Position numbers and translations under genes: made by a program. From a virus (taxonomy: Duplodnaviria; Caudoviricetes): 57,885 nt of DNA. Position 1 is the stretch's first letter, and every line of letters starts with the position of its first letter. Under the pieces are notes generated by a model. It was not told the origin of the DNA. It ran no database searches and worked only from the letters and a program-made list of their open reading frames with translations. Below, piece after piece: positions 1-57,885 of this stretch. The stretch covers positions 1-57,885 of IMG/VR virus record IMGVR_UViG_3300036900_000090. One strand, given 5' to 3'.

Positions 1-2
1 GG

Positions 3-125
3 ATCCACGACGACATCGTGGACGCGCTGTCCGGCGCGTTCGGCGTGGTCGGCCTGGGGCAGAAGGGCATCGTCATATCGCCCGAGGCCATGAGCCGCTT
101 CGCGACCCGCGTGGTGCACCGCTGA
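3..125 (+). CDS. terL: Terminase large subunit, C-terminal fragment (5' truncated)
   Basis: Frame from nt 3 reads IHDDIVDALSGAF...HR*. HDDxxDA is the RNase H-like nuclease motif at the end of TerL. The stop overlaps the portal ATG (TGATG). Confidence 0.85.
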   Translation: MHDDIVDALSGAFGVVGLGQKGIVISPEAMSRFATRVVHR

Positions 126-3100
126 TGCTTCGCCTGCTGCCACGCCTGCGCCGTGCGCCCGCACCGGCCCCGCGGCCGCGCGTCGAGCCTACCGTGACAT
201 GGCCGCAGCGCGCGCCGATGCGCGTCTCGCTCTCCGCGCTCGCCGCCAGCCTGAGCAAGCCGGCCCCGCTCGAGCCCAAGGTCAATCCGTTCCAACTGCC
301 GCGCTATCCCAAGGGCGTGCTGCCGGGTGGCCGCACCGAACTGGCGATGGACGAGAACACGACGCAGATCGTCGCCTCGGCCTGGGACTTTGGTGCGGCG
401 ATTCACGGGCTCTGGGCCGAAGGCATCGGCTTCATGGGCTACCCGTATCTGGCCGAGTTGAGCCAGCGGGCCGAATACCGCCGCGCGTCCGAGGTGATCG
501 CCGAGGAAATGACGCGCAAGTGGATCAAGCTCAAGGCCACCGGCGAGAACGACAAAACCGACAAGATCAAGGTGCTCAACCAACGCCTCGACCAATTCAA
601 GGTGCGCGAGGCATTCCGCGAGGCGCTGGAGCACGACGGCTTCTTCGGCCTGGGCTTCCTCCTGCTCGACTTCGACGACGACGACGCCGAGCTGCGCACG
701 CCGCTGGCGATCACGCCGGAGAAGATCGGCCGGCATCGGCTCCGCGCAATCAGGGTGGTCGATCCCACATGGACCGCGCCCAACCGCTACGACGCGCGCG
801 ATCCGACCTCGCCGTCCTTCTACCGGCCGCAGAGCTGGTTCGTCATGGGCCGCGAGATCCACGCCACTCGCATGATGTCGATGGTGTCACGCCCGCTGCC
901 CGACATCCTCAAGCCGGCGTTCAACTTCGGCGGCCTGTCGCTGTCGCAGATGATGAAGCCCTACGTGGACAACTGGCTGCGCACCCGCCAATCGGTGTCC
1001 GACCTGATCAACGCCTTCACCGTGTTCAACCTGTCGACCAACCTCGAAGGGCTGCTGGCCGGTGCCGGCGGCGAGGCCGAGAACCAACGCCTTGAAATCA
1101 TGACCAACATCCGCAGCAACCGCGGCATGTTGGTGACCGACAAGAACACCGAAGAGCTGAAGAACATCTCGGCGCCGTTGGGCACCCTCGATCACCTCCA
1201 GGCGCAATCGCAGGAGCACATCTGCTCGGTTATTGCCGTGCCGTTGGTCAAATACCTCGGCGTCACGCCCTCCGGTCTGAACGCCAGCGCCGACGGCGAA
1301 ATCCGCGTGTTCTATGACGGCATCAAGGCGCGCCAGGAGAAGGTGTGCGGCGATCGCGTCCGCACCATCCTGCGCGTGCTGCAGCTCGACGAGTGGGGCG
1401 AGATCGATCCCGAGATCGACTACGAGTTCGTGCCGCTGTGGGAGCTGGACGAGGCGGGCGCCGCCACGGTGCGCAAGACCAACGCCGACACCGATCAGGT
1501 GCTCACCACCCTGGGCGCGATCGACCCCGACGAGGTGCGTCAGCGCATCGCCGCCGAGCCGGACAGCCCCTATGCCGGGCTCGACCTGAGCAAGCCGGCG
1601 CCGGGCCCGCCGCAACCGCCGGGCGGCGAGGGCGGCGAGGGCGGTATGCCGCCCGGTGGAGGCCAGGACACCGACCCGGCCACGTCGGAGGCGATTCTGT
1701 CCGCGTTGCGCGGTCAGGGCATGTCGGATGCGACCGCGCAGGCCTTGTTCGATGCGCTGCAGATCGGCGGAACCGAGGACGATGCCGGGCAGGCGTTCCT
1801 CGACGCGCTGCGCGGGCCGGATGGCGTCATCCTCGACACGCTGCGCGACAAGGCCGGCGATCCGACCGGCAAGATGTTCCTCGACGCCTTGCGCGGGAAG
1901 CCCGACGCGGCCCGGGTGATGCTCGACGCGCTGGCCGCCGACGCCGCGATCGAAGCGGACCCCGACGAGCGCGAGGCGTTGGAGGACGACGAGGCCAGGA
2001 TCGCCACCGTGCTGGCCGAGTTGGGCATCGCCGAGGACGCGGCGGCCTGGGAGGAAACGAAGCATCCGCGCGACGACGACGGCAAGTTCGGATCAGGCGG
2101 TGGTGGGGGTGGTGGCGGTGGCAAGGCGAAATCGCACTCGCTGCCCGACCATCCGGCGTTCCTCGACAAATACGCCAAGGGCATGAAGGCGATCGTCACG
2201 GGCGGCGTGGCCTATGGCGAGACACCGAAAGAGATCGGCGACAAGATCAAGGCGTTCGTCGGCCAGTTCGCGCACGGCTCGATCGCCAAGTACGGCAACA
2301 CGGTGCTCGGCGCGATCGAGAAGGGCAACGGGCTGCCGAAGGGCTCGCTGGGCGAGGCGAAGCCGAAGGGCAAAGGCGCGACGCCGATGCCGGCCGCGAA
2401 GCCAGCGCCCAAGCCGGCAGCGCCCAAGCCGCAGGCAGCATCGCCAGCCGACCTCGACGAACCTGCGCCCGACTATGAATCGGATATGGACGTCGAGGGA
2501 CCAACGCCGCACGCTGGTTCCGTGCCGCAGCAGGCCATCCACGCGATCGCCACCGGCCCCGGCACCGACGCCGAGAAGATCGCGCAGATCAAGGCCAATT
2601 CGATCGTGCAGGGCTACCCGCACGGCTTCACCGCGCAGTTCGCGAAGGAATGGATCAAGGCGCTCGGCGGCAATACCGACGACATGGGACCCGCCACCTC
2701 GCCCGCGCCCACGCCGGCTAAACCGAAGGCGACCAAGGCGAGCGGCGCGACCGTCCCCGGCACGGCGAAAGGCGCCCCTGGCGTGACGACGCACAACGAT
2801 CCCGACGTGATCCAATGGGCCAGCAAACTGTTCGGCAGCGCGGCCAAGCCGTCGAGCACCAGTTCCGCCGGTGCCAAGAAGATTGCCCCGTCGCTGGAAA
2901 AGTCGTTCTGGGGCAGGGTGCCGGCTGTCGCGAAATCGGCACTCACGTCGTACCAGGGCACCGGCCACCACGCGATGAACGGCGTGCTGCGCGGCCAGAT
3001 CGATCCGGCGCACACCGATGCGGTCGGCAAGATCAAGGCGGTGCACAAGCTGTTTCAGGACGAGGCGACGAAGCTCACCGAGGACGTCATCATGCGCCGC

Positions 3101-3415
3101 GGTGTTGGCGTCTTCGATCCCAAGCTGGTGCCGACATGGAAAACGCAACTGGCTCACGGTCTGCCCTGCATCTACACCGCGGAAGGTTTCGTCTCGGCGA
3201 GCATGGCCGATCAGGCCGCGTTCAGCAGCAAGCCCCTGATCTTCGAGATGATCTGCCGCAAGGGCACCCGGGCGATCGGCGTTGACGGGATGAAAGACAT
3301 TGGCGAGAACGAATTGCTGCTGTCGCACGGGCAGCAGTTCGAGGTCTACGAGATCAAGGAAGCCACCCATCAAACCGTGATCCGCATGGTCTCGGGCAAG
3401 GCGCTGGAGGATTGA
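125..3415 (+). CDS. Portal protein (DUF1073-type) fused to a C-terminal ADP-ribosyltransferase domain
   Basis: Follows terL. Portal motifs FMGYPYLAELSQRAEY...MTRKWI, IHATRM, PLVKYLGVTPSGLNAS, FVPLW, PDEVRQRI in the first ~490 aa. ART motifs YQG..MNGVLRG, MRRG (3092), GFVSAS (3185), ENELLL (3305). Confidence 0.9.
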   Translation: MLRLLPRLRRAPAPAPRPRVEPTVTWPQRAPMRVSLSALAASLSKPAPLEPKVNPFQLPRYPKGVLPGGRTELAMDENTTQIVASAWDFGAAIHGLWAEGIGFMGYPYLAELSQRAEYRRASEVIAEEMTRKWIKLKATGENDKTDKIKVLNQRLDQFKVREAFREALEHDGFFGLGFLLLDFDDDDAELRTPLAITPEKIGRHRLRAIRVVDPTWTAPNRYDARDPTSPSFYRPQSWFVMGREIHATRMMSMVSRPLPDILKPAFNFGGLSLSQMMKPYVDNWLRTRQSVSDLINAFTVFNLSTNLEGLLAGAGGEAENQRLEIMTNIRSNRGMLVTDKNTEELKNISAPLGTLDHLQAQSQEHICSVIAVPLVKYLGVTPSGLNASADGEIRVFYDGIKARQEKVCGDRVRTILRVLQLDEWGEIDPEIDYEFVPLWELDEAGAATVRKTNADTDQVLTTLGAIDPDEVRQRIAAEPDSPYAGLDLSKPAPGPPQPPGGEGGEGGMPPGGGQDTDPATSEAILSALRGQGMSDATAQALFDALQIGGTEDDAGQAFLDALRGPDGVILDTLRDKAGDPTGKMFLDALRGKPDAARVMLDALAADAAIEADPDEREALEDDEARIATVLAELGIAEDAAAWEETKHPRDDDGKFGSGGGGGGGGGKAKSHSLPDHPAFLDKYAKGMKAIVTGGVAYGETPKEIGDKIKAFVGQFAHGSIAKYGNTVLGAIEKGNGLPKGSLGEAKPKGKGATPMPAAKPAPKPAAPKPQAASPADLDEPAPDYESDMDVEGPTPHAGSVPQQAIHAIATGPGTDAEKIAQIKANSIVQGYPHGFTAQFAKEWIKALGGNTDDMGPATSPAPTPAKPKATKASGATVPGTAKGAPGVTTHNDPDVIQWASKLFGSAAKPSSTSSAGAKKIAPSLEKSFWGRVPAVAKSALTSYQGTGHHAMNGVLRGQIDPAHTDAVGKIKAVHKLFQDEATKLTEDVIMRRGVGVFDPKLVPTWKTQLAHGLPCIYTAEGFVSASMADQAAFSSKPLIFEMICRKGTRAIGVDGMKDIGENELLLSHGQQFEVYEIKEATHQTVIRMVSGKALED

Positions 3416-3419
3416 GCCG

Positions 3420-3599
3420 ATGGCGAAAGAGCCAACGACCCCGCGTGACGAATTCGGCGGCCTCGCCTCGGTGGGCGACGACGTGATCTATGACGGCACC
3501 GCCGCCACCCTGGGCACCCCGCCGCTGAAGAAAACCACCGAGCTGGTGAACATCGACGACCTGCCCGATCCCGAGGGCGACGACGCCACCGAGGACTGA
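3420..3599 (+). CDS. Small acidic protein, 59 aa (not in ORF track)
   Basis: MAKEPTTPRDEFGG...DDLPDPEGDDATED*. GGAGG upstream and stop coupled to the MuF ATG (TGATG), so it fills the gap exactly. Confidence 0.7.
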   Translation: MAKEPTTPRDEFGGLASVGDDVIYDGTAATLGTPPLKKTTELVNIDDLPDPEGDDATED

Positions 3600-4411
3600 T
3601 GCCGCGCCGCCCGATCCACACGGGCGGGAAACCGCAGGTTCTCGCGGCCGTCCGTCCGAACGTCGGGCTTGAGGCGGGCTACCGCCGCGCGCTCGACACG
3701 CTGCTCGCCGACATGCACGCCTCGCTGACGCACTTCCTCACCGCGCAATACCGCCGCAACCCGCCCGTCATGGCCCAGGACAGCCCGGCGTCGGACATGG
3801 CGGCGGCGATGCGGATCCTTCGGCGACGCTGGCAGTCGCGTTTCGACATCGCCTCACAACGGCTGGCGAAGCACTACGGCAAGACGATCGCGAAACGCTC
3901 GGACGCGCAGCTGCAGGCGATCCTCAAACGCGCCGGCATCGCGGTCGAATTCAAGATGACGCCGGCGATGACCGACATCCTCAACGCGACGATCAGCCAG
4001 CAGGTCGGGCTCATCAAGTCGATCGGCGCCGAGCACTTGGCCCAGGTCGAGGGGCTGGTGATGCGCAGCGTGCAGCAGGGCGGCGACCTCGCGACGCTGA
4101 CCCGCGAGCTGCAGAAGCGCTACGGCGTGACGAAGAAGCGGGCCGCGCTGATCGCCCGCTCGCAGAACAGCATGGCGACCGCCTCGATGACCCGCGCGCG
4201 TCAACAGGAACTCGGCATGACCGAGGCGGTCTGGCTGCACAGCCATGCGGGCAAGGAGCCGCGCGAGACCCACATCGCCAATAGCGGCAAGACTTACAAC
4301 GTGGCTGAGGGTTGGTACGATCCCGATCCGCGCGTGCGCGAGCGCATCTGGCCTGGGCAGCTCATCAACTGTCGCTGCGTGTCGAAACCCATCGTGCCAG
4401 GATTCACATGA
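3599..4411 (+). CDS. Head morphogenesis protein (MuF / SPP1 gp7 family)
   Basis: RAALIARSQ, WLHSHAGKEPRETH and PGQLINCRC C-terminal motifs; position after the portal. Confidence 0.92.
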   Translation: MPRRPIHTGGKPQVLAAVRPNVGLEAGYRRALDTLLADMHASLTHFLTAQYRRNPPVMAQDSPASDMAAAMRILRRRWQSRFDIASQRLAKHYGKTIAKRSDAQLQAILKRAGIAVEFKMTPAMTDILNATISQQVGLIKSIGAEHLAQVEGLVMRSVQQGGDLATLTRELQKRYGVTKKRAALIARSQNSMATASMTRARQQELGMTEAVWLHSHAGKEPRETHIANSGKTYNVAEGWYDPDPRVRERIWPGQLINCRCVSKPIVPGFT

Positions 4412-4602
4412 GCGCGTTCACCCACACGAACCTCGGCCGCGAGGTCCGCGTCGAACAGAACGGCCGCACGGTCAAGCTGGCGTTCGTCTGCGGCACGCGC
4501 ATCCAGGCCGACCAGCTCGCTGATGATCTGCTGCGCCAACTGCAATCCGGCGAACTTAATCTGACGCTGATGGGCAAGCCGACCTCAATCACCGAGGACT
4601 GA
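4408..4602 (+). CDS. Hypothetical protein, 64 aa
   Basis: ATGA overlap with the MuF stop; MSAFTHTNLGREVRVEQ... Confidence 0.6.
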   Translation: MSAFTHTNLGREVRVEQNGRTVKLAFVCGTRIQADQLADDLLRQLQSGELNLTLMGKPTSITED

Positions 4603-4607
4603 ATGCC

Positions 4608-4790
4608 ATGCAGGAAGTCGCCATCGTCTACTTCGTGGTCGCATGGTTGGCGTGCTGGCTGGTCGATCTGATCGTCATCGTTGCACGCGGACCGGTGCTC
4701 ATCGACCCGATCCTCAAACTGATCATCGTCGTGCTGTGCCTCGCGGTCGTGCTGATGCGCCTGTACCGGCACGGCTGGCTTCTGACATAG
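4608..4790 (+). CDS. Small membrane protein (two hydrophobic helices)
   Basis: 60 aa, two long hydrophobic stretches, in operon. Confidence 0.6.
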   Translation: MQEVAIVYFVVAWLACWLVDLIVIVARGPVLIDPILKLIIVVLCLAVVLMRLYRHGWLLT

Positions 4791-4802
4791 GGAGCGCGCG
4801 CC

Positions 4803-4964
4803 ATGAGCCTGCTCTGGATCATCCTGATCATCCTGCTGGTGCTGGCGCTCGTCGGCTCGTTCCCGACGTGGCCGCACGCGCAGGCATGGGGCTATTACCC
4901 GTCCGGCGGTGTCGGTCTGATCCTGCTGATACTCGTCATCCTGCTGCTGCTCGGACGCATCTGA
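4803..4964 (+). CDS. DUF3309-family small membrane protein, 53 aa (not in ORF track)
   Basis: MSLLWIILIILLVLALVGSFPTWPHAQAWGYYPSGGVGLILLILVILLLLGRI* matches the P-x-W-P-H...WGY-x-PSGG...LLGRI signature. GGAG RBS at 4791. Confidence 0.85.
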   Translation: MSLLWIILIILLVLALVGSFPTWPHAQAWGYYPSGGVGLILLILVILLLLGRI

Positions 4965-4970
4965 CGCGCC

Positions 4971-7391
4971 ATGCCTGACGGCTCGCTCGGCGCGTTGTTC
5001 TGCCGCGCGCTGGCGCAGGACGCGCGGGCCGACCACGAGGATCTGCATCGCGTGCTGTCCGACCTGCTCGCCTACGAGCACTGGTGGCGCGCGACCGATC
5101 CGGCGCAGGACGCCGATTGGAAAGAGTCCGATCATCCCCGCTCGGATGACGGCAAGTTCGGCAGCGGCGGGGGAGGCAGCAGCAAGACCGCCTCGCAGTC
5201 GTTCGGCAAGAAGGGCGACAAGCCGCCCGCATCGCTGAACGGCGTCGCCTTCGCCTCATGGAAACCGCCATCGGACGCGATGGGCTGGGAGAACGCAGCA
5301 GAGGAAGGCCCGGGCTTCGCCGAGCCCGCGCCGCCCAAGCCGCCGACCTACACCGACGACAAGGGCAAGACGCACGAGAAGAAGCTGGGCGCCGGGGTGA
5401 TCATCCGCGAACCGGACGGGCGCGTGTGGATCATGCACCCGACCAACGCCTACGGCGGCTACAAGGCGACCTTCCCGAAGGGCGGCATCGACAAGGGCTA
5501 TTCGCCGCGGGCGACCGCGCTCAAGGAAGCCTTCGAGGAAACCGGCCTGCGCGTCGAGCTGACGGGCTTCGCCGGCGACATCGAACGCGACACCTCGATG
5601 GCGCGCTACTACTTCGCCAAGCGCATCGGCGGGACGCCGGCCGACCACGGCAAGGAGGCCGAGCGGATCACGCTGGCCCCGGTGGGCGATCTCAAGACGC
5701 ACCTCAACCGCAGCGTCGATCGCAAGATGGTCGACACGCTGCTGGGCGACGCGGGCACCAAGCCCGCCGCTGCACCGAAGCCGGGCGCTACGCTCGACCT
5801 CGCCTCGATGAAGCAGATCGGCGGCAAGCTCGGATCGAACCCAGGCGGGCGCTATCAGGACGCCAGCGGCAAGCAGTACTACGTCAAACAGTCGAAGAGC
5901 CTCGACCACGCGAAGAACGAGCTGCTGGCCGCGCGGCTCTATGAGGCGGTCGGCTCGCCGGTGCTCGCGGCGATGCCGGTCAAGATGGGCAACAAGCTCG
6001 GCACGGCGACGGAGTGGCAGAAGTCCACGCCGATCGATCGGCATGATCCGGCGCAGCGCAAGGAAGCGCAGGCGCATTTCGCAACCCATGCCTGGCTGGC
6101 GAACTGGGACGCTGCCGGGCTCGAGTACGACAACCAGGGCCGCGTCGGCGGGAAGATGACGACGCTCGATCCGGGCGGCTCGCTGCTGTTCCGGGCGCAG
6201 GGCGGGCCGAAGGGCTCGGCGTTCGGCAACAGCGTGGGCGAGTGGGATTCGCTGCGCAGCCCGTCGAACGCGCAGGCGCATCGCATCTTCGGCGAGATGA
6301 CCCCGGCGCAGCTCAAGGCGTCGGCCGCACAGGTGACGAAGGTGCCCGACGCGACGATCCGCGCGCTGGTCGAGGAGCACGGCCCGGGCACGGCGGAACA
6401 GCGCAAGGCGCTGGCCGACAAGCTGATCGCCCGCAAGGCGGACATCGCGAAACGCGCGGGCGCGGTGGCGCAGGACGCGGAATTCAAGGAGAGCGACCAC
6501 CCGCGCAGCGACGATGGCAAGTTCGGCTCGGGCGGCGGCGGGGCGGCACCGGGCAAGGGCAAGGCATCGCTCGGCAACGCAGGAACGATGAAGCCGTTGG
6601 CGAAGGGCACGACACCGCCCGCGCATATCGCCGCATTGAAGGTGCCGCCGGGCTGGTCGGACGTGCACTACAACCCCGACCCCAAGGGCTCGCTGCTGGT
6701 CACCGGCCGCGACGCCAAGGGCCGACGCACCGCGATCTACTCCGGCGAGTTCTCGGCGGCCAATGCGGCGGCGAAGTTCGCGCGCGTCAACGAGCTGATG
6801 CAGAAGTTCGACGCCATCGCCAAGCAGAACGACGCGGCGAAGAAGGACCCGGCGAAGCGCGATGTCGCCGAGGCGCTTGAGCTGGTGATGAAGATGGGCA
6901 TCCGCCCCGGCAGCGAGCGCGACACGGGCGCCGACAAGCAGGCGTATGGCGCGACGACGCTGGAAGGCCGGCACGTGCGCGTGACGTCCACCGGCAAGGT
7001 GTCGCTGCAGTTCACCGGCAAGAAGGGCGTCGATCTCAACCTGCCGGTCGAGGACGCAGGGCTGGCGAAGATGTTGGCGCGGCGCAAGCTGAAGGCAGGG
7101 GCCAAGGGCAAGCTGTTCGGCGTGACCGACGCCGCGCTGCGCGAGCACTCGCACGACATGGACGGCGGCGGCTTCAAGACGAAGGACTTCCGCACGCATC
7201 TCGGCACCAAGACCGCGATGGGCGAGGTCGCACAGCGGGATGCCCCGGCATCGCCCACCGCCTACAAGCGCGCGGTGCGCGAGGTGGCGAAGGTCGTCGC
7301 GTCGAAGCTCGGCAACACCGCCGCGGTTGCGCTCCAGGCGTACATCGCGCCCGAGGTGTTCTCCGAATGGCGGGCGGCGGCTGGCGCATGA
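4971..7391 (+). CDS. Multidomain polyprotein: Nudix hydrolase + PI3/4K/HipA-like kinase fold + DNA topoisomerase IB
   Basis: Nudix box GGIDKGYSPRATALKEAFEETGL (5481-5549). Kinase-like GSNPGG..YYVK..NE..HAWLANWD..DN..LDPGGSL. Topo IB pentad R6903, K7020, R7191 (KDFRT), N7314 (LGNT), Y7341 (YIAP). Confidence 0.88.
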   Translation: MPDGSLGALFCRALAQDARADHEDLHRVLSDLLAYEHWWRATDPAQDADWKESDHPRSDDGKFGSGGGGSSKTASQSFGKKGDKPPASLNGVAFASWKPPSDAMGWENAAEEGPGFAEPAPPKPPTYTDDKGKTHEKKLGAGVIIREPDGRVWIMHPTNAYGGYKATFPKGGIDKGYSPRATALKEAFEETGLRVELTGFAGDIERDTSMARYYFAKRIGGTPADHGKEAERITLAPVGDLKTHLNRSVDRKMVDTLLGDAGTKPAAAPKPGATLDLASMKQIGGKLGSNPGGRYQDASGKQYYVKQSKSLDHAKNELLAARLYEAVGSPVLAAMPVKMGNKLGTATEWQKSTPIDRHDPAQRKEAQAHFATHAWLANWDAAGLEYDNQGRVGGKMTTLDPGGSLLFRAQGGPKGSAFGNSVGEWDSLRSPSNAQAHRIFGEMTPAQLKASAAQVTKVPDATIRALVEEHGPGTAEQRKALADKLIARKADIAKRAGAVAQDAEFKESDHPRSDDGKFGSGGGGAAPGKGKASLGNAGTMKPLAKGTTPPAHIAALKVPPGWSDVHYNPDPKGSLLVTGRDAKGRRTAIYSGEFSAANAAAKFARVNELMQKFDAIAKQNDAAKKDPAKRDVAEALELVMKMGIRPGSERDTGADKQAYGATTLEGRHVRVTSTGKVSLQFTGKKGVDLNLPVEDAGLAKMLARRKLKAGAKGKLFGVTDAALREHSHDMDGGGFKTKDFRTHLGTKTAMGEVAQRDAPASPTAYKRAVREVAKVVASKLGNTAAVALQAYIAPEVFSEWRAAAGA

Positions 7392-7465
7392 TCCGCCGTC
7401 TCGCCGGCAGCGTGCTGTTCTGGATCGGCGTGCTGATCGGCATCTGGATCATCCTGTCGAACTGA
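7388..7465 (+). CDS. Possible 25-aa single-TM microprotein
   Basis: ATGA overlap with the polyprotein stop; MIRRLAGSVLFWIGVLIGIWIILSN*. Confidence 0.4.
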   Translation: MIRRLAGSVLFWIGVLIGIWIILSN

Positions 7466-7545
7466 CGGCCAAGAACCCGGCCGGGTGAGGCCAGACGGTG
7501 ACCCCTCCACTCCTTACGGGGCCAGGGGCGGAGGGCCATCACCGC

Positions 7546-7764
7546 ATGAGCGACCCGCCAACCTGCCGGCGCTGCGAATACTGGCTGCCCGGCACGCTCG
7601 ACATGATCGAGACCGCCGCCGTCGGCGAGTGCCTGTCCAAGCACAGCCACGTCGATCGCGCGCCCGCCGATCACTTCTGCCCACACTTCAGCGAGGACGC
7701 GAACCGCTATGAGCGAGCGCCTTCCCGCACCCGAACTACCCGACGCGCGATGGGGCACGGCTGA
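7546..7764 (+). CDS. Small Cys-rich putative metal-binding protein
   Basis: GGAGG at 7530; CRRC..GEC..FCPHF pattern. The 3' end overlaps the protease ORF start. Confidence 0.5.
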   Translation: MSDPPTCRRCEYWLPGTLDMIETAAVGECLSKHSHVDRAPADHFCPHFSEDANRYERAPSRTRTTRRAMGHG

Positions 7765-9412
7765 GACGCCGCTGCCCGACTGGCGGGAGTCGGACTCTGG
7801 CGACACCGACGACGATCCCGACGACGAAGAACTGGCCGAGACCCCGGCCGAGATAATCGCCGCGCTCGGCTTCGATCCGCTCGAAGAGGACGACGAAGGC
7901 GAGGACGCGGATCCGTTCGTCGCCGCACTCGCGCAGGACGCCGACCTCGCCTTCGACCGCTCGGTGCGCAGCTACGATCAGAACGGCCATTTGCACGTCG
8001 CCCTGGCGCCGATCAGCAAGGCCGTGGTCAACGAATACTACGGTCACGAGATACCCGACGCCGACCAGCTCGGCCTCGATCCCAACCGCCGCTATCGCCT
8101 CTACCGCGATCCCGACGAGCTGGCGAAAGCCGCCGACACGTTCAACGGCAAGCCGATCCTGCTCAAGCACCAGCCGGTCAGCGCCGACGCGCATCCGCGC
8201 GACCTGACCATCGGCTCGATCGGCTCCGGTGTGCGCTACGAGCACCCCTACCTGCTCGGCCCGCTGTCGATCTGGGATCGCGATGCGATCGACGGGATCG
8301 AGAACGAGGACCGCAAGCAGCTTTCCGCCGCCTACCGCTACCGCGCCGACATGACGCCCGGCGTGGTCGACGGCCAACGCTTCGATGGCGTCATGCGTGA
8401 CATCGCAGGGAACCACGTCGCTCTCGTACCGGAGGGGCGTGCTGGGGCGGATGTCGTTGTCGGTGATTCAAAACCCAAGGAGCCACCAACCATGCCCGCA
8501 GCCAAGCCCGCGGCCAGGGAGCGCATGTCGCGTCAGGCACTGTACGTGTCGGCTGCGTGCACTGCCTATGCGCTGCCGAAACTCGCGACCGATCAGAAGA
8601 TGCCCGACATGCGGGCGCTGCTGAAAGGCGTCGATGTAAAGACGTGGAAGGCCAAGCGCCCCGCGTTCGAGACCGCCTTCGGCAAGGCGCTGTCACCGCG
8701 CCTCGCGGCCGATGCCTCGATGGAGGACTTTCACAGCTTCCTCGACGGATTCAGCAATGGCGGCGAGGGCGGCGCTCCCGCTTCGGCCGAAGAACTCGCC
8801 GACGATCCGCTGAAGCCCAAGACCGCCGATGCCGAGCCGTTCGAGGGCGAGGAAACCCCCGACGAAGAGCTGCTGGAATCCGACACGCCGGCCGGCAAGC
8901 TGATGACGTTCCTGCAATCGGTCCTCACGCCGGAAGAACTCGCCCAGGCCAAGGCCATCGCGCAGGGCGGTGGCGAGCAGCAGCAGGCCGCGCCGCCCGA
9001 CAACGGCGGTGGCAACGGCGAAGGCGAGGACCAAGGCCATTCGGAGAACTCAGACATGAACGACAAGCCGCCCGTCGTCACCAAGCCGGCGATGGACGCC
9101 GCGATCGAGGCAGCCGTGAAGGCCGAGCGCACGCGCGCGTTGGCCGTACGCGAGGCCGAGCAGGTGGTGCGGCCGTATATCGGCAACCTCGCCATCGCGC
9201 AGGACACCGCCGAGGGCGTCTATCGCCTCGCGCTCGATCAGCTCGGCGTCAAGGTGGACGGCGTTCACCCGAGCGCCTTCCGCACCATCCTCGAGATGCA
9301 GCCCAAGCCCGGCGATCGTCAGCGGGCGACGGAATTCGTCGCGATGGATGCCGCGCAGAGCAAGGACTTTGCCGAGCGCTATCCCGGCGCGCTGTCGTTG
9401 AAGCGCGTCTAA
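7709..9412 (+). CDS. Prohead protease/scaffold (DUF2213 family)
   Basis: ISKAVVNEYYGHEIP, LYRDPDEL, KQLSAAYRY, NHVALVPEGRAG motifs, followed by an acidic low-complexity scaffold region. Confidence 0.92.
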   Translation: MSERLPAPELPDARWGTAETPLPDWRESDSGDTDDDPDDEELAETPAEIIAALGFDPLEEDDEGEDADPFVAALAQDADLAFDRSVRSYDQNGHLHVALAPISKAVVNEYYGHEIPDADQLGLDPNRRYRLYRDPDELAKAADTFNGKPILLKHQPVSADAHPRDLTIGSIGSGVRYEHPYLLGPLSIWDRDAIDGIENEDRKQLSAAYRYRADMTPGVVDGQRFDGVMRDIAGNHVALVPEGRAGADVVVGDSKPKEPPTMPAAKPAARERMSRQALYVSAACTAYALPKLATDQKMPDMRALLKGVDVKTWKAKRPAFETAFGKALSPRLAADASMEDFHSFLDGFSNGGEGGAPASAEELADDPLKPKTADAEPFEGEETPDEELLESDTPAGKLMTFLQSVLTPEELAQAKAIAQGGGEQQQAAPPDNGGGNGEGEDQGHSENSDMNDKPPVVTKPAMDAAIEAAVKAERTRALAVREAEQVVRPYIGNLAIAQDTAEGVYRLALDQLGVKVDGVHPSAFRTILEMQPKPGDRQRATEFVAMDAAQSKDFAERYPGALSLKRV

Positions 9413-9436
9413 CCCCGCAGCAAAGGAGGGCAGAAC

Positions 9437-10378
9437 ATGCCATTCCCGTCCGTTGTGAATGTGCAGCCCGCACCAGCCGTTGCGGGTGACTTCGCCAGCG
9501 CCAATCCGCGTTGGAACGTGTTGGCCGGGCCCGGTGCGCTCGTGTGCGGCGCCGCCGGTGTTACCGTCGGTCGCTTCGCATGGGTCGATCTGGCCGATGC
9601 GCGCACCGTGTCGAACCAGGGCAACGGCAGCACGCCTGATGGCTTCGTGCATCGTGAGGGCCAGGCGCTCATCACCGCCTATCTCGCCGAGGCTTCCAAC
9701 CTCGTGCCGGCCGGTTTCGAGATCACGCTGTCGTCCGGCGGCGACTTCTGGGTGATGAACGACGGCGCAACGCAGGCGCTGCGCAACCAGAAGGCGTTCG
9801 CTGCCTTCGCCGATGGGCGTGTCAGCTTTGCAGCTGCAGGCACAACGGCTGGCGCAGCCGCCTCGTCCACCGGCTCGATCGCGGCCTCGACCGCCTCGGT
9901 CACCGGCTCGATCGGCGGCGCCAACGGCAACACGCTCAACGTCACCGCCGTCTCGTCGGGCACCCTGGTGCCGGGCGGTGCGATCAGCGGCACCGGCGTC
10001 GCGGCCGGGACCAAGATCGTCGCGCAGCTTAGCGGCACGCCGGGCGGCATCGGCACCTATTCGGTGAACATCCCGAACCAGCTCGTGACCTCGACCACGA
10101 TCAGCGAAACCTACGGCACGCTGACCGTGACTGCCGTCGGCACGGGCGCGCTCGGCGTCGGCGATCCGATCTCCGGGTCAGGCGTCACCGCAGGCTCGCG
10201 CATCACCGCGCAGCTGACCGGCGGCGCAGGCGGCATCGGCACGTATGCGGTCGATCCGTCGCAGACCGCAGCGAGCACCACGATCACCGTCGCCGGCGGC
10301 ATCGAAACCAAGTGGGTGTGTGAGTCCCCAGGGATGCCGGGCGAGCTGGTGAAGATCACCAGCCACATCCGCGGCTAA
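9437..10378 (+). CDS. Head decoration/cement protein with two inserted beta-rich repeats
   Basis: AGGAGG RBS; [38 protein letters not shown]; directly upstream of the capsid gene. Confidence 0.75.
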
Positions 10379-10401
10379 CCGGGCGAAGGGAGTAAGCATC
10401 A

Positions 10402-11496
10402 ATGTCCTATGTCGATCCGAACTTCGCCCGCGACTATGAGCGCTTGCAGCGGTCGCACGGCGTCCACCTCCACGGCGCGCAGGCGTACATCAAGGACGAG
10501 TGGAAGAACGACGACGGCTTCCGGCTCGCGATGGACGCGCAGCCGGGGCTCGTGTCCACCAGCAATGCCGGCATCCCGGCGTTCCTGACCACGATCGTCG
10601 ATCCGAGCGTGTTCAAGGTCCTCACCACGCCGAACAAAGCCGCGGAAATCTTCGGCGAGGCCAAGAAAGGCTCATGGCTCGATGAGACGGCCATGTTCCC
10701 GATGGTCGAGCGGACCGGCGAGGTCAGCAGCTACGGCGACTACAACAACAACGGCCACGCCGGCGCCAACGTCAGCTTCCCGCAGCGCCAGGCGTATCTC
10801 TTCCAGACCGTGGTCGAGTACGGCGAGCGCGAGATGGAGCGCATGGGCCTCGCGCGCGTGTCCTGGGCGGCGACGTTGCAGGAAGCCGCCGTGCTCGTGC
10901 TCGATAAGTTCCTGAACCTCACATACTTCCGTGGCGTCCAGGGCTTGCAGAACTACGGGTTGCAGAACGACCCCGGTCTGCTTCCGTCGGCGACGGCAGG
11001 CGTCAAGGCGGCGGGCGGCACCGCGTGGGTGCTGCCGACCGGCGTGGTGAACGGCACCGCCAACGAGATCTACGCCGACATCCAGACGCTCGTGGCGTTG
11101 CTGGTCTCGCAGTCGAACGGGCTGGTCGAGGAAACCGACGACATGACGCTGGCAATGGCGCCGCTCACCCATGTCGGGCTGAGCGCCACCAACCAGTTCG
11201 GCATCAATGTCGGCGATCTGCTGAAGAAGAACTTCCCGAACCTGACGGTCAAAACAGCAGTGCAGTACGGCGCGGTCACCGCCACCAACCCGCAGGGCCT
11301 CGCCTCGGGCGGCATGATCCAGCTCATCGCCACGAAGATCGAAGGGCAGGACACGGGATATTGCTCGTTCAATGAAAAATTGAGGACGCATCCGGTGATC
11401 CGCGACCTGTCGAGCTTCAAGCAGAAGCAGACCTCGGGCACCTGGGGCGCGATCATCCGGCAGCCCTATGCCATTTCCTCGATGATCGGCGCCTGA
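10402..11496 (+). CDS. Major capsid protein (DUF2184 family)
   Basis: LAMDAQP..SNAGIPAFLTT, GE.KKGSW, SYGDY, YGLQNDP, TSGTWGAII.QP motifs. Confidence 0.92.
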   Translation: MSYVDPNFARDYERLQRSHGVHLHGAQAYIKDEWKNDDGFRLAMDAQPGLVSTSNAGIPAFLTTIVDPSVFKVLTTPNKAAEIFGEAKKGSWLDETAMFPMVERTGEVSSYGDYNNNGHAGANVSFPQRQAYLFQTVVEYGEREMERMGLARVSWAATLQEAAVLVLDKFLNLTYFRGVQGLQNYGLQNDPGLLPSATAGVKAAGGTAWVLPTGVVNGTANEIYADIQTLVALLVSQSNGLVEETDDMTLAMAPLTHVGLSATNQFGINVGDLLKKNFPNLTVKTAVQYGAVTATNPQGLASGGMIQLIATKIEGQDTGYCSFNEKLRTHPVIRDLSSFKQKQTSGTWGAIIRQPYAISSMIGA

Positions 11497-11498
11497 TC

Positions 11499-11969
11499 AT
11501 GGCGGGCACTGTTGTCGTCGCCTGCAAGCATCCGAACGGCATGATCCTTCGCCTCTTCGACATGGTGAAGGTGATGTACGACGTGCAGGGCGGCGGAAAG
11601 CGCGAGGTCGAGGAAGCGCGCGAGCGTCCCGGCAGCAAGCATGTGGTGATCAACGGCCCGGCCACACCGTTCGGTGGCCGGCCGAAGGGGCCGATCGAGG
11701 GCGGCTACGTGCTGACCTTCGGCGTCGATGCGGAGTTCTTCGCCGAGTGGATGAGGCAGCACAAGGACACCGACTACGTCAAAAACCAGATCATCAAGGG
11801 CTACGCGAAAGAGGCCGATGCCGTCATCGAGTCCCGCAAGCTCGAAACGGTGAAGACCGGCCTGGAGCCGATCGATCCGGACCGTCCTCCGGCGGAGTTC
11901 GCCCGCCGCCGTCAGGTCGGCGAAGGCGCGTCCTATTCGCCGATCACGCCTGATACCGGCGCGCGCTGA
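11499..11969 (+). CDS. Virion-associated protein (conserved gene after the capsid)
   Basis: VVVACKHPNG..INGP..GYVLTFGVDAEFFAEW..TGLEP; synteny. Confidence 0.7.
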   Translation: MAGTVVVACKHPNGMILRLFDMVKVMYDVQGGGKREVEEARERPGSKHVVINGPATPFGGRPKGPIEGGYVLTFGVDAEFFAEWMRQHKDTDYVKNQIIKGYAKEADAVIESRKLETVKTGLEPIDPDRPPAEFARRRQVGEGASYSPITPDTGAR

Positions 11970-12460
11970 TGTCCGACACCACCGGCGTCGTCGTCTTTAA
12001 CTATGCCGGCTGGATCGTGCGTTTTCCTGAGTTCACGCCGGGGCCGGACGAGCCCCTGGCGACGCGCTACTTCAACGACGCGACGCTGTTCCTCGACAAC
12101 ACGGCAAGCTCGCAGGTCGCCGATCTGACTCAGCGGGAGCAGCTGCTGTGGCTGCTCACCGCGCACATCGCCAAGCTGAGCGGCTGGCCGGGAGCGGCGA
12201 GCGGTGGCAGTGGTGCGGTCGGCGGTGGTCTCGTCGGCCCGATCACCTCGGCGACCGAGGGCTCGGTGTCGGTCAGCGTCGCGCAGCTCGCCGGGGCAAA
12301 CGCCTCGGCATTGCAGGCGTGGCTCTCGCAGACGCAGTACGGCGCGATGTACTACGCGATGACGGCGGCCTATCGCATGGCGCGCTACTACCCGGGGCGG
12401 CAGCCCTATCTCGGGGTGGGGCCGAGGTTCATCGGCCGCGGCGGCTGGTACGGCTGGTGA
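11969..12460 (+). CDS. Head-tail adaptor (DUF4054-like)
   Basis: RFPEF, LLTAHIAKL, SATEGSVSVS, WLSQTQYGAMY motifs. Confidence 0.85.
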   Translation: MSDTTGVVVFNYAGWIVRFPEFTPGPDEPLATRYFNDATLFLDNTASSQVADLTQREQLLWLLTAHIAKLSGWPGAASGGSGAVGGGLVGPITSATEGSVSVSVAQLAGANASALQAWLSQTQYGAMYYAMTAAYRMARYYPGRQPYLGVGPRFIGRGGWYGW

Positions 12461-12461
12461 C

Positions 12462-12923
12462 ATGGCCGCCAGCGTCAAGGGCGGCGACAAGTTCGCGGCG
12501 CGCCTCAAGCAGATAGCCGACAGGCTTGGCGTCAACCCGACCGTCAGCGTCGGCTTCCCGGTGGGGAGCACCTATCCCGACGGCACCTCGCTGCCGCTGG
12601 TGGCCGCGATCAACGAGTTCGGCGCGCCCTCGCGCGGGCAACCGCCTCGCCCGTTCATGCGCAACACCGTCGCCAAGCACGGCAAGGATTGGCCGAAGGC
12701 GGCGGCGAAGCTGCTGAAGGACAACGACTACGACGCGCACAAGACGCTGGCGCTCGTGGGCGAGGGCATCAAGGGACAGATGCAGCAGATGATCCATAGC
12801 GGCGTGCCGCCGCCGCTCGCGCCGAGCACGGCGAAGCGCAAGGGTCACGCGCAGACGCTGATCGATACCGGCTTCATGTGGCAGCACATCACCGTCGAGG
12901 TGGACGACAATGAAGGCGGATGA
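12462..12923 (+). CDS. Neck/tail completion protein
   Basis: VGFP..YPDGT..VAAINEFGAP..PPRPFMR..PLAPST..KG..LIDTG. Confidence 0.8.
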   Translation: MAASVKGGDKFAARLKQIADRLGVNPTVSVGFPVGSTYPDGTSLPLVAAINEFGAPSRGQPPRPFMRNTVAKHGKDWPKAAAKLLKDNDYDAHKTLALVGEGIKGQMQQMIHSGVPPPLAPSTAKRKGHAQTLIDTGFMWQHITVEVDDNEGG

Positions 12924-13062
12924 CTTCGAGGCCTTCGTGGCCGAGGTCGTCGCCCTGCTCGGACGCAAGCTCACCGGCGTCGAGCGCGAGCGGGCACGCA
13001 ACGCCTTCTCTTACCGTCTCCCCCCCAAAACGCTGGTGGCGATGATCCGCAGCGGGAGATAG
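12910..13062 (+). CDS. Hypothetical protein, 50 aa (not in ORF track)
   Basis: GAGG upstream; MKADDFEAFVAEVVALLG...SGR*; fills the gap to 13065. Confidence 0.45.
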   Translation: MKADDFEAFVAEVVALLGRKLTGVERERARNAFSYRLPPKTLVAMIRSGR

Positions 13063-13064
13063 CG

Positions 13065-13328
13065 ATGAGCAATGTCGATCATAACCGCATCAGCCTGACC
13101 GCCTCGGGCGACACCTTCGTGTTCCCGGTGCGCGAGCAGCTGAAGATCATCAACGCCGAAATCACCGCGCTGGAAGAAACCGGCGGTTCGGTCGGCGACC
13201 TCGAAACCCGTGTGGCGGCGCTGGAGACGACGGTCGCCTCGATGAGCACGCAGATCACCACGTTGAATGGGCAAGTCTCCGCGCTGGACAGTCGGGTGAC
13301 GGCGCTGGAGAACGCGCCCGCGCCATGA
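13065..13328 (+). CDS. Small coiled-coil virion protein
   Basis: Heptad repeats (ITALE, VAALE, ITTLN, VSALD, VTALE). Confidence 0.65.
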   Translation: MSNVDHNRISLTASGDTFVFPVREQLKIINAEITALEETGGSVGDLETRVAALETTVASMSTQITTLNGQVSALDSRVTALENAPAP

Positions 13329-13744
13329 ACCTCCGCAACATCGTCCGCGGCGCGATCACGTCGATCAACCCGGATGTGCTCGCGACCATCATGCAGAGCA
13401 CCGGCTACACGATCGACACCGACGGCACGCAGGTGCCGCAATACACCATCGTCGATAATGTCCCGGTGCAGGTCCAGGCGCTGTCGAACGACGAGCTGCA
13501 CCAGCTCGAAGGCCTCAACATCCAGGGCAACAAGTTCGGCGTCTATCTCAACGGCGATTATTCCGGGCTAATCCGCCGCACCGGCCAGGGCGGCGATCTG
13601 GTCGTGCTCTACGGCACGGTCTGGCTGGCGACCATTGTGCTGGAAAACTGGGGCATCCCGGGCACCGCCGATGCTTGGGTGAAGCTGGCGATCACACAGC
13701 AGACCGATGCGGCGGTCACGCCATCGGTGCAGACCCTGCATTGA
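13325..13744 (+). CDS. Head closure/head-tail joining protein
   Basis: MNL..IVRGAI..INP, QVQALS..L.QLEGLNIQG, GGDL..W...VLE.W. Confidence 0.8.
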   Translation: MNLRNIVRGAITSINPDVLATIMQSTGYTIDTDGTQVPQYTIVDNVPVQVQALSNDELHQLEGLNIQGNKFGVYLNGDYSGLIRRTGQGGDLVVLYGTVWLATIVLENWGIPGTADAWVKLAITQQTDAAVTPSVQTLH

Positions 13745-13989
13745 GCCACAAGGTCACCATCGCGCTGTTGCGCGCGCTGGAGCGCATGGCGGTTGAGGGT
13801 GTGCCCCGACACGAAGCGGCGCGGCGCATCGGAGTGCGGCCCGAGTTCGTCGTCTACTGGGCGAGCAAGAGGCATGTGCCGTTCCAGCCGAGGCAGAACC
13901 GCGGAATGCCAGCGTGGCTGATGCCCGAACTCGCACGACAGGCCGAGATGCGACTGCGCGCTACATGGGAGGTCATCCGATGCCTCTGA
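13741..13989 (+). CDS. Small HTH-like protein (probable TTG start)
   Basis: TTGA overlap with the upstream stop; [21 protein letters not shown] resembles an HTH. Confidence 0.5.
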
Positions 13990-14204
13990 AGGAAGGCTCT
14001 AGTCGCGAGGCGATCAGCCATAACATCAAGACCGAAATCGACGCGGGCAAAGAACAGAAGCAGGCGGTCGCGATTGCCATGAGCAAGGCCGGCCTGTCGC
14101 GTGACGCCGCGCAGGCGACCACGGCGAGCGCACCGTCCTCGGGACCGGCGGCGCAATCGCGCGCGCAGCCTGCCGTGCCGCGCTGGGCGGGCAAGGTCGT
14201 GTGA
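13980..14204 (+). CDS. Small basic phage protein (MPLK..S...IS.NI..E..AGK..KQAVAIA type)
   Basis: GGAGG RBS; recurrent phage head-region motif. Confidence 0.7.
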
Positions 14205-15013
14205 TCGGCCCGTCGATCACCGAGAAGCAGCTGTTCGCCACGCTGCGCGGTTTCCTCACCACCATCCTGCCCGCCGGCACGCCGATCATCCGCGCCCAGG
14301 TCAATCGCGTGGCCGCGCCCATCGGCGACTTCGTGCTCATGTCCGCGCTGCGCCGCGAGCGGCTTGAGACCAACATCGACGCCACCTTCGACATCAAATG
14401 CACCGGACAGATCGATGCCGGCACGCTGACCGTCTATGCCATCGAGGGCGGCGCGCTGGCGGTCGGATCCGTACTGTTCGGCCCAGCACCGCTCATCGCG
14501 GGAAGCACGATCAGCGGCTTCCTGACCGGCGCGGGTGATACCGGCACCTATGCCGTCTCGCCGGTGCAGACCGTGCCGCTCGGGCCGCTCTACGCCGGCA
14601 TCACCACCAGCCTCATGCCGACCCAGGCGACGATCCAGCTCGACGTGTTCGGCCCGGCATCGGCCGAGAACGCGCAGCGCATCTCCACCCTGCTGCGCGA
14701 CGAATTCGCCACCCACTACTTCGACGGCACCGGCATCGACATGCAGACGCTGCACGCCGACGACCCGCGCCAGATGCCGTTCATCGACGCCGAGACCCAG
14801 TACGAATACCGCTGGATCGTCGAGGCGGTGCTGCAGGCCAACATCGAGGTCGATACCCCGATGCAGTTCGCCGACGAGGTGGTCGTCGCCATCCCGCCGC
14901 CCGCCGATGGCGGCGATGTCGATCTGTTGGTCGATCCTGATGGCGACGTGATGATCGATCCAGACGGCGATCCGATCCGCGTCGGCGGTGTCACGACCAC
15001 CACGGTCGTCTGA
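14201..15013 (+). CDS. Tail terminator/neck protein with inserted beta-rich module
   Basis: [34 protein letters not shown] motifs. Confidence 0.8.
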
Positions 15014-15038
15014 TCCCTCTTTCCCCTGGAGCGTGCCA

Positions 15039-16763
15039 ATGACCGGGCCAGCGATTCCCGCATCCGCTATTGTCGCCGTCACGCCGAGCGTCATCGCCGC
15101 CGGCGGCACCGCGCTCGATCTCGTCGGGCTGCTGCTCACGCAGAACCCGCGCGTGCCCGCCGGCATCGCGCAGCGGTTCTCGACGCAAGCCGACGTCTCC
15201 GCCTATTTCGGGCCGACCAGCCAGGAAGCGGCGCTCGCGGCCAACTACTTCCTGGGCTTCGACAATTCGAACGTGAAGCCCGCCTCGATGCTGTTCGCGC
15301 AATACAACACGGCGCCGGTCGGTGCGTGGTTGCGCGGCGGCTCGCTCGCCTCGATGACGCTGACGCAGCTGCAGGCGCTCACCGGCATCCTGACCGTCAG
15401 CATCGATGGCACGCCGCGCACGTCGACCAACATCGTGCTGTCGGCGGCGACCAGCTTCAGCGCGGCGGCCGAGATCATCACCCAGGCCCTCGGGGTGACG
15501 GGGCCGGCCGGCGCGGTATTCACCGGCTCGATCGCGACGACGACGCTCACCGTCACCGCGGTATCGACCGGCGCGATTGTGCTCGGCCAGGAGGTGCGCG
15601 GCGGCACGGTCGCGGCCGGCACGATCATCACCGCCTTCGGCACCGGCACGGGTGGCAACGGCACCTATACCGTCTCGACCAGCCAGACCGTCGCCTCGGC
15701 CTCGCTCACCTCCAACACGCCGGCGGTGACCTACGACAGCGTAGCCTCCGCCTTCGTCGTGGTCTCGCCGACCACGGGCGCCGCCAGCTCGATCGGCTTC
15801 GGTTCGGGCACCATCGCAGCCTCGCTCGCGCTGACGCAGGCGACGGGGGCGGTGACGAGCCAGGGCGCGGTCGCGGCGACACCGGCAGGCACGATGGCGA
15901 ATATCGTGGCGCAGACGCAGGACTGGGTCTCGTTCTCGACGACATTCGATCCCGATGCTGGCGCGGGCAACACGCAGAAGATGGCGTTTGCCACCTGGAC
16001 CAACGGACAGAACAACCGCTGGGTCTATGTCGCCTGGGACCCGGACGTGACGGCGACGCAGGTCAATGCGGCGACGTGTCTGGGCGAGTTGCTGAAGGCC
16101 GGCAACTTCTCGGGCACCGCGCCGATCTACTCGCCATCCAACGGCCCGGCTCTCGCGTCCTTCGTTATGGGCGCCATCGCCAGCATCGACTTCACCGAGT
16201 TCAACGGCCGCACCACGCTCGCGTTCCGCGCCCAGACCGGCCTCGTGCCCGACATCACCAACGCGACCGTCGCGAGCAACCTCGAAAGTCACGGCTACAA
16301 CTACTATGGCATCTGGGCGACGGCGAACGATCAGTTCATCTTCTGCTATCCGGGCAAGGTCTCCGGGCCGTTCACCTGGATCGACAGCTACGTGGATCAG
16401 ATCTGGATGAACAACCAGCTGCAGCTCGCGATCATGGAGCTGCTGGTGAACCGCAAGTCCATTCCTTACAATCAGGCCGGCTACACGCTCATCAAGGCGG
16501 CGTGTCAGGACCCGATCAATCAAGCGCTCGATTTCGGCGCGATCCGCACCGGCGTGACGCTCAGCCAAGCGCAGATCGCCGAGGTGAACGCCGACGCCGG
16601 CCTGAAGATCGACGACGTGCTCAACACGCAAGGCTACTACATGCAGGTCCGCGATGCCTTGCCGCAGGTCAGGCAGGCGCGTGGCAGCCCGCCATGCACA
16701 CTCTGGTACATGGATGGAGGCAGCATCCAACGCATCCAGTTGGCCTCGGTGATGGTCCAGTAG
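15039..16763 (+). CDS. Contractile tail sheath (DUF3383 family)
   Basis: GGAG at 15028 favours ATG 15039. [49 protein letters not shown]. Confidence 0.92.
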
Positions 16764-16776
16764 AGGGAGGTCAGAC

Positions 16777-17208
16777 ATGGCAACGCTCACCGCCGCCAAC
16801 AGCGTGATCATGCTGATCGTGCCGGGGCTTTTCCCGGTGCCTCAGCAGTTGCAGGGCTACGCGGCCGACGACGTGATGACGATGGAAAGCTATCAGCCCG
16901 TCGAGGTGCTCATGGGCGTGGACGGGCACCTCTCGGGCGGCTGGGTGCCGGTCGAGAAACGCATGACGATCAGCCTGCAGGCCGACAGCGCCAGCGTGAC
17001 GATCTTCGAGGCGTGGAACGCGGCGCAGCAGTCCATTCGCGAGGTCTACACCGCCGATGCGCTGATCACCCTGCCGTCGATCTCGAAGCTCTATACCTGC
17101 ACGCGCGGCTTCCTGACCGGCTATCCGCCCTCGCCCGACGTGCGGCGCATCCTGCAACCACGGCGCTTCCAGATCACCTGGGAGTCGATCCTGAGCGCGC
17201 CGATCTGA
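16777..17208 (+). CDS. Tail tube protein
   Basis: After the sheath; LTAANS, LQGYAAD, MGVDG.LS.G, LQADS motifs. Confidence 0.85.
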   Translation: MATLTAANSVIMLIVPGLFPVPQQLQGYAADDVMTMESYQPVEVLMGVDGHLSGGWVPVEKRMTISLQADSASVTIFEAWNAAQQSIREVYTADALITLPSISKLYTCTRGFLTGYPPSPDVRRILQPRRFQITWESILSAPI

Positions 17209-17209
17209 C

Positions 17210-17692
17210 ATGCGGAAGGAAACCTACGTCACCATCGACACCGAAGGCCGCGACCAGGGCAAGGTGTACAAGCTCACCGAGATGCCTGCCTCGCAGGCCG
17301 AAGCCTGGGCCACGCGGCTCATGCTGGCGCTGGCGCGCGGCGGCGTCGATCTGCCGTCCAACTTCCTCGACCTCGGGATGGAAGGCATCGCGGTGGTGGG
17401 TATCCGCGCGCTCGCCGGCATGACCTGGGGCGATGCCCGGCCGCTGCTCGACGAGATGATGACCTGCATCCGCATGGTGCCCGACCCGCAGCGCCCGCAG
17501 GTGGTTCGCGAGCTGGTCGAGACGGACATCGAGGAAATCGGCACCCGCCTGCGGCTGAGGGACGAGGTGATCGCGCTGCACACAAATTTTTCGCTGCGCG
17601 AGCGCCTCTCGACCTCGACTGGGACAGCGTCCGGGACCCCGACAAACGGGAACGGAGCTTTGCCGACTATCGCAACGTCAGCAGCCGCGTAG
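17210..17692 (+). CDS. Tail assembly chaperone (G-like)
   Basis: GRDQGK.Y.LTEMPA..AE.WA; lies between tube and tape measure. Confidence 0.85.
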   Translation: MRKETYVTIDTEGRDQGKVYKLTEMPASQAEAWATRLMLALARGGVDLPSNFLDLGMEGIAVVGIRALAGMTWGDARPLLDEMMTCIRMVPDPQRPQVVRELVETDIEEIGTRLRLRDEVIALHTNFSLRERLSTSTGTASGTPTNGNGALPTIATSAAA

Positions 17693-17829
17693 GCGCTGTG
17701 GTCTCGTCGCGACTGGCGACGCTCGCGGAATTGCAAACCATCTACGGCACCGAGGACCTGTACGCCTTCCTCGAAATCATCAGTGTGGACGCCTTCAATC
17801 AGGCGGTCGCCAATCAGAAGGAGGATTGA
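17210..17829 (+). CDS. Tail assembly chaperone GT product via -1 frameshift at A-AAT-TTT (17584-17590)
   Basis: The -1 frame is open to TGA at 17829 and encodes DYRNVSSRVGAVVSSRLATLAELQTIYGTEDLYAFLEII; it ends 4 nt before the TMP ATG. Confidence 0.8.
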
Positions 17830-17832
17830 GCG

Positions 17833-19785
17833 ATGACCACAGTGGTCGATGAACTGGTCATCAAGCTCGGCCTCGACAACACCAGCTTCCGTCAGCAGCT
17901 GAACCAGTCGCAGGAGAACGTCCGCAAGGTATCCGACGAGGCACAGAAGCAGGCGAAGCTCATCGAATCGGCCGGCGACCGCGCCGCGTCGTTCTTCACC
18001 AAGCTGCGCAACGAGGCGCTGGCGCTGTTCGCGCTGTTCGTCGGCACCGCCTCGATCAAGAACTTCGTCCAGCAGATCACCGCCGCCGATGCGGCGTCGG
18101 GCCGGCTGGCGACCAATCTCGGCCTGTCGGTCGAGGAGCTGACCGCATGGCAGGGAGCCGCGCAGCGCGCGGGCGGCAGCGCCGAGGGCATTTCCAACTC
18201 GATGAAGGCGCTGACGCAGGACTACCAGAACTACCTGCTCACCGGTCACAGCCAGATGGCGGCCCCGCTCAATGCGATGGGCATCTCGATGCTGGATCCC
18301 AAGACCGGCCAGATGCGGCCGGTCACAGAGATCTACAAAGACCTCGCCGATCAGTTCTCCAAGATGTCGCCGCAGGAGGCACAGGCACGCGGGCGCACGC
18401 TGGGGATGGACGAGGGCACCGTCCAACTGCTGATGAAGGGGCGCAAGGGCGTCGAGGAACTGCTGGAAGCGCAGCGCAAGCTCGGCATCACGACGAAGGA
18501 GAACTCCGAGAACGCCATCGCGCTGACCAACTCGTTCCTCAACATGCGGGACGCGATCACCGACATCGGCCGCGCCATCGTCAACGACCTGACGCCCTAC
18601 CTGACCGACCTGCTCAAGGGCATGACGGAGTGGATCACCAAGAACAAGGAATGGCTCAAGCAGGAGATCGCCGAGAAGGTCCGGCAGTTCGGCGACTGGC
18701 TGAAGTCGATCGACTGGAAAGGCATCGGCACGCAGATCGAGAGCTTCATCGCCCAGGTTAACAAGGTGGTCGAGGCGCTGGGCGGCTGGAAGACCGTGCT
18801 GGAGGCGATCTTCCTGCTGTGGGCGGGCGAGAAGTTCCTCGGCATGATCCGCGGCATCAAGGCGCTGCTGGTCGAGATGGGGCCGCTGGTCCTGGCGTTT
18901 CTCGCCATCAAGACCGTGCTCGATGCGATCGAGAAGGCCGAGAAGATGACCGGCGATCCGAATATGTGGTCGCCCAACTCGCCGTTCTGGCGCGATATAT
19001 CGCCCGAGGAACAGCAGAAGTACCCGAACTCGCCGGAATACCGGAAGGCGCACCCGCAGGGGCAGCAGGGACAGGGATGGTGGGACTGGACCAAGAACCG
19101 GCTCGGCTTCGGCCCGGCGTCGTTCACCGCCGATATGTCGATGACGCCCGAGAAGAAAACCGCGCTCGACGCGCTGTCGGTGGGCGAGTCCGGCGGACGC
19201 TACGATGCGCAGAACCCCGGCAGCACGGCGCACGGACGCTACCAGTTCATCAATTCGACCGAGGCAGAGATCGTGTCCGCGACCGGCGTGAGCGGCAGCG
19301 ATCCGGCCAGCCAGGACAAGCGGGGCTGGTATCTCATGGCGCGCACTTACAATCGCGCCACCAGCCGCGACCTCGAAGCCGACATCAAGGCGGGCGGCCA
19401 TGATGAGGAAATCGCCGCAGCACTGAACAAGGTATGGCCGTCCTTGCCGGGCGGCTCGCAGCAGAACACCACGATGGCGCAGTGGAAAGCGCGGATGGAG
19501 GCCGGACGGCAACGCTATGCGGCGGCCGGAACGGTCACGCAGGGACCGGCCCCGCCAACGGTGCCCATACCCGATCCGTCGCTGCTCCGGGGCTCGCAGG
19601 CATCAGCGATGAACAACACCGTCAACAACCGCACGTCCACCAGCACCTCGACCACCGACACGCACATCAACGGCCCGATCAACATCCAGACCGCGGCCAC
19701 CGACGTTGACGGCATCGCCAAGGGCATCGGCCCCGCGCTGCGCAAATACATGCCGGTCGTCGAAGCCAACTATGGCCTTGCCTGA
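17833..19785 (+). CDS. Tape measure protein with lambda-R-like lytic transglycosylase domain
   Basis: Helical N-terminus (VVDELVIKLGLD); C-terminal ES.GRY...STAHGRYQF...SQD...WPSLPG. Confidence 0.88.
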   Translation: MTTVVDELVIKLGLDNTSFRQQLNQSQENVRKVSDEAQKQAKLIESAGDRAASFFTKLRNEALALFALFVGTASIKNFVQQITAADAASGRLATNLGLSVEELTAWQGAAQRAGGSAEGISNSMKALTQDYQNYLLTGHSQMAAPLNAMGISMLDPKTGQMRPVTEIYKDLADQFSKMSPQEAQARGRTLGMDEGTVQLLMKGRKGVEELLEAQRKLGITTKENSENAIALTNSFLNMRDAITDIGRAIVNDLTPYLTDLLKGMTEWITKNKEWLKQEIAEKVRQFGDWLKSIDWKGIGTQIESFIAQVNKVVEALGGWKTVLEAIFLLWAGEKFLGMIRGIKALLVEMGPLVLAFLAIKTVLDAIEKAEKMTGDPNMWSPNSPFWRDISPEEQQKYPNSPEYRKAHPQGQQGQGWWDWTKNRLGFGPASFTADMSMTPEKKTALDALSVGESGGRYDAQNPGSTAHGRYQFINSTEAEIVSATGVSGSDPASQDKRGWYLMARTYNRATSRDLEADIKAGGHDEEIAAALNKVWPSLPGGSQQNTTMAQWKARMEAGRQRYAAAGTVTQGPAPPTVPIPDPSLLRGSQASAMNNTVNNRTSTSTSTTDTHINGPINIQTAATDVDGIAKGIGPALRKYMPVVEANYGLA

Positions 19786-20702
19786 TGGCGCTCACCCCGG
19801 TCTCGCCCCCGCAATATCCCAACGTGCCGCAGGCGGCCGGCGTGCCGGCGATCTTCCGCTCGCCCGCGCAGGCGATCCCGCTCGGCATCATCAACGTCGT
19901 GGCCGATGCGGTCTCGGTGCTGCATATGTTCGGCCCGTCGCAATGGGGGGTGTTCGACAAGTCCGGCCAGCCGGTCGCGGTGGCCGACAGCGTGGTGGGC
20001 GTGGACTTCCGCCGCGAGGCGCGGATCAGCGACTACCCGCTGGAGCAAGGCGCCTTCGAGACCTACGACAAGGTGCAGATGCCGTTCGACGTGCGGGTGC
20101 GCTTCGCGGTGTCCAACAGCATCGATCTGCCCGGCCTCGGCTCGCTCGGCCTGTCGTCCTACCGGCGGGACTTCCTGAGCGCGATCGACACCGCGTTCAA
20201 GTCGCTCGACCTCTACACGGTGATCACCCCGGATGCGACCTATCCCTCGGTCAACATCGTGCACTACGACTACCGGCGCGAGGCGAAGAACGGCGCGACC
20301 CTGCTGGTGGTCGATGTCTGGATGGAGGAAGTGCGCGTCAACGCCCAGGCGCAGTACAGCAAGTCCGAGCAGCCCCAGGGCGATCCGCAGCAGGACAACG
20401 GCACGGGGCAACCCAGCCAGGGCCAGCCGCCCGGCCAGCAGGACTCAGCGCGCGTGAACGTCGAGAATGCCGGCCAGCAGTTCGGGCCTCCGGCGCCGGT
20501 CGATACCGGCCCGACGGCGGGCGATTTTCCGCCGACCTCGACGGGCGCGCCTGATCCGAAGGGCATCGGCCTTGAGCCGGGCGACACGCCGCCTGCCACC
20601 ACGCAGACCTTCAACGGCACATCGGCGACCGTGCCGGCGGTGAACTCGCCGATCCCCGCAAACATGAGCCCGCTCGAAGCCGGGCCGTTCGTGATCAACT
20701 GA
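19785..20702 (+). CDS. Baseplate/tube initiator (Dit-like)
   Basis: QWGVFD, ISDYPLEQGAF..YDKV..PF, LYTVITPDATY; Pro/Gln-rich tail. Confidence 0.75.
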   Translation: MALTPVSPPQYPNVPQAAGVPAIFRSPAQAIPLGIINVVADAVSVLHMFGPSQWGVFDKSGQPVAVADSVVGVDFRREARISDYPLEQGAFETYDKVQMPFDVRVRFAVSNSIDLPGLGSLGLSSYRRDFLSAIDTAFKSLDLYTVITPDATYPSVNIVHYDYRREAKNGATLLVVDVWMEEVRVNAQAQYSKSEQPQGDPQQDNGTGQPSQGQPPGQQDSARVNVENAGQQFGPPAPVDTGPTAGDFPPTSTGAPDPKGIGLEPGDTPPATTQTFNGTSATVPAVNSPIPANMSPLEAGPFVIN

Positions 20703-20703
20703 C

Positions 20704-21012
20704 ATGACCTGGATGGTGCCGCTGGCCAGCGTGCCGAATCAGACAACCGCGATCACGCTCGGCGGGCAGAGCACGCGGCTCTTCATCTACCAGCGCTCCA
20801 TCGGCCTCCTTGTCGATGTCGCGGTCAATGATGCGCTGGTGATCGGCGGCGTGCTGGCGCATGACCGCTGCCGCATCGTGCGCGACGCCTATCTCGGCTT
20901 TTCCGGCGATCTCGCCTTCGTCGACCAGCAGAGCTACGACGACCCCGACTACACCGGGCTCGGCACGCGCTGGCTGCTGTTCTGGTATCCGCCCGAGGAA
21001 ATCCCGCCATGA
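20704..21012 (+). CDS. Small baseplate protein
   Basis: VPL..VPNQ, YLGFSGDL.FVD, DP.YTGLG.RW.L. Confidence 0.75.
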   Translation: MTWMVPLASVPNQTTAITLGGQSTRLFIYQRSIGLLVDVAVNDALVIGGVLAHDRCRIVRDAYLGFSGDLAFVDQQSYDDPDYTGLGTRWLLFWYPPEEIPP

Positions 21013-22016
21013 GCGGCAGCGCGAACCAGGGGCCGACCACGGTGACCCGGGTGCCGGGGCACGGCACCATCTCGACGACCTCGAGCGGCACCGGCTCGGC
21101 CGATACCGCGCCCAAGACCTCGCAGCAGGCGCGCGGGTTCTTCTCGCACAAGAAGCTCGACGTGACCTTCTATCTCGGCACCGGGGCATTCGGCGAAAGC
21201 GGCTTCAACACCATCAGGCTCGCCGGCCTGCGGGTATCGGCCTCGGTGGTCAAGAACGGCTCGGCCGGCCTCAACACCGCGCAGCTGCGGGTCTGGGGCA
21301 TGACGCTCTCGCAGATGAACCAGCTCTCGTCCCTGGGTCTCAAGCAAGCGCAGAGCGCGCGGCGCAACGAGGTGCTGCTGGAAGCCGGCGACGATCGCTC
21401 GAACGTCCGCACGACGGTGTTTCACGGCGACATCATCGACTGCTGGGCCGACCCGCAGAGCCAGCCCGATGTGCCGTTCCTGGTCAACGCCATCACCGGC
21501 TACGGCAACGCGCTCAAGCCGGTAACCCCGACCTCGTACAAGGGCGTGGCCGACGTGGCGGTGATGATGCACGCGCTGGCCGACAGGATGGGCCTCACCT
21601 TCGAGAACAGCGGCGTCACCGGCAAGTCGGTGATCGACTGCTATCTGCCGGGCACGGCGAAGGAGCAGGCGAAGCGGCTGGCGGAGCAGGCCAATATCAG
21701 CATGGCGCTCGACGACAAGACGCTGGCGATCTGGCCCAAGGGAAGCGCGCGCGGCAACGTCATTCCGATCATCTCGTCGCGCACCGGGATGGTCGGCTAT
21801 CCGACCTATACCGAGACCGGCGTGATGGTGACGACGATCTACAATCCGCAGCTCGTCGCCGGGCAGCGCGCGAAGGTCGAGAGCATCCTGAAGATGGCGT
21901 ACGGCGAGTTCATCGTGGGCTCGCTCACCCACACGCTCGACAGCGAGGTGCCGAGCGGCAACTGGTTCTCGCGGATGCGGCTCGACAATCTGTTCGGCGG
22001 GCGGTCAACCCAATGA
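21009..22016 (+). CDS. Baseplate hub protein
   Basis: A.LRVWGM..SQMN.LS, LEAGD, VF.G.I, FENSGV, TGMVGYP motifs. Confidence 0.8.
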   Translation: MSGSANQGPTTVTRVPGHGTISTTSSGTGSADTAPKTSQQARGFFSHKKLDVTFYLGTGAFGESGFNTIRLAGLRVSASVVKNGSAGLNTAQLRVWGMTLSQMNQLSSLGLKQAQSARRNEVLLEAGDDRSNVRTTVFHGDIIDCWADPQSQPDVPFLVNAITGYGNALKPVTPTSYKGVADVAVMMHALADRMGLTFENSGVTGKSVIDCYLPGTAKEQAKRLAEQANISMALDDKTLAIWPKGSARGNVIPIISSRTGMVGYPTYTETGVMVTTIYNPQLVAGQRAKVESILKMAYGEFIVGSLTHTLDSEVPSGNWFSRMRLDNLFGGRSTQ

Positions 22017-22669
22017 GCGATACATGGACTGGCTTCATGGAGGCCAGCGATCGCAACTCGGACTACAACGCGCAGGAGTTCATCGTCAGCCAGATCATCG
22101 GTCGACTGGCGACCGCGACGCTGGTGCGCGTCACCGCGATCCATGCGGCGGGCGAGATCGCGGCGGTGGGCTTCCTCGACTGCCAGCCGATGGTGCATCA
22201 GACCGACGGCGCGGGGCAGCCGACGCCACATGGTGTGCTGAACAACGTGCCGTATTTCCGGGTGCAGGGCGGCACTGACGCGGTGATCATGGACCCCAAG
22301 GTGGGCGACATCGGCATAGCCGTGTTCTGCGCCCGCGACATCTCGACGGTGAAGAACTCGCGCCAGCCGAACGTGCCGGGATCGGGGCGGCGGCTCGACA
22401 TGAGCGACGGGCTATTCATCGGCGGCGTGCTCAACGGCATCCCGCAGCAATACGTGCGGTTCAGCCAGCAGGGCATCGACATCAAGACGCCGAACAAGTT
22501 CACGGTGACCTCGCAGAACTTCAATATCGATGCCAACGGCAATGCCTCGATCATCGGCGACCTGACGGTATCGGCTGGCGGCGCAGGGCAGTTCCACGTC
22601 TCGACCCATCATCATCTCGGCGTGACGCCCGGCTCAGGCGAGAGCGGATCACCGAAACCGGGGACGTAG
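22013..22669 (+). CDS. Baseplate central spike (gp138/gpV-like)
   Basis: ATGA-coupled start; VPYFRVQGG..AVIMDPKVGDIG, RDIS, SDG; C-terminal HxH tip motif (STHHH). Confidence 0.88.
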   Translation: MSDTWTGFMEASDRNSDYNAQEFIVSQIIGRLATATLVRVTAIHAAGEIAAVGFLDCQPMVHQTDGAGQPTPHGVLNNVPYFRVQGGTDAVIMDPKVGDIGIAVFCARDISTVKNSRQPNVPGSGRRLDMSDGLFIGGVLNGIPQQYVRFSQQGIDIKTPNKFTVTSQNFNIDANGNASIIGDLTVSAGGAGQFHVSTHHHLGVTPGSGESGSPKPGT

Positions 22670-22672
22670 CGC

Positions 22673-24106
22673 ATGAGCGGCACCACCTCCGTCCCGCAGC
22701 CATCGTTCGGCACCAGGGGCTTCGTCCCGCCGTCCGAGCAGGACATCCTTGCCGGCATCATCGCCGACATCCAGGCGGCGTTCGGCGGGCGACTCAACTT
22801 CGCCAACCTCGAAACCCCGCAGGGCCAGCTCGCCAGCAGCTTCACAGCGATCGTCGGCGACAAAGACAGCCAGTTCGCCTTGCTGGCGAACAGCGTGGAC
22901 CCTGCGTACGCCTTCGGTCGGATGCAGGACGCGATCGGCCGCATCTATTTCCTCTCGCGCACCCAGGCCGAGCCGACGACGGTGCAGGCGCGGTGCACCG
23001 GGCAGGCCGGCGCGGTGATCCCGACCGGGGCGATCGCGCAGGCGCAGGACGGCACGCTCTACGCCTGCACCGAGGGAGGCCAGTTCGACAGCTCGGGCAG
23101 CATGGTTCTGCCGTTCGAGGCCACAGTGACCGGCCCGGTCGTCTGCCCGGCGGGCTCGCTGTCGATCATCTATCAGGTGGTCGCCGGCTGGGACCGCATC
23201 ACGAACGACGCCGACGGCGTGGTGGGCAACGACATCGAAACCCGCACCGCGTTCGAACTGCGGCGCTCGGCCTCGGTGGCAATCAACGCTCAATCGACGG
23301 TCAGCACGATCCAGGCCGCCGTGCTCAACGTCGAAGCGGTGCTCGACGCCTACACCACGGAGAACCCCACCGGCTCGCCGGTGGTGAACGATGGCGTCAC
23401 GCTGCCGGCGCACTCGATGTATTGCTGTGTGGCGGGCGGCGATCCGCAGGCGGTGGCGCAGGCGATCTGGAGCAAGAAGCCGCCGGGCTGCGACATGGCG
23501 GGCAATCACACCGAGGTCGTGTTCGACGAGAACTCCGGCTATCAGGCGCCGCTGCCGAGCTACAACATCACCTTCCAGGTGGCGATTCCGCAGACCTTCG
23601 TCGTGCTGGTGCAGCTGCGCAATTCGCCGGCGGTGCCGGGCGGCGTCCAGGCGTTGGTGGCGCAGGCGGTGTTGGCGGCGTTCAACGGCACCGATGGCGG
23701 GCAGCGCGCGCGGATCGGCTCGGAGGTATTCGCCAGCCGGTTCTATTGCGGCGTGGCGGCCCTCGGTCCGTGGTGCGAGATCGTCGCGATCTATCTCGGC
23801 TCGACCCGCGCGGCGAGTTCCAACTTCACAGCCTCGATCGCCGGCACTGTGCTGACCGTGACGGCGGTGGCTTCCGGCGCCCTGGCGGTCGGGCAGACCA
23901 TCATCGCGCCGAACGTGCCCGACGGCGTGCAGATCGTCTCGGTCGGCACCGGCGCGGGCGGCACGGGCACCTACAACATCAATCTGCCGCAGACCGTCGC
24001 CTCCGAGGCGATGCAGGGCGTGGTTGCGAACCTCAACAGTGTGGTTGTCGGCATCGCGCACGTCCCTGTGCTGGGGCCGAACAACGTGATCGTGCAGCTG
24101 GTCTGA
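22673..24106 (+). CDS. Baseplate J-like wedge protein
   Basis: TPQGQLA, DP.YAFGRMQDAIGRIYF, ETR..FE.RR, HS.Y..V.GG motifs. Confidence 0.9.
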   Translation: MSGTTSVPQPSFGTRGFVPPSEQDILAGIIADIQAAFGGRLNFANLETPQGQLASSFTAIVGDKDSQFALLANSVDPAYAFGRMQDAIGRIYFLSRTQAEPTTVQARCTGQAGAVIPTGAIAQAQDGTLYACTEGGQFDSSGSMVLPFEATVTGPVVCPAGSLSIIYQVVAGWDRITNDADGVVGNDIETRTAFELRRSASVAINAQSTVSTIQAAVLNVEAVLDAYTTENPTGSPVVNDGVTLPAHSMYCCVAGGDPQAVAQAIWSKKPPGCDMAGNHTEVVFDENSGYQAPLPSYNITFQVAIPQTFVVLVQLRNSPAVPGGVQALVAQAVLAAFNGTDGGQRARIGSEVFASRFYCGVAALGPWCEIVAIYLGSTRAASSNFTASIAGTVLTVTAVASGALAVGQTIIAPNVPDGVQIVSVGTGAGGTGTYNINLPQTVASEAMQGVVANLNSVVVGIAHVPVLGPNNVIVQLV

Positions 24107-24110
24107 TCCG

Positions 24111-24749
24111 ATGGACAACGTCGATCAGACGATTATTTCGCAATATAATCAGAGTCCAAGCCTCACGCTGCTGATCGAAGCCTTCAATCAGTGGGTGGAC
24201 CCTGCTGCCAATATCGACGACTTCTACAATCTGGTCTGGAATATCGACACGGCGGTCGGTTACGGGCTCGATGTCTGGGGCCGCATCCTCGGCGTCGGCC
24301 GCGTCGTCGCAGTGGCCTCGACCAAGTACTGGGGATACGCCGAGGCAACCTCGGTCAGCGCCGACCCCTACGGGCAATCGCCGTTCTATAGCGGCCAGAA
24401 GCTCACTGACAACGTGTTCCTCGACGACGAGGGCTTTCGCACGCTGCTGCTCGCCAAGGCGGCGTCGAACATCTGCAACGGGTCCATCGAAGGCATCAAT
24501 GCGATCCTGCTGATGCTCTATCCCGGCCGCGGCAACGTCTACGTGGTCGACGGGAGGGACATGACGATGCAGTACAAATTCGAGTTCCAGATGACCCCGC
24601 TCGAAGTCAGCATCGCGCAGGCCTCCGGCGTGCTGCCGAAGCCGGCCGGCGTACAGGCGACGGTGGTGCAGGAAATCCACACGTCCTCGGTCTGGGATAC
24701 CGGCAACACGAGCTGGGACAGCCGACACAGCGCATGGGATCGCACCTGA
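24111..24749 (+). CDS. Baseplate wedge protein (DUF2612-like)
   Basis: TIISQY..SP, WNIDTA.GYGLDVWGRILGV, KA..NI, LPKPAGV. Confidence 0.88.
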   Translation: MDNVDQTIISQYNQSPSLTLLIEAFNQWVDPAANIDDFYNLVWNIDTAVGYGLDVWGRILGVGRVVAVASTKYWGYAEATSVSADPYGQSPFYSGQKLTDNVFLDDEGFRTLLLAKAASNICNGSIEGINAILLMLYPGRGNVYVVDGRDMTMQYKFEFQMTPLEVSIAQASGVLPKPAGVQATVVQEIHTSSVWDTGNTSWDSRHSAWDRT

Positions 24750-24750
24750 C

Positions 24751-26310
24751 ATGGTGAGCACGATCGACCCGACGGTGCCGGCGTTCGGCAATCCAACGAC
24801 CGCGTCGGAGCGGACGAACTGGACGCGGGCGAAGGCGGACATCGAGGCGCTGCAGAACGGCTACGCGCCGCTCAACAACCCGCACTTCACCGGAACCCCG
24901 ACGGCACCGACCCCGCCACCCGGCGACAACGACACGTCGATTGCGACCACGGCCTTCGTCACGGCCGCGGTGGTGGCCTCTACCTCCGGTGTCGCGTCCT
25001 TCAATAGCCGCACCGGCGCGATCGCGCTGACCGGCGCGGACATCACCGGAGCAGGCGGCGCGCTGCTCGCCTCTCCGGCGCTGACCGGCACGCCGACCGC
25101 ACCGACGCCAACGACCACCGACAACACGACCAAGGTGGCGACCACCGCCTACGTGAAAGCCTCGATCACAGCGGCCGCGGTGCCAGCGCCGGCGACGGCC
25201 AACCCGCAGATGGACGGCGCAGCGACGGCCGGCGTGACGACCGTTTATGCGCGTGGCGATCACCGACATCCGACCGACACCTCGCGCGCGCCTCTCGACA
25301 GCCCGAGCTTCACCAATCAGGCGACCGTCAACGGCTCTCTGTTCGTCACCACGAATTTCTACATCGACCCGGCGAACGGCTGGGAATGGGTGCATTATCG
25401 CGAATCCAGCAGCGGCGATCACATCCATATCCATCGCGCCGGCTGGTACGATCGTTGGTCGAGCAGCGGCGGCACGCGGACCTGGGTCGTCAACAATCAG
25501 GTCGGCATGACGCTGGACGCCTCCGGCAATTTCAGCGTGCTGGGCAGCCTCAGCGGATCGGTGGTCAATTCCAGCGCCGGCTTCGCGTTGAACCAAGCGA
25601 GCAGCGGCGGCACATGGATCGCGGACGCCAACTGGGTCTATCTACGCTTCTCCGGGACCTGGGGCTGGCAATGGGACCGCAGCACCGGCCATCTCTACTA
25701 CGTCAACAATAGCGGCACCCCACTGCTGCAGATCAACAACGCTGGCGGCGGCATCCGATATAACGGCATCGGCGGCAACAATTATTTCGGATTCGTCTGG
25801 GATGCTGGACAGGCGCAGGGAGCCATCCTCGCTTACGTTGACGGCGGGAATCAGGGCAATCTCATCCATGGCTTCCAGGGCGCTGCTTACGGCAATTGCA
25901 ACGCGATAGCGCCGCACCCATCCGATGCGACGATGCAGTTCTGGTGGAGCGGCGGAGGCTTCGGCTACATCGTCTACACGGCGTCCGACCGGAAGTTCAA
26001 AAGCAACCTCGCGCCCACCGAGTTCGACGCACTCGCCGCGACCAACGCACTGACCGTTTACGACTGCGACATGCGCCAGCCCGGCGCGGACGAAACCGAC
26101 ACCACGCATTGGAACTGCGCGCTGATCGCCGATGAGGTGCGTGATGTACTGCCGAGTGGCTATGTTCATGCTGGAGATCAGCAGACCGGATACGACAGCA
26201 TCAACCCACTGGCGATGATCGCCATGCTGGTTCGTTCGGTGCAGCAGCTCAAGGCGTTGAACGATGACCTGACGGCGCGCATCGCCGCGCTCGAGGCGCA
26301 TCCGGCATGA
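24751..26310 (+). CDS. Tail fibre with C-terminal intramolecular chaperone (peptidase S74-like)
   Basis: SP.LTGTPTAPT repeats; SDRKFKSNL at 25984; LIADEV; terminal coiled coil. Confidence 0.85.
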   Translation: MVSTIDPTVPAFGNPTTASERTNWTRAKADIEALQNGYAPLNNPHFTGTPTAPTPPPGDNDTSIATTAFVTAAVVASTSGVASFNSRTGAIALTGADITGAGGALLASPALTGTPTAPTPTTTDNTTKVATTAYVKASITAAAVPAPATANPQMDGAATAGVTTVYARGDHRHPTDTSRAPLDSPSFTNQATVNGSLFVTTNFYIDPANGWEWVHYRESSSGDHIHIHRAGWYDRWSSSGGTRTWVVNNQVGMTLDASGNFSVLGSLSGSVVNSSAGFALNQASSGGTWIADANWVYLRFSGTWGWQWDRSTGHLYYVNNSGTPLLQINNAGGGIRYNGIGGNNYFGFVWDAGQAQGAILAYVDGGNQGNLIHGFQGAAYGNCNAIAPHPSDATMQFWWSGGGFGYIVYTASDRKFKSNLAPTEFDALAATNALTVYDCDMRQPGADETDTTHWNCALIADEVRDVLPSGYVHAGDQQTGYDSINPLAMIAMLVRSVQQLKALNDDLTARIAALEAHPA

Positions 26311-27440
26311 GACAGATCGACGGCCCCGCAAAATTCCCGATCCCGTTCGCCAACGGCGCAGGCGGCGCCTACATACGCGCGATCCCGCAGGGCTCGCAGA
26401 TCGGCATCGAGCCGGGCGCAGCCTCGCTCACGGACGGCTTCCCGCCGGTCAACTTCAATCCGGTCAGCGCAGGCGGCATACCGCCGGACGGTCGCGATCA
26501 CAACGGCATCCTGCAACAGATCACCGCGTGGATACGCGCGATGACCGCCGGCATACCGATCATGTACGATGCGGCATTCCAGACCGCGATCGGCGGCTAT
26601 CCGGCCAACGCGTGGATCCGCTCGGCGGGAAATCCGGCGCTGATCTATCAATCGACCGCCGACAACAACATGAGCAACCCCGACTCGGGCGGGGCGAACT
26701 GGACGGCGCCAGTCTTCATTGCCAACGGCCTCTCGGCCCTCATTATCGATGGGCATCTGTCCACCAGCTACGGGGCCGGGATCCAGTTGTTTGGCACCGG
26801 CGGCACGCCGAACAAGTGGTTGCGGGCGATCAACGGCAACTTCTCGATCGTCAACAACGCCTACAGCGCCGAAATCCTGACGCTGACCGATGGCGGCGCG
26901 CTCAGCACCGCGTCCTCGATCGTCGCGAGCACCGGCAACGTCTCGGCGCCGAACGGCTCGCTCTCGGCCGGATTGGATGTGACGGCCAGCCGCAACGGCA
27001 GCGTCGCGGGCTCCTTCTCGGCCGGCGGCGATATCTTGGCAGGCGCACGGCTGCGTGCGGTGCTCGGGGCGCGCGGGTCAGGCGATCTGAATGCCGCGCC
27101 GATCCTCGCCGATTTCTCGCTGAGCCCTGTGGCGGCCGGCTATCAGATCTTGCCGAACGGTTTCATCATCCAGTGGGGACAGGGCGGCCCCACCGCCCAT
27201 CTCGATGTCGTCAACTTCCCGATTGCATTCCCGAATGCCTGTCTGGCGATGGCGGGATCGGAGAACGGCGTGACGGGCTGGGACACCAGCGGCACGCCGG
27301 GCCGCACGACGGTGTACGGCTTCCAGGTCATCAACAATGCGCAGTTCTACATGAGCTGCGTGCAGATCGATATCTACAGCGGCCCGCTGAAGATCAGCTA
27401 CGTCGCCGACTTCGGCAAATGGATCGCGGTGGGGTACTAA
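26307..27440 (+). CDS. Tail fibre protein
   Basis: PFANG, ASLTDGFPP, GGIPPDGRDHNGIL, IGGYP at the N-terminus; GYQILPNGFIIQWG..FPIAFPN..WIAVGY at the C-terminus. Confidence 0.88.
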   Translation: MRQIDGPAKFPIPFANGAGGAYIRAIPQGSQIGIEPGAASLTDGFPPVNFNPVSAGGIPPDGRDHNGILQQITAWIRAMTAGIPIMYDAAFQTAIGGYPANAWIRSAGNPALIYQSTADNNMSNPDSGGANWTAPVFIANGLSALIIDGHLSTSYGAGIQLFGTGGTPNKWLRAINGNFSIVNNAYSAEILTLTDGGALSTASSIVASTGNVSAPNGSLSAGLDVTASRNGSVAGSFSAGGDILAGARLRAVLGARGSGDLNAAPILADFSLSPVAAGYQILPNGFIIQWGQGGPTAHLDVVNFPIAFPNACLAMAGSENGVTGWDTSGTPGRTTVYGFQVINNAQFYMSCVQIDIYSGPLKISYVADFGKWIAVGY

Positions 27441-27444
27441 GCCG

Positions 27445-27993
27445 ATGCCACGCTATGCAAACTTCAGCAGCAGTGTTCCATCGCCCTCTCCGGTGCTCGG
27501 CTGGTACGACACCGACGCGCTCGACTATCCGACCCTGCCGGCGCCGGCCGACATGCTGGAGATGAGCGACGCGCAATGGGATGCGCGGCTCGGAGGCGTC
27601 TGGGCCGTCGATGGCGGCGAGCTGGTCGCCTATACGCCGCCGCCGCGCCCGCCGAACGCCGATCAGGTCTATGACACGAAGATCGCTGCCGGCATCGCCA
27701 TCACCAGCACCAGCACGCCAGACCTGACCTGCACCATGGCGCTCGACAGCACGACAATGGATCAGATCGGGGCGGTGGCGCGCGATGCCTCGTCCGGTCT
27801 CGGGCTGCCGGGTGGCCTCGATACCTTTACCTATCCTGATATCGACAGCACCCCCCGCGCCTTCTCCCAGGCGCAGATCATCGCGCTCTACAGAGCGCAG
27901 CGCGATCTGATCTACCAGCTCTCCACGCAGGCGGCGATCATGCGGCAAGGGCTTGTGCCGTCCTGGCCCGCGCAAACCGCAACCATTCCCTAG
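27445..27993 (+). CDS. Putative tail fibre assembly protein
   Basis: Follows the fibre gene; VLGWYDT..LP...W pattern. Confidence 0.6.
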   Translation: MPRYANFSSSVPSPSPVLGWYDTDALDYPTLPAPADMLEMSDAQWDARLGGVWAVDGGELVAYTPPPRPPNADQVYDTKIAAGIAITSTSTPDLTCTMALDSTTMDQIGAVARDASSGLGLPGGLDTFTYPDIDSTPRAFSQAQIIALYRAQRDLIYQLSTQAAIMRQGLVPSWPAQTATIP

Positions 27994-28802
27994 TGCCGTT
28001 CGGCGATCAGGTCGATGAAGGCGGGCGGTTCGCCTGGACCGCCTGATCCTGCCGTCAGCGCCGGGATCATGTTGCTGATTTCATCCGCTCGGATCGGCGC
28101 GATGGTCTGCGTCGCGTTGTCGATGAGCTGAAAGCCGAAGCCGGCCTGTACCAGCACGGCGATGATCTCGGCGGGCACGTCGCCGTTCTGCGCGATCCAG
28201 CGCGGGAAGAACTCGAACATCACCGCCCGCGCCCGCGCGATCGTGCCGAGGTTGCCGATGATCACCTTGGCCTCCCAGCCCTGGACATCGATCTTCATCA
28301 TCGTCCGGGCATCGATCATCTCGGGGGCAAGGCGCGTCAGCCTGATCGGCGTGCCCTTGCTGTTGCCGCTGGTCCAGACGCGGTGATCGCCCATGTTGTC
28401 GGCGCTGCGGTACAGCATCGCCTCGCCATCCCGGTCGGACACCGCCGCATTGTTCATCGCGACCGAGAGGCGGTTCAGCATGACGTTGGCGGCAAGTAGC
28501 TTGAAGTTGTCAGCGTCGGGCTCGAACGCGACCACGCGGCCGGTCTCGCCGACCAGATGCGCGGCGACGACGCTGTGGTAGCCGATGTTGGCGCCGATAT
28601 CGACGAAGCTATCGCCAGGCCGGAGATGGGCGATCAGGTAGTTCGTCTCGGCTGGCTCCCAGATCCCGAAACGCCGGATGCACTCGGAGATGATGTCGCC
28701 CGGCGGATGGACGCGCATCCGCAGACCGCTCCCGGTGAGCGGTCCTTTCAGTTCGCATGTCTCGGGATCGACTGCCGGCTGACGTGAAAAGGGAAACCGC
28801 AT
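27990..28802 (-). CDS. FkbM-family SAM-dependent methyltransferase
   Basis: FVDIGANIGYH, AFEP, AAVSD, MKIDVQGWE motifs; GAGG before ATG 28802. Confidence 0.9.
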   Translation of the reverse strand: MRFPFSRQPAVDPETCELKGPLTGSGLRMRVHPPGDIISECIRRFGIWEPAETNYLIAHLRPGDSFVDIGANIGYHSVVAAHLVGETGRVVAFEPDADNFKLLAANVMLNRLSVAMNNAAVSDRDGEAMLYRSADNMGDHRVWTSGNSKGTPIRLTRLAPEMIDARTMMKIDVQGWEAKVIIGNLGTIARARAVMFEFFPRWIAQNGDVPAEIIAVLVQAGFGFQLIDNATQTIAPIRADEISNMIPALTAGSGGPGEPPAFIDLIAERH

Positions 28803-28830
28803 GAACCTGCCTCTCGATAGGAGAGCCTGA

Positions 28831-29448
28831 ATGGTTGGCTTCACCGACGTGACCGCGCAAGCCAACCTCGACGGGCTGATCACCGGCTACCCGTATTTGG
28901 GCTTGTTCACCGCGGTCGGCACCGACGCCGGCAGCGGCTTCACGGAGTCGTCGTTCACCGGCTACGCGCGGGTTAATACCACCGGCCTGTGGGCGGCGGC
29001 CTCGGGCAGCGCGCCGTCGTCGAAGCAGAACAACGCGACGATCAACTTCGCGCTCGGCACCACGGCGGGCTCGAACATCATCGCCGTGGGCCTCTTCTCC
29101 GCGCTGACCGCCGGCGCGCTCGGCTGGTGGAACTACCTCGGGTCCTACCCCTGGCAGCCGGCGACGTTCTCCGCCGCCTCGCCCTCGGTGATCACCGTGC
29201 CCGGGCACGGCTTCGCCAACGGCGACAGCGTGGTTATGACCGGCGAGATCGGCTCGGAGGGCGCCACGCCGCCGGGCTTCCTGACCGGGCTGCTCACCGT
29301 CGCGGGCGCCACCGCCGACACGTTCAACGTGGGGGTGAATGCCGGCAACACCGGTGGCGTCATGCTGCGCAAGGTGGTGCCGCAGACCGTGATCGCGAAC
29401 ATGACGGTGCAATTCACCGCCAACCAGCTCGTGCTCTCGCTCGCCTGA
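28831..29448 (+). CDS. Minor virion/fibre-associated protein
   Basis: YLGLFTA..TE.S..GYARV..NNATINF; insert ITVPGHGFANGDSV. Confidence 0.65.
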   Translation: MVGFTDVTAQANLDGLITGYPYLGLFTAVGTDAGSGFTESSFTGYARVNTTGLWAAASGSAPSSKQNNATINFALGTTAGSNIIAVGLFSALTAGALGWWNYLGSYPWQPATFSAASPSVITVPGHGFANGDSVVMTGEIGSEGATPPGFLTGLLTVAGATADTFNVGVNAGNTGGVMLRKVVPQTVIANMTVQFTANQLVLSLA

Positions 29449-29454
29449 GCGGCC

Positions 29455-31029
29455 ATGTCCTTCCCGAACGGGATCACGCTCGACCTGGACTTCACGCTCG
29501 GGTCGATCCCGGGCGGCATGTCGTTCGCCCGCGCCGGCAGTGCCACGGACAGCTTTTTCACCGATGCCGCCGGCAGCAGCTACAACACCTTCACCACCAA
29601 CACCCCGCGCCTGTCCTCGACCTGGGGCCTGATCTACGAGCCGCAGGCGCGCACCAACTATCTGCTGAACTCGACGGCGCCGGCGACGCAAACCACCGGC
29701 TCTCTCGCTGCCACCGCGCATGTGCTGTGGGTCATCGGCACCGGCAGCGCCACCGTTACCGCCGGCACGGGCGTCGCGACCGGTCTCGGCACAGCCACGG
29801 CCGGCACCCCGCTGTTCTTTTCCGTCACCACGGCCGGCACCTTCGTCGTTACCGTCACAGGCTCGCTCAACCGCTTCCAGCTGGAGCGCGGAAACAGCCC
29901 CACCTCGTTCATCGTCACGGCGGGCGCCACAGCGGTTCGTCCGGTCGAAACCTGCACGCTGGCAGTCGGTGGGTGGTTCAGCGCGACGGCCGGCACGCTG
30001 CTCGCCGCGGTGTCCTTCCTCACGCTCACCGGCATCGCCGCGACGTGCGGCGTCGGACTGGATGACGGCACGGTGAACAACCGGATCACGCTCGCTCAGA
30101 ACGGCACGGCCGGGCAGTTCCTGGCCACGGCCGGCGGGGTCTCTCAGGTCAACACCACGGTCGGCTCGATCGCCGCCAACACGATCTTCCGCACCGCGGG
30201 GCGCTATTCGACATCGGGCAACATGCGTGGCGCCGCGCTGGGCAGCCTGATGACCGACCAGAACAGCAAGACGGTGCCGACGGTCACGCAACTGAACTTT
30301 CCGGTGGGCGCGACGGCGACTCTCGGGGCGACGACGCGCATCCAGCGCGTGCAGTACTGGCCGTTCGCCATGCCGGATGCCGATCTGCAGGCGGCGACCC
30401 TGAACCCGCCGCTCGCGCAGCCCTCCTCCATTGGACGCGGCTTCGGCCTCGGCACCGCGAAATCGCAGGGACGGGTCAGACCGACCTCGGTGGGCATCGG
30501 CGTCGGCTGGGGTCGCGCCAATCCGACGGCGATCTCCTTCGCCCGCCTCTCCGCCTCTGGCTTTGCCATGAGCGACGGCATCGCGCGGGCCTCGGTGTTC
30601 AGCCGCCCGCCGCCGCGCGTCGTCGTCCCGCCGCCTGACATCGCTGTGGTCGGCTACGACACGCTGCTGCTCGACCGCGATGTCTGGGATCTGGTGGTGG
30701 ACGCCTATGGCGATATCGCCGCCGCGCAGTCGCCCTATGCCATCGCGCAGGACGTCGCCTCGGCGATCCGTCTGTTCCTCGGCGAGCTGTGGTACGACAC
30801 CGCGAAGGGCATCCCCTATTTCGAGGAAGTGCTGGGTCACGCGCCGCCCTTGCCGCTGCTGAAATCGCTGATCGAGCAGGCGGCGATGTCGGTGCCCCGC
30901 GTTGCCTCGGCGCGCGCCTTCGTCACCGAAGCCAAGGGCCGCACGATCAGCGGCCAGGTGCAGGTGACCACCACCGACGGCACGACGCTGACCGTCAACG
31001 AGACCTTCCTGGGCAACACGCCCGGCTGA
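29455..31029 (+). CDS. Beta-rich fibre/spike domain fused to a C-terminal gp25/GP46-like baseplate wedge domain
   Basis: FARAGSAT..PR..GL.YEPQ.RTNYLLNS, QLE.G..PTSFI.T; from ~30655 TLLLD..WDL..D..GDIA..AQDVASAIRLFLGELWYD..GIPY. Confidence 0.75.
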   Translation: MSFPNGITLDLDFTLGSIPGGMSFARAGSATDSFFTDAAGSSYNTFTTNTPRLSSTWGLIYEPQARTNYLLNSTAPATQTTGSLAATAHVLWVIGTGSATVTAGTGVATGLGTATAGTPLFFSVTTAGTFVVTVTGSLNRFQLERGNSPTSFIVTAGATAVRPVETCTLAVGGWFSATAGTLLAAVSFLTLTGIAATCGVGLDDGTVNNRITLAQNGTAGQFLATAGGVSQVNTTVGSIAANTIFRTAGRYSTSGNMRGAALGSLMTDQNSKTVPTVTQLNFPVGATATLGATTRIQRVQYWPFAMPDADLQAATLNPPLAQPSSIGRGFGLGTAKSQGRVRPTSVGIGVGWGRANPTAISFARLSASGFAMSDGIARASVFSRPPPRVVVPPPDIAVVGYDTLLLDRDVWDLVVDAYGDIAAAQSPYAIAQDVASAIRLFLGELWYDTAKGIPYFEEVLGHAPPLPLLKSLIEQAAMSVPRVASARAFVTEAKGRTISGQVQVTTTDGTTLTVNETFLGNTPG

Positions 31030-31040
31030 AAAGGACGATC

Positions 31041-34000
31041 ATGGCGTCATCGAACAAGATCATCGACTATCTCGGTCGCGGTCCCATCGCGGTGCGTCCG
31101 GCGAAGCCGGCTGTCTCCGACGCCTCCGCCCTGGTGTTCTTCGAGACCACCGAGGACGGCACGATCTACACCTGGGACTTCGCCGCGAAACAATGGGTGC
31201 CGTGGGCCTCGGCCGGTGGAACCTATGTGCTGCCGATTGCCAACTCGACCGTGCTCGGCGGCGTGAAGATCGACGGCATCACCACAGCGATCGGACCGGA
31301 CGGTACGCTGCGCGCGCTCGGCACCGGCGTATCGAGCTTCAATGCCCGCAAGGGCGACATCGCGCTGATCGGCGACGATGTGGTGGGCGCCCTGGCCTAC
31401 ACGCCGTACAACGGCGGGACGAACCCGGCCGACTTCCGCAGCGGAGCACAGGTCAACAGTGCGATCTCCGCAGCGCTCACCGCCTCCCTCGCGCAGAACC
31501 TGCCGCAGATGGACGGCACCGCGACCATCGGCGTCGCCACGCTGCTCGCGCGCGAAGATCACATCCACCCGACCGACACCTCGCGCTACGCGGCGTCCAA
31601 TCCGAGCAACTTCCAGAACGACAGCCAGGTTGCGACCGCAATCAGCGGAGCCCTTGCGAGCTACGTACCGCTCTCGCAGAAGGGAGCAGCTCTCGGCATC
31701 GCCTCGCTCGATGCCGCGGCGAAGATCATCAGCTCGCAGCTCCCCGCCGCCGCGACCGGGACACTCAACTATGTCAGCGGCTGGAACGCCTCGACCAACA
31801 CGCCGACGATGGCAAACGGCGCGCATGTCGGCGGCTCCACGGCGCCAAAGGGAAACTTCTATGCGGTGACCGTCGCCGGCACGCCCTCGATCGACGGGAT
31901 AGCTGTTTGGAACGCCGGTGACTGGATCATCAGCAACGGGACCACCTGGGAGCGTGTGGTTGTAACGACCACGCCTTACCTGCTGCTGGCCGGCGGGGCG
32001 CTATCTCTGCCGGGCACGATCAGCGGCATCGGCGGATTGACCTTCACAAGCGGAGACGTGCTTGGGCCGCCCTCGGGCCTTCTGCCGGACCTTGGCTGGG
32101 GTTTGCTCGACAGCGGCGGAAATGTAGGGGCGGAATTCGACGCCGCCGGCACGATGTGGCTCGCCTCGCTGAATGCCGCGACCGCGACGCTGACCAACGC
32201 CACGGTGACGCTCCTGGCCGATCCTGCGACGGCGCTCGGCGCGGCGACGCGGCAGTACGTGGACGCGCTGCGCGGCAACACGCTGCCCATCGTGGCCGGG
32301 ACGGCGACGGCCGGCATACTGCAGACGTTGGCGCGCTCCGATCACGTCCACCCGTTCGATCCGACCCGCGCGCCGATTACCTCGCCGGTGTTCCTGACCT
32401 CGCTCGGCTTCGACATCGAGACCCTGAATGTCTCGATCGAACCCGACATCGTGTGGTCGATGCGCGACACGGCCAACGGCAATATCGTCGCCTGGCTGGA
32501 CATGCTGGGCACGTTCAGCTTTGCCTCGCTCTCCGCGGCGGCGCTGTCGGCGACCTCGATCTCCGGCCTGGTGTCGCTCGCCGCCCAGACGGCCACCTTC
32601 TCGACCTCCGCGACCATCGCGAGCGAGACGATCAGCGACGTGTTCTACCCCGACCTGATCGGCGGGGTAATGGGCGCCAACGGCAACCTGATCTTCGGCT
32701 TCGATGCGGTGACCGGCGAGGCCAATGCAATCTCGATCAATGCCGGCGCGCTGAAGATCAATGGAGCGCCGCTCAACACCGCGGTGCAGACCGCGCCATC
32801 GGATGCGCTCGACGTGCGCAGCGCGCCCTACAATGCCGCCATCGACGGCGTGCGCAACCACGGCTACGTGACCACCAGCGGCAACCTTCTCACCATCGTC
32901 AACTTCACCGGCACCCTGTCGCTGACCGTCGTGGACGCGACGACCGCGCGCGTCGATATCGTCGGCGCGGTATGGTCGGGCTGGGCCTTCCAGCCGCACC
33001 ACGAAGGAAAGCTGCTCTATCTGACAGCGGGAGCCTACACCCTCCTCGCGCGGATCAAGCCGCATGGCTACATCAGCGGGCAATCGGTGCTGCTGGATGC
33101 CACCGGCCTGACGGTGACGCCACAGACCTCCGTGTCGGGGACGATTGTCTGCCCGGCAATCGACACGACGAAATCCACTACCGGCAAGGCGCTCATCATC
33201 GAGGGCATGGGCAAATACCAGTGGTGGCAACAGACGCCGACCGTGGCGCGGCAGACCGACAACGTGACGCCCTATGGCGTGCAGACCTGGTACACCAAGG
33301 CCATCGCCAACTTCACGGCGCCGAATCAGATCACCATCACCGGCTCGTTCCCGTTCAACTGGACCAACCAGCCATGCGTGGCGCTGTGGGGCACCGATGA
33401 CAGCGCAGCGGTGCTCGCCGCTGGACTCGATGCGTGGCCGCTGAAGAAGCGGGTATGGTTCTCCGGCGACGGGCTCTGCCTCATGCCTGGCGCTATCGGG
33501 GACAACGCCGCACGCCCGAGCTACAGCACCCCGCCGGCCATCAATCCCGGTCCGCTGTTCAATGGCTGCGTGTGGGGCGGCGACAATGCCTCGGTCTATG
33601 TGCTGACGGGCGGCGGGGTGCGGATGCCGCACCGCGTATCGCCGGCCTCGGCACCACGCTACAACGACGCCCGCAAGACCGTGCATGGTCGGCTGTCGTT
33701 TCCGCGCTGCGCACAGATACCGGCCGGGCAGACGATCAACGTGCTGTTCGATGGCGACAGCCTGTCGGCGTTCAACCCGCAGGGCCAGCTCGCGGCCGTC
33801 ATGGGCGCCACGCGGTTCATCGCAGAGTTCATCGCGCAGAACCCCGGCAAGAAGATCGCCTTCTACAATGTGGGCGTCGGCGGAGCGACCTGGGCCTCGA
33901 TCGCCAGCCAGCAGCTCAGCTACAACAGCAACAGCGGCAACCCGTACAAGTACTTCACCATCCCGAAGCCGATCGCCGGCACCGTCAAGCATTTCGCGTT

Positions 34001-35525
34001 CTGGTCGAATATCAATCAGACCGGGACCGGGCCGGCGATCGTGCCCGATTGCGTGGTGATGTTCTGCAACGCCGGCAACGACAAGATGTCGATCGACGGC
34101 AACTGTATGCACGCCGTCATCAATCAGATCCGGAACGTGGCGCATGGCGATACCTACGGCCCGACCGATTTCGTCATGCAGTGCGACCACCATGCCACGA
34201 TGATCCTCGCCTACAGCGATGGCGTCTCGGGTGGGTCGGCGCTCCCCGGCCAGGCATCGCCCACCATGCAGGAATTCTACAACGGCGGCCTCAACCGCAC
34301 GACCGCGCTCAACATGGGCTTCCCCCTGATCGACTATCAGCCGCTACAGGAGCGGCAGGCTTGGGGTTTCGATCCCACGCGCCGGGCGATGCGGCAGGTG
34401 CCGAAGGTCACCGTCTCGCCGACGCCGGCAACGCCGGTATCGCTGGGCGAAGAATGCCTCGACTTCGCGGCCGGGCTGAACATGAACTCGGTCAGCGATG
34501 CGGTGGGCTGGTCGGTGGCGCAGCAGATCGAGTTCCAGATCTCGCCGCACCCGGCCAACCGGCTGTTCCTGAGACGCGGCACGAATGGCACCATCTGGGC
34601 GGCGTCCTCGACCTATGGCCGGTTCGTCGATACGACAGTGACGTGCAGCCCGGCCTCGCGCACCATCACCCTCGGCGCAGCGACCTCCTATCCGGCGAAT
34701 GTCACCTTCCGCGGCGCCTGGCCGCAGATCGACTGCGTGGATGGCTCGATCGCATTCGATGCCGGGATGAACGGGCAATGCGTGATCGCGGCGACAGGCA
34801 ATTATGACGGGTTAGCCAACGGGCGCCCTCTGCAACGCAACCACATCCGCATGGTGATGGACGCCAACGATGCCATGGTCGATCAGGTGGCGGCCGACAA
34901 CGCCGACGTGGCGATCGCCAGCACCCTGCCGATCCTGATCGGGCCGAACCAGTTCATCCCGCAGGACAGTCTCGCGCAGCCCGATGTGGTGATCATCTAC
35001 CCGGACGGCACGGTGCAGAACACGCAGGTCGCCTATGGCGGCTATATCTCGGCGACGCAGGCGACCTTGGTCGATGCGCCGGTGCAGACGCTGACCGGTC
35101 AGACCGTGAGCCTGTTCGTCGGACGCATGGGCATGAAGTGGTTCGATACCGGGATCACGCCCTCTGGCACATCGAACACCGGCTATGTGGCGTTCTCGGT
35201 GATCCGCGGCGAGTTTCAGATCGGCTACATCGTCGATCCGACGACGGCCGTGCCGCAGGTCTATGCGATCAAAACTCTGGAGCGCTTCGGCGGCGCGTTC
35301 AACCCGGTGATCTTCAGCAAGGCAGCGCAGCCATTCACGCTCGCGAACCGCTATATCGACGATGACATCCCGATCGCCGCCTCGACGCCGGCCTGGTATC
35401 AGCGCGGCATCATCGACACCAACAGCGATTACTTCCAGGGCGGCACGGGCGGACATTACGGCTCGATGATGCAGCCGGCTGTGCTGGACACGCTCTACGC
35501 GCATCAGAACCTCAGCGTGAATTGA
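31041..35525 (+). CDS. Large tail fibre/spike with SGNH/GDSL esterase domain
   Basis: AGGA RBS. Fibre-type repeats at the N-terminus; GDSL (33753), NVGVGG, GND (34074), GH (35451). Confidence 0.8.
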   Translation: MASSNKIIDYLGRGPIAVRPAKPAVSDASALVFFETTEDGTIYTWDFAAKQWVPWASAGGTYVLPIANSTVLGGVKIDGITTAIGPDGTLRALGTGVSSFNARKGDIALIGDDVVGALAYTPYNGGTNPADFRSGAQVNSAISAALTASLAQNLPQMDGTATIGVATLLAREDHIHPTDTSRYAASNPSNFQNDSQVATAISGALASYVPLSQKGAALGIASLDAAAKIISSQLPAAATGTLNYVSGWNASTNTPTMANGAHVGGSTAPKGNFYAVTVAGTPSIDGIAVWNAGDWIISNGTTWERVVVTTTPYLLLAGGALSLPGTISGIGGLTFTSGDVLGPPSGLLPDLGWGLLDSGGNVGAEFDAAGTMWLASLNAATATLTNATVTLLADPATALGAATRQYVDALRGNTLPIVAGTATAGILQTLARSDHVHPFDPTRAPITSPVFLTSLGFDIETLNVSIEPDIVWSMRDTANGNIVAWLDMLGTFSFASLSAAALSATSISGLVSLAAQTATFSTSATIASETISDVFYPDLIGGVMGANGNLIFGFDAVTGEANAISINAGALKINGAPLNTAVQTAPSDALDVRSAPYNAAIDGVRNHGYVTTSGNLLTIVNFTGTLSLTVVDATTARVDIVGAVWSGWAFQPHHEGKLLYLTAGAYTLLARIKPHGYISGQSVLLDATGLTVTPQTSVSGTIVCPAIDTTKSTTGKALIIEGMGKYQWWQQTPTVARQTDNVTPYGVQTWYTKAIANFTAPNQITITGSFPFNWTNQPCVALWGTDDSAAVLAAGLDAWPLKKRVWFSGDGLCLMPGAIGDNAARPSYSTPPAINPGPLFNGCVWGGDNASVYVLTGGGVRMPHRVSPASAPRYNDARKTVHGRLSFPRCAQIPAGQTINVLFDGDSLSAFNPQGQLAAVMGATRFIAEFIAQNPGKKIAFYNVGVGGATWASIASQQLSYNSNSGNPYKYFTIPKPIAGTVKHFAFWSNINQTGTGPAIVPDCVVMFCNAGNDKMSIDGNCMHAVINQIRNVAHGDTYGPTDFVMQCDHHATMILAYSDGVSGGSALPGQASPTMQEFYNGGLNRTTALNMGFPLIDYQPLQERQAWGFDPTRRAMRQVPKVTVSPTPATPVSLGEECLDFAAGLNMNSVSDAVGWSVAQQIEFQISPHPANRLFLRRGTNGTIWAASSTYGRFVDTTVTCSPASRTITLGAATSYPANVTFRGAWPQIDCVDGSIAFDAGMNGQCVIAATGNYDGLANGRPLQRNHIRMVMDANDAMVDQVAADNADVAIASTLPILIGPNQFIPQDSLAQPDVVIIYPDGTVQNTQVAYGGYISATQATLVDAPVQTLTGQTVSLFVGRMGMKWFDTGITPSGTSNTGYVAFSVIRGEFQIGYIVDPTTAVPQVYAIKTLERFGGAFNPVIFSKAAQPFTLANRYIDDDIPIAASTPAWYQRGIIDTNSDYFQGGTGGHYGSMMQPAVLDTLYAHQNLSVN

Positions 35526-35617
35526 CGGCCCGATCCGGGCCTTTCGGCAGCCGCGCCCTTCCCTGGGCGCCGCTTGCTGGGGCGCGCGCCCTTTACCTCT
35601 GAACAAGCGGGTGAACC

Positions 35618-36391
35618 ATGGCCGTCACGCATACGCTGCAGGCGAACTTCACGCAGTCGCTCGGCAAGGCGATCGTGCCGCCGGCCGGCAGCAAGACCAT
35701 GGTGTTCTTCGGCACCGCCGGCGACGGCAACGAGGCCAATCGCATCGCGGGCGGGCCGGCACTCACTGTGTCGTCTGGCGCCCCGGTGCACAGCTCGAAC
35801 TACGTGAGCCTTGGAACGCAGCCGGCCGCGTCCCCGACGCGCAACGACGTGATCGACGCCGGTATCCCCAACGACAGCACCAACTTTGCCGCTGGCTTCA
35901 CATGGGCGGCTGTCGCCAGGGTGCCGGTGGCAAATTCCGTTTTTGCGCAAGTGGTCGGGAACCAGACCTCGACCACTGGGCAAGGGCAGAATGCTCAAGG
36001 TCTGACGATCCAGCAGAACGTCAACCGCGTGATCCTCTATCAGTCCGGCAACCGGGCGAACATCCAGCTCGTCAACCCGGTGCTCACCGCCTGGCACTTC
36101 ATCGCCTACACGAACAACGGCGGCGCTGCGCCATCATTGAACATCTACGAGTTCACCGAGAACCAGGCCGGGCAGGTGGCGAACTATGTTGGCGCGTCTG
36201 GACTGACGTCGATCCCGGCGATGTCGACGCATTTCGGGATGTACGCCAGCCCAGGAGAAAGCTCGACCCAGCAAGGGCCGGTCGACGTGGCATGGGGCTT
36301 TGCATGTGCCGGTGCCATGTCGCAGGCAAACCTCGCTGCCCTCGCCGCCTCCGTGCGTCCGTGGCTTCTGCGCCGGGGGATCGTGATGTGA
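35618..36391 (+). CDS. Beta-sandwich (LamG-like) virion protein
   Basis: Beta-rich; FTWAAVAR, WHFIAYT. Confidence 0.55.
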   Translation: MAVTHTLQANFTQSLGKAIVPPAGSKTMVFFGTAGDGNEANRIAGGPALTVSSGAPVHSSNYVSLGTQPAASPTRNDVIDAGIPNDSTNFAAGFTWAAVARVPVANSVFAQVVGNQTSTTGQGQNAQGLTIQQNVNRVILYQSGNRANIQLVNPVLTAWHFIAYTNNGGAAPSLNIYEFTENQAGQVANYVGASGLTSIPAMSTHFGMYASPGESSTQQGPVDVAWGFACAGAMSQANLAALAASVRPWLLRRGIVM

Positions 36392-36651
36392 GCGGCGCGC
36401 CGTCCTTCTACGAGGATCTGGTCAGCGACGGCGTGCGGGTGGTGACCGTGTTCGACTTTCCGTCGCAGCGCTGGACCTCGACGGTGGTCGGCGGCCCGAT
36501 CGACGGATGGAGCACCACATATCGCGAGGACGCCGACCCGGTGATCCAGCACGCGCAGACAATCGAAACAGCGAGAGAGGCAGAACGACATGCAGGCGAC
36601 GGTGACGTTGGAGGAACAGCAGTGGCAGGTGGTGCTGAACCAACTGGGTGA
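36388..36651 (+). CDS. Hypothetical protein (GTG start)
   Basis: GTGA coupling to the upstream stop; overlaps the next ORF by ~60 nt. Confidence 0.4.
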   Translation: MSGAPSFYEDLVSDGVRVVTVFDFPSQRWTSTVVGGPIDGWSTTYREDADPVIQHAQTIETAREAERHAGDGDVGGTAVAGGAEPTG

Positions 36652-36793
36652 GGGCAGCATCAATCGCTGCCTGCCGCTCTACATGAACATCCAGCAGCAG
36701 CTCGTGCGCCAGCAACAGCAGGCGCAGCAGCAACCGGCAGCCGAGATCGTGCAGCGGTCGAACGGCGAGGCGCACGACGCGCTCGCTGCCTGA
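36590..36793 (+). CDS. Hypothetical protein, 67 aa
   Basis: GAGG RBS; Gln-rich helix. Confidence 0.6.
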   Translation: MQATVTLEEQQWQVVLNQLGEGSINRCLPLYMNIQQQLVRQQQQAQQQPAAEIVQRSNGEAHDALAA

Positions 36794-36804
36794 TCGGAGG
36801 TCGC

Positions 36805-37314
36805 ATGTCGCCCGACACGTTCTTGTCGCTGATCGACGACGGGCTTGAGTTTCTGGCCTCGATGGGAGGTCCGCGCGTCACCGATCTGGCGCGGCGCGAA
36901 CTGCTGGCGATCGCGCTGACCGAGGCCGGCCCGAAGCTCGATGCGCGCTATCAGAACAGCCCGTCGCCGTTGCCAGGACCGGCGAGGTCGTTCTGGCAAA
37001 TGGAACAGGGCGGCGGCGTTGCCGGCGTGCTGAACCATAGCGCCTCGCGGACGTGGGCGCGGCAGGCGTGCGCTGAATTGGCGGTGGTGGCCGATCCGGC
37101 GGCGATATGGCGTGCGATCGAGGGCAACGACGTACTGGCTTGCTGCTGGGCGCGCCTGTTGCTCTGGACCGATCCTGCGCCGTTGCCGACAACGCAGCAG
37201 GCGGGGTGGGACTACTATCTGCGCCTGTGGCGTCCCGGCAGGCCACATCCCGAGGTCTGGCCGGCGAACTGGGCCAACGCAACCGCCACGGTATCGGCGC
37301 GACCGTCCGCATGA
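36805..37314 (+). CDS. Endolysin (lysozyme-like fold)
   Basis: GGAGG RBS; IALTE, GPARSFWQMEQGGG, ARLLLWTDP, YLRLWRPG; first gene of the lysis cassette. Confidence 0.75.
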   Translation: MSPDTFLSLIDDGLEFLASMGGPRVTDLARRELLAIALTEAGPKLDARYQNSPSPLPGPARSFWQMEQGGGVAGVLNHSASRTWARQACAELAVVADPAAIWRAIEGNDVLACCWARLLLWTDPAPLPTTQQAGWDYYLRLWRPGRPHPEVWPANWANATATVSARPSA

Positions 37315-37940
37315 GCGACAAGCCGGAGGGGACGAAACTGACGCCGGCAGGCGTATTCGAGCGGCTGCTGACCTACGCCGACCGGCCGTGGAAAGCGGCG
37401 GTGATGATCATCCTGCTGATCCTGGCCGGGCTCGGCTGGTTGGTATACGACCAGCGTGGATCGATCGCCGATGCCGTGCTGCATAAAGCGAACGAGCGCG
37501 CTGAGCTCAACTCCGCGGCCTTCCTCCGCGACATCGACAAGCTGTTGCGCGACACCAGGGCCGACTACGGCCTGCTGCTCGAAGTGCACCTCGCGGACAA
37601 TCTGATCGTCGACCGGGTGGGAATTGATCGGGACGGCAGCCGGTGGATCCCGAGTGCGGGCGCACAGCAGGCGTTGCAGCCGCAATCGTCGATGCCTCTG
37701 GTCGTGCAATTCCTGGCCAACGAAGCGGTCTGCCTGGACACGTCGCTGGCGATCAATGACGACATGCGGACTTTGGAGACCAAGGGATACAAGCGGGTCT
37801 GCATCGTCGCTGTGCCGCCGATCCTGGGAGTGTCAGTGGGCGCTCTGGTGCTCGCCTGGATGCAGGCGCTGACGCCCGTTGCTGAGGGGCGGGCGAAGAT
37901 AACCATGACCGCCGCCGCGATGAAATTCGCGTCGTGGTGA
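37311..37940 (+). CDS. Putative holin (single TM + periplasmic domain, T4 gpT-like topology)
   Basis: ATGA coupling; one TM helix, then a ~160-aa domain with two Cys and CIVAVPP..G..VLAW. Confidence 0.55.
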   Translation: MSDKPEGTKLTPAGVFERLLTYADRPWKAAVMIILLILAGLGWLVYDQRGSIADAVLHKANERAELNSAAFLRDIDKLLRDTRADYGLLLEVHLADNLIVDRVGIDRDGSRWIPSAGAQQALQPQSSMPLVVQFLANEAVCLDTSLAINDDMRTLETKGYKRVCIVAVPPILGVSVGALVLAWMQALTPVAEGRAKITMTAAAMKFASW

Positions 37941-37943
37941 CGG

Positions 37944-38381
37944 ATGTCGGAGAGCAGCGGCGGCGGTAGTTGGAACCTGCAACGCAAGGACGGCATCTAC
38001 GCCGTTCTGATGCTGGCCACCGTCGGCGGCGCGCATGTGCTCGACAGAAGCGAACCGCCGAAGCCCGATCCGGTGCTGACCGAAAAGGTCATGAGCCTTG
38101 AACGCAATGTCGGCCAGCTGCAGGACCCTGGCGGGCCAGTGCTGCGAGAGACGGTTGGCAAGGTTCGCAATCACGAGGAGCGCATCCACGATCTGGAGCA
38201 GGCGCTGCGCAGCGGCGTGACGCGCGAAGCGGTAGATGACCTCAAACAGCGGCTGGCTGATGCCAGGGAAGCCGACAAAGACCTGCGGCAACAGCTCGAC
38301 AATCTGCGCAATGCGATCGATAGCCTGCGCTCGGAGATCGCCCGCGCCACCACCTCGCGTCTGGTAGGACCGAACCGATGA
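37944..38381 (+). CDS. Membrane-anchored coiled-coil protein (i-spanin-like)
   Basis: N-terminal hydrophobic segment plus heptad coil. Confidence 0.5.
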   Translation: MSESSGGGSWNLQRKDGIYAVLMLATVGGAHVLDRSEPPKPDPVLTEKVMSLERNVGQLQDPGGPVLRETVGKVRNHEERIHDLEQALRSGVTREAVDDLKQRLADAREADKDLRQQLDNLRNAIDSLRSEIARATTSRLVGPNR

Positions 38382-38659
38382 GATGGATCGTCCTGGCGAT
38401 CATCGGTCTGTTGTCGCTGTGGTTCCTGGCCGCGTGCAGCGCACCCGATCCCCTGACACCGCCGCCTCTCGGCACCTGCACGGCAAACGCGAAGCTGCCG
38501 CGTCCGCCGGCGCCGTCACAACGCAGCATCCCGGTGTTGATCGCGTGGGCCAACACCGCGGCTGCCGTCGCCAACAAGGCGATCGACGAGCGCGACCTCT
38601 GCCGCGGCTCGTACGAACGGCTGAACGCCTGGGCGCAGAGCGTCGCCAAGCCGAAATAG
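38378..38659 (+). CDS. Lipoprotein (o-spanin-like)
   Basis: Signal peptide with LAAC lipobox; Pro-rich. Confidence 0.6.
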   Translation: MRWIVLAIIGLLSLWFLAACSAPDPLTPPPLGTCTANAKLPRPPAPSQRSIPVLIAWANTAAAVANKAIDERDLCRGSYERLNAWAQSVAKPK

Positions 38660-38669
38660 GGGAAGCAGC

Positions 38670-38999
38670 ATGAAGCGTTATCTGATCGCCGGCCTGTTGT
38701 TGCTGGCGTCGTGCACTGCGCAGCAGCAGACGGCGGTGACGCAGGGCCTCGCCACGGTCCCTGGGCAACTCTTCTGTGCGATCGTCCTGAGCAGCGGGGC
38801 GCAGATCGTCGCGCCGATCGTCCAGTCGGCCAAAGGCGCGGCCGGGGCCGCAGCGGTAATCGCGACCGACGCGACGGCGTTGGTGGTGCAGCAGCAATGT
38901 GCCGCGGCGGCCCAGGCGGTCGGCGGCAAGGCAGGCGCTCCGGTGGCGCCCCCGCCGAACGCCGACAAGCTCGCGCCGGTGGCTATCCCCTCCGCGTAG
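38670..38999 (+). CDS. Lipoprotein
   Basis: MKRYLIAGLLLLASC lipobox. Confidence 0.7.
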   Translation: MKRYLIAGLLLLASCTAQQQTAVTQGLATVPGQLFCAIVLSSGAQIVAPIVQSAKGAAGAAAVIATDATALVVQQQCAAAAQAVGGKAGAPVAPPPNADKLAPVAIPSA

Positions 39000-39000
39000 G

Positions 39001-39309
39001 CTATTCGAAGCCAGCCGGCGCGATCGCCTGCTCGTTGCGGCCCACCTCGCGCGCGGCCAGCAGCATCCGCGCGATCCCGCGCATCAGGCCGTGATCCCAG
39101 GTGCTTTGCCGTTCAGCGGCTTCTTCGATCTTCGGCCAGTCCAGCGTCACCGTATCGTCCGTCGCGTTCCACGACGCGATGTTGCCCATGTTCAGGTTGG
39201 CGGGCAGCACCGGCGAGGCGACGAAGAAGCCATCGCCGACCGGCACGGCATTCACCGACGGTAGCTGCTCGGCATTCACCGACGGCAGCGGCTTCGGGTT
39301 CTCCGACAT
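39001..39309 (-). CDS. Hypothetical protein
   Basis: GGAG RBS on the minus strand; fits the gap without overlap. Confidence 0.55.
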   Translation of the reverse strand: MSENPKPLPSVNAEQLPSVNAVPVGDGFFVASPVLPANLNMGNIASWNATDDTVTLDWPKIEEAAERQSTWDHGLMRGIARMLLAAREVGRNEQAIAPAGFE

Positions 39310-39340
39310 CTCTCACTCCACGCGATGAGGTCCTGACATC

Positions 39341-39748
39341 ATGGCAGACATTCCGCTCGACCCGAACCCCGAGCTGCGGGCCGAACTCGAGGCCGCGCTT
39401 GCGGTGCTGGAGCCCGAGCTGCGCGGGCTGCGCGATCTGTTCGTCGTCTCGGTCTCGCCCGCGCTGCAATCCTCGATCAACGACCAGATCCTGGTGCGCC
39501 AGCGGCGTGTCGATCTGATCAACGCGACGCTCGCGGCACTCGATAGCGCGGTTGCCGCGCGCACCGCCTTGGAAGCGGACGGATATCCGGCGCTGCCCGA
39601 TGCGCCCCTGCCGGCCGATCAGTTCACCGAGCTGCAGGGTCAGGACGCCGACCTGCAAGCCGCTATCGGCGTCTTCGAGGAAGCGCCGCCGCCCGCCACC
39701 ACCCTGACCGTCAACTTGGGCGAACCGATCCCGAAGCCCGCGCCGTGA
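39341..39748 (+). CDS. Hypothetical helical protein
   Basis: GAGG RBS; coding-like codon pattern. Confidence 0.65.
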   Translation: MADIPLDPNPELRAELEAALAVLEPELRGLRDLFVVSVSPALQSSINDQILVRQRRVDLINATLAALDSAVAARTALEADGYPALPDAPLPADQFTELQGQDADLQAAIGVFEEAPPPATTLTVNLGEPIPKPAP

Positions 39749-39777
39749 CGTGCCTACCCAACTCGAAAGGATGAGAC

Positions 39778-40107
39778 ATGGCCGACATCAACACTTCGCA
39801 GCAGTACAACCCAGTGCTTGCGATCACCAACGCGAACGGCGATCCCGCGCCGGTCGATGGCATTCCCGTCTGGGCCAGTTCGGATCCGACGGTGATCGCC
39901 GTGACCGCGTCGGCGGACGGCATGACCGCCGTGGCGCCGGCGATTGCGCCCGGCGTCGCGCGCATCACGGTGACGGCAGACGCCGACATGGGTTCTGGCA
40001 CGACGACGATCACTGGCGTAAGCGAAGACATCAATGTGACGGTGGATCCGGCGAATCAGGCCAGCGTGATGACGCTGACGCTCGGAGCGCCCGTTCCGAA
40101 GACCTAA
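39778..40107 (+). CDS. Ig-like domain protein
   Basis: VWASSDPTVIAVT..G.A.ITVT is a Big_2-like pattern. Confidence 0.65.
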   Translation: MADINTSQQYNPVLAITNANGDPAPVDGIPVWASSDPTVIAVTASADGMTAVAPAIAPGVARITVTADADMGSGTTTITGVSEDINVTVDPANQASVMTLTLGAPVPKT

Positions 40108-40150
40108 TCGCGGTCTCCCCCGAACCGACCTTCTACCCAGGCCGCGATCT

Positions 40151-40183
40151 GGCCCCAGGCACTTCGGTGTCTGGGGCCTTTTT
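40151..40183 (+). terminator. Rho-independent terminator of the late operon
   Basis: GGCCCCAGGCAC-TTCG-GTGTCTGGGGCC stem with a cUUCGg loop, followed by TTTTT. Confidence 0.92.
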
Positions 40184-40203
40184 CATGTCCAGGACCGGCG
40201 CGG

Positions 40204-40533
40204 TCAATTCGGCCTTCCTCGGGGCATATCGCGGAATAGCGCGTTGACGACCGCCTGCTCAGCCTGCGACCGCTCAAGCTCGGGCTGCGCTTCTGCCATC
40301 GTGGCGAACCGCGTGCGCGCCGTTTCGTAGCGCCACGTCGGCCGCTCGGCACCGCACAGGCCGCACCAGGGGTTGATCGCGCCGGCGATCATCATCTCGT
40401 CGAGCTGGCGACGCAGCTCGCGCTCGATCGGGCGCGCGCCCTCGATGCTGTCGGCTTCGGCGGTGACGGCGGCGATGCAGTGCCGCGCCGGGCAGAGGCA
40501 TTGCACGATCCAGACGCGACGCTCCGGCTTCAT
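40204..40533 (-). CDS. Putative Zn-binding protein
   Basis: CLCP.RHC ... CGLC; ATGA coupled. Confidence 0.65.
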   Translation of the reverse strand: MKPERRVWIVQCLCPARHCIAAVTAEADSIEGARPIERELRRQLDEMMIAGAINPWCGLCGAERPTWRYETARTRFATMAEAQPELERSQAEQAVVNALFRDMPRGRPN

Positions 40534-41036
40534 GCGCTGTCTCTCGCTTCCGCCGGATCGCGCAACTTGACCGACGCGATGGCGCGCGGGTGCCAGATGC
40601 AGCCGCTCGCGCAGTCCCAGCCGTAATACCACATGGCGTCCATCCGCCGTTCCCAGACGTAGGGCGTGATGATCAGCCCGTCGTAGCGTTCCATCACGCC
40701 GGGCCAGTCGAGCCACATCGATCCGAGGCTTCCTCCTGCGCGCATGATGGGGCCGGCCCACTCTGGGACGACGCACCATTCGGCGCCGAACGCATCGATG
40801 TCTGCAGGGGTGCTTAAGATCAGCACGTTGGCTCCCGGCGCCAGCTCGACATCGTGCGCGTGCGTCAGTCGGTCGGTGCCGAAGCTATTCTCGGCGCACC
40901 ATGCGGGCCAGTTATCCTCGCAGGCGTCGTCCGAAACCCACAGCCCAGCCGGCTTCATCAGGGCACGATTACCGGGAGGCAGCGTCACCGACCGCAGCTC
41001 CCCAAGCGGCTCACTGGAATAGTGGACGAGCTTCAT
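40530..41036 (-). CDS. Conserved phage protein, possible ART-like fold
   Basis: LVHY..KPAGLWVS..YDGL..WDCASGCIW; ATGA coupled. Confidence 0.6.
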   Translation of the reverse strand: MKLVHYSSEPLGELRSVTLPPGNRALMKPAGLWVSDDACEDNWPAWCAENSFGTDRLTHAHDVELAPGANVLILSTPADIDAFGAEWCVVPEWAGPIMRAGGSLGSMWLDWPGVMERYDGLIITPYVWERRMDAMWYYGWDCASGCIWHPRAIASVKLRDPAEARDSA

Positions 41037-41455
41037 GCGCGACCACCCTCTCCTATCGCCACCGGCTGCACCACGTTCACCGCTTTGTCGCCGTTCTTCA
41101 GATCCTCGAACCAGAAGGCGCACTGCTCCAGGCTACCGACGAAGCCCAGCTCCTCGCAGATCATCCATACCGCCTCGGGCGTCGGCGAGCGGCCCCGGCG
41201 CCCCGACGACATGCTCATGTGGCGCATGGTGCCGCTCGGATGTCCGGTCTCGACCGAGAAGGTGACTTCGAAAGCCACGGGAATCGGGATGGTTAGCGCG
41301 TTCATCCGCCGCCAATGCGCGATCCGACCTTCCTCGGTCGAGAGCGTCGTCTGCGCCGCCTGCATGTCGATCGGATCGGCGAGCGCGCGCTTGCGCAGCG
41401 CGGCAAGCTTCGCCTTCTGCGTCGCGCCGATGATGAGCGGGGTCCCGGCCATCAC
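41033..41455 (-). CDS. Hypothetical protein
   Basis: Coupled ORF; RHMSMS..PTP motif. Confidence 0.65.
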   Translation of the reverse strand: MMAGTPLIIGATQKAKLAALRKRALADPIDMQAAQTTLSTEEGRIAHWRRMNALTIPIPVAFEVTFSVETGHPSGTMRHMSMSSGRRGRSPTPEAVWMICEELGFVGSLEQCAFWFEDLKNGDKAVNVVQPVAIGEGGRA

Positions 41456-41760
41456 CCCCTCGTCGGCGGCACATAGTCGGGCGGCGGCCGGACGAACCCG
41501 CCCTCGCCTTCCTGGCCCCGCTCGCGTAGAGCCTCGCCGTGCGCCTCGTGCAGCATCATCAGCGCGCGCGCGTGCTCGACCGGGAACACCGCGATCAGCC
41601 GCGTCACGTCCTTGGGCAGGTGCTGCAGGATAGCGTGGCGTATCTTGGCGAACTCGCCGGCCATGCCAGAGTCCAGGGCCTCGACGAGCGCCTGTTCCGA
41701 CAGCCGCGCATCGTGAGTCTCCACCTGCAGCAGCACGCAGAAGGCGTATTTCTCGGTCAC
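41452..41760 (-). CDS. Hypothetical protein
   Basis: Coupled ORF. Confidence 0.6.
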   Translation of the reverse strand: MTEKYAFCVLLQVETHDARLSEQALVEALDSGMAGEFAKIRHAILQHLPKDVTRLIAVFPVEHARALMMLHEAHGEALRERGQEGEGGFVRPPPDYVPPTRG

Positions 41761-42023
41761 GGCCCCTGCCCTGCCTGCCCGATGATGACCTCGCGGATGT
41801 TCTGCTCGAGCGCCTGATCGAAGAATTTGCGGGCCTGTCGCCGGCCGTCGCGCGAGCCGGTGCCGGCGATGGTCGCGGCGGTGGCGAAGGCCAGGGCGTT
41901 GAGCACCTCCAGCACGTTGCTGTGCGCAGTGGCGCTGCTGCGGTAGTGGGCGACGATCGGCCGCATGATATCGGCGGCGAGCGTCTGGACCCTCTCGTGG
42001 TCGAGCGGTTCGGGGGCGGTCAC
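41757..42023 (-). CDS. Hypothetical protein (GTG start)
   Basis: GTGA coupling at both ends. Confidence 0.55.
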   Translation of the reverse strand: MTAPEPLDHERVQTLAADIMRPIVAHYRSSATAHSNVLEVLNALAFATAATIAGTGSRDGRRQARKFFDQALEQNIREVIIGQAGQGP

Positions 42024-42271
42024 GACGCGGGCCTGATCTTGCGCGGCTCGACGAACACGGCTGCTCGCGGCATGTCGTCCCACTCGACGAAGTAGCCGAA
42101 CTTCTCCGGCACGCCGAAGCTGCCGATCACCGTCGCGAGGTCGCCTGGGCGGTGGGCGTCCTTGCTGTCGAAGGTCACCTTGACGACGCGCGTGCCGTTG
42201 CGCAGCGCGCCCACGACCTCGGCGCGGGTGAACGTGCCAGCCCAGCCGGGTTCCTCGTGCAGTCCGGTCAT
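42020..42271 (-). CDS. Hypothetical small beta (SH3-like) protein
   Basis: GGAGG before ATG 42271; GTRVVKV..YFVEWDD. Confidence 0.55.
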   Translation of the reverse strand: MTGLHEEPGWAGTFTRAEVVGALRNGTRVVKVTFDSKDAHRPGDLATVIGSFGVPEKFGYFVEWDDMPRAAVFVEPRKIRPAS

Positions 42272-42490
42272 CGACGCTTCCTCCGTTCTGCCAGCCCTGC
42301 CCGCTCGCGTTCGTCCTGCAGCGGAGCCGGGTTCCGTTGTCGAAAGCCCGGTTTTTCGTTCCGTGCACCGCAGCACGAGGATATCGCCACGCTGAAAGCC
42401 GCGATCATCCCGGCGAACCTCAAAGGGCTTCGCGCCGGACGCCACCGCGTCCCAGTAGGGCTGCCACGTTTTCAGGACGTGCTCGGTCAT
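42268..42490 (-). pseudogene. Truncated ASCH/DUF3850-like gene (probable deletion scar)
   Basis: HVLKTW..YWDAVASG.KPFEVR.DDRGFQ.GD.LVLR breaks off after ~42 aa. Confidence 0.55.
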
Positions 42491-42549
42491 CCGCCTGATT
42501 TCCCTTCCTCTTTCGCCGGCTCAGCGCGGTAACTGGCTGTTATCGCGCG

Positions 42550-42759
42550 TCACAGATCCCGCTGCTGCAATGCCCGTTCATTCCAGCCGATCGACCAGGA
42601 TAACCGGGTGGCGGTCGGCGCTTGACCGTGCGGGTTCTCGTGGAATTGCAGGCCGGCCCGATGCGCCAGGATGCCGTCTGCCAAGGCGTCAAGGTCGAGG
42701 TCCCTCACGGACAGGGACGGTTTCTTGAGCAGCGCGTCGAACCGTTCTTCCTCGGTCAT
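42550..42759 (-). CDS. Small protein with RMF-like motif
   Basis: GILAHRAG...NPH...WSIGW. Confidence 0.55.
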   Translation of the reverse strand: MTEEERFDALLKKPSLSVRDLDLDALADGILAHRAGLQFHENPHGQAPTATRLSWSIGWNERALQQRDL

Positions 42760-42760
42760 C

Positions 42761-42940
42761 TCATCGCGCCTCACCGGCAGCCAGCGGCACCCCAAGGCGC
42801 TCGCGAGCATCGGCTTGATGCTGTGGCGGGATGTGGCTCCTGACCCAATGGCAGGACGCGCACAGCGCCGCCTCGGCCGGACTGGAGAACACGTAGCTGA
42901 TGACGCGGTGCCCGCAGTCCTGACAGGTGTATTCGATCAT
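42761..42940 (-). CDS. Zn-finger microprotein, 59 aa (not in ORF track)
   Basis: GGAGG RBS; MIEYTCQDCG...LCASCHW. Confidence 0.65.
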   Translation of the reverse strand: MIEYTCQDCGHRVISYVFSSPAEAALCASCHWVRSHIPPQHQADARERLGVPLAAGEAR

Positions 42941-42978
42941 TCACCCCTCCGAAATTCCACTTGGCGCGATAAGCGGGA

Positions 42979-43215
42979 CTATGGCGCCCGGCTTAGGGCC
43001 TCCCTGATCTTGTCCATGGTCCCTGCGTTCGGCGCCGTGTTGAACATCATGTCGTCCACCACCTCCTGAAGCAGCGAGCGCAGCCGCCCGATCTCTTCAT
43101 CAGACACCCGCAGCATCTCGCGGGCTGCACGCATCGCAGCTTCACGGTCTTGCTCGTAGGCGCTGTCGTCCGATTGCAACCAGTCAGCCGCCGCCTCAAT
43201 GCGAGCATGGCTCAT
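42979..43215 (-). CDS. Hypothetical protein
   Basis: GGGAG RBS; helical. Confidence 0.6.
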   Translation of the reverse strand: MSHARIEAAADWLQSDDSAYEQDREAAMRAAREMLRVSDEEIGRLRSLLQEVVDDMMFNTAPNAGTMDKIREALSRAP

Positions 43216-43225
43216 GTTTCGCTCC

Positions 43226-43729
43226 CTAATTCCACTAGGCGTGGTCGGCATAGCGCCAGCCCTTCACTCCCCGCGATGCGAGCTTCTGGGCGTAATGCGC
43301 CGTAAGGTTGTTGGCTTCAGCAGCAAGCGCGATGCTTGGAAAAGCGCCCTTCGGGCTGATGACCGGGTGCCGCTTGGGATGGGCGGCGCGGTTCTTGAGG
43401 TGCGCATACCCTCCGGTCTTCTGCTTCGTGGCTGTCTGCTTAGCCCTGGTGGACGCCGCCTGATATCCAAGCCGCCAGTTATTGCGGTGCGTTGAGCAAT
43501 AGATGTTGTCGATGGCATAGGGGCCAACATCGCCCAGCCGGGCCATAACTAGGCTGTCCCTCTTCCGCCCGCGCCGATCCCAACGTCGGTCGGTCTTCCA
43601 CCAGTCCCACCATTCCACGAACGTCAACAGGAAGGGGATGCCGCGCCGCTTGGCGCTGCGTCGCTGCACATCGAAAGCCCTGATGGCCGCCTTCGGTGGC
43701 TCCATGGTCATCTAATTCCACTAGGCGTG
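43226..43729. repeat. 18-bp direct repeat CTAATTCCACTAGGCGTG flanking the endonuclease gene
   Basis: Exact copies at 43226-43243 and 43712-43729. Confidence 0.9.
43235..43711 (-). CDS. HNH/His-Me-like free-standing homing endonuclease with NUMOD-like tail
   Basis: AKRRGIPF.LTF.EW..WW..RG..MARLGDVGPY..DN..T..N; C-terminal PVISPKGAFPSI..AAE. Confidence 0.7.
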   Translation of the reverse strand: MTMEPPKAAIRAFDVQRRSAKRRGIPFLLTFVEWWDWWKTDRRWDRRGRKRDSLVMARLGDVGPYAIDNIYCSTHRNNWRLGYQAASTRAKQTATKQKTGGYAHLKNRAAHPKRHPVISPKGAFPSIALAAEANNLTAHYAQKLASRGVKGWRYADHA

Positions 43730-43832
43730 AGAATCCGCATTATCGCGCGTCGCACTCTGCGACGCGGTTCCGCCGTTTCGCAAGGGCGCGGGAACCGGCC
43801 GTGGCCGGCGCGGGAACGGACTGCGGGAACGC

Positions 43833-44141
43833 CTACAGATAGCCCGCCAGCTTGCGCAGCAGGAAGTCCAGCATCTGCCGCGTCCGCCTCGGCGACGTGG
43901 CGTGCTTGCGGTCCAGCGCGTCCGCCAGCTCGCCGTGCAGCCATGCAGGCGAGGGGCGATCCCACTCGCGCGCCTTGTCCGGCGGTACCTCGACCATCAG
44001 GCAGGTGCCGCCGCACCACGGCGATCGGTAGAGCGTGATCGCATCGAGGATGGCCGACATGCCTCGGTCGTTCCTGTGGAACTGCACCATCACGTTGCTG
44101 TCGAAAACGATCCGGGTGGCGCCGCCTGCCTCGTGGACCAT
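43833..44141 (-). CDS. Hypothetical protein
   Basis: GGAGG RBS. Confidence 0.65.
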   Translation of the reverse strand: MVHEAGGATRIVFDSNVMVQFHRNDRGMSAILDAITLYRSPWCGGTCLMVEVPPDKAREWDRPSPAWLHGELADALDRKHATSPRRTRQMLDFLLRKLAGYL

Positions 44142-44159
44142 GGCTCGGGTTCCTCCCCT

Positions 44160-44597
44160 CTACAGATACTCGGCGAGCTCGTGCAGCAGCTGGTCGAGCC
44201 GGTCGCGCCGATCGGGCGGCGCAGCCTTGTGCTTGCGGTCGAGCATCAGAGCCAGGCGCTCGAACGCCCGCAGCGTCGCCGCCTGCTCGACCGTAGCCGA
44301 TAGCCGTTGCAGATGATCTTGCGTCAGATAGCAGCGCACGCGCTCGATCTGATCCGACTCGTCCTTGGCGCTGTGTATGATGGTCACCGCCCGGTCTGGC
44401 GGCACCTCGTTGTCGCGGACGACGATGGCGCAAGGGGCAATGCCGTGGCTGGCGAATTCCGCCTGGACCGCCAGGGCTGCCTTCATCTCGTCGGCGAAGA
44501 TGATGGTCTCGATCGGGCTGTCGGCCCAGTGGCCCATCGCCCACATGGCGTCGTTGCGGATGATCTCGCGTGCTTCCGCCGTGAGGATCGCCGTCAT
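44160..44597 (-). CDS. Hypothetical protein
   Basis: GAGG RBS before ATG 44597. Confidence 0.6.
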   Translation of the reverse strand: MTAILTAEAREIIRNDAMWAMGHWADSPIETIIFADEMKAALAVQAEFASHGIAPCAIVVRDNEVPPDRAVTIIHSAKDESDQIERVRCYLTQDHLQRLSATVEQAATLRAFERLALMLDRKHKAAPPDRRDRLDQLLHELAEYL

Positions 44598-44871
44598 GGC
44601 GCCGCGCCTCGAAGGCGGTCGAACAGCCAGGGGCCGAGAAAGTCGCCCAACCGCTGACCGAGCCGATCGCCATTCCTGGGCGACCGACCCTTCCGAACGT
44701 GTATTGGCATTCGCAGCTTCCCCGTGCGCCGCGTATTCGCGCACCAATACTGTGACGCATTCCGACGCCTCCGCAATCCCCGCTCAGCGTCCCGTGTTGC
44801 GACGGCGCTGGCGCCCGTGCAAACGTGCGCGGGAACGGCCTGCGGCCGGGTCGGGAACGAGGTGCGGGAAC

Positions 44872-45621
44872 ATGAGCGAGGACTTGCCGGTCGAGGCGCC
44901 AGGACCCAGAAACGGCAACGCCGACGGGAATCCCCCCGCCGGCGTCCAGAGGGAACCCAGCGATGGTGAAGATCGCGAAGTTCCTGCCGTTGATACTGGT
45001 TCGCGTGACCGTCGTGGTCAAGCTCACCATACATCGGCGGTAGGGCAGGGGGCCAGTACGCGCGAGCGGGCTGGTCCTCGCCCCTCGGTGCACGAGTGGA
45101 AGATCCGCAGCATGGCGACCGCCGACAGCGCGGCGGCGGTCCAGGCGGCGATCAACGCCAAGCGCAGCACCGCCGATTGGCTGGGCGAGGCGATCAGGGA
45201 GAAGCTGGCGCGCGAGCGAGAGCCGCACGAGGGCGAGGTGATCGAGGCGGGCAGGACGGTGCCGGCGCTGATCGATCATGCCGCCCTGCCGCCGCTGTCG
45301 ATCGAGGACATCGGGCGCGCGGTCGAAATCGCCGAGAAGATCGCCACCCTACGCGGCCGCCCGCGACCGCGGCAGCGCACTCTCGTCCGGGCCGGATTGC
45401 TGCTCGAGGCGCGGCTGCTCGCCGAGACGCTGCCGGGCCAGAGCGCGGCGCAGCCGGCAGTCGGGACAATCGACGGTGCTGGATCCGCTGCCCTCCGGAC
45501 GCAGATGGCCGAACTCGCACATGCCGCCGACGGCGGGCGCGCGGGCGGCACGGAGCCCGGTGGCCAGAGTGAGACGCCGCCGGGTCATGGGAACAGCCCC
45601 GATTCGTGGCAGGGGCAATAG
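44872..45621 (+). CDS. Ribbon-helix-helix DNA-binding protein with disordered flanks
   Basis: GAGGT RBS; WKIRSM..AAVQAA..KRSTADWLGEAIREKL. It is the only rightward gene called in the early region. Confidence 0.6.
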   Translation: MSEDLPVEAPGPRNGNADGNPPAGVQREPSDGEDREVPAVDTGSRDRRGQAHHTSAVGQGASTRERAGPRPSVHEWKIRSMATADSAAAVQAAINAKRSTADWLGEAIREKLAREREPHEGEVIEAGRTVPALIDHAALPPLSIEDIGRAVEIAEKIATLRGRPRPRQRTLVRAGLLLEARLLAETLPGQSAAQPAVGTIDGAGSAALRTQMAELAHAADGGRAGGTEPGGQSETPPGHGNSPDSWQGQ

Positions 45622-45824
45622 TCGCGGTTCGGCCCCTGGGGTTTGGCGCAGACGGTGCAGATGTAGGCGTCGCAGGTTTTCCCCGGGCTGACCGGGTAAT
45701 CGCATTGCAGGCTCGACCGCCGGCCGCAGGCGACGCAGGGAACGCCCCTCGGCCGGTGCCCGCTGTAGCAGACGATGGCCGTCCCGCCGCCGGGTAGACG
45801 GACGACCTCGGACCAACGCGGCAT
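45585..45824 (-). CDS. Cys-rich Zn-finger protein
   Basis: CVACG..CDYP..TCD..IC..C..DYCP.H. Confidence 0.7.
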   Translation of the reverse strand: MPRWSEVVRLPGGGTAIVCYSGHRPRGVPCVACGRRSSLQCDYPVSPGKTCDAYICTVCAKPQGPNRDYCPCHESGLFP

Positions 45825-45837
45825 GGACGTTCCCCTA

Positions 45838-46059
45838 TCAGCCATCGCCGTCGATCTCGCGCAGGATGCGATCGAGCGCCTGGCTGTACGTCTCGCGCTG
45901 GATCGGCATGGCGTAGCGGACGCCGCGCTCGTCCTCGAATTCGTGCAGGCTGCCGGGCCGCGCGGGAACCTCCACCAGCCCGGCGCGACGCAACTCGGCC
46001 AGGAAGTGAGAGGCGGGGATTCCTCCCCGCCTCCGTGCGCGCGCGGTCGCGCTGATCAA
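45838..46059 (-). CDS. Hypothetical protein (start uncertain)
   Basis: TTGA coupling to the gcrA stop. Confidence 0.45.
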   Translation of the reverse strand: MISATARARRRGGIPASHFLAELRRAGLVEVPARPGSLHEFEDERGVRYAMPIQRETYSQALDRILREIDGDG

Positions 46060-46625
46060 GCGGCGTCCTCCCGCAGATCGCGGATGCGGACGAACCCGCG
46101 CTTGCAGTGATCCGGGCAGTACGATCTGCCCGGCTCGCTCGGATCGCCGCAGAACCGGAACGCCTTGGTGCCCGGCACCCCGATCGGCCAGCAGCATTCG
46201 ATGATGCGCCCGTAGGGTTTGGGCGGCGTCACGGCCGGCGTGGACTCTGCTATCGGCGTCGCCTTCGGCTTGCGCGTCACCACCGTCAGCGCCCGCTTGC
46301 GCGTGGGAACATGCACCGTCGCAGCGGGAACGGACTGCGGGAACGGGATGTCGCCCGCGAGCGATGGCAGCGTCACCTTGGGCGGTTTCCCGCCGGGTCG
46401 CGCGGCCAGCTTCGGCGTCTTGCCGGACCGCTTGATCGGCGACGGGCGCGACGGCAGGTCGAGCCGGTGCGCCTTGCCGACGATGGCGTTCTTCGACATC
46501 CCGAGTTGGCGGCCGATGGAGGCGGTGCTGTGGAGCGTGTTGCCCTGCTTGTCCTTGGCCGCCCACAGCTTTCGGAGGCGGGCGGCGAGAGTGCCGTCCG
46601 CCCAGGGGTCGTCCTGTCCGTGCAT
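46056..46625 (-). CDS. gcrA: GcrA-family cell-cycle regulator
   Basis: LRKLW..STASIG..LGMSKNAIVGKAHRLDL.SRPSPI; CCWPIG.P..FRFCG..SYC..H. Confidence 0.92.
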   Translation of the reverse strand: MHGQDDPWADGTLAARLRKLWAAKDKQGNTLHSTASIGRQLGMSKNAIVGKAHRLDLPSRPSPIKRSGKTPKLAARPGGKPPKVTLPSLAGDIPFPQSVPAATVHVPTRKRALTVVTRKPKATPIAESTPAVTPPKPYGRIIECCWPIGVPGTKAFRFCGDPSEPGRSYCPDHCKRGFVRIRDLREDAA

Positions 46626-46867
46626 CAGTGCCTCCGGGGTGAGAGGGGCACCGACACATGCGCAATAGGCTCACCGATATGCGCTTTGAAGGCGTCGAAG
46701 GCGATCAACAGGGCGGCCGCATCGCGTTCGTCCAGCACGGCACAGACGCCGGCGATGCCGCCTGATGCAATCGCCGTCATTACGGACTGCCATTGCTGAT
46801 CGGCGGTGCCGGTCAGCAGATGCGAATCGTCGGTCTCGATCAGCACCACGGCCGCAACGCGGGTCAT
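46625..46867 (-). CDS. Hypothetical protein
   Basis: GGAGG RBS, coupled. Confidence 0.55.
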   Translation of the reverse strand: MTRVAAVVLIETDDSHLLTGTADQQWQSVMTAIASGGIAGVCAVLDERDAAALLIAFDAFKAHIGEPIAHVSVPLSPRRH

Positions 46868-47088
46868 GGCCGTGCCTCCTGCTGCGCGAACTGCGCCGGG
46901 GCTGGCATGTGACACGCCCCAGGATTGGCGCATTGGCCGGTCTGGCAGCATTCCGGCACGTCGCATCGCCACGGGTTGCTCAGCCCGTGCGCCGTCGAGA
47001 TACGGCGCTTGCTCTTGATGTGCTGGTGCAGGTCCGTGGTGTTGGCGAAGAGGCGCGGGCAGTAGGGGCAGGGGATGGAGCGGGTCAT
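46864..47088 (-). CDS. C2H2-like zinc-finger protein
   Basis: CPYCPRLF....LHQHI. Confidence 0.65.
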   Translation of the reverse strand: MTRSIPCPYCPRLFANTTDLHQHIKSKRRISTAHGLSNPWRCDVPECCQTGQCANPGACHMPAPAQFAQQEARP

Positions 47089-48794
47089 GCGCCCGCTCCC
47101 GCTTCCTCCTGCTTTCGGCGCCGGCGCGGTCGCGCGACGACCGGCTCGGGTGCCTCGGGTTCCGCCTCCGGCTCGTCGTCCTCGGGCTCGGCATCGAGGT
47201 CGTACGGCTCGTAGACCTCGGGGGCCTTCGCGCCGAACTCCAGCGGGCGCCAGTCGGGCAGTGCGCCGATCAACCGCTTGCGTACGTCACCCACCTTGCC
47301 GCTGGAATCGATGCCGTGCGCCTCGGCGATCTCGATCAGCTTCTCGCCGCTGAACCCCTTGAGGATTTCCTCGGTGTCGCAGCGGTCGGTGTGCTTGCCG
47401 GCGTCGAAGAAGACGCCCAGCCATTCCGCCGCGTCGCCCGACGTGCCGAAGTTGGTGTTCGGGTGGTCGAAGGCGATGATGTGGCCGATCAGCTCGTAGG
47501 CGATGGCGGCGGTTTCCTGCGGCGACAGCGGGCGCACCGTGCCGTCCTTGTCCAGCAACTTCGTCAGAACGTTGTACTGCCCACGCGGAGTGCCGCCCGC
47601 TCGCGGCGAGACAGCCACGTTGTCGGCCAGGAAGCAGAGCAACAGCGCCTTCAACGCGACCAGCGCGGTGTCCGGCGCCGCCTCCATCGCCCGCCGCAGC
47701 GCCTCGCCCTTCATCGCGGCGAGCTTGCCTTGCACCGCCTTGGTGATCGGATCGCGCGCGGCGCGGGTGGGCGGACCATCCTCGAACGCCTCGGCGGCAT
47801 CGTGCCCGTTCGCCGCCGATGCTTTCGCGACCTTCGGCGTGACGACGCGCTCGCGCACCTGCCCGATGTAGTAGCCCTCGGTGGCGACCGCCGCGACCAC
47901 CTTGCGCGGGTCGTCCTTCTTCCAGCGCTTCGGCACGTCGTCCCACAGCAGCGTGTAGCCGGCGGGTGCGACCATCTCGCTGTGCGCGCCCATCGTGCCG
48001 GCGATGATGCGCCCCTTGCTCGCCGCGATGCGCGCCTCGAGCGCCGCCTGCTGCGCGGCCAGGAAGCCCTTGGTGTCGGTCGTGGTGAACTGTTCCTCGC
48101 TGCCGGGCTCGGCGAAAAGGTCCTCGTCCCACGCGATCAGCTCGTGCGGGAACACGGCGAGGGAACGGCTGATGCGCGTGCGGGAACATGCCTGCACGAC
48201 CAGATGCCAGGGGAACCCGATGCCGGCCTTGCCGCGCTGCTTGCGCGCCGCAGCGGCCGCGGCCTCCTGTACGTCCTGCGGTGCGGTAGCGATCACCCGC
48301 AGGTCGCGCGTCTGCGGCAGCTCGGGCGATTCGGCGATCGCTTCCAGCACCGCCGGCGCCATGCGGCCCAGCCATTCCAGGCGGCGGGCCAGGGTCATCG
48401 CGATGCCCAGCGCGTCGGCCGCCCCTTCGAGCGAATAGCCGCGATCCATCAGCGCGGTGACGGCGCGCCACTGGTCGACCGGGTGCATCCCGGCGCGCAC
48501 CATGTTCTCGGCCGCCGAGGCGGCGATCGCGTAGTCGGCCTTGTCCTCGCCGTTCTCGCAGCGGAACTCCACCGCTTCGATTTCGGTCCAGCCAAGGCTT
48601 GCCGCCGCAGCGACGCGACGGGTGCCGGCGACGATCAGCCAGCCACCCTCGCGGTCCTCGCGCACCACGATGGGCTGCAGCTGGCCGACCGCCTTCATCG
48701 AGGCGGCGAGCCGGGCGATGTGATCGGGGTCGGGCGAGGCGACGTGGCGCGCGTTGGAGGGATCGGGCGCCAGCCTCGAAAGCTCGATGTTCAT
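47085..48794 (-). CDS. parB: ParB/RepB/Spo0J family protein (long form)
   Basis: P.NAR, LAASM..VGQLQPIVV, IVAGTRRVAA, AENMVR..MHPVDQW.A, HTH. Confidence 0.88.
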   Translation of the reverse strand: MNIELSRLAPDPSNARHVASPDPDHIARLAASMKAVGQLQPIVVREDREGGWLIVAGTRRVAAAASLGWTEIEAVEFRCENGEDKADYAIAASAAENMVRAGMHPVDQWRAVTALMDRGYSLEGAADALGIAMTLARRLEWLGRMAPAVLEAIAESPELPQTRDLRVIATAPQDVQEAAAAAARKQRGKAGIGFPWHLVVQACSRTRISRSLAVFPHELIAWDEDLFAEPGSEEQFTTTDTKGFLAAQQAALEARIAASKGRIIAGTMGAHSEMVAPAGYTLLWDDVPKRWKKDDPRKVVAAVATEGYYIGQVRERVVTPKVAKASAANGHDAAEAFEDGPPTRAARDPITKAVQGKLAAMKGEALRRAMEAAPDTALVALKALLLCFLADNVAVSPRAGGTPRGQYNVLTKLLDKDGTVRPLSPQETAAIAYELIGHIIAFDHPNTNFGTSGDAAEWLGVFFDAGKHTDRCDTEEILKGFSGEKLIEIAEAHGIDSSGKVGDVRKRLIGALPDWRPLEFGAKAPEVYEPYDLDAEPEDDEPEAEPEAPEPVVARPRRRRKQEEAGAGA

Positions 48795-49129
48795 GCTGCG
48801 GTGTCCTCTGTTGTCGTCTGGTGATGGCCGCGCCGGATCGCCCGGACGCGGTTGCGTGCCTGCGCATCGACCGCCGCCCCGGATGGGCTCGGCGCGTAGA
48901 TGAAGCGCAGGGCCTTGTCGTCGGCCCGCCTTGTGGCGAAGCCGAGTTCGACAAGTCGGTTGGCGAGGCGCTGGGTCTGCGGCTGGGTGACGCCGAGCAA
49001 CGGCATCGCCTCGCTGATAGTCAGTTCCTTGCGTTCGACGAGCAGGGCGAGCAGCTGCAGGTGTCGCGGATGCAGCCCCGCATCGTCGGCGATCCGCCCG
49101 ATCAGGACGGACAGGGCGAGGTCAGGCAT
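48791..49129 (-). CDS. MarR-like winged-helix regulator
   Basis: LQLLALL..LTISE..LGVTQP..RL..LVELGF.TR. Confidence 0.75.
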   Translation of the reverse strand: MPDLALSVLIGRIADDAGLHPRHLQLLALLVERKELTISEAMPLLGVTQPQTQRLANRLVELGFATRRADDKALRFIYAPSPSGAAVDAQARNRVRAIRRGHHQTTTEDTAA

Positions 49130-49409
49130 GACCGGATGCCGTCCTGACGGCATTGGACAAGCTCAGCCCGCACGTCTCGATCAGCAGCGCGCCCGTCACC
49201 ACCGGATCGGGGTGCGCCATGCAGACCGTGGTGAACATGCTGCCGATCAGCGACGGCCACATCTCCGACGGCACGCCGTTGAAGATGTCGGTCATCCTGC
49301 CCACCGCATCGTTGAGCTGCGCGCGCTCAGCTGGCGAGGGCGGGCGGCCCTGCACGACGGACTCGGCGATGATCGAGCCGTCGGGCTGGCGGGTGTACGT
49401 CGCGCTCAT
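49122..49409 (-). CDS. Hypothetical protein
   Basis: Coupled ORF. Confidence 0.55.
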   Translation of the reverse strand: MSATYTRQPDGSIIAESVVQGRPPSPAERAQLNDAVGRMTDIFNGVPSEMWPSLIGSMFTTVCMAHPDPVVTGALLIETCGLSLSNAVRTASGHA

Positions 49410-51352
49410 CGCTGTTCTCCCGGCGCGGCCGGCAACTCGTTGTGCTTCTTGCCGAACGCGGCATCGGCGCGGGCGAACAGCTCGGGATCGTCCGCGCGCA
49501 GGCGTGCCATCACGGTGCGCGTCGCCGTCGAACGTATCAGGGAGTCGAAGTGCATCCGCCCAGCCGGCGTGTCATCGATCGCCGCGAGGTCGGCCAAGCG
49601 ATCGGCCAGCCACTTCTCGTCCTTCTGCCGCTGCGTCGGCATGGCGATCAGGTCGGCGAGCCAGCCGGGCGGTGTGCGGTCGGCCTTGACGAAGCGTTGG
49701 GTGATCGCCTGGACCGCGAGCGCGCGCTGCGCCAGCGGGCATTCGGCGAGCCGTCCGCGCTGCGCCTCGGTGAACGCCAGCAGGTCGAGCACATCGACGG
49801 TCGCCAGCTCGTCGCGCAGCAGCGACAGCCATGTGGGCCAGCTCGGCTTGCCGTTGGACTTCGGCACGTCGATCGCCGCGAAGGTCATCGGCGGCGGCGA
49901 ATCCGCAGTGCCCGATTCGTACTCGCTCTGTTCTCCGGTTTCGTCGGTGTAGCCGTGCTCGCCCACCGCGTCGGGATCGAAGCCTGGGTCGCTCTCGCCA
50001 GAGTCCCCACCCTGATCTTCTGCGGGCGGCGGCTCGTCGAGCGCGCGGAGCAGCTGCGCCGCCTCGGGCACCGCGCGCGCCTGATCGATCGCGTCGGCAT
50101 TGTGCTCGATCAAATTGGCCGCGTCGGTCGCGTGGGCGCCGATGCGCTGGTACTCGCCGATCAGGGTGCGAGCGAACTCCACGGGATCGGTGAACGTCTC
50201 GGCGCCGATCTCGCCCCACGCGCTGATCAGCACCGCCTCGAACGGCGGCGGCGATTTGGCTGTTGGCGTTGTCGCAGGACCGGGTTTCGGGGAAACCCGT
50301 TGACTTCCGCCGGTGCTGGCCTGTTGACGCGCGGGGCGCGCCTTCGGGTTCTGTTGCGTCGTGCCCTGATCAACAGGCGGCGGGCGGCGGTCGGTATGGG
50401 CGGTGCCGGGATCGGGTGGCCCGCCGTCGTCACCGTCGTCGGCCGGTTGCTCGGGAATCCCATCAATCGGCGTCGCGGTGCCGTCGATCACCGGGCCATA
50501 GTCCAGCTTCTTGCCCGCGTCGTGCGCGTCCTCGATGCCGATGCCGGCTTGCAACTCGGGGCACTTGGGCAGCAGTTTCGCCAACCGGCGGATCGCTGTC
50601 TTGCGCGCCATTTCGCCCGGGTGGGCGACCCACGGCGCTGCGGTCCATCCGGTTCCCGGACGCTGACCGTCCGCCTCGGCCTTTTCCTTGACGCGGAGGG
50701 CGGTCTTGTAGGCTTCGCTGCGATTCCTGATCCGCTCAATCTCGGGCCAGGGCATTACCTCGAATTCTTCGCCGTCGTTCGTGAACTTGGCGATGGCGTA
50801 GGCCGCGCGCGGCGTCATGCTGGACGGGTCGATGTCGAGCGATTGCTTGTGGATCAGGAAGCGCTTGGATCCGCGCTCGAAGTCGAAATGATCGCCCGGG
50901 TAGACGAGGCCGGACGCGATGTCGCGCACGAAGCCGGAGCGGAACGCCAATTCGACATAACCCTGGTAGCCGATGACGATCTGCAGGTCGTAGCCGTCAT
51001 CGACCCACCGGTTGCCCACCTTCTTTCGCTTCTTGAACGGGATCAGATGCGCGTGCTGCAGCACGGTCCCCGGCACCAGCCCGAGATAGGTGAGCGACAT
51101 GAACGCGCCGATGGTCTGGCGCAGGTCGCACTGGTAGAGCTGCGGCGTACGACCGGCAGTCTGCACGAAGGCGCGCAGCATCCGGTCGGGCTCCATGTGC
51201 TTCGGGATGGCGCCGGCGATCAGGTCTTTCAGCTCCTTGGTCTGGAACGCCTCGCCCAGCGTCTTGCATTCGGCGAGGCGCTTGAACGCGGCCTTGCTCG
51301 GAAGCTGCTGCACGTTGTTGTCGGGCGCAGGGGTCTTGGCGGTGTCGCTCAT
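49406..51352 (-). CDS. recT: RecT-family recombinase with long C-terminal extension
   Basis: IPKHM.PDRM, P.LYQC, LGL.P, IGYQG..ELA.RSG, VY.GD.F, PW..H..EMARKT.IRRL.K.LP. Confidence 0.9.
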   Translation of the reverse strand: MSDTAKTPAPDNNVQQLPSKAAFKRLAECKTLGEAFQTKELKDLIAGAIPKHMEPDRMLRAFVQTAGRTPQLYQCDLRQTIGAFMSLTYLGLVPGTVLQHAHLIPFKKRKKVGNRWVDDGYDLQIVIGYQGYVELAFRSGFVRDIASGLVYPGDHFDFERGSKRFLIHKQSLDIDPSSMTPRAAYAIAKFTNDGEEFEVMPWPEIERIRNRSEAYKTALRVKEKAEADGQRPGTGWTAAPWVAHPGEMARKTAIRRLAKLLPKCPELQAGIGIEDAHDAGKKLDYGPVIDGTATPIDGIPEQPADDGDDGGPPDPGTAHTDRRPPPVDQGTTQQNPKARPARQQASTGGSQRVSPKPGPATTPTAKSPPPFEAVLISAWGEIGAETFTDPVEFARTLIGEYQRIGAHATDAANLIEHNADAIDQARAVPEAAQLLRALDEPPPAEDQGGDSGESDPGFDPDAVGEHGYTDETGEQSEYESGTADSPPPMTFAAIDVPKSNGKPSWPTWLSLLRDELATVDVLDLLAFTEAQRGRLAECPLAQRALAVQAITQRFVKADRTPPGWLADLIAMPTQRQKDEKWLADRLADLAAIDDTPAGRMHFDSLIRSTATRTVMARLRADDPELFARADAAFGKKHNELPAAPGEQR

Positions 51353-51353
51353 C

Positions 51354-52184
51354 TCAGCGCACTCCGATCTTGCGGCTTTCCACCCAGGCGATGCCGGGGA
51401 CGATCGCGGTCGGTTTGCCGCTGCGGTCGCGCTCCTTCGCCCTCTCGCGCACCCAGGACTCGTTGACCGCCAGTGCACCGGGCGGCACGTCGCCGGCGAC
51501 CACCGCGCGGGCGAGCGCCATCATGTCCTGCAATTCCCACGACCACGACGAACGCAACGAGGCGACGGCGCCGTAGATTCCTCTAGAGCGACTGAACTCT
51601 GCCGGGCGGGCCTGCGCCTCGTCGGCCGCGCGGTCCGCCTCGGCTGCGGATGCGGCGGCGGCGTCGAGTTTGGCGTCAACGTCCTGGCCGACCGGGTTGC
51701 GTTTCATCGCGGCCGCGGCCTCGGCGGCACGTCGCTGCGCCTCGGCCTCCGCCTCGCGACGGAGACGCTCGGCCAGGGCACGTTGGGCGGTTTCCTTGCG
51801 GGTGGCGTAGTCGAACATGACGCGCTCGACCGGGGCGACCGCCGCCTGGATCGGCTCGGCGAAGCGGCGGAACCACGCATCGACCGCGCGCCCGCCTTCC
51901 AGATACGGCTCCTTGTGGTCCTTGCGGTTCTTCTCGCCGGTGCCGATCAGCGCCTTCGCCATGCGGGCGTTCTCGGCGCAGAGCCCGGCGGTGTCCTCGT
52001 CGCCGTCGTCGATGCGCGGGTGTGCCGCGAGCGTGCGGGCCAGCGCGGGGATGATCTCGTCGTCGCGCCGCCGCAGCAGCGGCTCCAGCAGATAGTCGAG
52101 ATAGGCGACGACCTGCTCGGGCGAGAGCGGGGCGGGCGGCGGCGGGGCGTTGGTGTCGCGATCGTGGGCAAGGCTTTGGCTCAT
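51354..52184 (-). CDS. Coiled-coil protein next to recT (possibly Gam/Gp157-like)
   Basis: RK..KEPYL..GRAVDAWF, long Ala/Glu/Arg coil, VPGI at the end. Confidence 0.65.
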   Translation of the reverse strand: MSQSLAHDRDTNAPPPPAPLSPEQVVAYLDYLLEPLLRRRDDEIIPALARTLAAHPRIDDGDEDTAGLCAENARMAKALIGTGEKNRKDHKEPYLEGGRAVDAWFRRFAEPIQAAVAPVERVMFDYATRKETAQRALAERLRREAEAEAQRRAAEAAAAMKRNPVGQDVDAKLDAAAASAAEADRAADEAQARPAEFSRSRGIYGAVASLRSSWSWELQDMMALARAVVAGDVPPGALAVNESWVRERAKERDRSGKPTAIVPGIAWVESRKIGVR

Positions 52185-52552
52185 GGTGTCCTCGGTTGAA
52201 GCGGTGAGAGCCGCGCGGGATTGATCGCCCGGGTAGGATTCAGCGCCGGGTGATCGTCCGGCCCATGTGCGGCGGCATGGGCCTTCACGGCGAGCAGCCA
52301 ATCGTAGGTCTGCTCGTCGATCTTGGTGCCGTAGGCGTGGACGTCGCTCACGCCCTCGGCGAGGAAGGGATCGGCGTGCGGGCTGTGCTCGCAGCCGTCG
52401 ATGATGGCGAAGAATTCGCCGTCGTCCGTGCGGACGATGCGGGCCGGTACCGCCCATGCGCCACGCCGCAGCCGCAGCCGATAGAAGCCCGGCTCGACCA
52501 CGTCGGATCGCCGTGTCTGCTCTCTGCTGTGCCGCTCGCCTGTTGCTCTCAT
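52181..52552 (-). CDS. Hypothetical protein
   Basis: EPGFYRLR..GAW.VPARI; coupled. Confidence 0.65.
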   Translation of the reverse strand: MRATGERHSREQTRRSDVVEPGFYRLRLRRGAWAVPARIVRTDDGEFFAIIDGCEHSPHADPFLAEGVSDVHAYGTKIDEQTYDWLLAVKAHAAAHGPDDHPALNPTRAINPARLSPLQPRTP

Positions 52553-52580
52553 GGTGTCCCGCCGCTATGCAATAGCGCAC

Positions 52581-52610
52581 ATGCTATGCACAACGCGCAT
52601 GGCGTGTCAA
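52581..52610 (-). promoter_or_regulatory. Leftward early sigma70 promoter
   Basis: Minus strand TTGACA-N18-TAGCAT, with an imperfect ATGC-N7-GCAT palindrome in the spacer. Confidence 0.65.
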
Positions 52611-52724
52611 ACGCGCGAACGCGCAGCGTCGATCGACAAAGCACGAACATGCGTTCCATTCGGCCAAGACAAGGCCGCGCGAACGCGGCCGTTCTGTCAG
52701 GCCAGCAGAATCAGTGGGGTGGGA

Positions 52725-53390
52725 TCAGAGAAGGTCGAGCAGCCGGGCGGCCGGGTTGCCGCGGACGACCAGCTCGACCGGCTGCGCGGCCACCACGCGG
52801 ACGTTGAACTGCGCCGGGCCCTGATAGGCGATCAGGGTGCAGAGGCCATCGGCCTGCACGGAGATCTGACGCAGTATTTCGGTGCCGTCCTCGAGCCGGC
52901 AGACACACTCGCAGCCGTGCACCGCGGCAAGCTCGAAACCTTCCGAATTGAGCGGCAATGTCATCGCAAAGTCGCCGTCACGGTAGACGGGAGCGAGGGC
53001 GTTGCCGGTGATGCGATGTCCGACTAAGCCATTGAGTTCAATGTGGATTGTCCCAGCAACCATACCGTCCGGCATCGGCACGACCCTTGCGGCTGATTCC
53101 TCGATCGTACCCACAATAGGAATATCTCGCGCACGAGGCAAAGTGCCTCCGTACAGGATCGAGCCCGGCGGTATTCCTAACTTCTCCGCGTAAGCTGCTT
53201 CGGTTGCAGCATCTAATCCGCGCGAGCCATTCTCGTGACAGAGATAGGTGCTGACCGGGAAGCGGTTTTCGCGCGCAAATGATGTGCCAGTAACGTATCC
53301 CGCCTGTTTGCGTGCCTGGATCAATCGGTCCGCCGCCCGCTTGCGCTCGACGGGGAAATTCACGAACGGGCGCTCTGCGACCTCACTCAC
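52725..53390 (-). CDS. CI-like repressor (XRE HTH + degenerate S24-like domain)
   Basis: RL..ARKQAG..FAR..STY..HENG.RG; C-terminal GNALAPVYRDGD; divergent from the cro-like gene. Confidence 0.85.
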   Translation of the reverse strand: MSEVAERPFVNFPVERKRAADRLIQARKQAGYVTGTSFARENRFPVSTYLCHENGSRGLDAATEAAYAEKLGIPPGSILYGGTLPRARDIPIVGTIEESAARVVPMPDGMVAGTIHIELNGLVGHRITGNALAPVYRDGDFAMTLPLNSEGFELAAVHGCECVCRLEDGTEILRQISVQADGLCTLIAYQGPAQFNVRVVAAQPVELVVRGNPAARLLDLL

Positions 53391-53399
53391 GAGTGATCT

Positions 53400-53434
53400 A
53401 TGCCTTGACGCGCATTATGCGGTGCGCGCAGTCT
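53400..53434 (+). promoter_or_regulatory. Probable rightward promoter/operator region
   Basis: TTGACG at 53405; palindrome CGCAT-T-ATGCG at 53411-53421; ATGC..GCA repeats like those at the leftward promoter. Confidence 0.45.
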
Positions 53435-53471
53435 CGCCGCCTTCTGCTGGCGGGGCGGGAAACAGAATTCT

Positions 53472-54044
53472 ATGCCCAACGCGCGTTCGGTCACGACGTA
53501 TCGCGACCTGTTGGGTCTCTGGCCCAGCCAGGACGCGCTCGCCGCCGACCTCGCCGTGTCCTTCACCGCGGTCAATGGCTGGCGCCGCACCGGGCGCGTC
53601 CCGCGCGAGCATTGGCCCGGCCTCGTCGCCTCGGCGCGCAGGCGCGGTATCACTGGCGTCAGTCTCACCATGCTGGCCCGGCTGCCCTCGGCGGCGGCGG
53701 CGACATCGTTCCGCGACATCCTCTCCCTATGGCCGGCGGCGGTCGATCTGGCGCGCGATCTCGAGTTGCCCACCAGCACGGTCCGGTCCTGGCAGGAACG
53801 CGGGCGCATACCGCTGGAGTACTGGGGTGATCTGATCGCGAGCGGCCGTTCGCACGGCATCCGACACCTCACTTATTCCCGGCTGCAAAATATTGCCTTG
53901 GCCGGCACACCCACAAGGCGACGCAAAGTGCGACGCCAATCCCCGACCAAATGCGTAACAGACGCGTCGCGCGTTGCGCAAGACACGACACCCCGATCTA
54001 GGCGGCGGGAAGCCGCCCCAAACCTGCACGCCCTTGGAGAATGA
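53472..54044 (+). CDS. Cro-like protein with two tandem HTH domains
   Basis: RDLLGLWP..LAADL..V..W...GRVP..HW..L.AS repeated as RDILSLWP..LARDL..V..W...GRIP..YW..L.AS. Confidence 0.8.
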   Translation: MPNARSVTTYRDLLGLWPSQDALAADLAVSFTAVNGWRRTGRVPREHWPGLVASARRRGITGVSLTMLARLPSAAAATSFRDILSLWPAAVDLARDLELPTSTVRSWQERGRIPLEYWGDLIASGRSHGIRHLTYSRLQNIALAGTPTRRRKVRRQSPTKCVTDASRVAQDTTPRSRRREAAPNLHALGE

Positions 54045-54721
54045 CCATGCCCTCCGATCAACCACAGCCTGCCCCCGCCACCTCGAACGTCAGCAACGAT
54101 GAGATCCAGCAGGTTATGCGCGATTACCGGACGCAACGGCGCGTCTGCGACACCGAAAATGGTGTGCTGCGCAACATCCTCAAACGCGCGAAAAACATCG
54201 GGATAAACACCAAGGCGCTGACCGCAACGGCGAAGGCGGCGAGACTCGATCCTGATGAAGTGATCACCGAGCTGCGCGACACGCTGCACTACATGAGCCT
54301 GACCCGGATGCAGGTGACGCCCGACTCGCTGTTCGCCTCGTGGACGCCGACCGTCACAGAAAAATCACGCATGGCCGACGATGTTTGGACTGCGGAGGAC
54401 GCCGGCTACAAGGCCGGACGGCACGGCGCCGACCGCAAGGAATGCCCGTACGATCGCGGTTCGGAATTAGAGGTCGCCTGGCTGCGCTGGTGGACCAAGG
54501 GCCAGGAGTCGATCGCCAAAGAGCTCGGCGAGAACGCGCGACAGGCCTCGACCGCACGCGAGCGTCCGAAGCGCCAGCAGGCGAACATCCCCGGCACCGA
54601 GGCTCCCGAGCCGGAACCCGAGCCCGCGCCGGCCCCGCGCAAGCGTCGGGCGAACGGCAGCTCCCCGGCCGCGCGGCGGCGCAACGTCGCCGGCGACGAG
54701 CGCACCGCAGCAGTTAACTGA
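54041..54721 (+). CDS. GapR/DUF2312-like N-terminus plus RMF-like motif
   Basis: LRNILKRAK..GINTKAL; GYKAGRHG...CPY...W...W..GQ. Confidence 0.6.
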   Translation: MTMPSDQPQPAPATSNVSNDEIQQVMRDYRTQRRVCDTENGVLRNILKRAKNIGINTKALTATAKAARLDPDEVITELRDTLHYMSLTRMQVTPDSLFASWTPTVTEKSRMADDVWTAEDAGYKAGRHGADRKECPYDRGSELEVAWLRWWTKGQESIAKELGENARQASTARERPKRQQANIPGTEAPEPEPEPAPAPRKRRANGSSPAARRRNVAGDERTAAVN

Positions 54722-54774
54722 CACGGCACGCCTGACCCCGACCTGACAGCTTCCTCAGTCACCGGAGAACAGAC

Positions 54775-55350
54775 GTGCCGCTGGATCAATCAGCGGGCGA
54801 TGTGCCCGCCCTGCGTTCTATTGCCGCGATCCAGCACGGCGTCATCGCGCTCGACCTGAGCAGCACCGTCGGCTGGGCCTATGCGCCGCTCGATGCGCTG
54901 CGCCCGATCACCGGCACCTGGCATCTGCCGTTCGTCGGCGGCGAGGGCGCCCGGTATGCGGCGTTCGAGAACGAGCTGGCCGCCGCGATGGACCGCTGGC
55001 AGCCGAGCAAGATGGTGCTGGAGGCGCCGCTGCCGCTGCCGGCGATGAACAACTGGCGCACCGCCTGCCAGCAGTTCGGTCTCCGGGCGATCGCCTTCTC
55101 GGAAGGCTGGCGGGCGAGCTGCGCCGTGTCCGAGGTCGATGTCCACACCGCGCGCGCCGAGGTCATGGGCCAGCGCCGGCTCGGCAAGGACGTGGTCAAG
55201 CGCGAGGTAACGCGGTTCTGCCTGGGCCGCGGCATCAAGGTGAACAGCCACCACGCGGGCGACGCGGCGGTGGTGTGGATTTGGCACCAGCAACGGCTTC
55301 GCGGGATTCCGCCGTGCGCCGGGCCGCTCTGGCGGGGGGCAATGCAATGA
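54775..55350 (+). CDS. RuvC-like Holliday junction resolvase
   Basis: IALDLSS.VGWA, VLEAP, K..V, HHAGDA. Confidence 0.8.
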   Translation: MPLDQSAGDVPALRSIAAIQHGVIALDLSSTVGWAYAPLDALRPITGTWHLPFVGGEGARYAAFENELAAAMDRWQPSKMVLEAPLPLPAMNNWRTACQQFGLRAIAFSEGWRASCAVSEVDVHTARAEVMGQRRLGKDVVKREVTRFCLGRGIKVNSHHAGDAAVVWIWHQQRLRGIPPCAGPLWRGAMQ

Positions 55351-56426
55351 GCGCTGCAACGCGCAAGGTGACGGCGATTCCTCGCATGGTCACTGCGAGA
55401 GTGAGCACCGACGATCTAAGTCGGCACCCCGAATCTCAGATACGCGCCGAACCCGATCCGTCTTTGATCGCCGAATATGCCGAGGCGATGATCGAAGGCG
55501 CCGAGTTTCCGCCGGTGGTGATCTACCAGGATCAGGATGGCACGAAGTACCTCGCCGACGGTCACCATCGGGTCGATGCTGCTGCGCTGGCGGCGCTGAA
55601 GGACTCACGCCGCCGGGCAGAGGTCTTGGCAGAGATCAGGCCAGGCACGCTGCAAGATGCACTGCGACACGCCCTGCAGGCGAACACGTTGCACGGCAAA
55701 CGGCTTTCCCAGGCCGACTACCGGCGCGCAATACGGATGGCGTTCGACAACGGCCTTGTGACGGTCGAGCGTGCTGCAGACATCGTGCCGGCCCTCGTCA
55801 CGCTCACCGGATGCAGCGTTCGCACCGCGCAGGAGAACTCCATCGCCGAGCGTCGTGCGATGATCTCGAAGCGCGACCGGATGATCTGGGCGATGCACCG
55901 CGAGGGCCGGAGCCAGGAGGCGATCGGCGCCGAGCTAGATGTTGATCACAGTACTGTCTCGCGGGTGATCGATCGTGTGCAGAACCGCGATGCCGCGGAA
56001 ACGCACAAAGCCCTGCGCCCCAAGCCGCCCAAGGCGTGGCCCGAGCAGGAGACGCCTGCCGAACCGATCGCGGCCGAGGCGCCGCCGGTCGAGGATGCGC
56101 CCCGATATCGGGTGGATGTCGGACCGTACCTGCCGTTGCTGGCGCGTCTGGCGCCACTCGCGGTCGATGATGAGGACAGCGGCACGGTCGGCGTATTGCC
56201 CGACGTCCCCGACACTGAGGATGACGGCGAGGACGATCCGCGCGCGGTCAAGGCGTTGGAGACGATCGATCGGACCCTGACGACGGCGCTCGACCGCCTC
56301 GACAACCTCGCAGGCCTTCGCCAGCCGTTCCGTCCGAAAGCGGCTGAAGCCGCGCTCGCCAAGATCGAGCGGGCACAGGATTTCCTCGACGAACTCCGGG
56401 CACACATCGAAGGAGAATCAGCGTGA
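55347..56426 (+). CDS. ParB/Srx-like N-terminal domain + HTH protein
   Basis: FPPVVIY..YLADGHHRV.A..AN..HG..LS; SQEAIGAELDVDHSTVSR. Confidence 0.8.
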   Translation: MSAATRKVTAIPRMVTARVSTDDLSRHPESQIRAEPDPSLIAEYAEAMIEGAEFPPVVIYQDQDGTKYLADGHHRVDAAALAALKDSRRRAEVLAEIRPGTLQDALRHALQANTLHGKRLSQADYRRAIRMAFDNGLVTVERAADIVPALVTLTGCSVRTAQENSIAERRAMISKRDRMIWAMHREGRSQEAIGAELDVDHSTVSRVIDRVQNRDAAETHKALRPKPPKAWPEQETPAEPIAAEAPPVEDAPRYRVDVGPYLPLLARLAPLAVDDEDSGTVGVLPDVPDTEDDGEDDPRAVKALETIDRTLTTALDRLDNLAGLRQPFRPKAAEAALAKIERAQDFLDELRAHIEGESA

Positions 56427-56926
56427 GCGAGACAGTCGGCACCGATGACCGAACGGAATCCCAGCGGCGGCAGAACCGGACGGCTTATCTCGATCCCTGG
56501 CGCGAGGTGGCGCGGGGCTGGGTAGGCGATGCGCAGAAGATGACCAAAGAGGCCATCCAGACGGTCATCAGCAAGACCATTGCTTGGCTCGACGACGACG
56601 AGGTGCCGGAGGACGACCGCAAAGCAGTCAAGCTGCACTCGATCGGCCTCATGGCACGCGAGCAGGCGCCGCATCTCCTCCCGAAGATCACCGCCCGTCC
56701 CGGCGCCGACGCCAATCAGCACGAACTGCTGCTGCTGAACGAGGTGTACTCGACCGACGAGGGGACGAAGGTGCGTCTGGGTTCGATGACGCCGAGCCAG
56801 GCCGAGAGCATCGTGAAGGCAGAGCTGTTCGGCCAGATCAAGGAAATCCGCGACAAATGGCGGTCGATTGAGAAAATCATCAAGCGCTGCCGCCACCGCA
56901 ACCGCCCGATCATCGATCAGCTATGA
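56423..56926 (+). CDS. Hypothetical protein
   Basis: GGAG RBS; GTGA coupled. Confidence 0.65.
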   Translation: MSETVGTDDRTESQRRQNRTAYLDPWREVARGWVGDAQKMTKEAIQTVISKTIAWLDDDEVPEDDRKAVKLHSIGLMAREQAPHLLPKITARPGADANQHELLLLNEVYSTDEGTKVRLGSMTPSQAESIVKAELFGQIKEIRDKWRSIEKIIKRCRHRNRPIIDQL

Positions 56927-57663
56927 CGCCACGGCGGCCGAGTCGCGTAGGAATCACGATCGACGAGGCCGTGGCTGTGACGGCCGGGCAGGGCGCGGCT
57001 GCGCGTAGGGCGTTGAAACCCGAGGCTTTTCAGGCACTTGCCGGCCGCTATGCCGCGCGCGTTTGCTGCGCGCGTTTGCGCGAATCATCAGGACGCATTA
57101 GCGTGATTGCGTCGTGCAAACGACAAACGCCCCGCTCCGAGATGGGGCGGGGCGTCCGTATGGTTCAACAACCGCTCGGGTTGCGAAGCTCCTGGCAGAG
57201 CGAATTTCGCAGACCCCGGGCGGCAATGCAAGAGGCTGCCCGAGTGACTGAGAAAGATAGACTAGGCCGCGTGGCAACATCTGCGCCGGTCAATCAGACC
57301 GCCGCACGAGTGCTCTCCAAGGGAACACATTGGGAGCCAGGTCTTCCAGTGGGGGGAGCGCGAATCTGGCAGGATACGCCTCTGCCAGTTCTTCCCAGAC
57401 CAACAAGGGGAAATCCAGATCTCCTTAAGGATGGATTTCGCGTCTGCCGTCTGACCGTCATCGGTTACGGAGGGTCATCAGATTCCCGCGGCGCACGATG
57501 GGTCGTCCGGTGCGATTGTGGGTCCTATGGCTACCAACGCAGCAAGTTCCTGCGATCCGAAAATGCCCGAACGTTCGGGATGTGTCCGCGCTGTCAGTAC
57601 GTGCAGGACCTCAAGACCGGCAGACGATATTGGGAAAAGCCCAGGGCGGAGGGCGGGGCATGA
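56923..57663 (+). CDS. Zn-binding protein resembling the N-terminal module of phage homing endonucleases (true start probably downstream)
   Basis: RLTVIGY..W.VRCDCG..CPRC; atypical codon usage. Confidence 0.5.
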   Translation: MTPRRPSRVGITIDEAVAVTAGQGAAARRALKPEAFQALAGRYAARVCCARLRESSGRISVIASCKRQTPRSEMGRGVRMVQQPLGLRSSWQSEFRRPRAAMQEAARVTEKDRLGRVATSAPVNQTAARVLSKGTHWEPGLPVGGARIWQDTPLPVLPRPTRGNPDLLKDGFRVCRLTVIGYGGSSDSRGARWVVRCDCGSYGYQRSKFLRSENARTFGMCPRCQYVQDLKTGRRYWEKPRAEGGA

Positions 57664-57885
57664 GCTGCAAGAAGATCAGCGGCGCCTTCGCAGCCATGCG
57701 CGCCATGATGACGCCGGATACCGGGGTGCCAGAGGAAAGGCTGACCACGGCGGATCGTGCGATCTACGCCCTCATCGTGTTCCGCGCCAACGGCGATCGG
57801 GCCTGCTACAAATCGCACGACGAGATCATGGCCGACCTGCCCAGCATCAAAACGCGGCAGACGGTCAGCGCCTCGGTGCAGAAGC
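57660..57885 (+). CDS. Probable replication initiator, N-terminal wHTH (3' truncated)
   Basis: ATGA coupled; LTTADRAIYALIVFRANG..CYKSHDEI..TRQTV is HTH_36-like. Confidence 0.55.
   Translation, partial: MSCKKISGAFAAMRAMMTPDTGVPEERLTTADRAIYALIVFRANGDRACYKSHDEIMADLPSIKTRQTVSASVQK

Follow-up and report, generated by a model that had tools for sequence, protein, structure and literature searches.

A phage portal protein extended by an ADP-ribosyltransferase domain, with a candidate inhibitor gene alongside

Enzymes packaged in the phage head are the first move of the phage in a new cell and, to our knowledge, almost none of them have been studied outside T4. The ADP-ribosyltransferase (ART) Alt of T4 is a free protein, loaded by a short N-terminal capsid-targeting sequence that is removed by the head protease. 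As described in PMC5512222, Alt is an R-S-E ART of the Alt/VIP2 clade which is carried in the head, is injected with the DNA and modifies host RNA polymerase. Effectors fused to portal and MuF proteins (‘polyvalent proteins’) are known from comparative genomics (PMC5512222, 2017; PMC9503650, 2022), and portal fusions to PBECR, 2H and InPase domains are named in the earlier of these papers. The effectors of Iyer et al. resemble the protein described below in being C-terminal enzymes on a head protein, and they are thought to be packaged and injected; the evidence in the main text of both studies is comparative genomics, with no member tested (PMC5512222, PMC9503650). A further case is Bxa, an antibacterial ART fused to MuF in a Bacteroides stercoris prophage and blocked by a binding immunity protein, Bsi, encoded beside it (PMC11699363). 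Small ORFs are reported to follow 89.4% of MuF toxin genes (PMC5576092).

The locus examined here lies in a window of 57,885 nucleotides, the whole stretch of DNA that was analysed (IMG/VR record IMGVR_UViG_3300036900_000090). The source phage is uncultured and comes from soil; the DNA has 67% GC, and sheath and baseplate genes in the window indicate a myovirus. Gene 125..3415 (plus strand, like all features given below unless stated otherwise) encodes 1096 aa in a single open frame without stop, with a possible alternative start at M32. Its portal core (aa 105-480; 437..1564) contains PF06381, the DUF1073-type portal family, at aa 107-458 (nt 443-1498; E 3.4e-81, 355 of 357 profile positions). 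Homology to the solved E217 gp19 (PDB 8fvh; E 3.9e-37) and an AF2 pLDDT of mostly 85-97 agree with this assignment. The core is followed by a Gly/Pro-rich disordered linker (aa 481-517) and about six short helices (aa 518-632), delimited by sequence and AF2 (together 1565..2020). The helices contain the repeat x-(F/I)-L-D-A-L-R-G and have pLDDT 50-80, while values below 50 are found for aa 499-516. A junction tag comes next (aa 641-667; 2045..2125), A-W-E-E-T-K-H-P-R-D-D-D-G-K-F-G-S plus a Gly run, predicted by AF2 to be disordered. Beyond it lie helical module A (aa 678-745; 2156..2359; three helices, pLDDT 86-97, without Pfam family), helical module B (aa 800-854; 2522..2686; pLDDT 90-96) and the ART domain (aa 887-1092; 2783..3400). 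The middle of the extension has no Pfam match at E ≤ 10.

The original prediction had described a portal fused to an arginine-type ART on the basis of a helix, an arginine, an S-x-S and an E-x-E motif, and all four are in frame within ORF 125..3415. The NAD-binding-type helix is Y943-QGTGHHAMNGVLRG-957 (nt 2951-2995), the catalytic Arg lies in IMR-R992-G (R992, nt 3098-3100), the serine motif is GFV-S1024-A-S1026 (nt 3194-3202; S1024, 3194-3196) and the ExE motif is G-E1061-N-E1063-LLL (nt 3305-3313). Pfam PF03496 (ADPrib_exo_Tox) matches aa 932-1084 with 38.9 bits in the whole protein, 44.5 bits in the domain alone and 42.9 bits in a six-frame search, the curated cut-off being 23.4 bits. A match to PHROG 3895, ‘ADP-ribosyltransferase exoenzyme toxin’, has E 3e-9. 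When the domain was aligned with 60 database relatives (61 members), the Y, N, L and R of the helix, the R-G, the G-F-x-S and the E-x-E each proved at least 90% conserved.

AF2 modelled the domain with pLDDT 94.5 and pTM 0.89. With this predicted model as query, Foldseek found 145 PDB chains with E ≤ 0.001; the matches listed are all ARTs, with TM 0.65-0.74, and they include C3bot1 (E 8.7e-12), the Listeria ART 8za7 (E 1e-11, TMq 0.73), VIP2 (1qs2; E 2.8e-10), iota and CDTa. In BFVD the matches were MuF or minor-capsid ARTs and Alt-like RNA-polymerase ARTs (Alt-like, E 4e-9 to 2e-7). The structural comparison with VIP2 and Alt that had been proposed as a check thus gave matches to VIP2 and to Alt-like phage enzymes. 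C3, VIP2, iota Ia and CDTa share with the window protein the fold and the order NAD-binding helix, R, S-x-S, ARTT loop; in contrast, identity to C3 and the binary toxins is about 15-20%, and the window ART has no secretion or cell-binding part and belongs to a phage head gene. R992, S1024-A-S1026 and E1061-N-E1063 align with R, S-T-S and Q-x-E of C3, the last with E-A-E of Lmo0066; thus C3 has Q-x-E where the window protein has E-N-E. Sequence-only matches to solved ARTs are weak (best E 0.019), and similarity to T4 Alt, which unlike the window enzyme is not part of a portal polypeptide, is below BLAST-type detection. Altogether, Pfam, the conserved catalytic residues, the confident predicted fold and Foldseek bear out a portal with a complete R-S-ExE ART of the C3/VIP2/Alt type, and we hold with high confidence that the C-terminal domain is an active ART fold. 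The ExE motif is a mark of arginine-directed ARTs; because of this rule, arginine is the ADP-ribose acceptor that we favour, with more reserve.

The portal-ART ORF is one continuous gene and not an artefact, as confirmed by the agreement of a second assembly and by the presence of both PF06381 and PF03496 in 27 of the 119 other long portal homologues among those listed. The second assembly, a Logan contig of 12,688 nt and depth 87.7, covers nt 1400-3700 with 0 differences; it derives from a run that may be the source and is thus an independent assembly, not an independent sample. The assembly artefact that had been named as the outcome to watch for was not seen, as the contig spans the junction. 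GC3 in the portal-ART frame is 0.85-0.95 in the folded segments from portal core to ART, compared with 0.90 in the capsid gene, and lower (0.67-0.84) in the short glycine-/proline-rich tag and linker stretches. Matches in runs X2-X4 were mostly of about 33 nt with unlike flanks; relatedness was apparent only for a 238-nt segment of full identity (X2, nt 3106-3343) and for two diverged segments 150-210 nt long.

The rarity of the fusion had been overestimated in the original prediction, as the arrangement recurs in databases and is named in the literature. The cultured Pseudomonas phage Orisa01 has both portal and ART domains in CDS 2270-4381, and P0004 is a full-length homologue with the same layout and 53% identity over the portal and ART parts. 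The closest portal, P0005, is conserved at the N-terminus from residue 1 and near-identical up to the tag; its cargo after the tag is a Zeta-toxin domain, and similarity to the window portal stops just past the tag. The linker and helix stretch (aa 481-632) is common to P0005 and P0004, and helical modules A and B are common to P0003 and P0004. P0003 was considered as a portal-free polyvalent protein and ruled out, since its DNA shows a PF06381 portal in the upstream part of the same ORF. The nearest ART (59-60% identity) belongs to a different portal protein, in which it is preceded by GNAT, NUDIX, kinase-like and helical modules. Cargo on PF06381-type portal relatives includes Zeta toxin, TopoIB, InPase and NUDIX among other domains, and the same ART clade occurs on portals, on DUF2213 head proteins and on MuF proteins, and is also joined to chains of effectors (NUDIX, kinase-like, GNAT). 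Hence, as in polyvalent or head-anchored effectors, unrelated effectors are found on a virion protein and shuffled between relatives, with the swap point at the tag.

The portal gene heads a module of portal, MuF, protease and capsid. The MuF-like head protein (3599..4411; 270 aa; PF04233 at aa 149-261; PHROG 324, ‘head morphogenesis’) had been described as bare, and it indeed stops 9 residues past PF04233, with no further family matched. A free-standing cargo gene of 806 aa (4971..7391) consists of a leader, a tag (nt 5109-5195), NUDIX, a kinase-like region, a second tag (nt 6474-6560) and topoisomerase IB; the kinase-like region had no match among PDB sequences. Further downstream lies a DUF2213 protein with a scaffold-like tail (7709..9412; PF09979, E 8e-48; PHROG 2229, head maturation protease), the only candidate protease of the head module.

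The tag, [FW]xExxHPRxxxGKF plus glycines, is conserved and precedes each cargo module. It follows portals of three Pfam families, and one tagged portal lies in a BPP-1-like locus in which Pfam recognised no protease among the 10 ORFs scanned, a distribution that fits poorly with one particular head protease. Four of the 68 tag-bearing portal homologues end at most 52 residues past the tag and leave no room for a cargo domain. No docking of the tag is predicted in the AF2 monomer model, and its matches in solved structures are insignificant. A tblastn search of cultured phages, a weak probe with short glycine-rich queries such as these, gave 7 records at E ≤ 1, all of them in portal-type genes, in one round and none in another. 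We found no description of the tag in the literature; in the main text of PMC5512222, ‘GxF’ has 0 hits and ‘HPR’ occurs only within ‘HHPRED’. We saw neither an HPR..GKF tag nor a small cognate inhibitor of a portal-borne ART in the text of PMC5512222 or PMC9503650, whose supplements or figures may hold the portal-ART architecture. The ‘HPRD’ in the DUF2213 domain of the window was taken as chance, as four other DUF2213 proteins do not keep it. The capsid protein has a tag-like stretch, W-K-N-D-D-G-F-R, close to its likely maturation region, of which only D/E-E-[FW]-[KR] survives in five close capsid relatives; this lends no support to the idea that the tag copies a capsid cut site.

Between the ART and MuF lies a gene for an acidic protein of 59 aa (3420..3599; GC3 0.88), which starts 5 nt past the ART stop and whose own stop overlaps the MuF ATG. 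Its conserved position and a predicted complex make it a candidate ART inhibitor (immunity protein). Homologues are found directly behind the related ART in loci L122 and L124, that is, together with the window, in 3 of the 3 loci whose downstream DNA is visible. The predicted complex of the 59-aa protein with the ART domain has an ipSAE of 0.83, the best control reaching 0.02. Scores were 0.83, 0.85 and 0.76, with partner pLDDT of at least 72 and runs agreeing in at least 54% of contacts; the threshold of the method had been passed in calibration by 58 of 80 solved complexes, as against 2 of 110 mismatched pairs. The alignment of the small ORF had only 2 rows, because it has no database relative of similar length. 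The predicted interface involves domain residues 53, 55-59, 93-99 and 124-125, taking in N952, R956, R992 and S1024, and the 59-aa protein is predicted to cover the NAD pocket. That it is an ART inhibitor seems slightly more probable than the contrary.

Searches with the 59-aa protein returned only itself from the protein database and only the L122 contig from IMG/VR; no PHROG family was found, and Atlas scores (≤ 0.80) were at noise level. The L122 homologue has 197 aa, with a degenerate tag, a further domain and no Pfam family; its length, tag and extra domain would be expected of a packaged protein more than of a simple immunity protein. A small acidic ORF as a general feature after portal-cargo genes was considered and dropped, as no pattern emerged among 37 IMG/VR portal-type ORFs with their stop inside the locus; after the TopoIB gene of the window, nothing convincing was seen. 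The arrangement resembles that of Bxa and MuF toxins in that an ART fused to a head protein lies beside a small gene, here a candidate inhibitor gene. It differs from that of Bxa in that the carrier is not MuF but the portal, and in that the second immunity protein of Bxa, BAH, is an enzymatic ADP-ribosylhydrolase (PMC11699363), none of which was found in the window. There, at an estimated 74% of the genome, neither ADP-ribosylhydrolase (PF03747) nor Macro (PF01661) domains were detected.

The best explanation overall, and one we consider likely, is that the protein is a packaged, head-borne ART which is silenced and then delivered. The portal of this uncultured soil myovirus is extended at its C-terminus by about 600 residues, arranged as beads on a string and ending in an Alt/VIP2/C3-type ART. 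In the E217 and Pa193 portals, the C-terminal barrel points into the head, and no cryo-EM density is seen for residues 529-765, the C-terminal extension (PMC10329688, PMC11456595). By analogy, the portal would form a dodecameric ring at one capsid vertex, as we infer, and the cargo would lie in the capsid interior behind the portal, not on the vertex exterior. A load of up to 12 ART copies per virion is a fair inference, because the portal is dodecameric and the C-termini of solved relatives project into the head. Carriage of the ART in the head via the portal is, in our judgement, very likely. The enzyme would enter the procapsid with the portal ring, and it would need no targeting signal of its own because portal C-termini point into the head. 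Late in infection, the 59-aa protein encoded downstream would keep it inactive by sitting over the predicted NAD pocket. At the next infection, the enzyme would exit the capsid with the DNA, probably cut or pulled off the portal at or near the tag, as cargo still covalently attached to the portal could not enter the host. It would then ADP-ribosylate host proteins on arginine, early on, to help take over the cell or counter its defences, and would act beside the cargo of the adjoining tagged gene (NUDIX, kinase-like region and topoisomerase IB). For release and injection, our confidence is evenly divided.

An alternative possibility is that the ART, produced late together with the head proteins, acts in the producing cell, on host or phage proteins around the packaging machinery, and that the fusion provides co-expression or local tethering only; weakening portal- or terminase-sensing defences would be a possible purpose. 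Such action is the alternative offered for packaging-gene-linked ARTs in section 3.7.1 of PMC9503650, and it accommodates the fact that portal-tethered cargo cannot leave unless cut. An adjoining cognate inhibitor, if the predicted complex is correct, would show only that the enzyme matters inside the producer. This explanation seems, however, unlikely: the spread of the ART clade over portals, DUF2213 proteins, MuF proteins and effector chains is the pattern of packaged cargo, a co-made inhibitor argues for silence in the producer, and presumably there is no NAD inside a filled capsid.

A further reading, to which we give low probability, takes the ART and the small protein for a polymorphic toxin-immunity pair carried by a temperate phage and used, in line with proposals for MuF toxins, in bacterial competition or to bias lysis-lysogeny and not in lytic takeover. 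A toxin-like C-terminal domain, a cargo swap at a conserved junction and a downstream small ORF predicted to bind the toxin are all consistent with it, and the layout matches those of MuF toxins (PMC5576092) and Bxa (PMC11699363). Yet no integrase or repressor was present among the ORFs scanned (the record being an estimated 74% complete), a small gene in a late head operon would not obviously protect a lysogen, and the adjoining NUDIX and topoisomerase IB cargo is unlike a killing toxin. Decay of the ART to a purely structural role, or an ORF created by an assembly or frame error in GC-rich DNA, is close to refuted. Long spurious ORFs are common at 67% GC, overlapping ones here including an antisense ORF of 426 aa (2093..3373), and the poor sequence-only scores against solved ARTs would fit decay. 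On the other hand, the catalytic residues are intact and conserved, the predicted fold is confident and GC3 supports the frame in the folded segments; moreover, the second assembly is identical base for base, and the two domains recur in 27 independent homologues and in the cultured phage Orisa01.

Beyond the packaged, silenced and delivered ART, a broader reading can be proposed as a tentative speculation. The portal fusion would be one face of a general, portable system of cargo delivery, in which [FW]xExxHPRxxxGKF-(Gly)n acts as a release or ejection signal on any carrier, be it a portal of one of three families, a DUF2213 head protein or a short free leader, so that whatever enzyme follows the tag is loaded, set free and injected. 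With the 59-aa protein would begin a new family of active-site-plugging inhibitors, keeping the virion-borne ART silent until it is out of the producer. We regard this joint reading as doubtful.

The kind of fusion is already known, and the window adds one more member to a class described by comparative genomics. New here are the tag, the adjoining NUDIX/kinase-like/topoisomerase IB cargo gene and the conserved 59-aa candidate immunity gene. The locus offers a compact test case, with a well-defined enzyme on a well-understood structural protein, and the predicted inhibitor would allow safe cloning and an easy assay of the enzyme. If functional, the tag could account for the loading and release of enzymes of very different kinds, and it might be used to load chosen proteins into capsids.

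Lastly, gp19 of the Pseudomonas phages E217, Pa193 and PB1 (PDB 8fvh, 9b41) shares with the window protein a homologous core and the gene order portal, MuF, protease, capsid, and its C-terminal extension, about 240 residues long, is not visible in cryo-EM. The PB1 extension differs from that of the window protein in that it is not an ART and lacks the tag; by eye, it looks like the InPase domain reported on portals in PMC5512222.

The first gene of the window, at 125..3415 on the plus strand, is stop-free and encodes 1096 residues. Pfam places Phage_portal_3 (PF06381) at residues 107-458 (E 3.4e-81) and ADPrib_exo_Tox (PF03496) at residues 932-1084, with 38.9 bits where the curated cut-off lies at 23.4, and PHROGs matches the same gene to a portal family (E 2e-103) and to the family 'ADP-ribosyltransferase exoenzyme toxin' (E 3e-9). 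The four motifs on which the original prediction of an R-S-ExE ADP-ribosyltransferase (ART) relied are all found in the ART domain, in the order claimed: the NAD-binding helix motif Y943...M-N-x-x-L-R-G957, the catalytic R992 within I-M-R-R-G, the S-x-S motif S1024-A-S1026 and the E-x-E motif E1061-N-E1063. The ExE motif is the mark of arginine-directed ARTs.

Portal-ART fusion is, as a kind, already known. A comparative-genomics study of 2017 reported effectors fused to portal and MuF proteins, and its text names PBECR, 2H and InPase on portals (PMC5512222). The literature searched yielded no experimental study of a portal-borne ART. What may be new, as judged from sequence comparison and structure prediction, is the use of a conserved peptide (henceforth, the tag) as a general cargo joint, together with a predicted inhibitor of the active site.

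When residues 900-1096 were compared with 1.84 billion representative proteins, 178 relatives passed E <= 0.001, and 56 reached E <= 1e-10; in almost all 178, the match is C-terminal and the protein that harbors it has 400 to 3400 residues. The domain was aligned with 60 of the 150 listed relatives (P0123-P0182), an alignment that omits P0016, P0008 and P0013, three portal fusions of similar rank. At least 90% of the rows retain the residues of the helix, R-G, G-F-x-S and the two glutamates, and PF03496 is matched by 59 of the 61 members. An AlphaFold2 model of the domain obtained from that alignment (pLDDT 94.5, pTM 0.89) was matched by Foldseek to C3bot1 (E 8.7e-12), a Listeria ART effector (8za7; E 1e-11, TMq 0.73) and VIP2 (E 2.8e-10, TMq 0.72), as well as to iota, CDTa and Certhrax. 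Among viral predicted structures, the model was matched by ARTs carried on MuF or 'minor capsid' proteins, by Alt-like RNA-polymerase ARTs from T4-like phages and by a single HK97-type portal of 1201 aa; a resemblance to both VIP2 and Alt, the comparison proposed with the original prediction, is found in the model. Sequence-only matches to solved ARTs are weak (best E 0.019). Sequence alignments to C3 put R, S-x-S and E-x-E onto the R, S-T-S and Q-x-E of C3, which differs from the portal-borne ART in having Q-x-E at the site of E-N-E.

A rival explanation is that the fusion is an artefact. GC3 is 0.85-0.95, in a single frame, across the folded segments from portal core to ART (0.90 in the capsid gene), and 0.67-0.84 in short tag and linker stretches. 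In the separate Logan assembly of sequencing run X1, a 12,688-nt contig (depth 87.7) spans nt 1400-3700 with zero differences and zero gaps, which is a check on the assembly and not on the sample, as this run may be the source of the window DNA. When long relatives of the whole protein were sought by word index, 7,996 candidates were scored, 833 of them at E <= 0.001; among the best 120 of the 833, PF06381 and PF03496 occur together in 27 of 119 other proteins by Pfam column count. P0004, a 1126-aa relative encoded on a 22.7-kb contig, carries the same two domains and shows 53% identity to the window protein over portal, linker, tag and first helical module, and an equal 53% over the second module plus the ART. 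The portal part was matched by 687 of 50,697 phage records, none of which covered 80% of the portal-ART protein, and tblastn detected the ART clade in two Microbacterium phages only. In Pseudomonas phage Orisa01, a 'hypothetical protein' of 703 aa contains both PF06381 and PF03496 (E 5e-19), separated by the tag. The fusion is thus borne out by independent relatives and by a gap-free second assembly: it is real, and the independent relatives settle the question.

In a full-length model (alignment of 39 sequences, mean pLDDT 75), a confident portal core (about residues 105-480) is followed by a disordered Gly/Pro linker (499-516, pLDDT below 50), about six short helices with the repeat F-L-D-A-L-R-G (518-632, pLDDT 50-80), a disordered stretch with the tag (633-670), a three-helix module (678-745, pLDDT 86-97), a Pro/Ala/Lys linker, a second helical module (800-854, pLDDT 90-96), a further linker and the ART (887-1092). 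Neither helical module matched a Pfam family, even at E <= 10. The portal core has a homologue in gp19 of phage E217 (E 3.9e-37). The E217 report describes a portal built for residues 97-528 of 765, with a C-terminal helical barrel that points into the head (PMC10329688), and the Pa193 report gives no density for residues 529-765 (PMC11456595). Given this geometry, the extension of the window portal should, by analogy, hang into the capsid interior.

The tag, [FW]-x-E-x-x-H-P-R-x-x-x-G-K-F-G followed by glycines, is present in three copies in the head module: one in the portal-ART gene (nt 2045-2125) and two in gene 4971..7391, ahead of NUDIX (nt 5109-5195) and of topoisomerase (nt 6474-6560). 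The copies carry synonymous differences, which shows conservation of the peptide and not merely of the DNA. The 267 proteins retrieved contain 138 instances of the motif in a loose form, and the tag is found in 68 of 119 long portal homologues (best 120 of the 833), mostly 500-700 residues in. P0005, the closest portal among the relatives listed, is near-identical up to the tag and then carries a Zeta-toxin domain in place of the ART. The closest ART among the relatives listed (P0003, 59-60% identity) belongs to a gene call of 1428 aa; in its DNA (L123:1-4971), the frame extends upstream into a PF06381 portal, the called start being an internal Met, and the full layout is portal, then GNAT, NUDIX, kinase-like and helical modules, and ART, over more than 1650 residues. 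In its NUDIX and kinase-like parts, P0003 resembles gene 4971..7391. Since this frame runs into a portal, some 'portal-free' carriers of the ART clade in protein databases may be truncated calls.

A scan of IMG/VR with a DNA pattern specifying H-P-R-x-x-x-G-K-F-G only yielded at least 117 stretches. The upstream [FWY]-x-E, which lies outside the search pattern, is present in 106 of 127 in-frame matches, and these 106 fall in 97 ORFs among the matches listed. The tag lies at least 450 residues in for 43 of the 97 ORFs listed (27 with PF06381, 9 with PF05136, a lambda-type portal, and 1 with Portal_Mu) and nearer the start for 54 (8 NUDIX, 7 DUF2213, 5 PF03496, 4 topoisomerase I, 3 Zeta toxin and 1 Acb1). 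Also among the matches listed (loci L005-L121), a full tag precedes the DUF2213 domain in 7 ORFs, such as L008:484-2904, and five tags are found in one ORF, L024:955-5016. With narrow local probes, a DUF1073 portal, MuF or DUF2213 gene was also detected in 25 of 53 loci with a near-start tag. Judged from its counts in portal and free cargo ORFs, the tag is a widespread mark at carrier-cargo and cargo-cargo joints. Searches of the literature by motif spellings found no description of it, and the motif is absent from the text of PMC5512222, figures and supplements set apart.

Directly behind the ART lies an ORF for a 59-aa protein (3420..3599, plus strand, GC3 0.88), which starts 5 nt past the ART stop and whose own stop overlaps the MuF start codon. 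Family and database searches found neither a family nor a database relative for it. Homologues (46% identity) are located directly behind a related ART in both of the other loci with visible downstream DNA: in L122 (L122:4594-5187), a 197-aa protein with a degenerate tag and ~110 further residues, and in L124, a 70-aa protein whose start overlaps the ART stop. An extra 168-aa ORF without family match (L124:396-902) is present ahead of MuF in the latter locus. Complexes predicted for the ART domain and the 59-aa protein gave ipSAE values of 0.83, 0.85 and 0.76, and the best of three controls gave 0.02. In the calibration of the tool, the mark was reached by 58 of the 80 complexes with solved structures, and by 2 of the 110 mismatched pairs, counts that hold only roughly here because our own alignments were used. 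The partner has a pLDDT of at least 72, and contact agreement between runs is at least 54%. The confident interface (domain residues 53, 55-59, 93-99, 114-122 and 124-125) includes N952 and R956 of the NAD-binding helix, the catalytic R992 and S1024. The models support a putative binding of the 59-aa protein over the ART active site. A precedent is Bxa, a MuF-fused ART described as antibacterial, blocked by the binding protein Bsi and reversed by the hydrolase BAH (PMC11699363), and small ORFs are reported behind 89.4% of 191 MuF toxin genes (PMC5576092). In the window, neither a hydrolase nor a macro domain was found.

One gene joins a portal and an intact ART in a recurrent architecture; modules are swapped at the tag, and the small neighboring gene is conserved. 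The ART would likely be built into the procapsid as part of the portal ring, in up to 12 copies, the number that the original prediction proposed. By the ExE rule, its targets would more likely than not be arginines of host proteins. That the small protein holds the ART silent in the producing cell seems slightly more plausible than the contrary. The chances appear even that the ART is freed at or near the tag and exits with the DNA. Reading the tag as a cutting or release site is favored by its presence at every joint, its disorder and a swap point just behind it. However, the tag stands behind portals of three families, and in one such case, a BPP-1-like locus, Pfam found no protease among 10 ORFs scanned; this counts against cutting by one particular head protease. 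Likewise, 4 of the 68 tag-bearing portal homologues end no more than 52 residues past the tag, too short for a cargo domain, which also counts against a release site.

Other, less likely explanations are a toxin-immunity pair for competition or lysogeny control, and an enzyme at work around the packaging machinery of the producer cell.

The window is an entire IMG/VR virus record (57,885 bases, linear class, estimated completeness 74%, GC 64-70%). Its genes for a tail sheath, baseplate wedge proteins and tail fibers make the phage a contractile-tailed one. By Pfam and PHROGs, the 59-aa ORF is followed by a MuF protein of 270 aa (3599..4411), which has no added domain and is indeed bare as first proposed, an 806-aa protein with NUDIX and topoisomerase IB domains (4971..7391, plus strand), a DUF2213 protein labeled head maturation protease by PHROGs (7709..9412, plus strand), a minor capsid protein and the major capsid protein. 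The gene order is the same in Pseudomonas phage PB1.

Gene 4971..7391, which lies between MuF and the head protease, is cargo-like and free-standing. Its product comprises a ~50-aa leader, a tag, NUDIX (aa 138-255), a ~230-aa region with no assigned domain, a second tag and a topoisomerase IB of bacterial type (aa 552-786). The ~230-aa region resembles a kinase, as Pfam assigned PI3_PI4_kinase to one IMG/VR relative. In the DUF2213 protein, a very acidic N-terminal extension of 77 residues (7709-7940, plus strand) contains D-W-R-E-S-D, which equals the first half of the tag, without H-P-R. Elsewhere, two ParB-like proteins, a RecT-like annealing protein (690 aa, fused to a long extension) and an exonuclease-like protein are encoded at 47085-48794 (minus), 55275-56426 (plus), 49406-51478 (minus) and 51354-52580 (minus). 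A terminase gene was not seen in the window (an estimated 74% of the genome), and as the portal frame stays open up to the very start of the record, the packaging genes are probably in the missing part.

The short helices of the portal extension (1676-2020, plus strand) are amphipathic, about six in number, with an x-(F/I)-L-D-A-L-R-G repeat and Gly/Pro/Asp spacers. The stretch is common to P0005 and P0004, was not found as a DNA repeat by Tandem Repeats Finder, and lies at about the position of the C-terminal barrel of the E217 portal. In PB1, gp18 (L004:2112-4421) is a PB1-type portal annotated as 'minor head protein', and its ~240-residue C-terminal extension looks, by eye, like the InPase domain reported on portals. 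The PB1-type extension is the part without density in the Pa193 cryo-EM study; hence, well-studied therapeutic phages too carry uncharacterised portal cargo.
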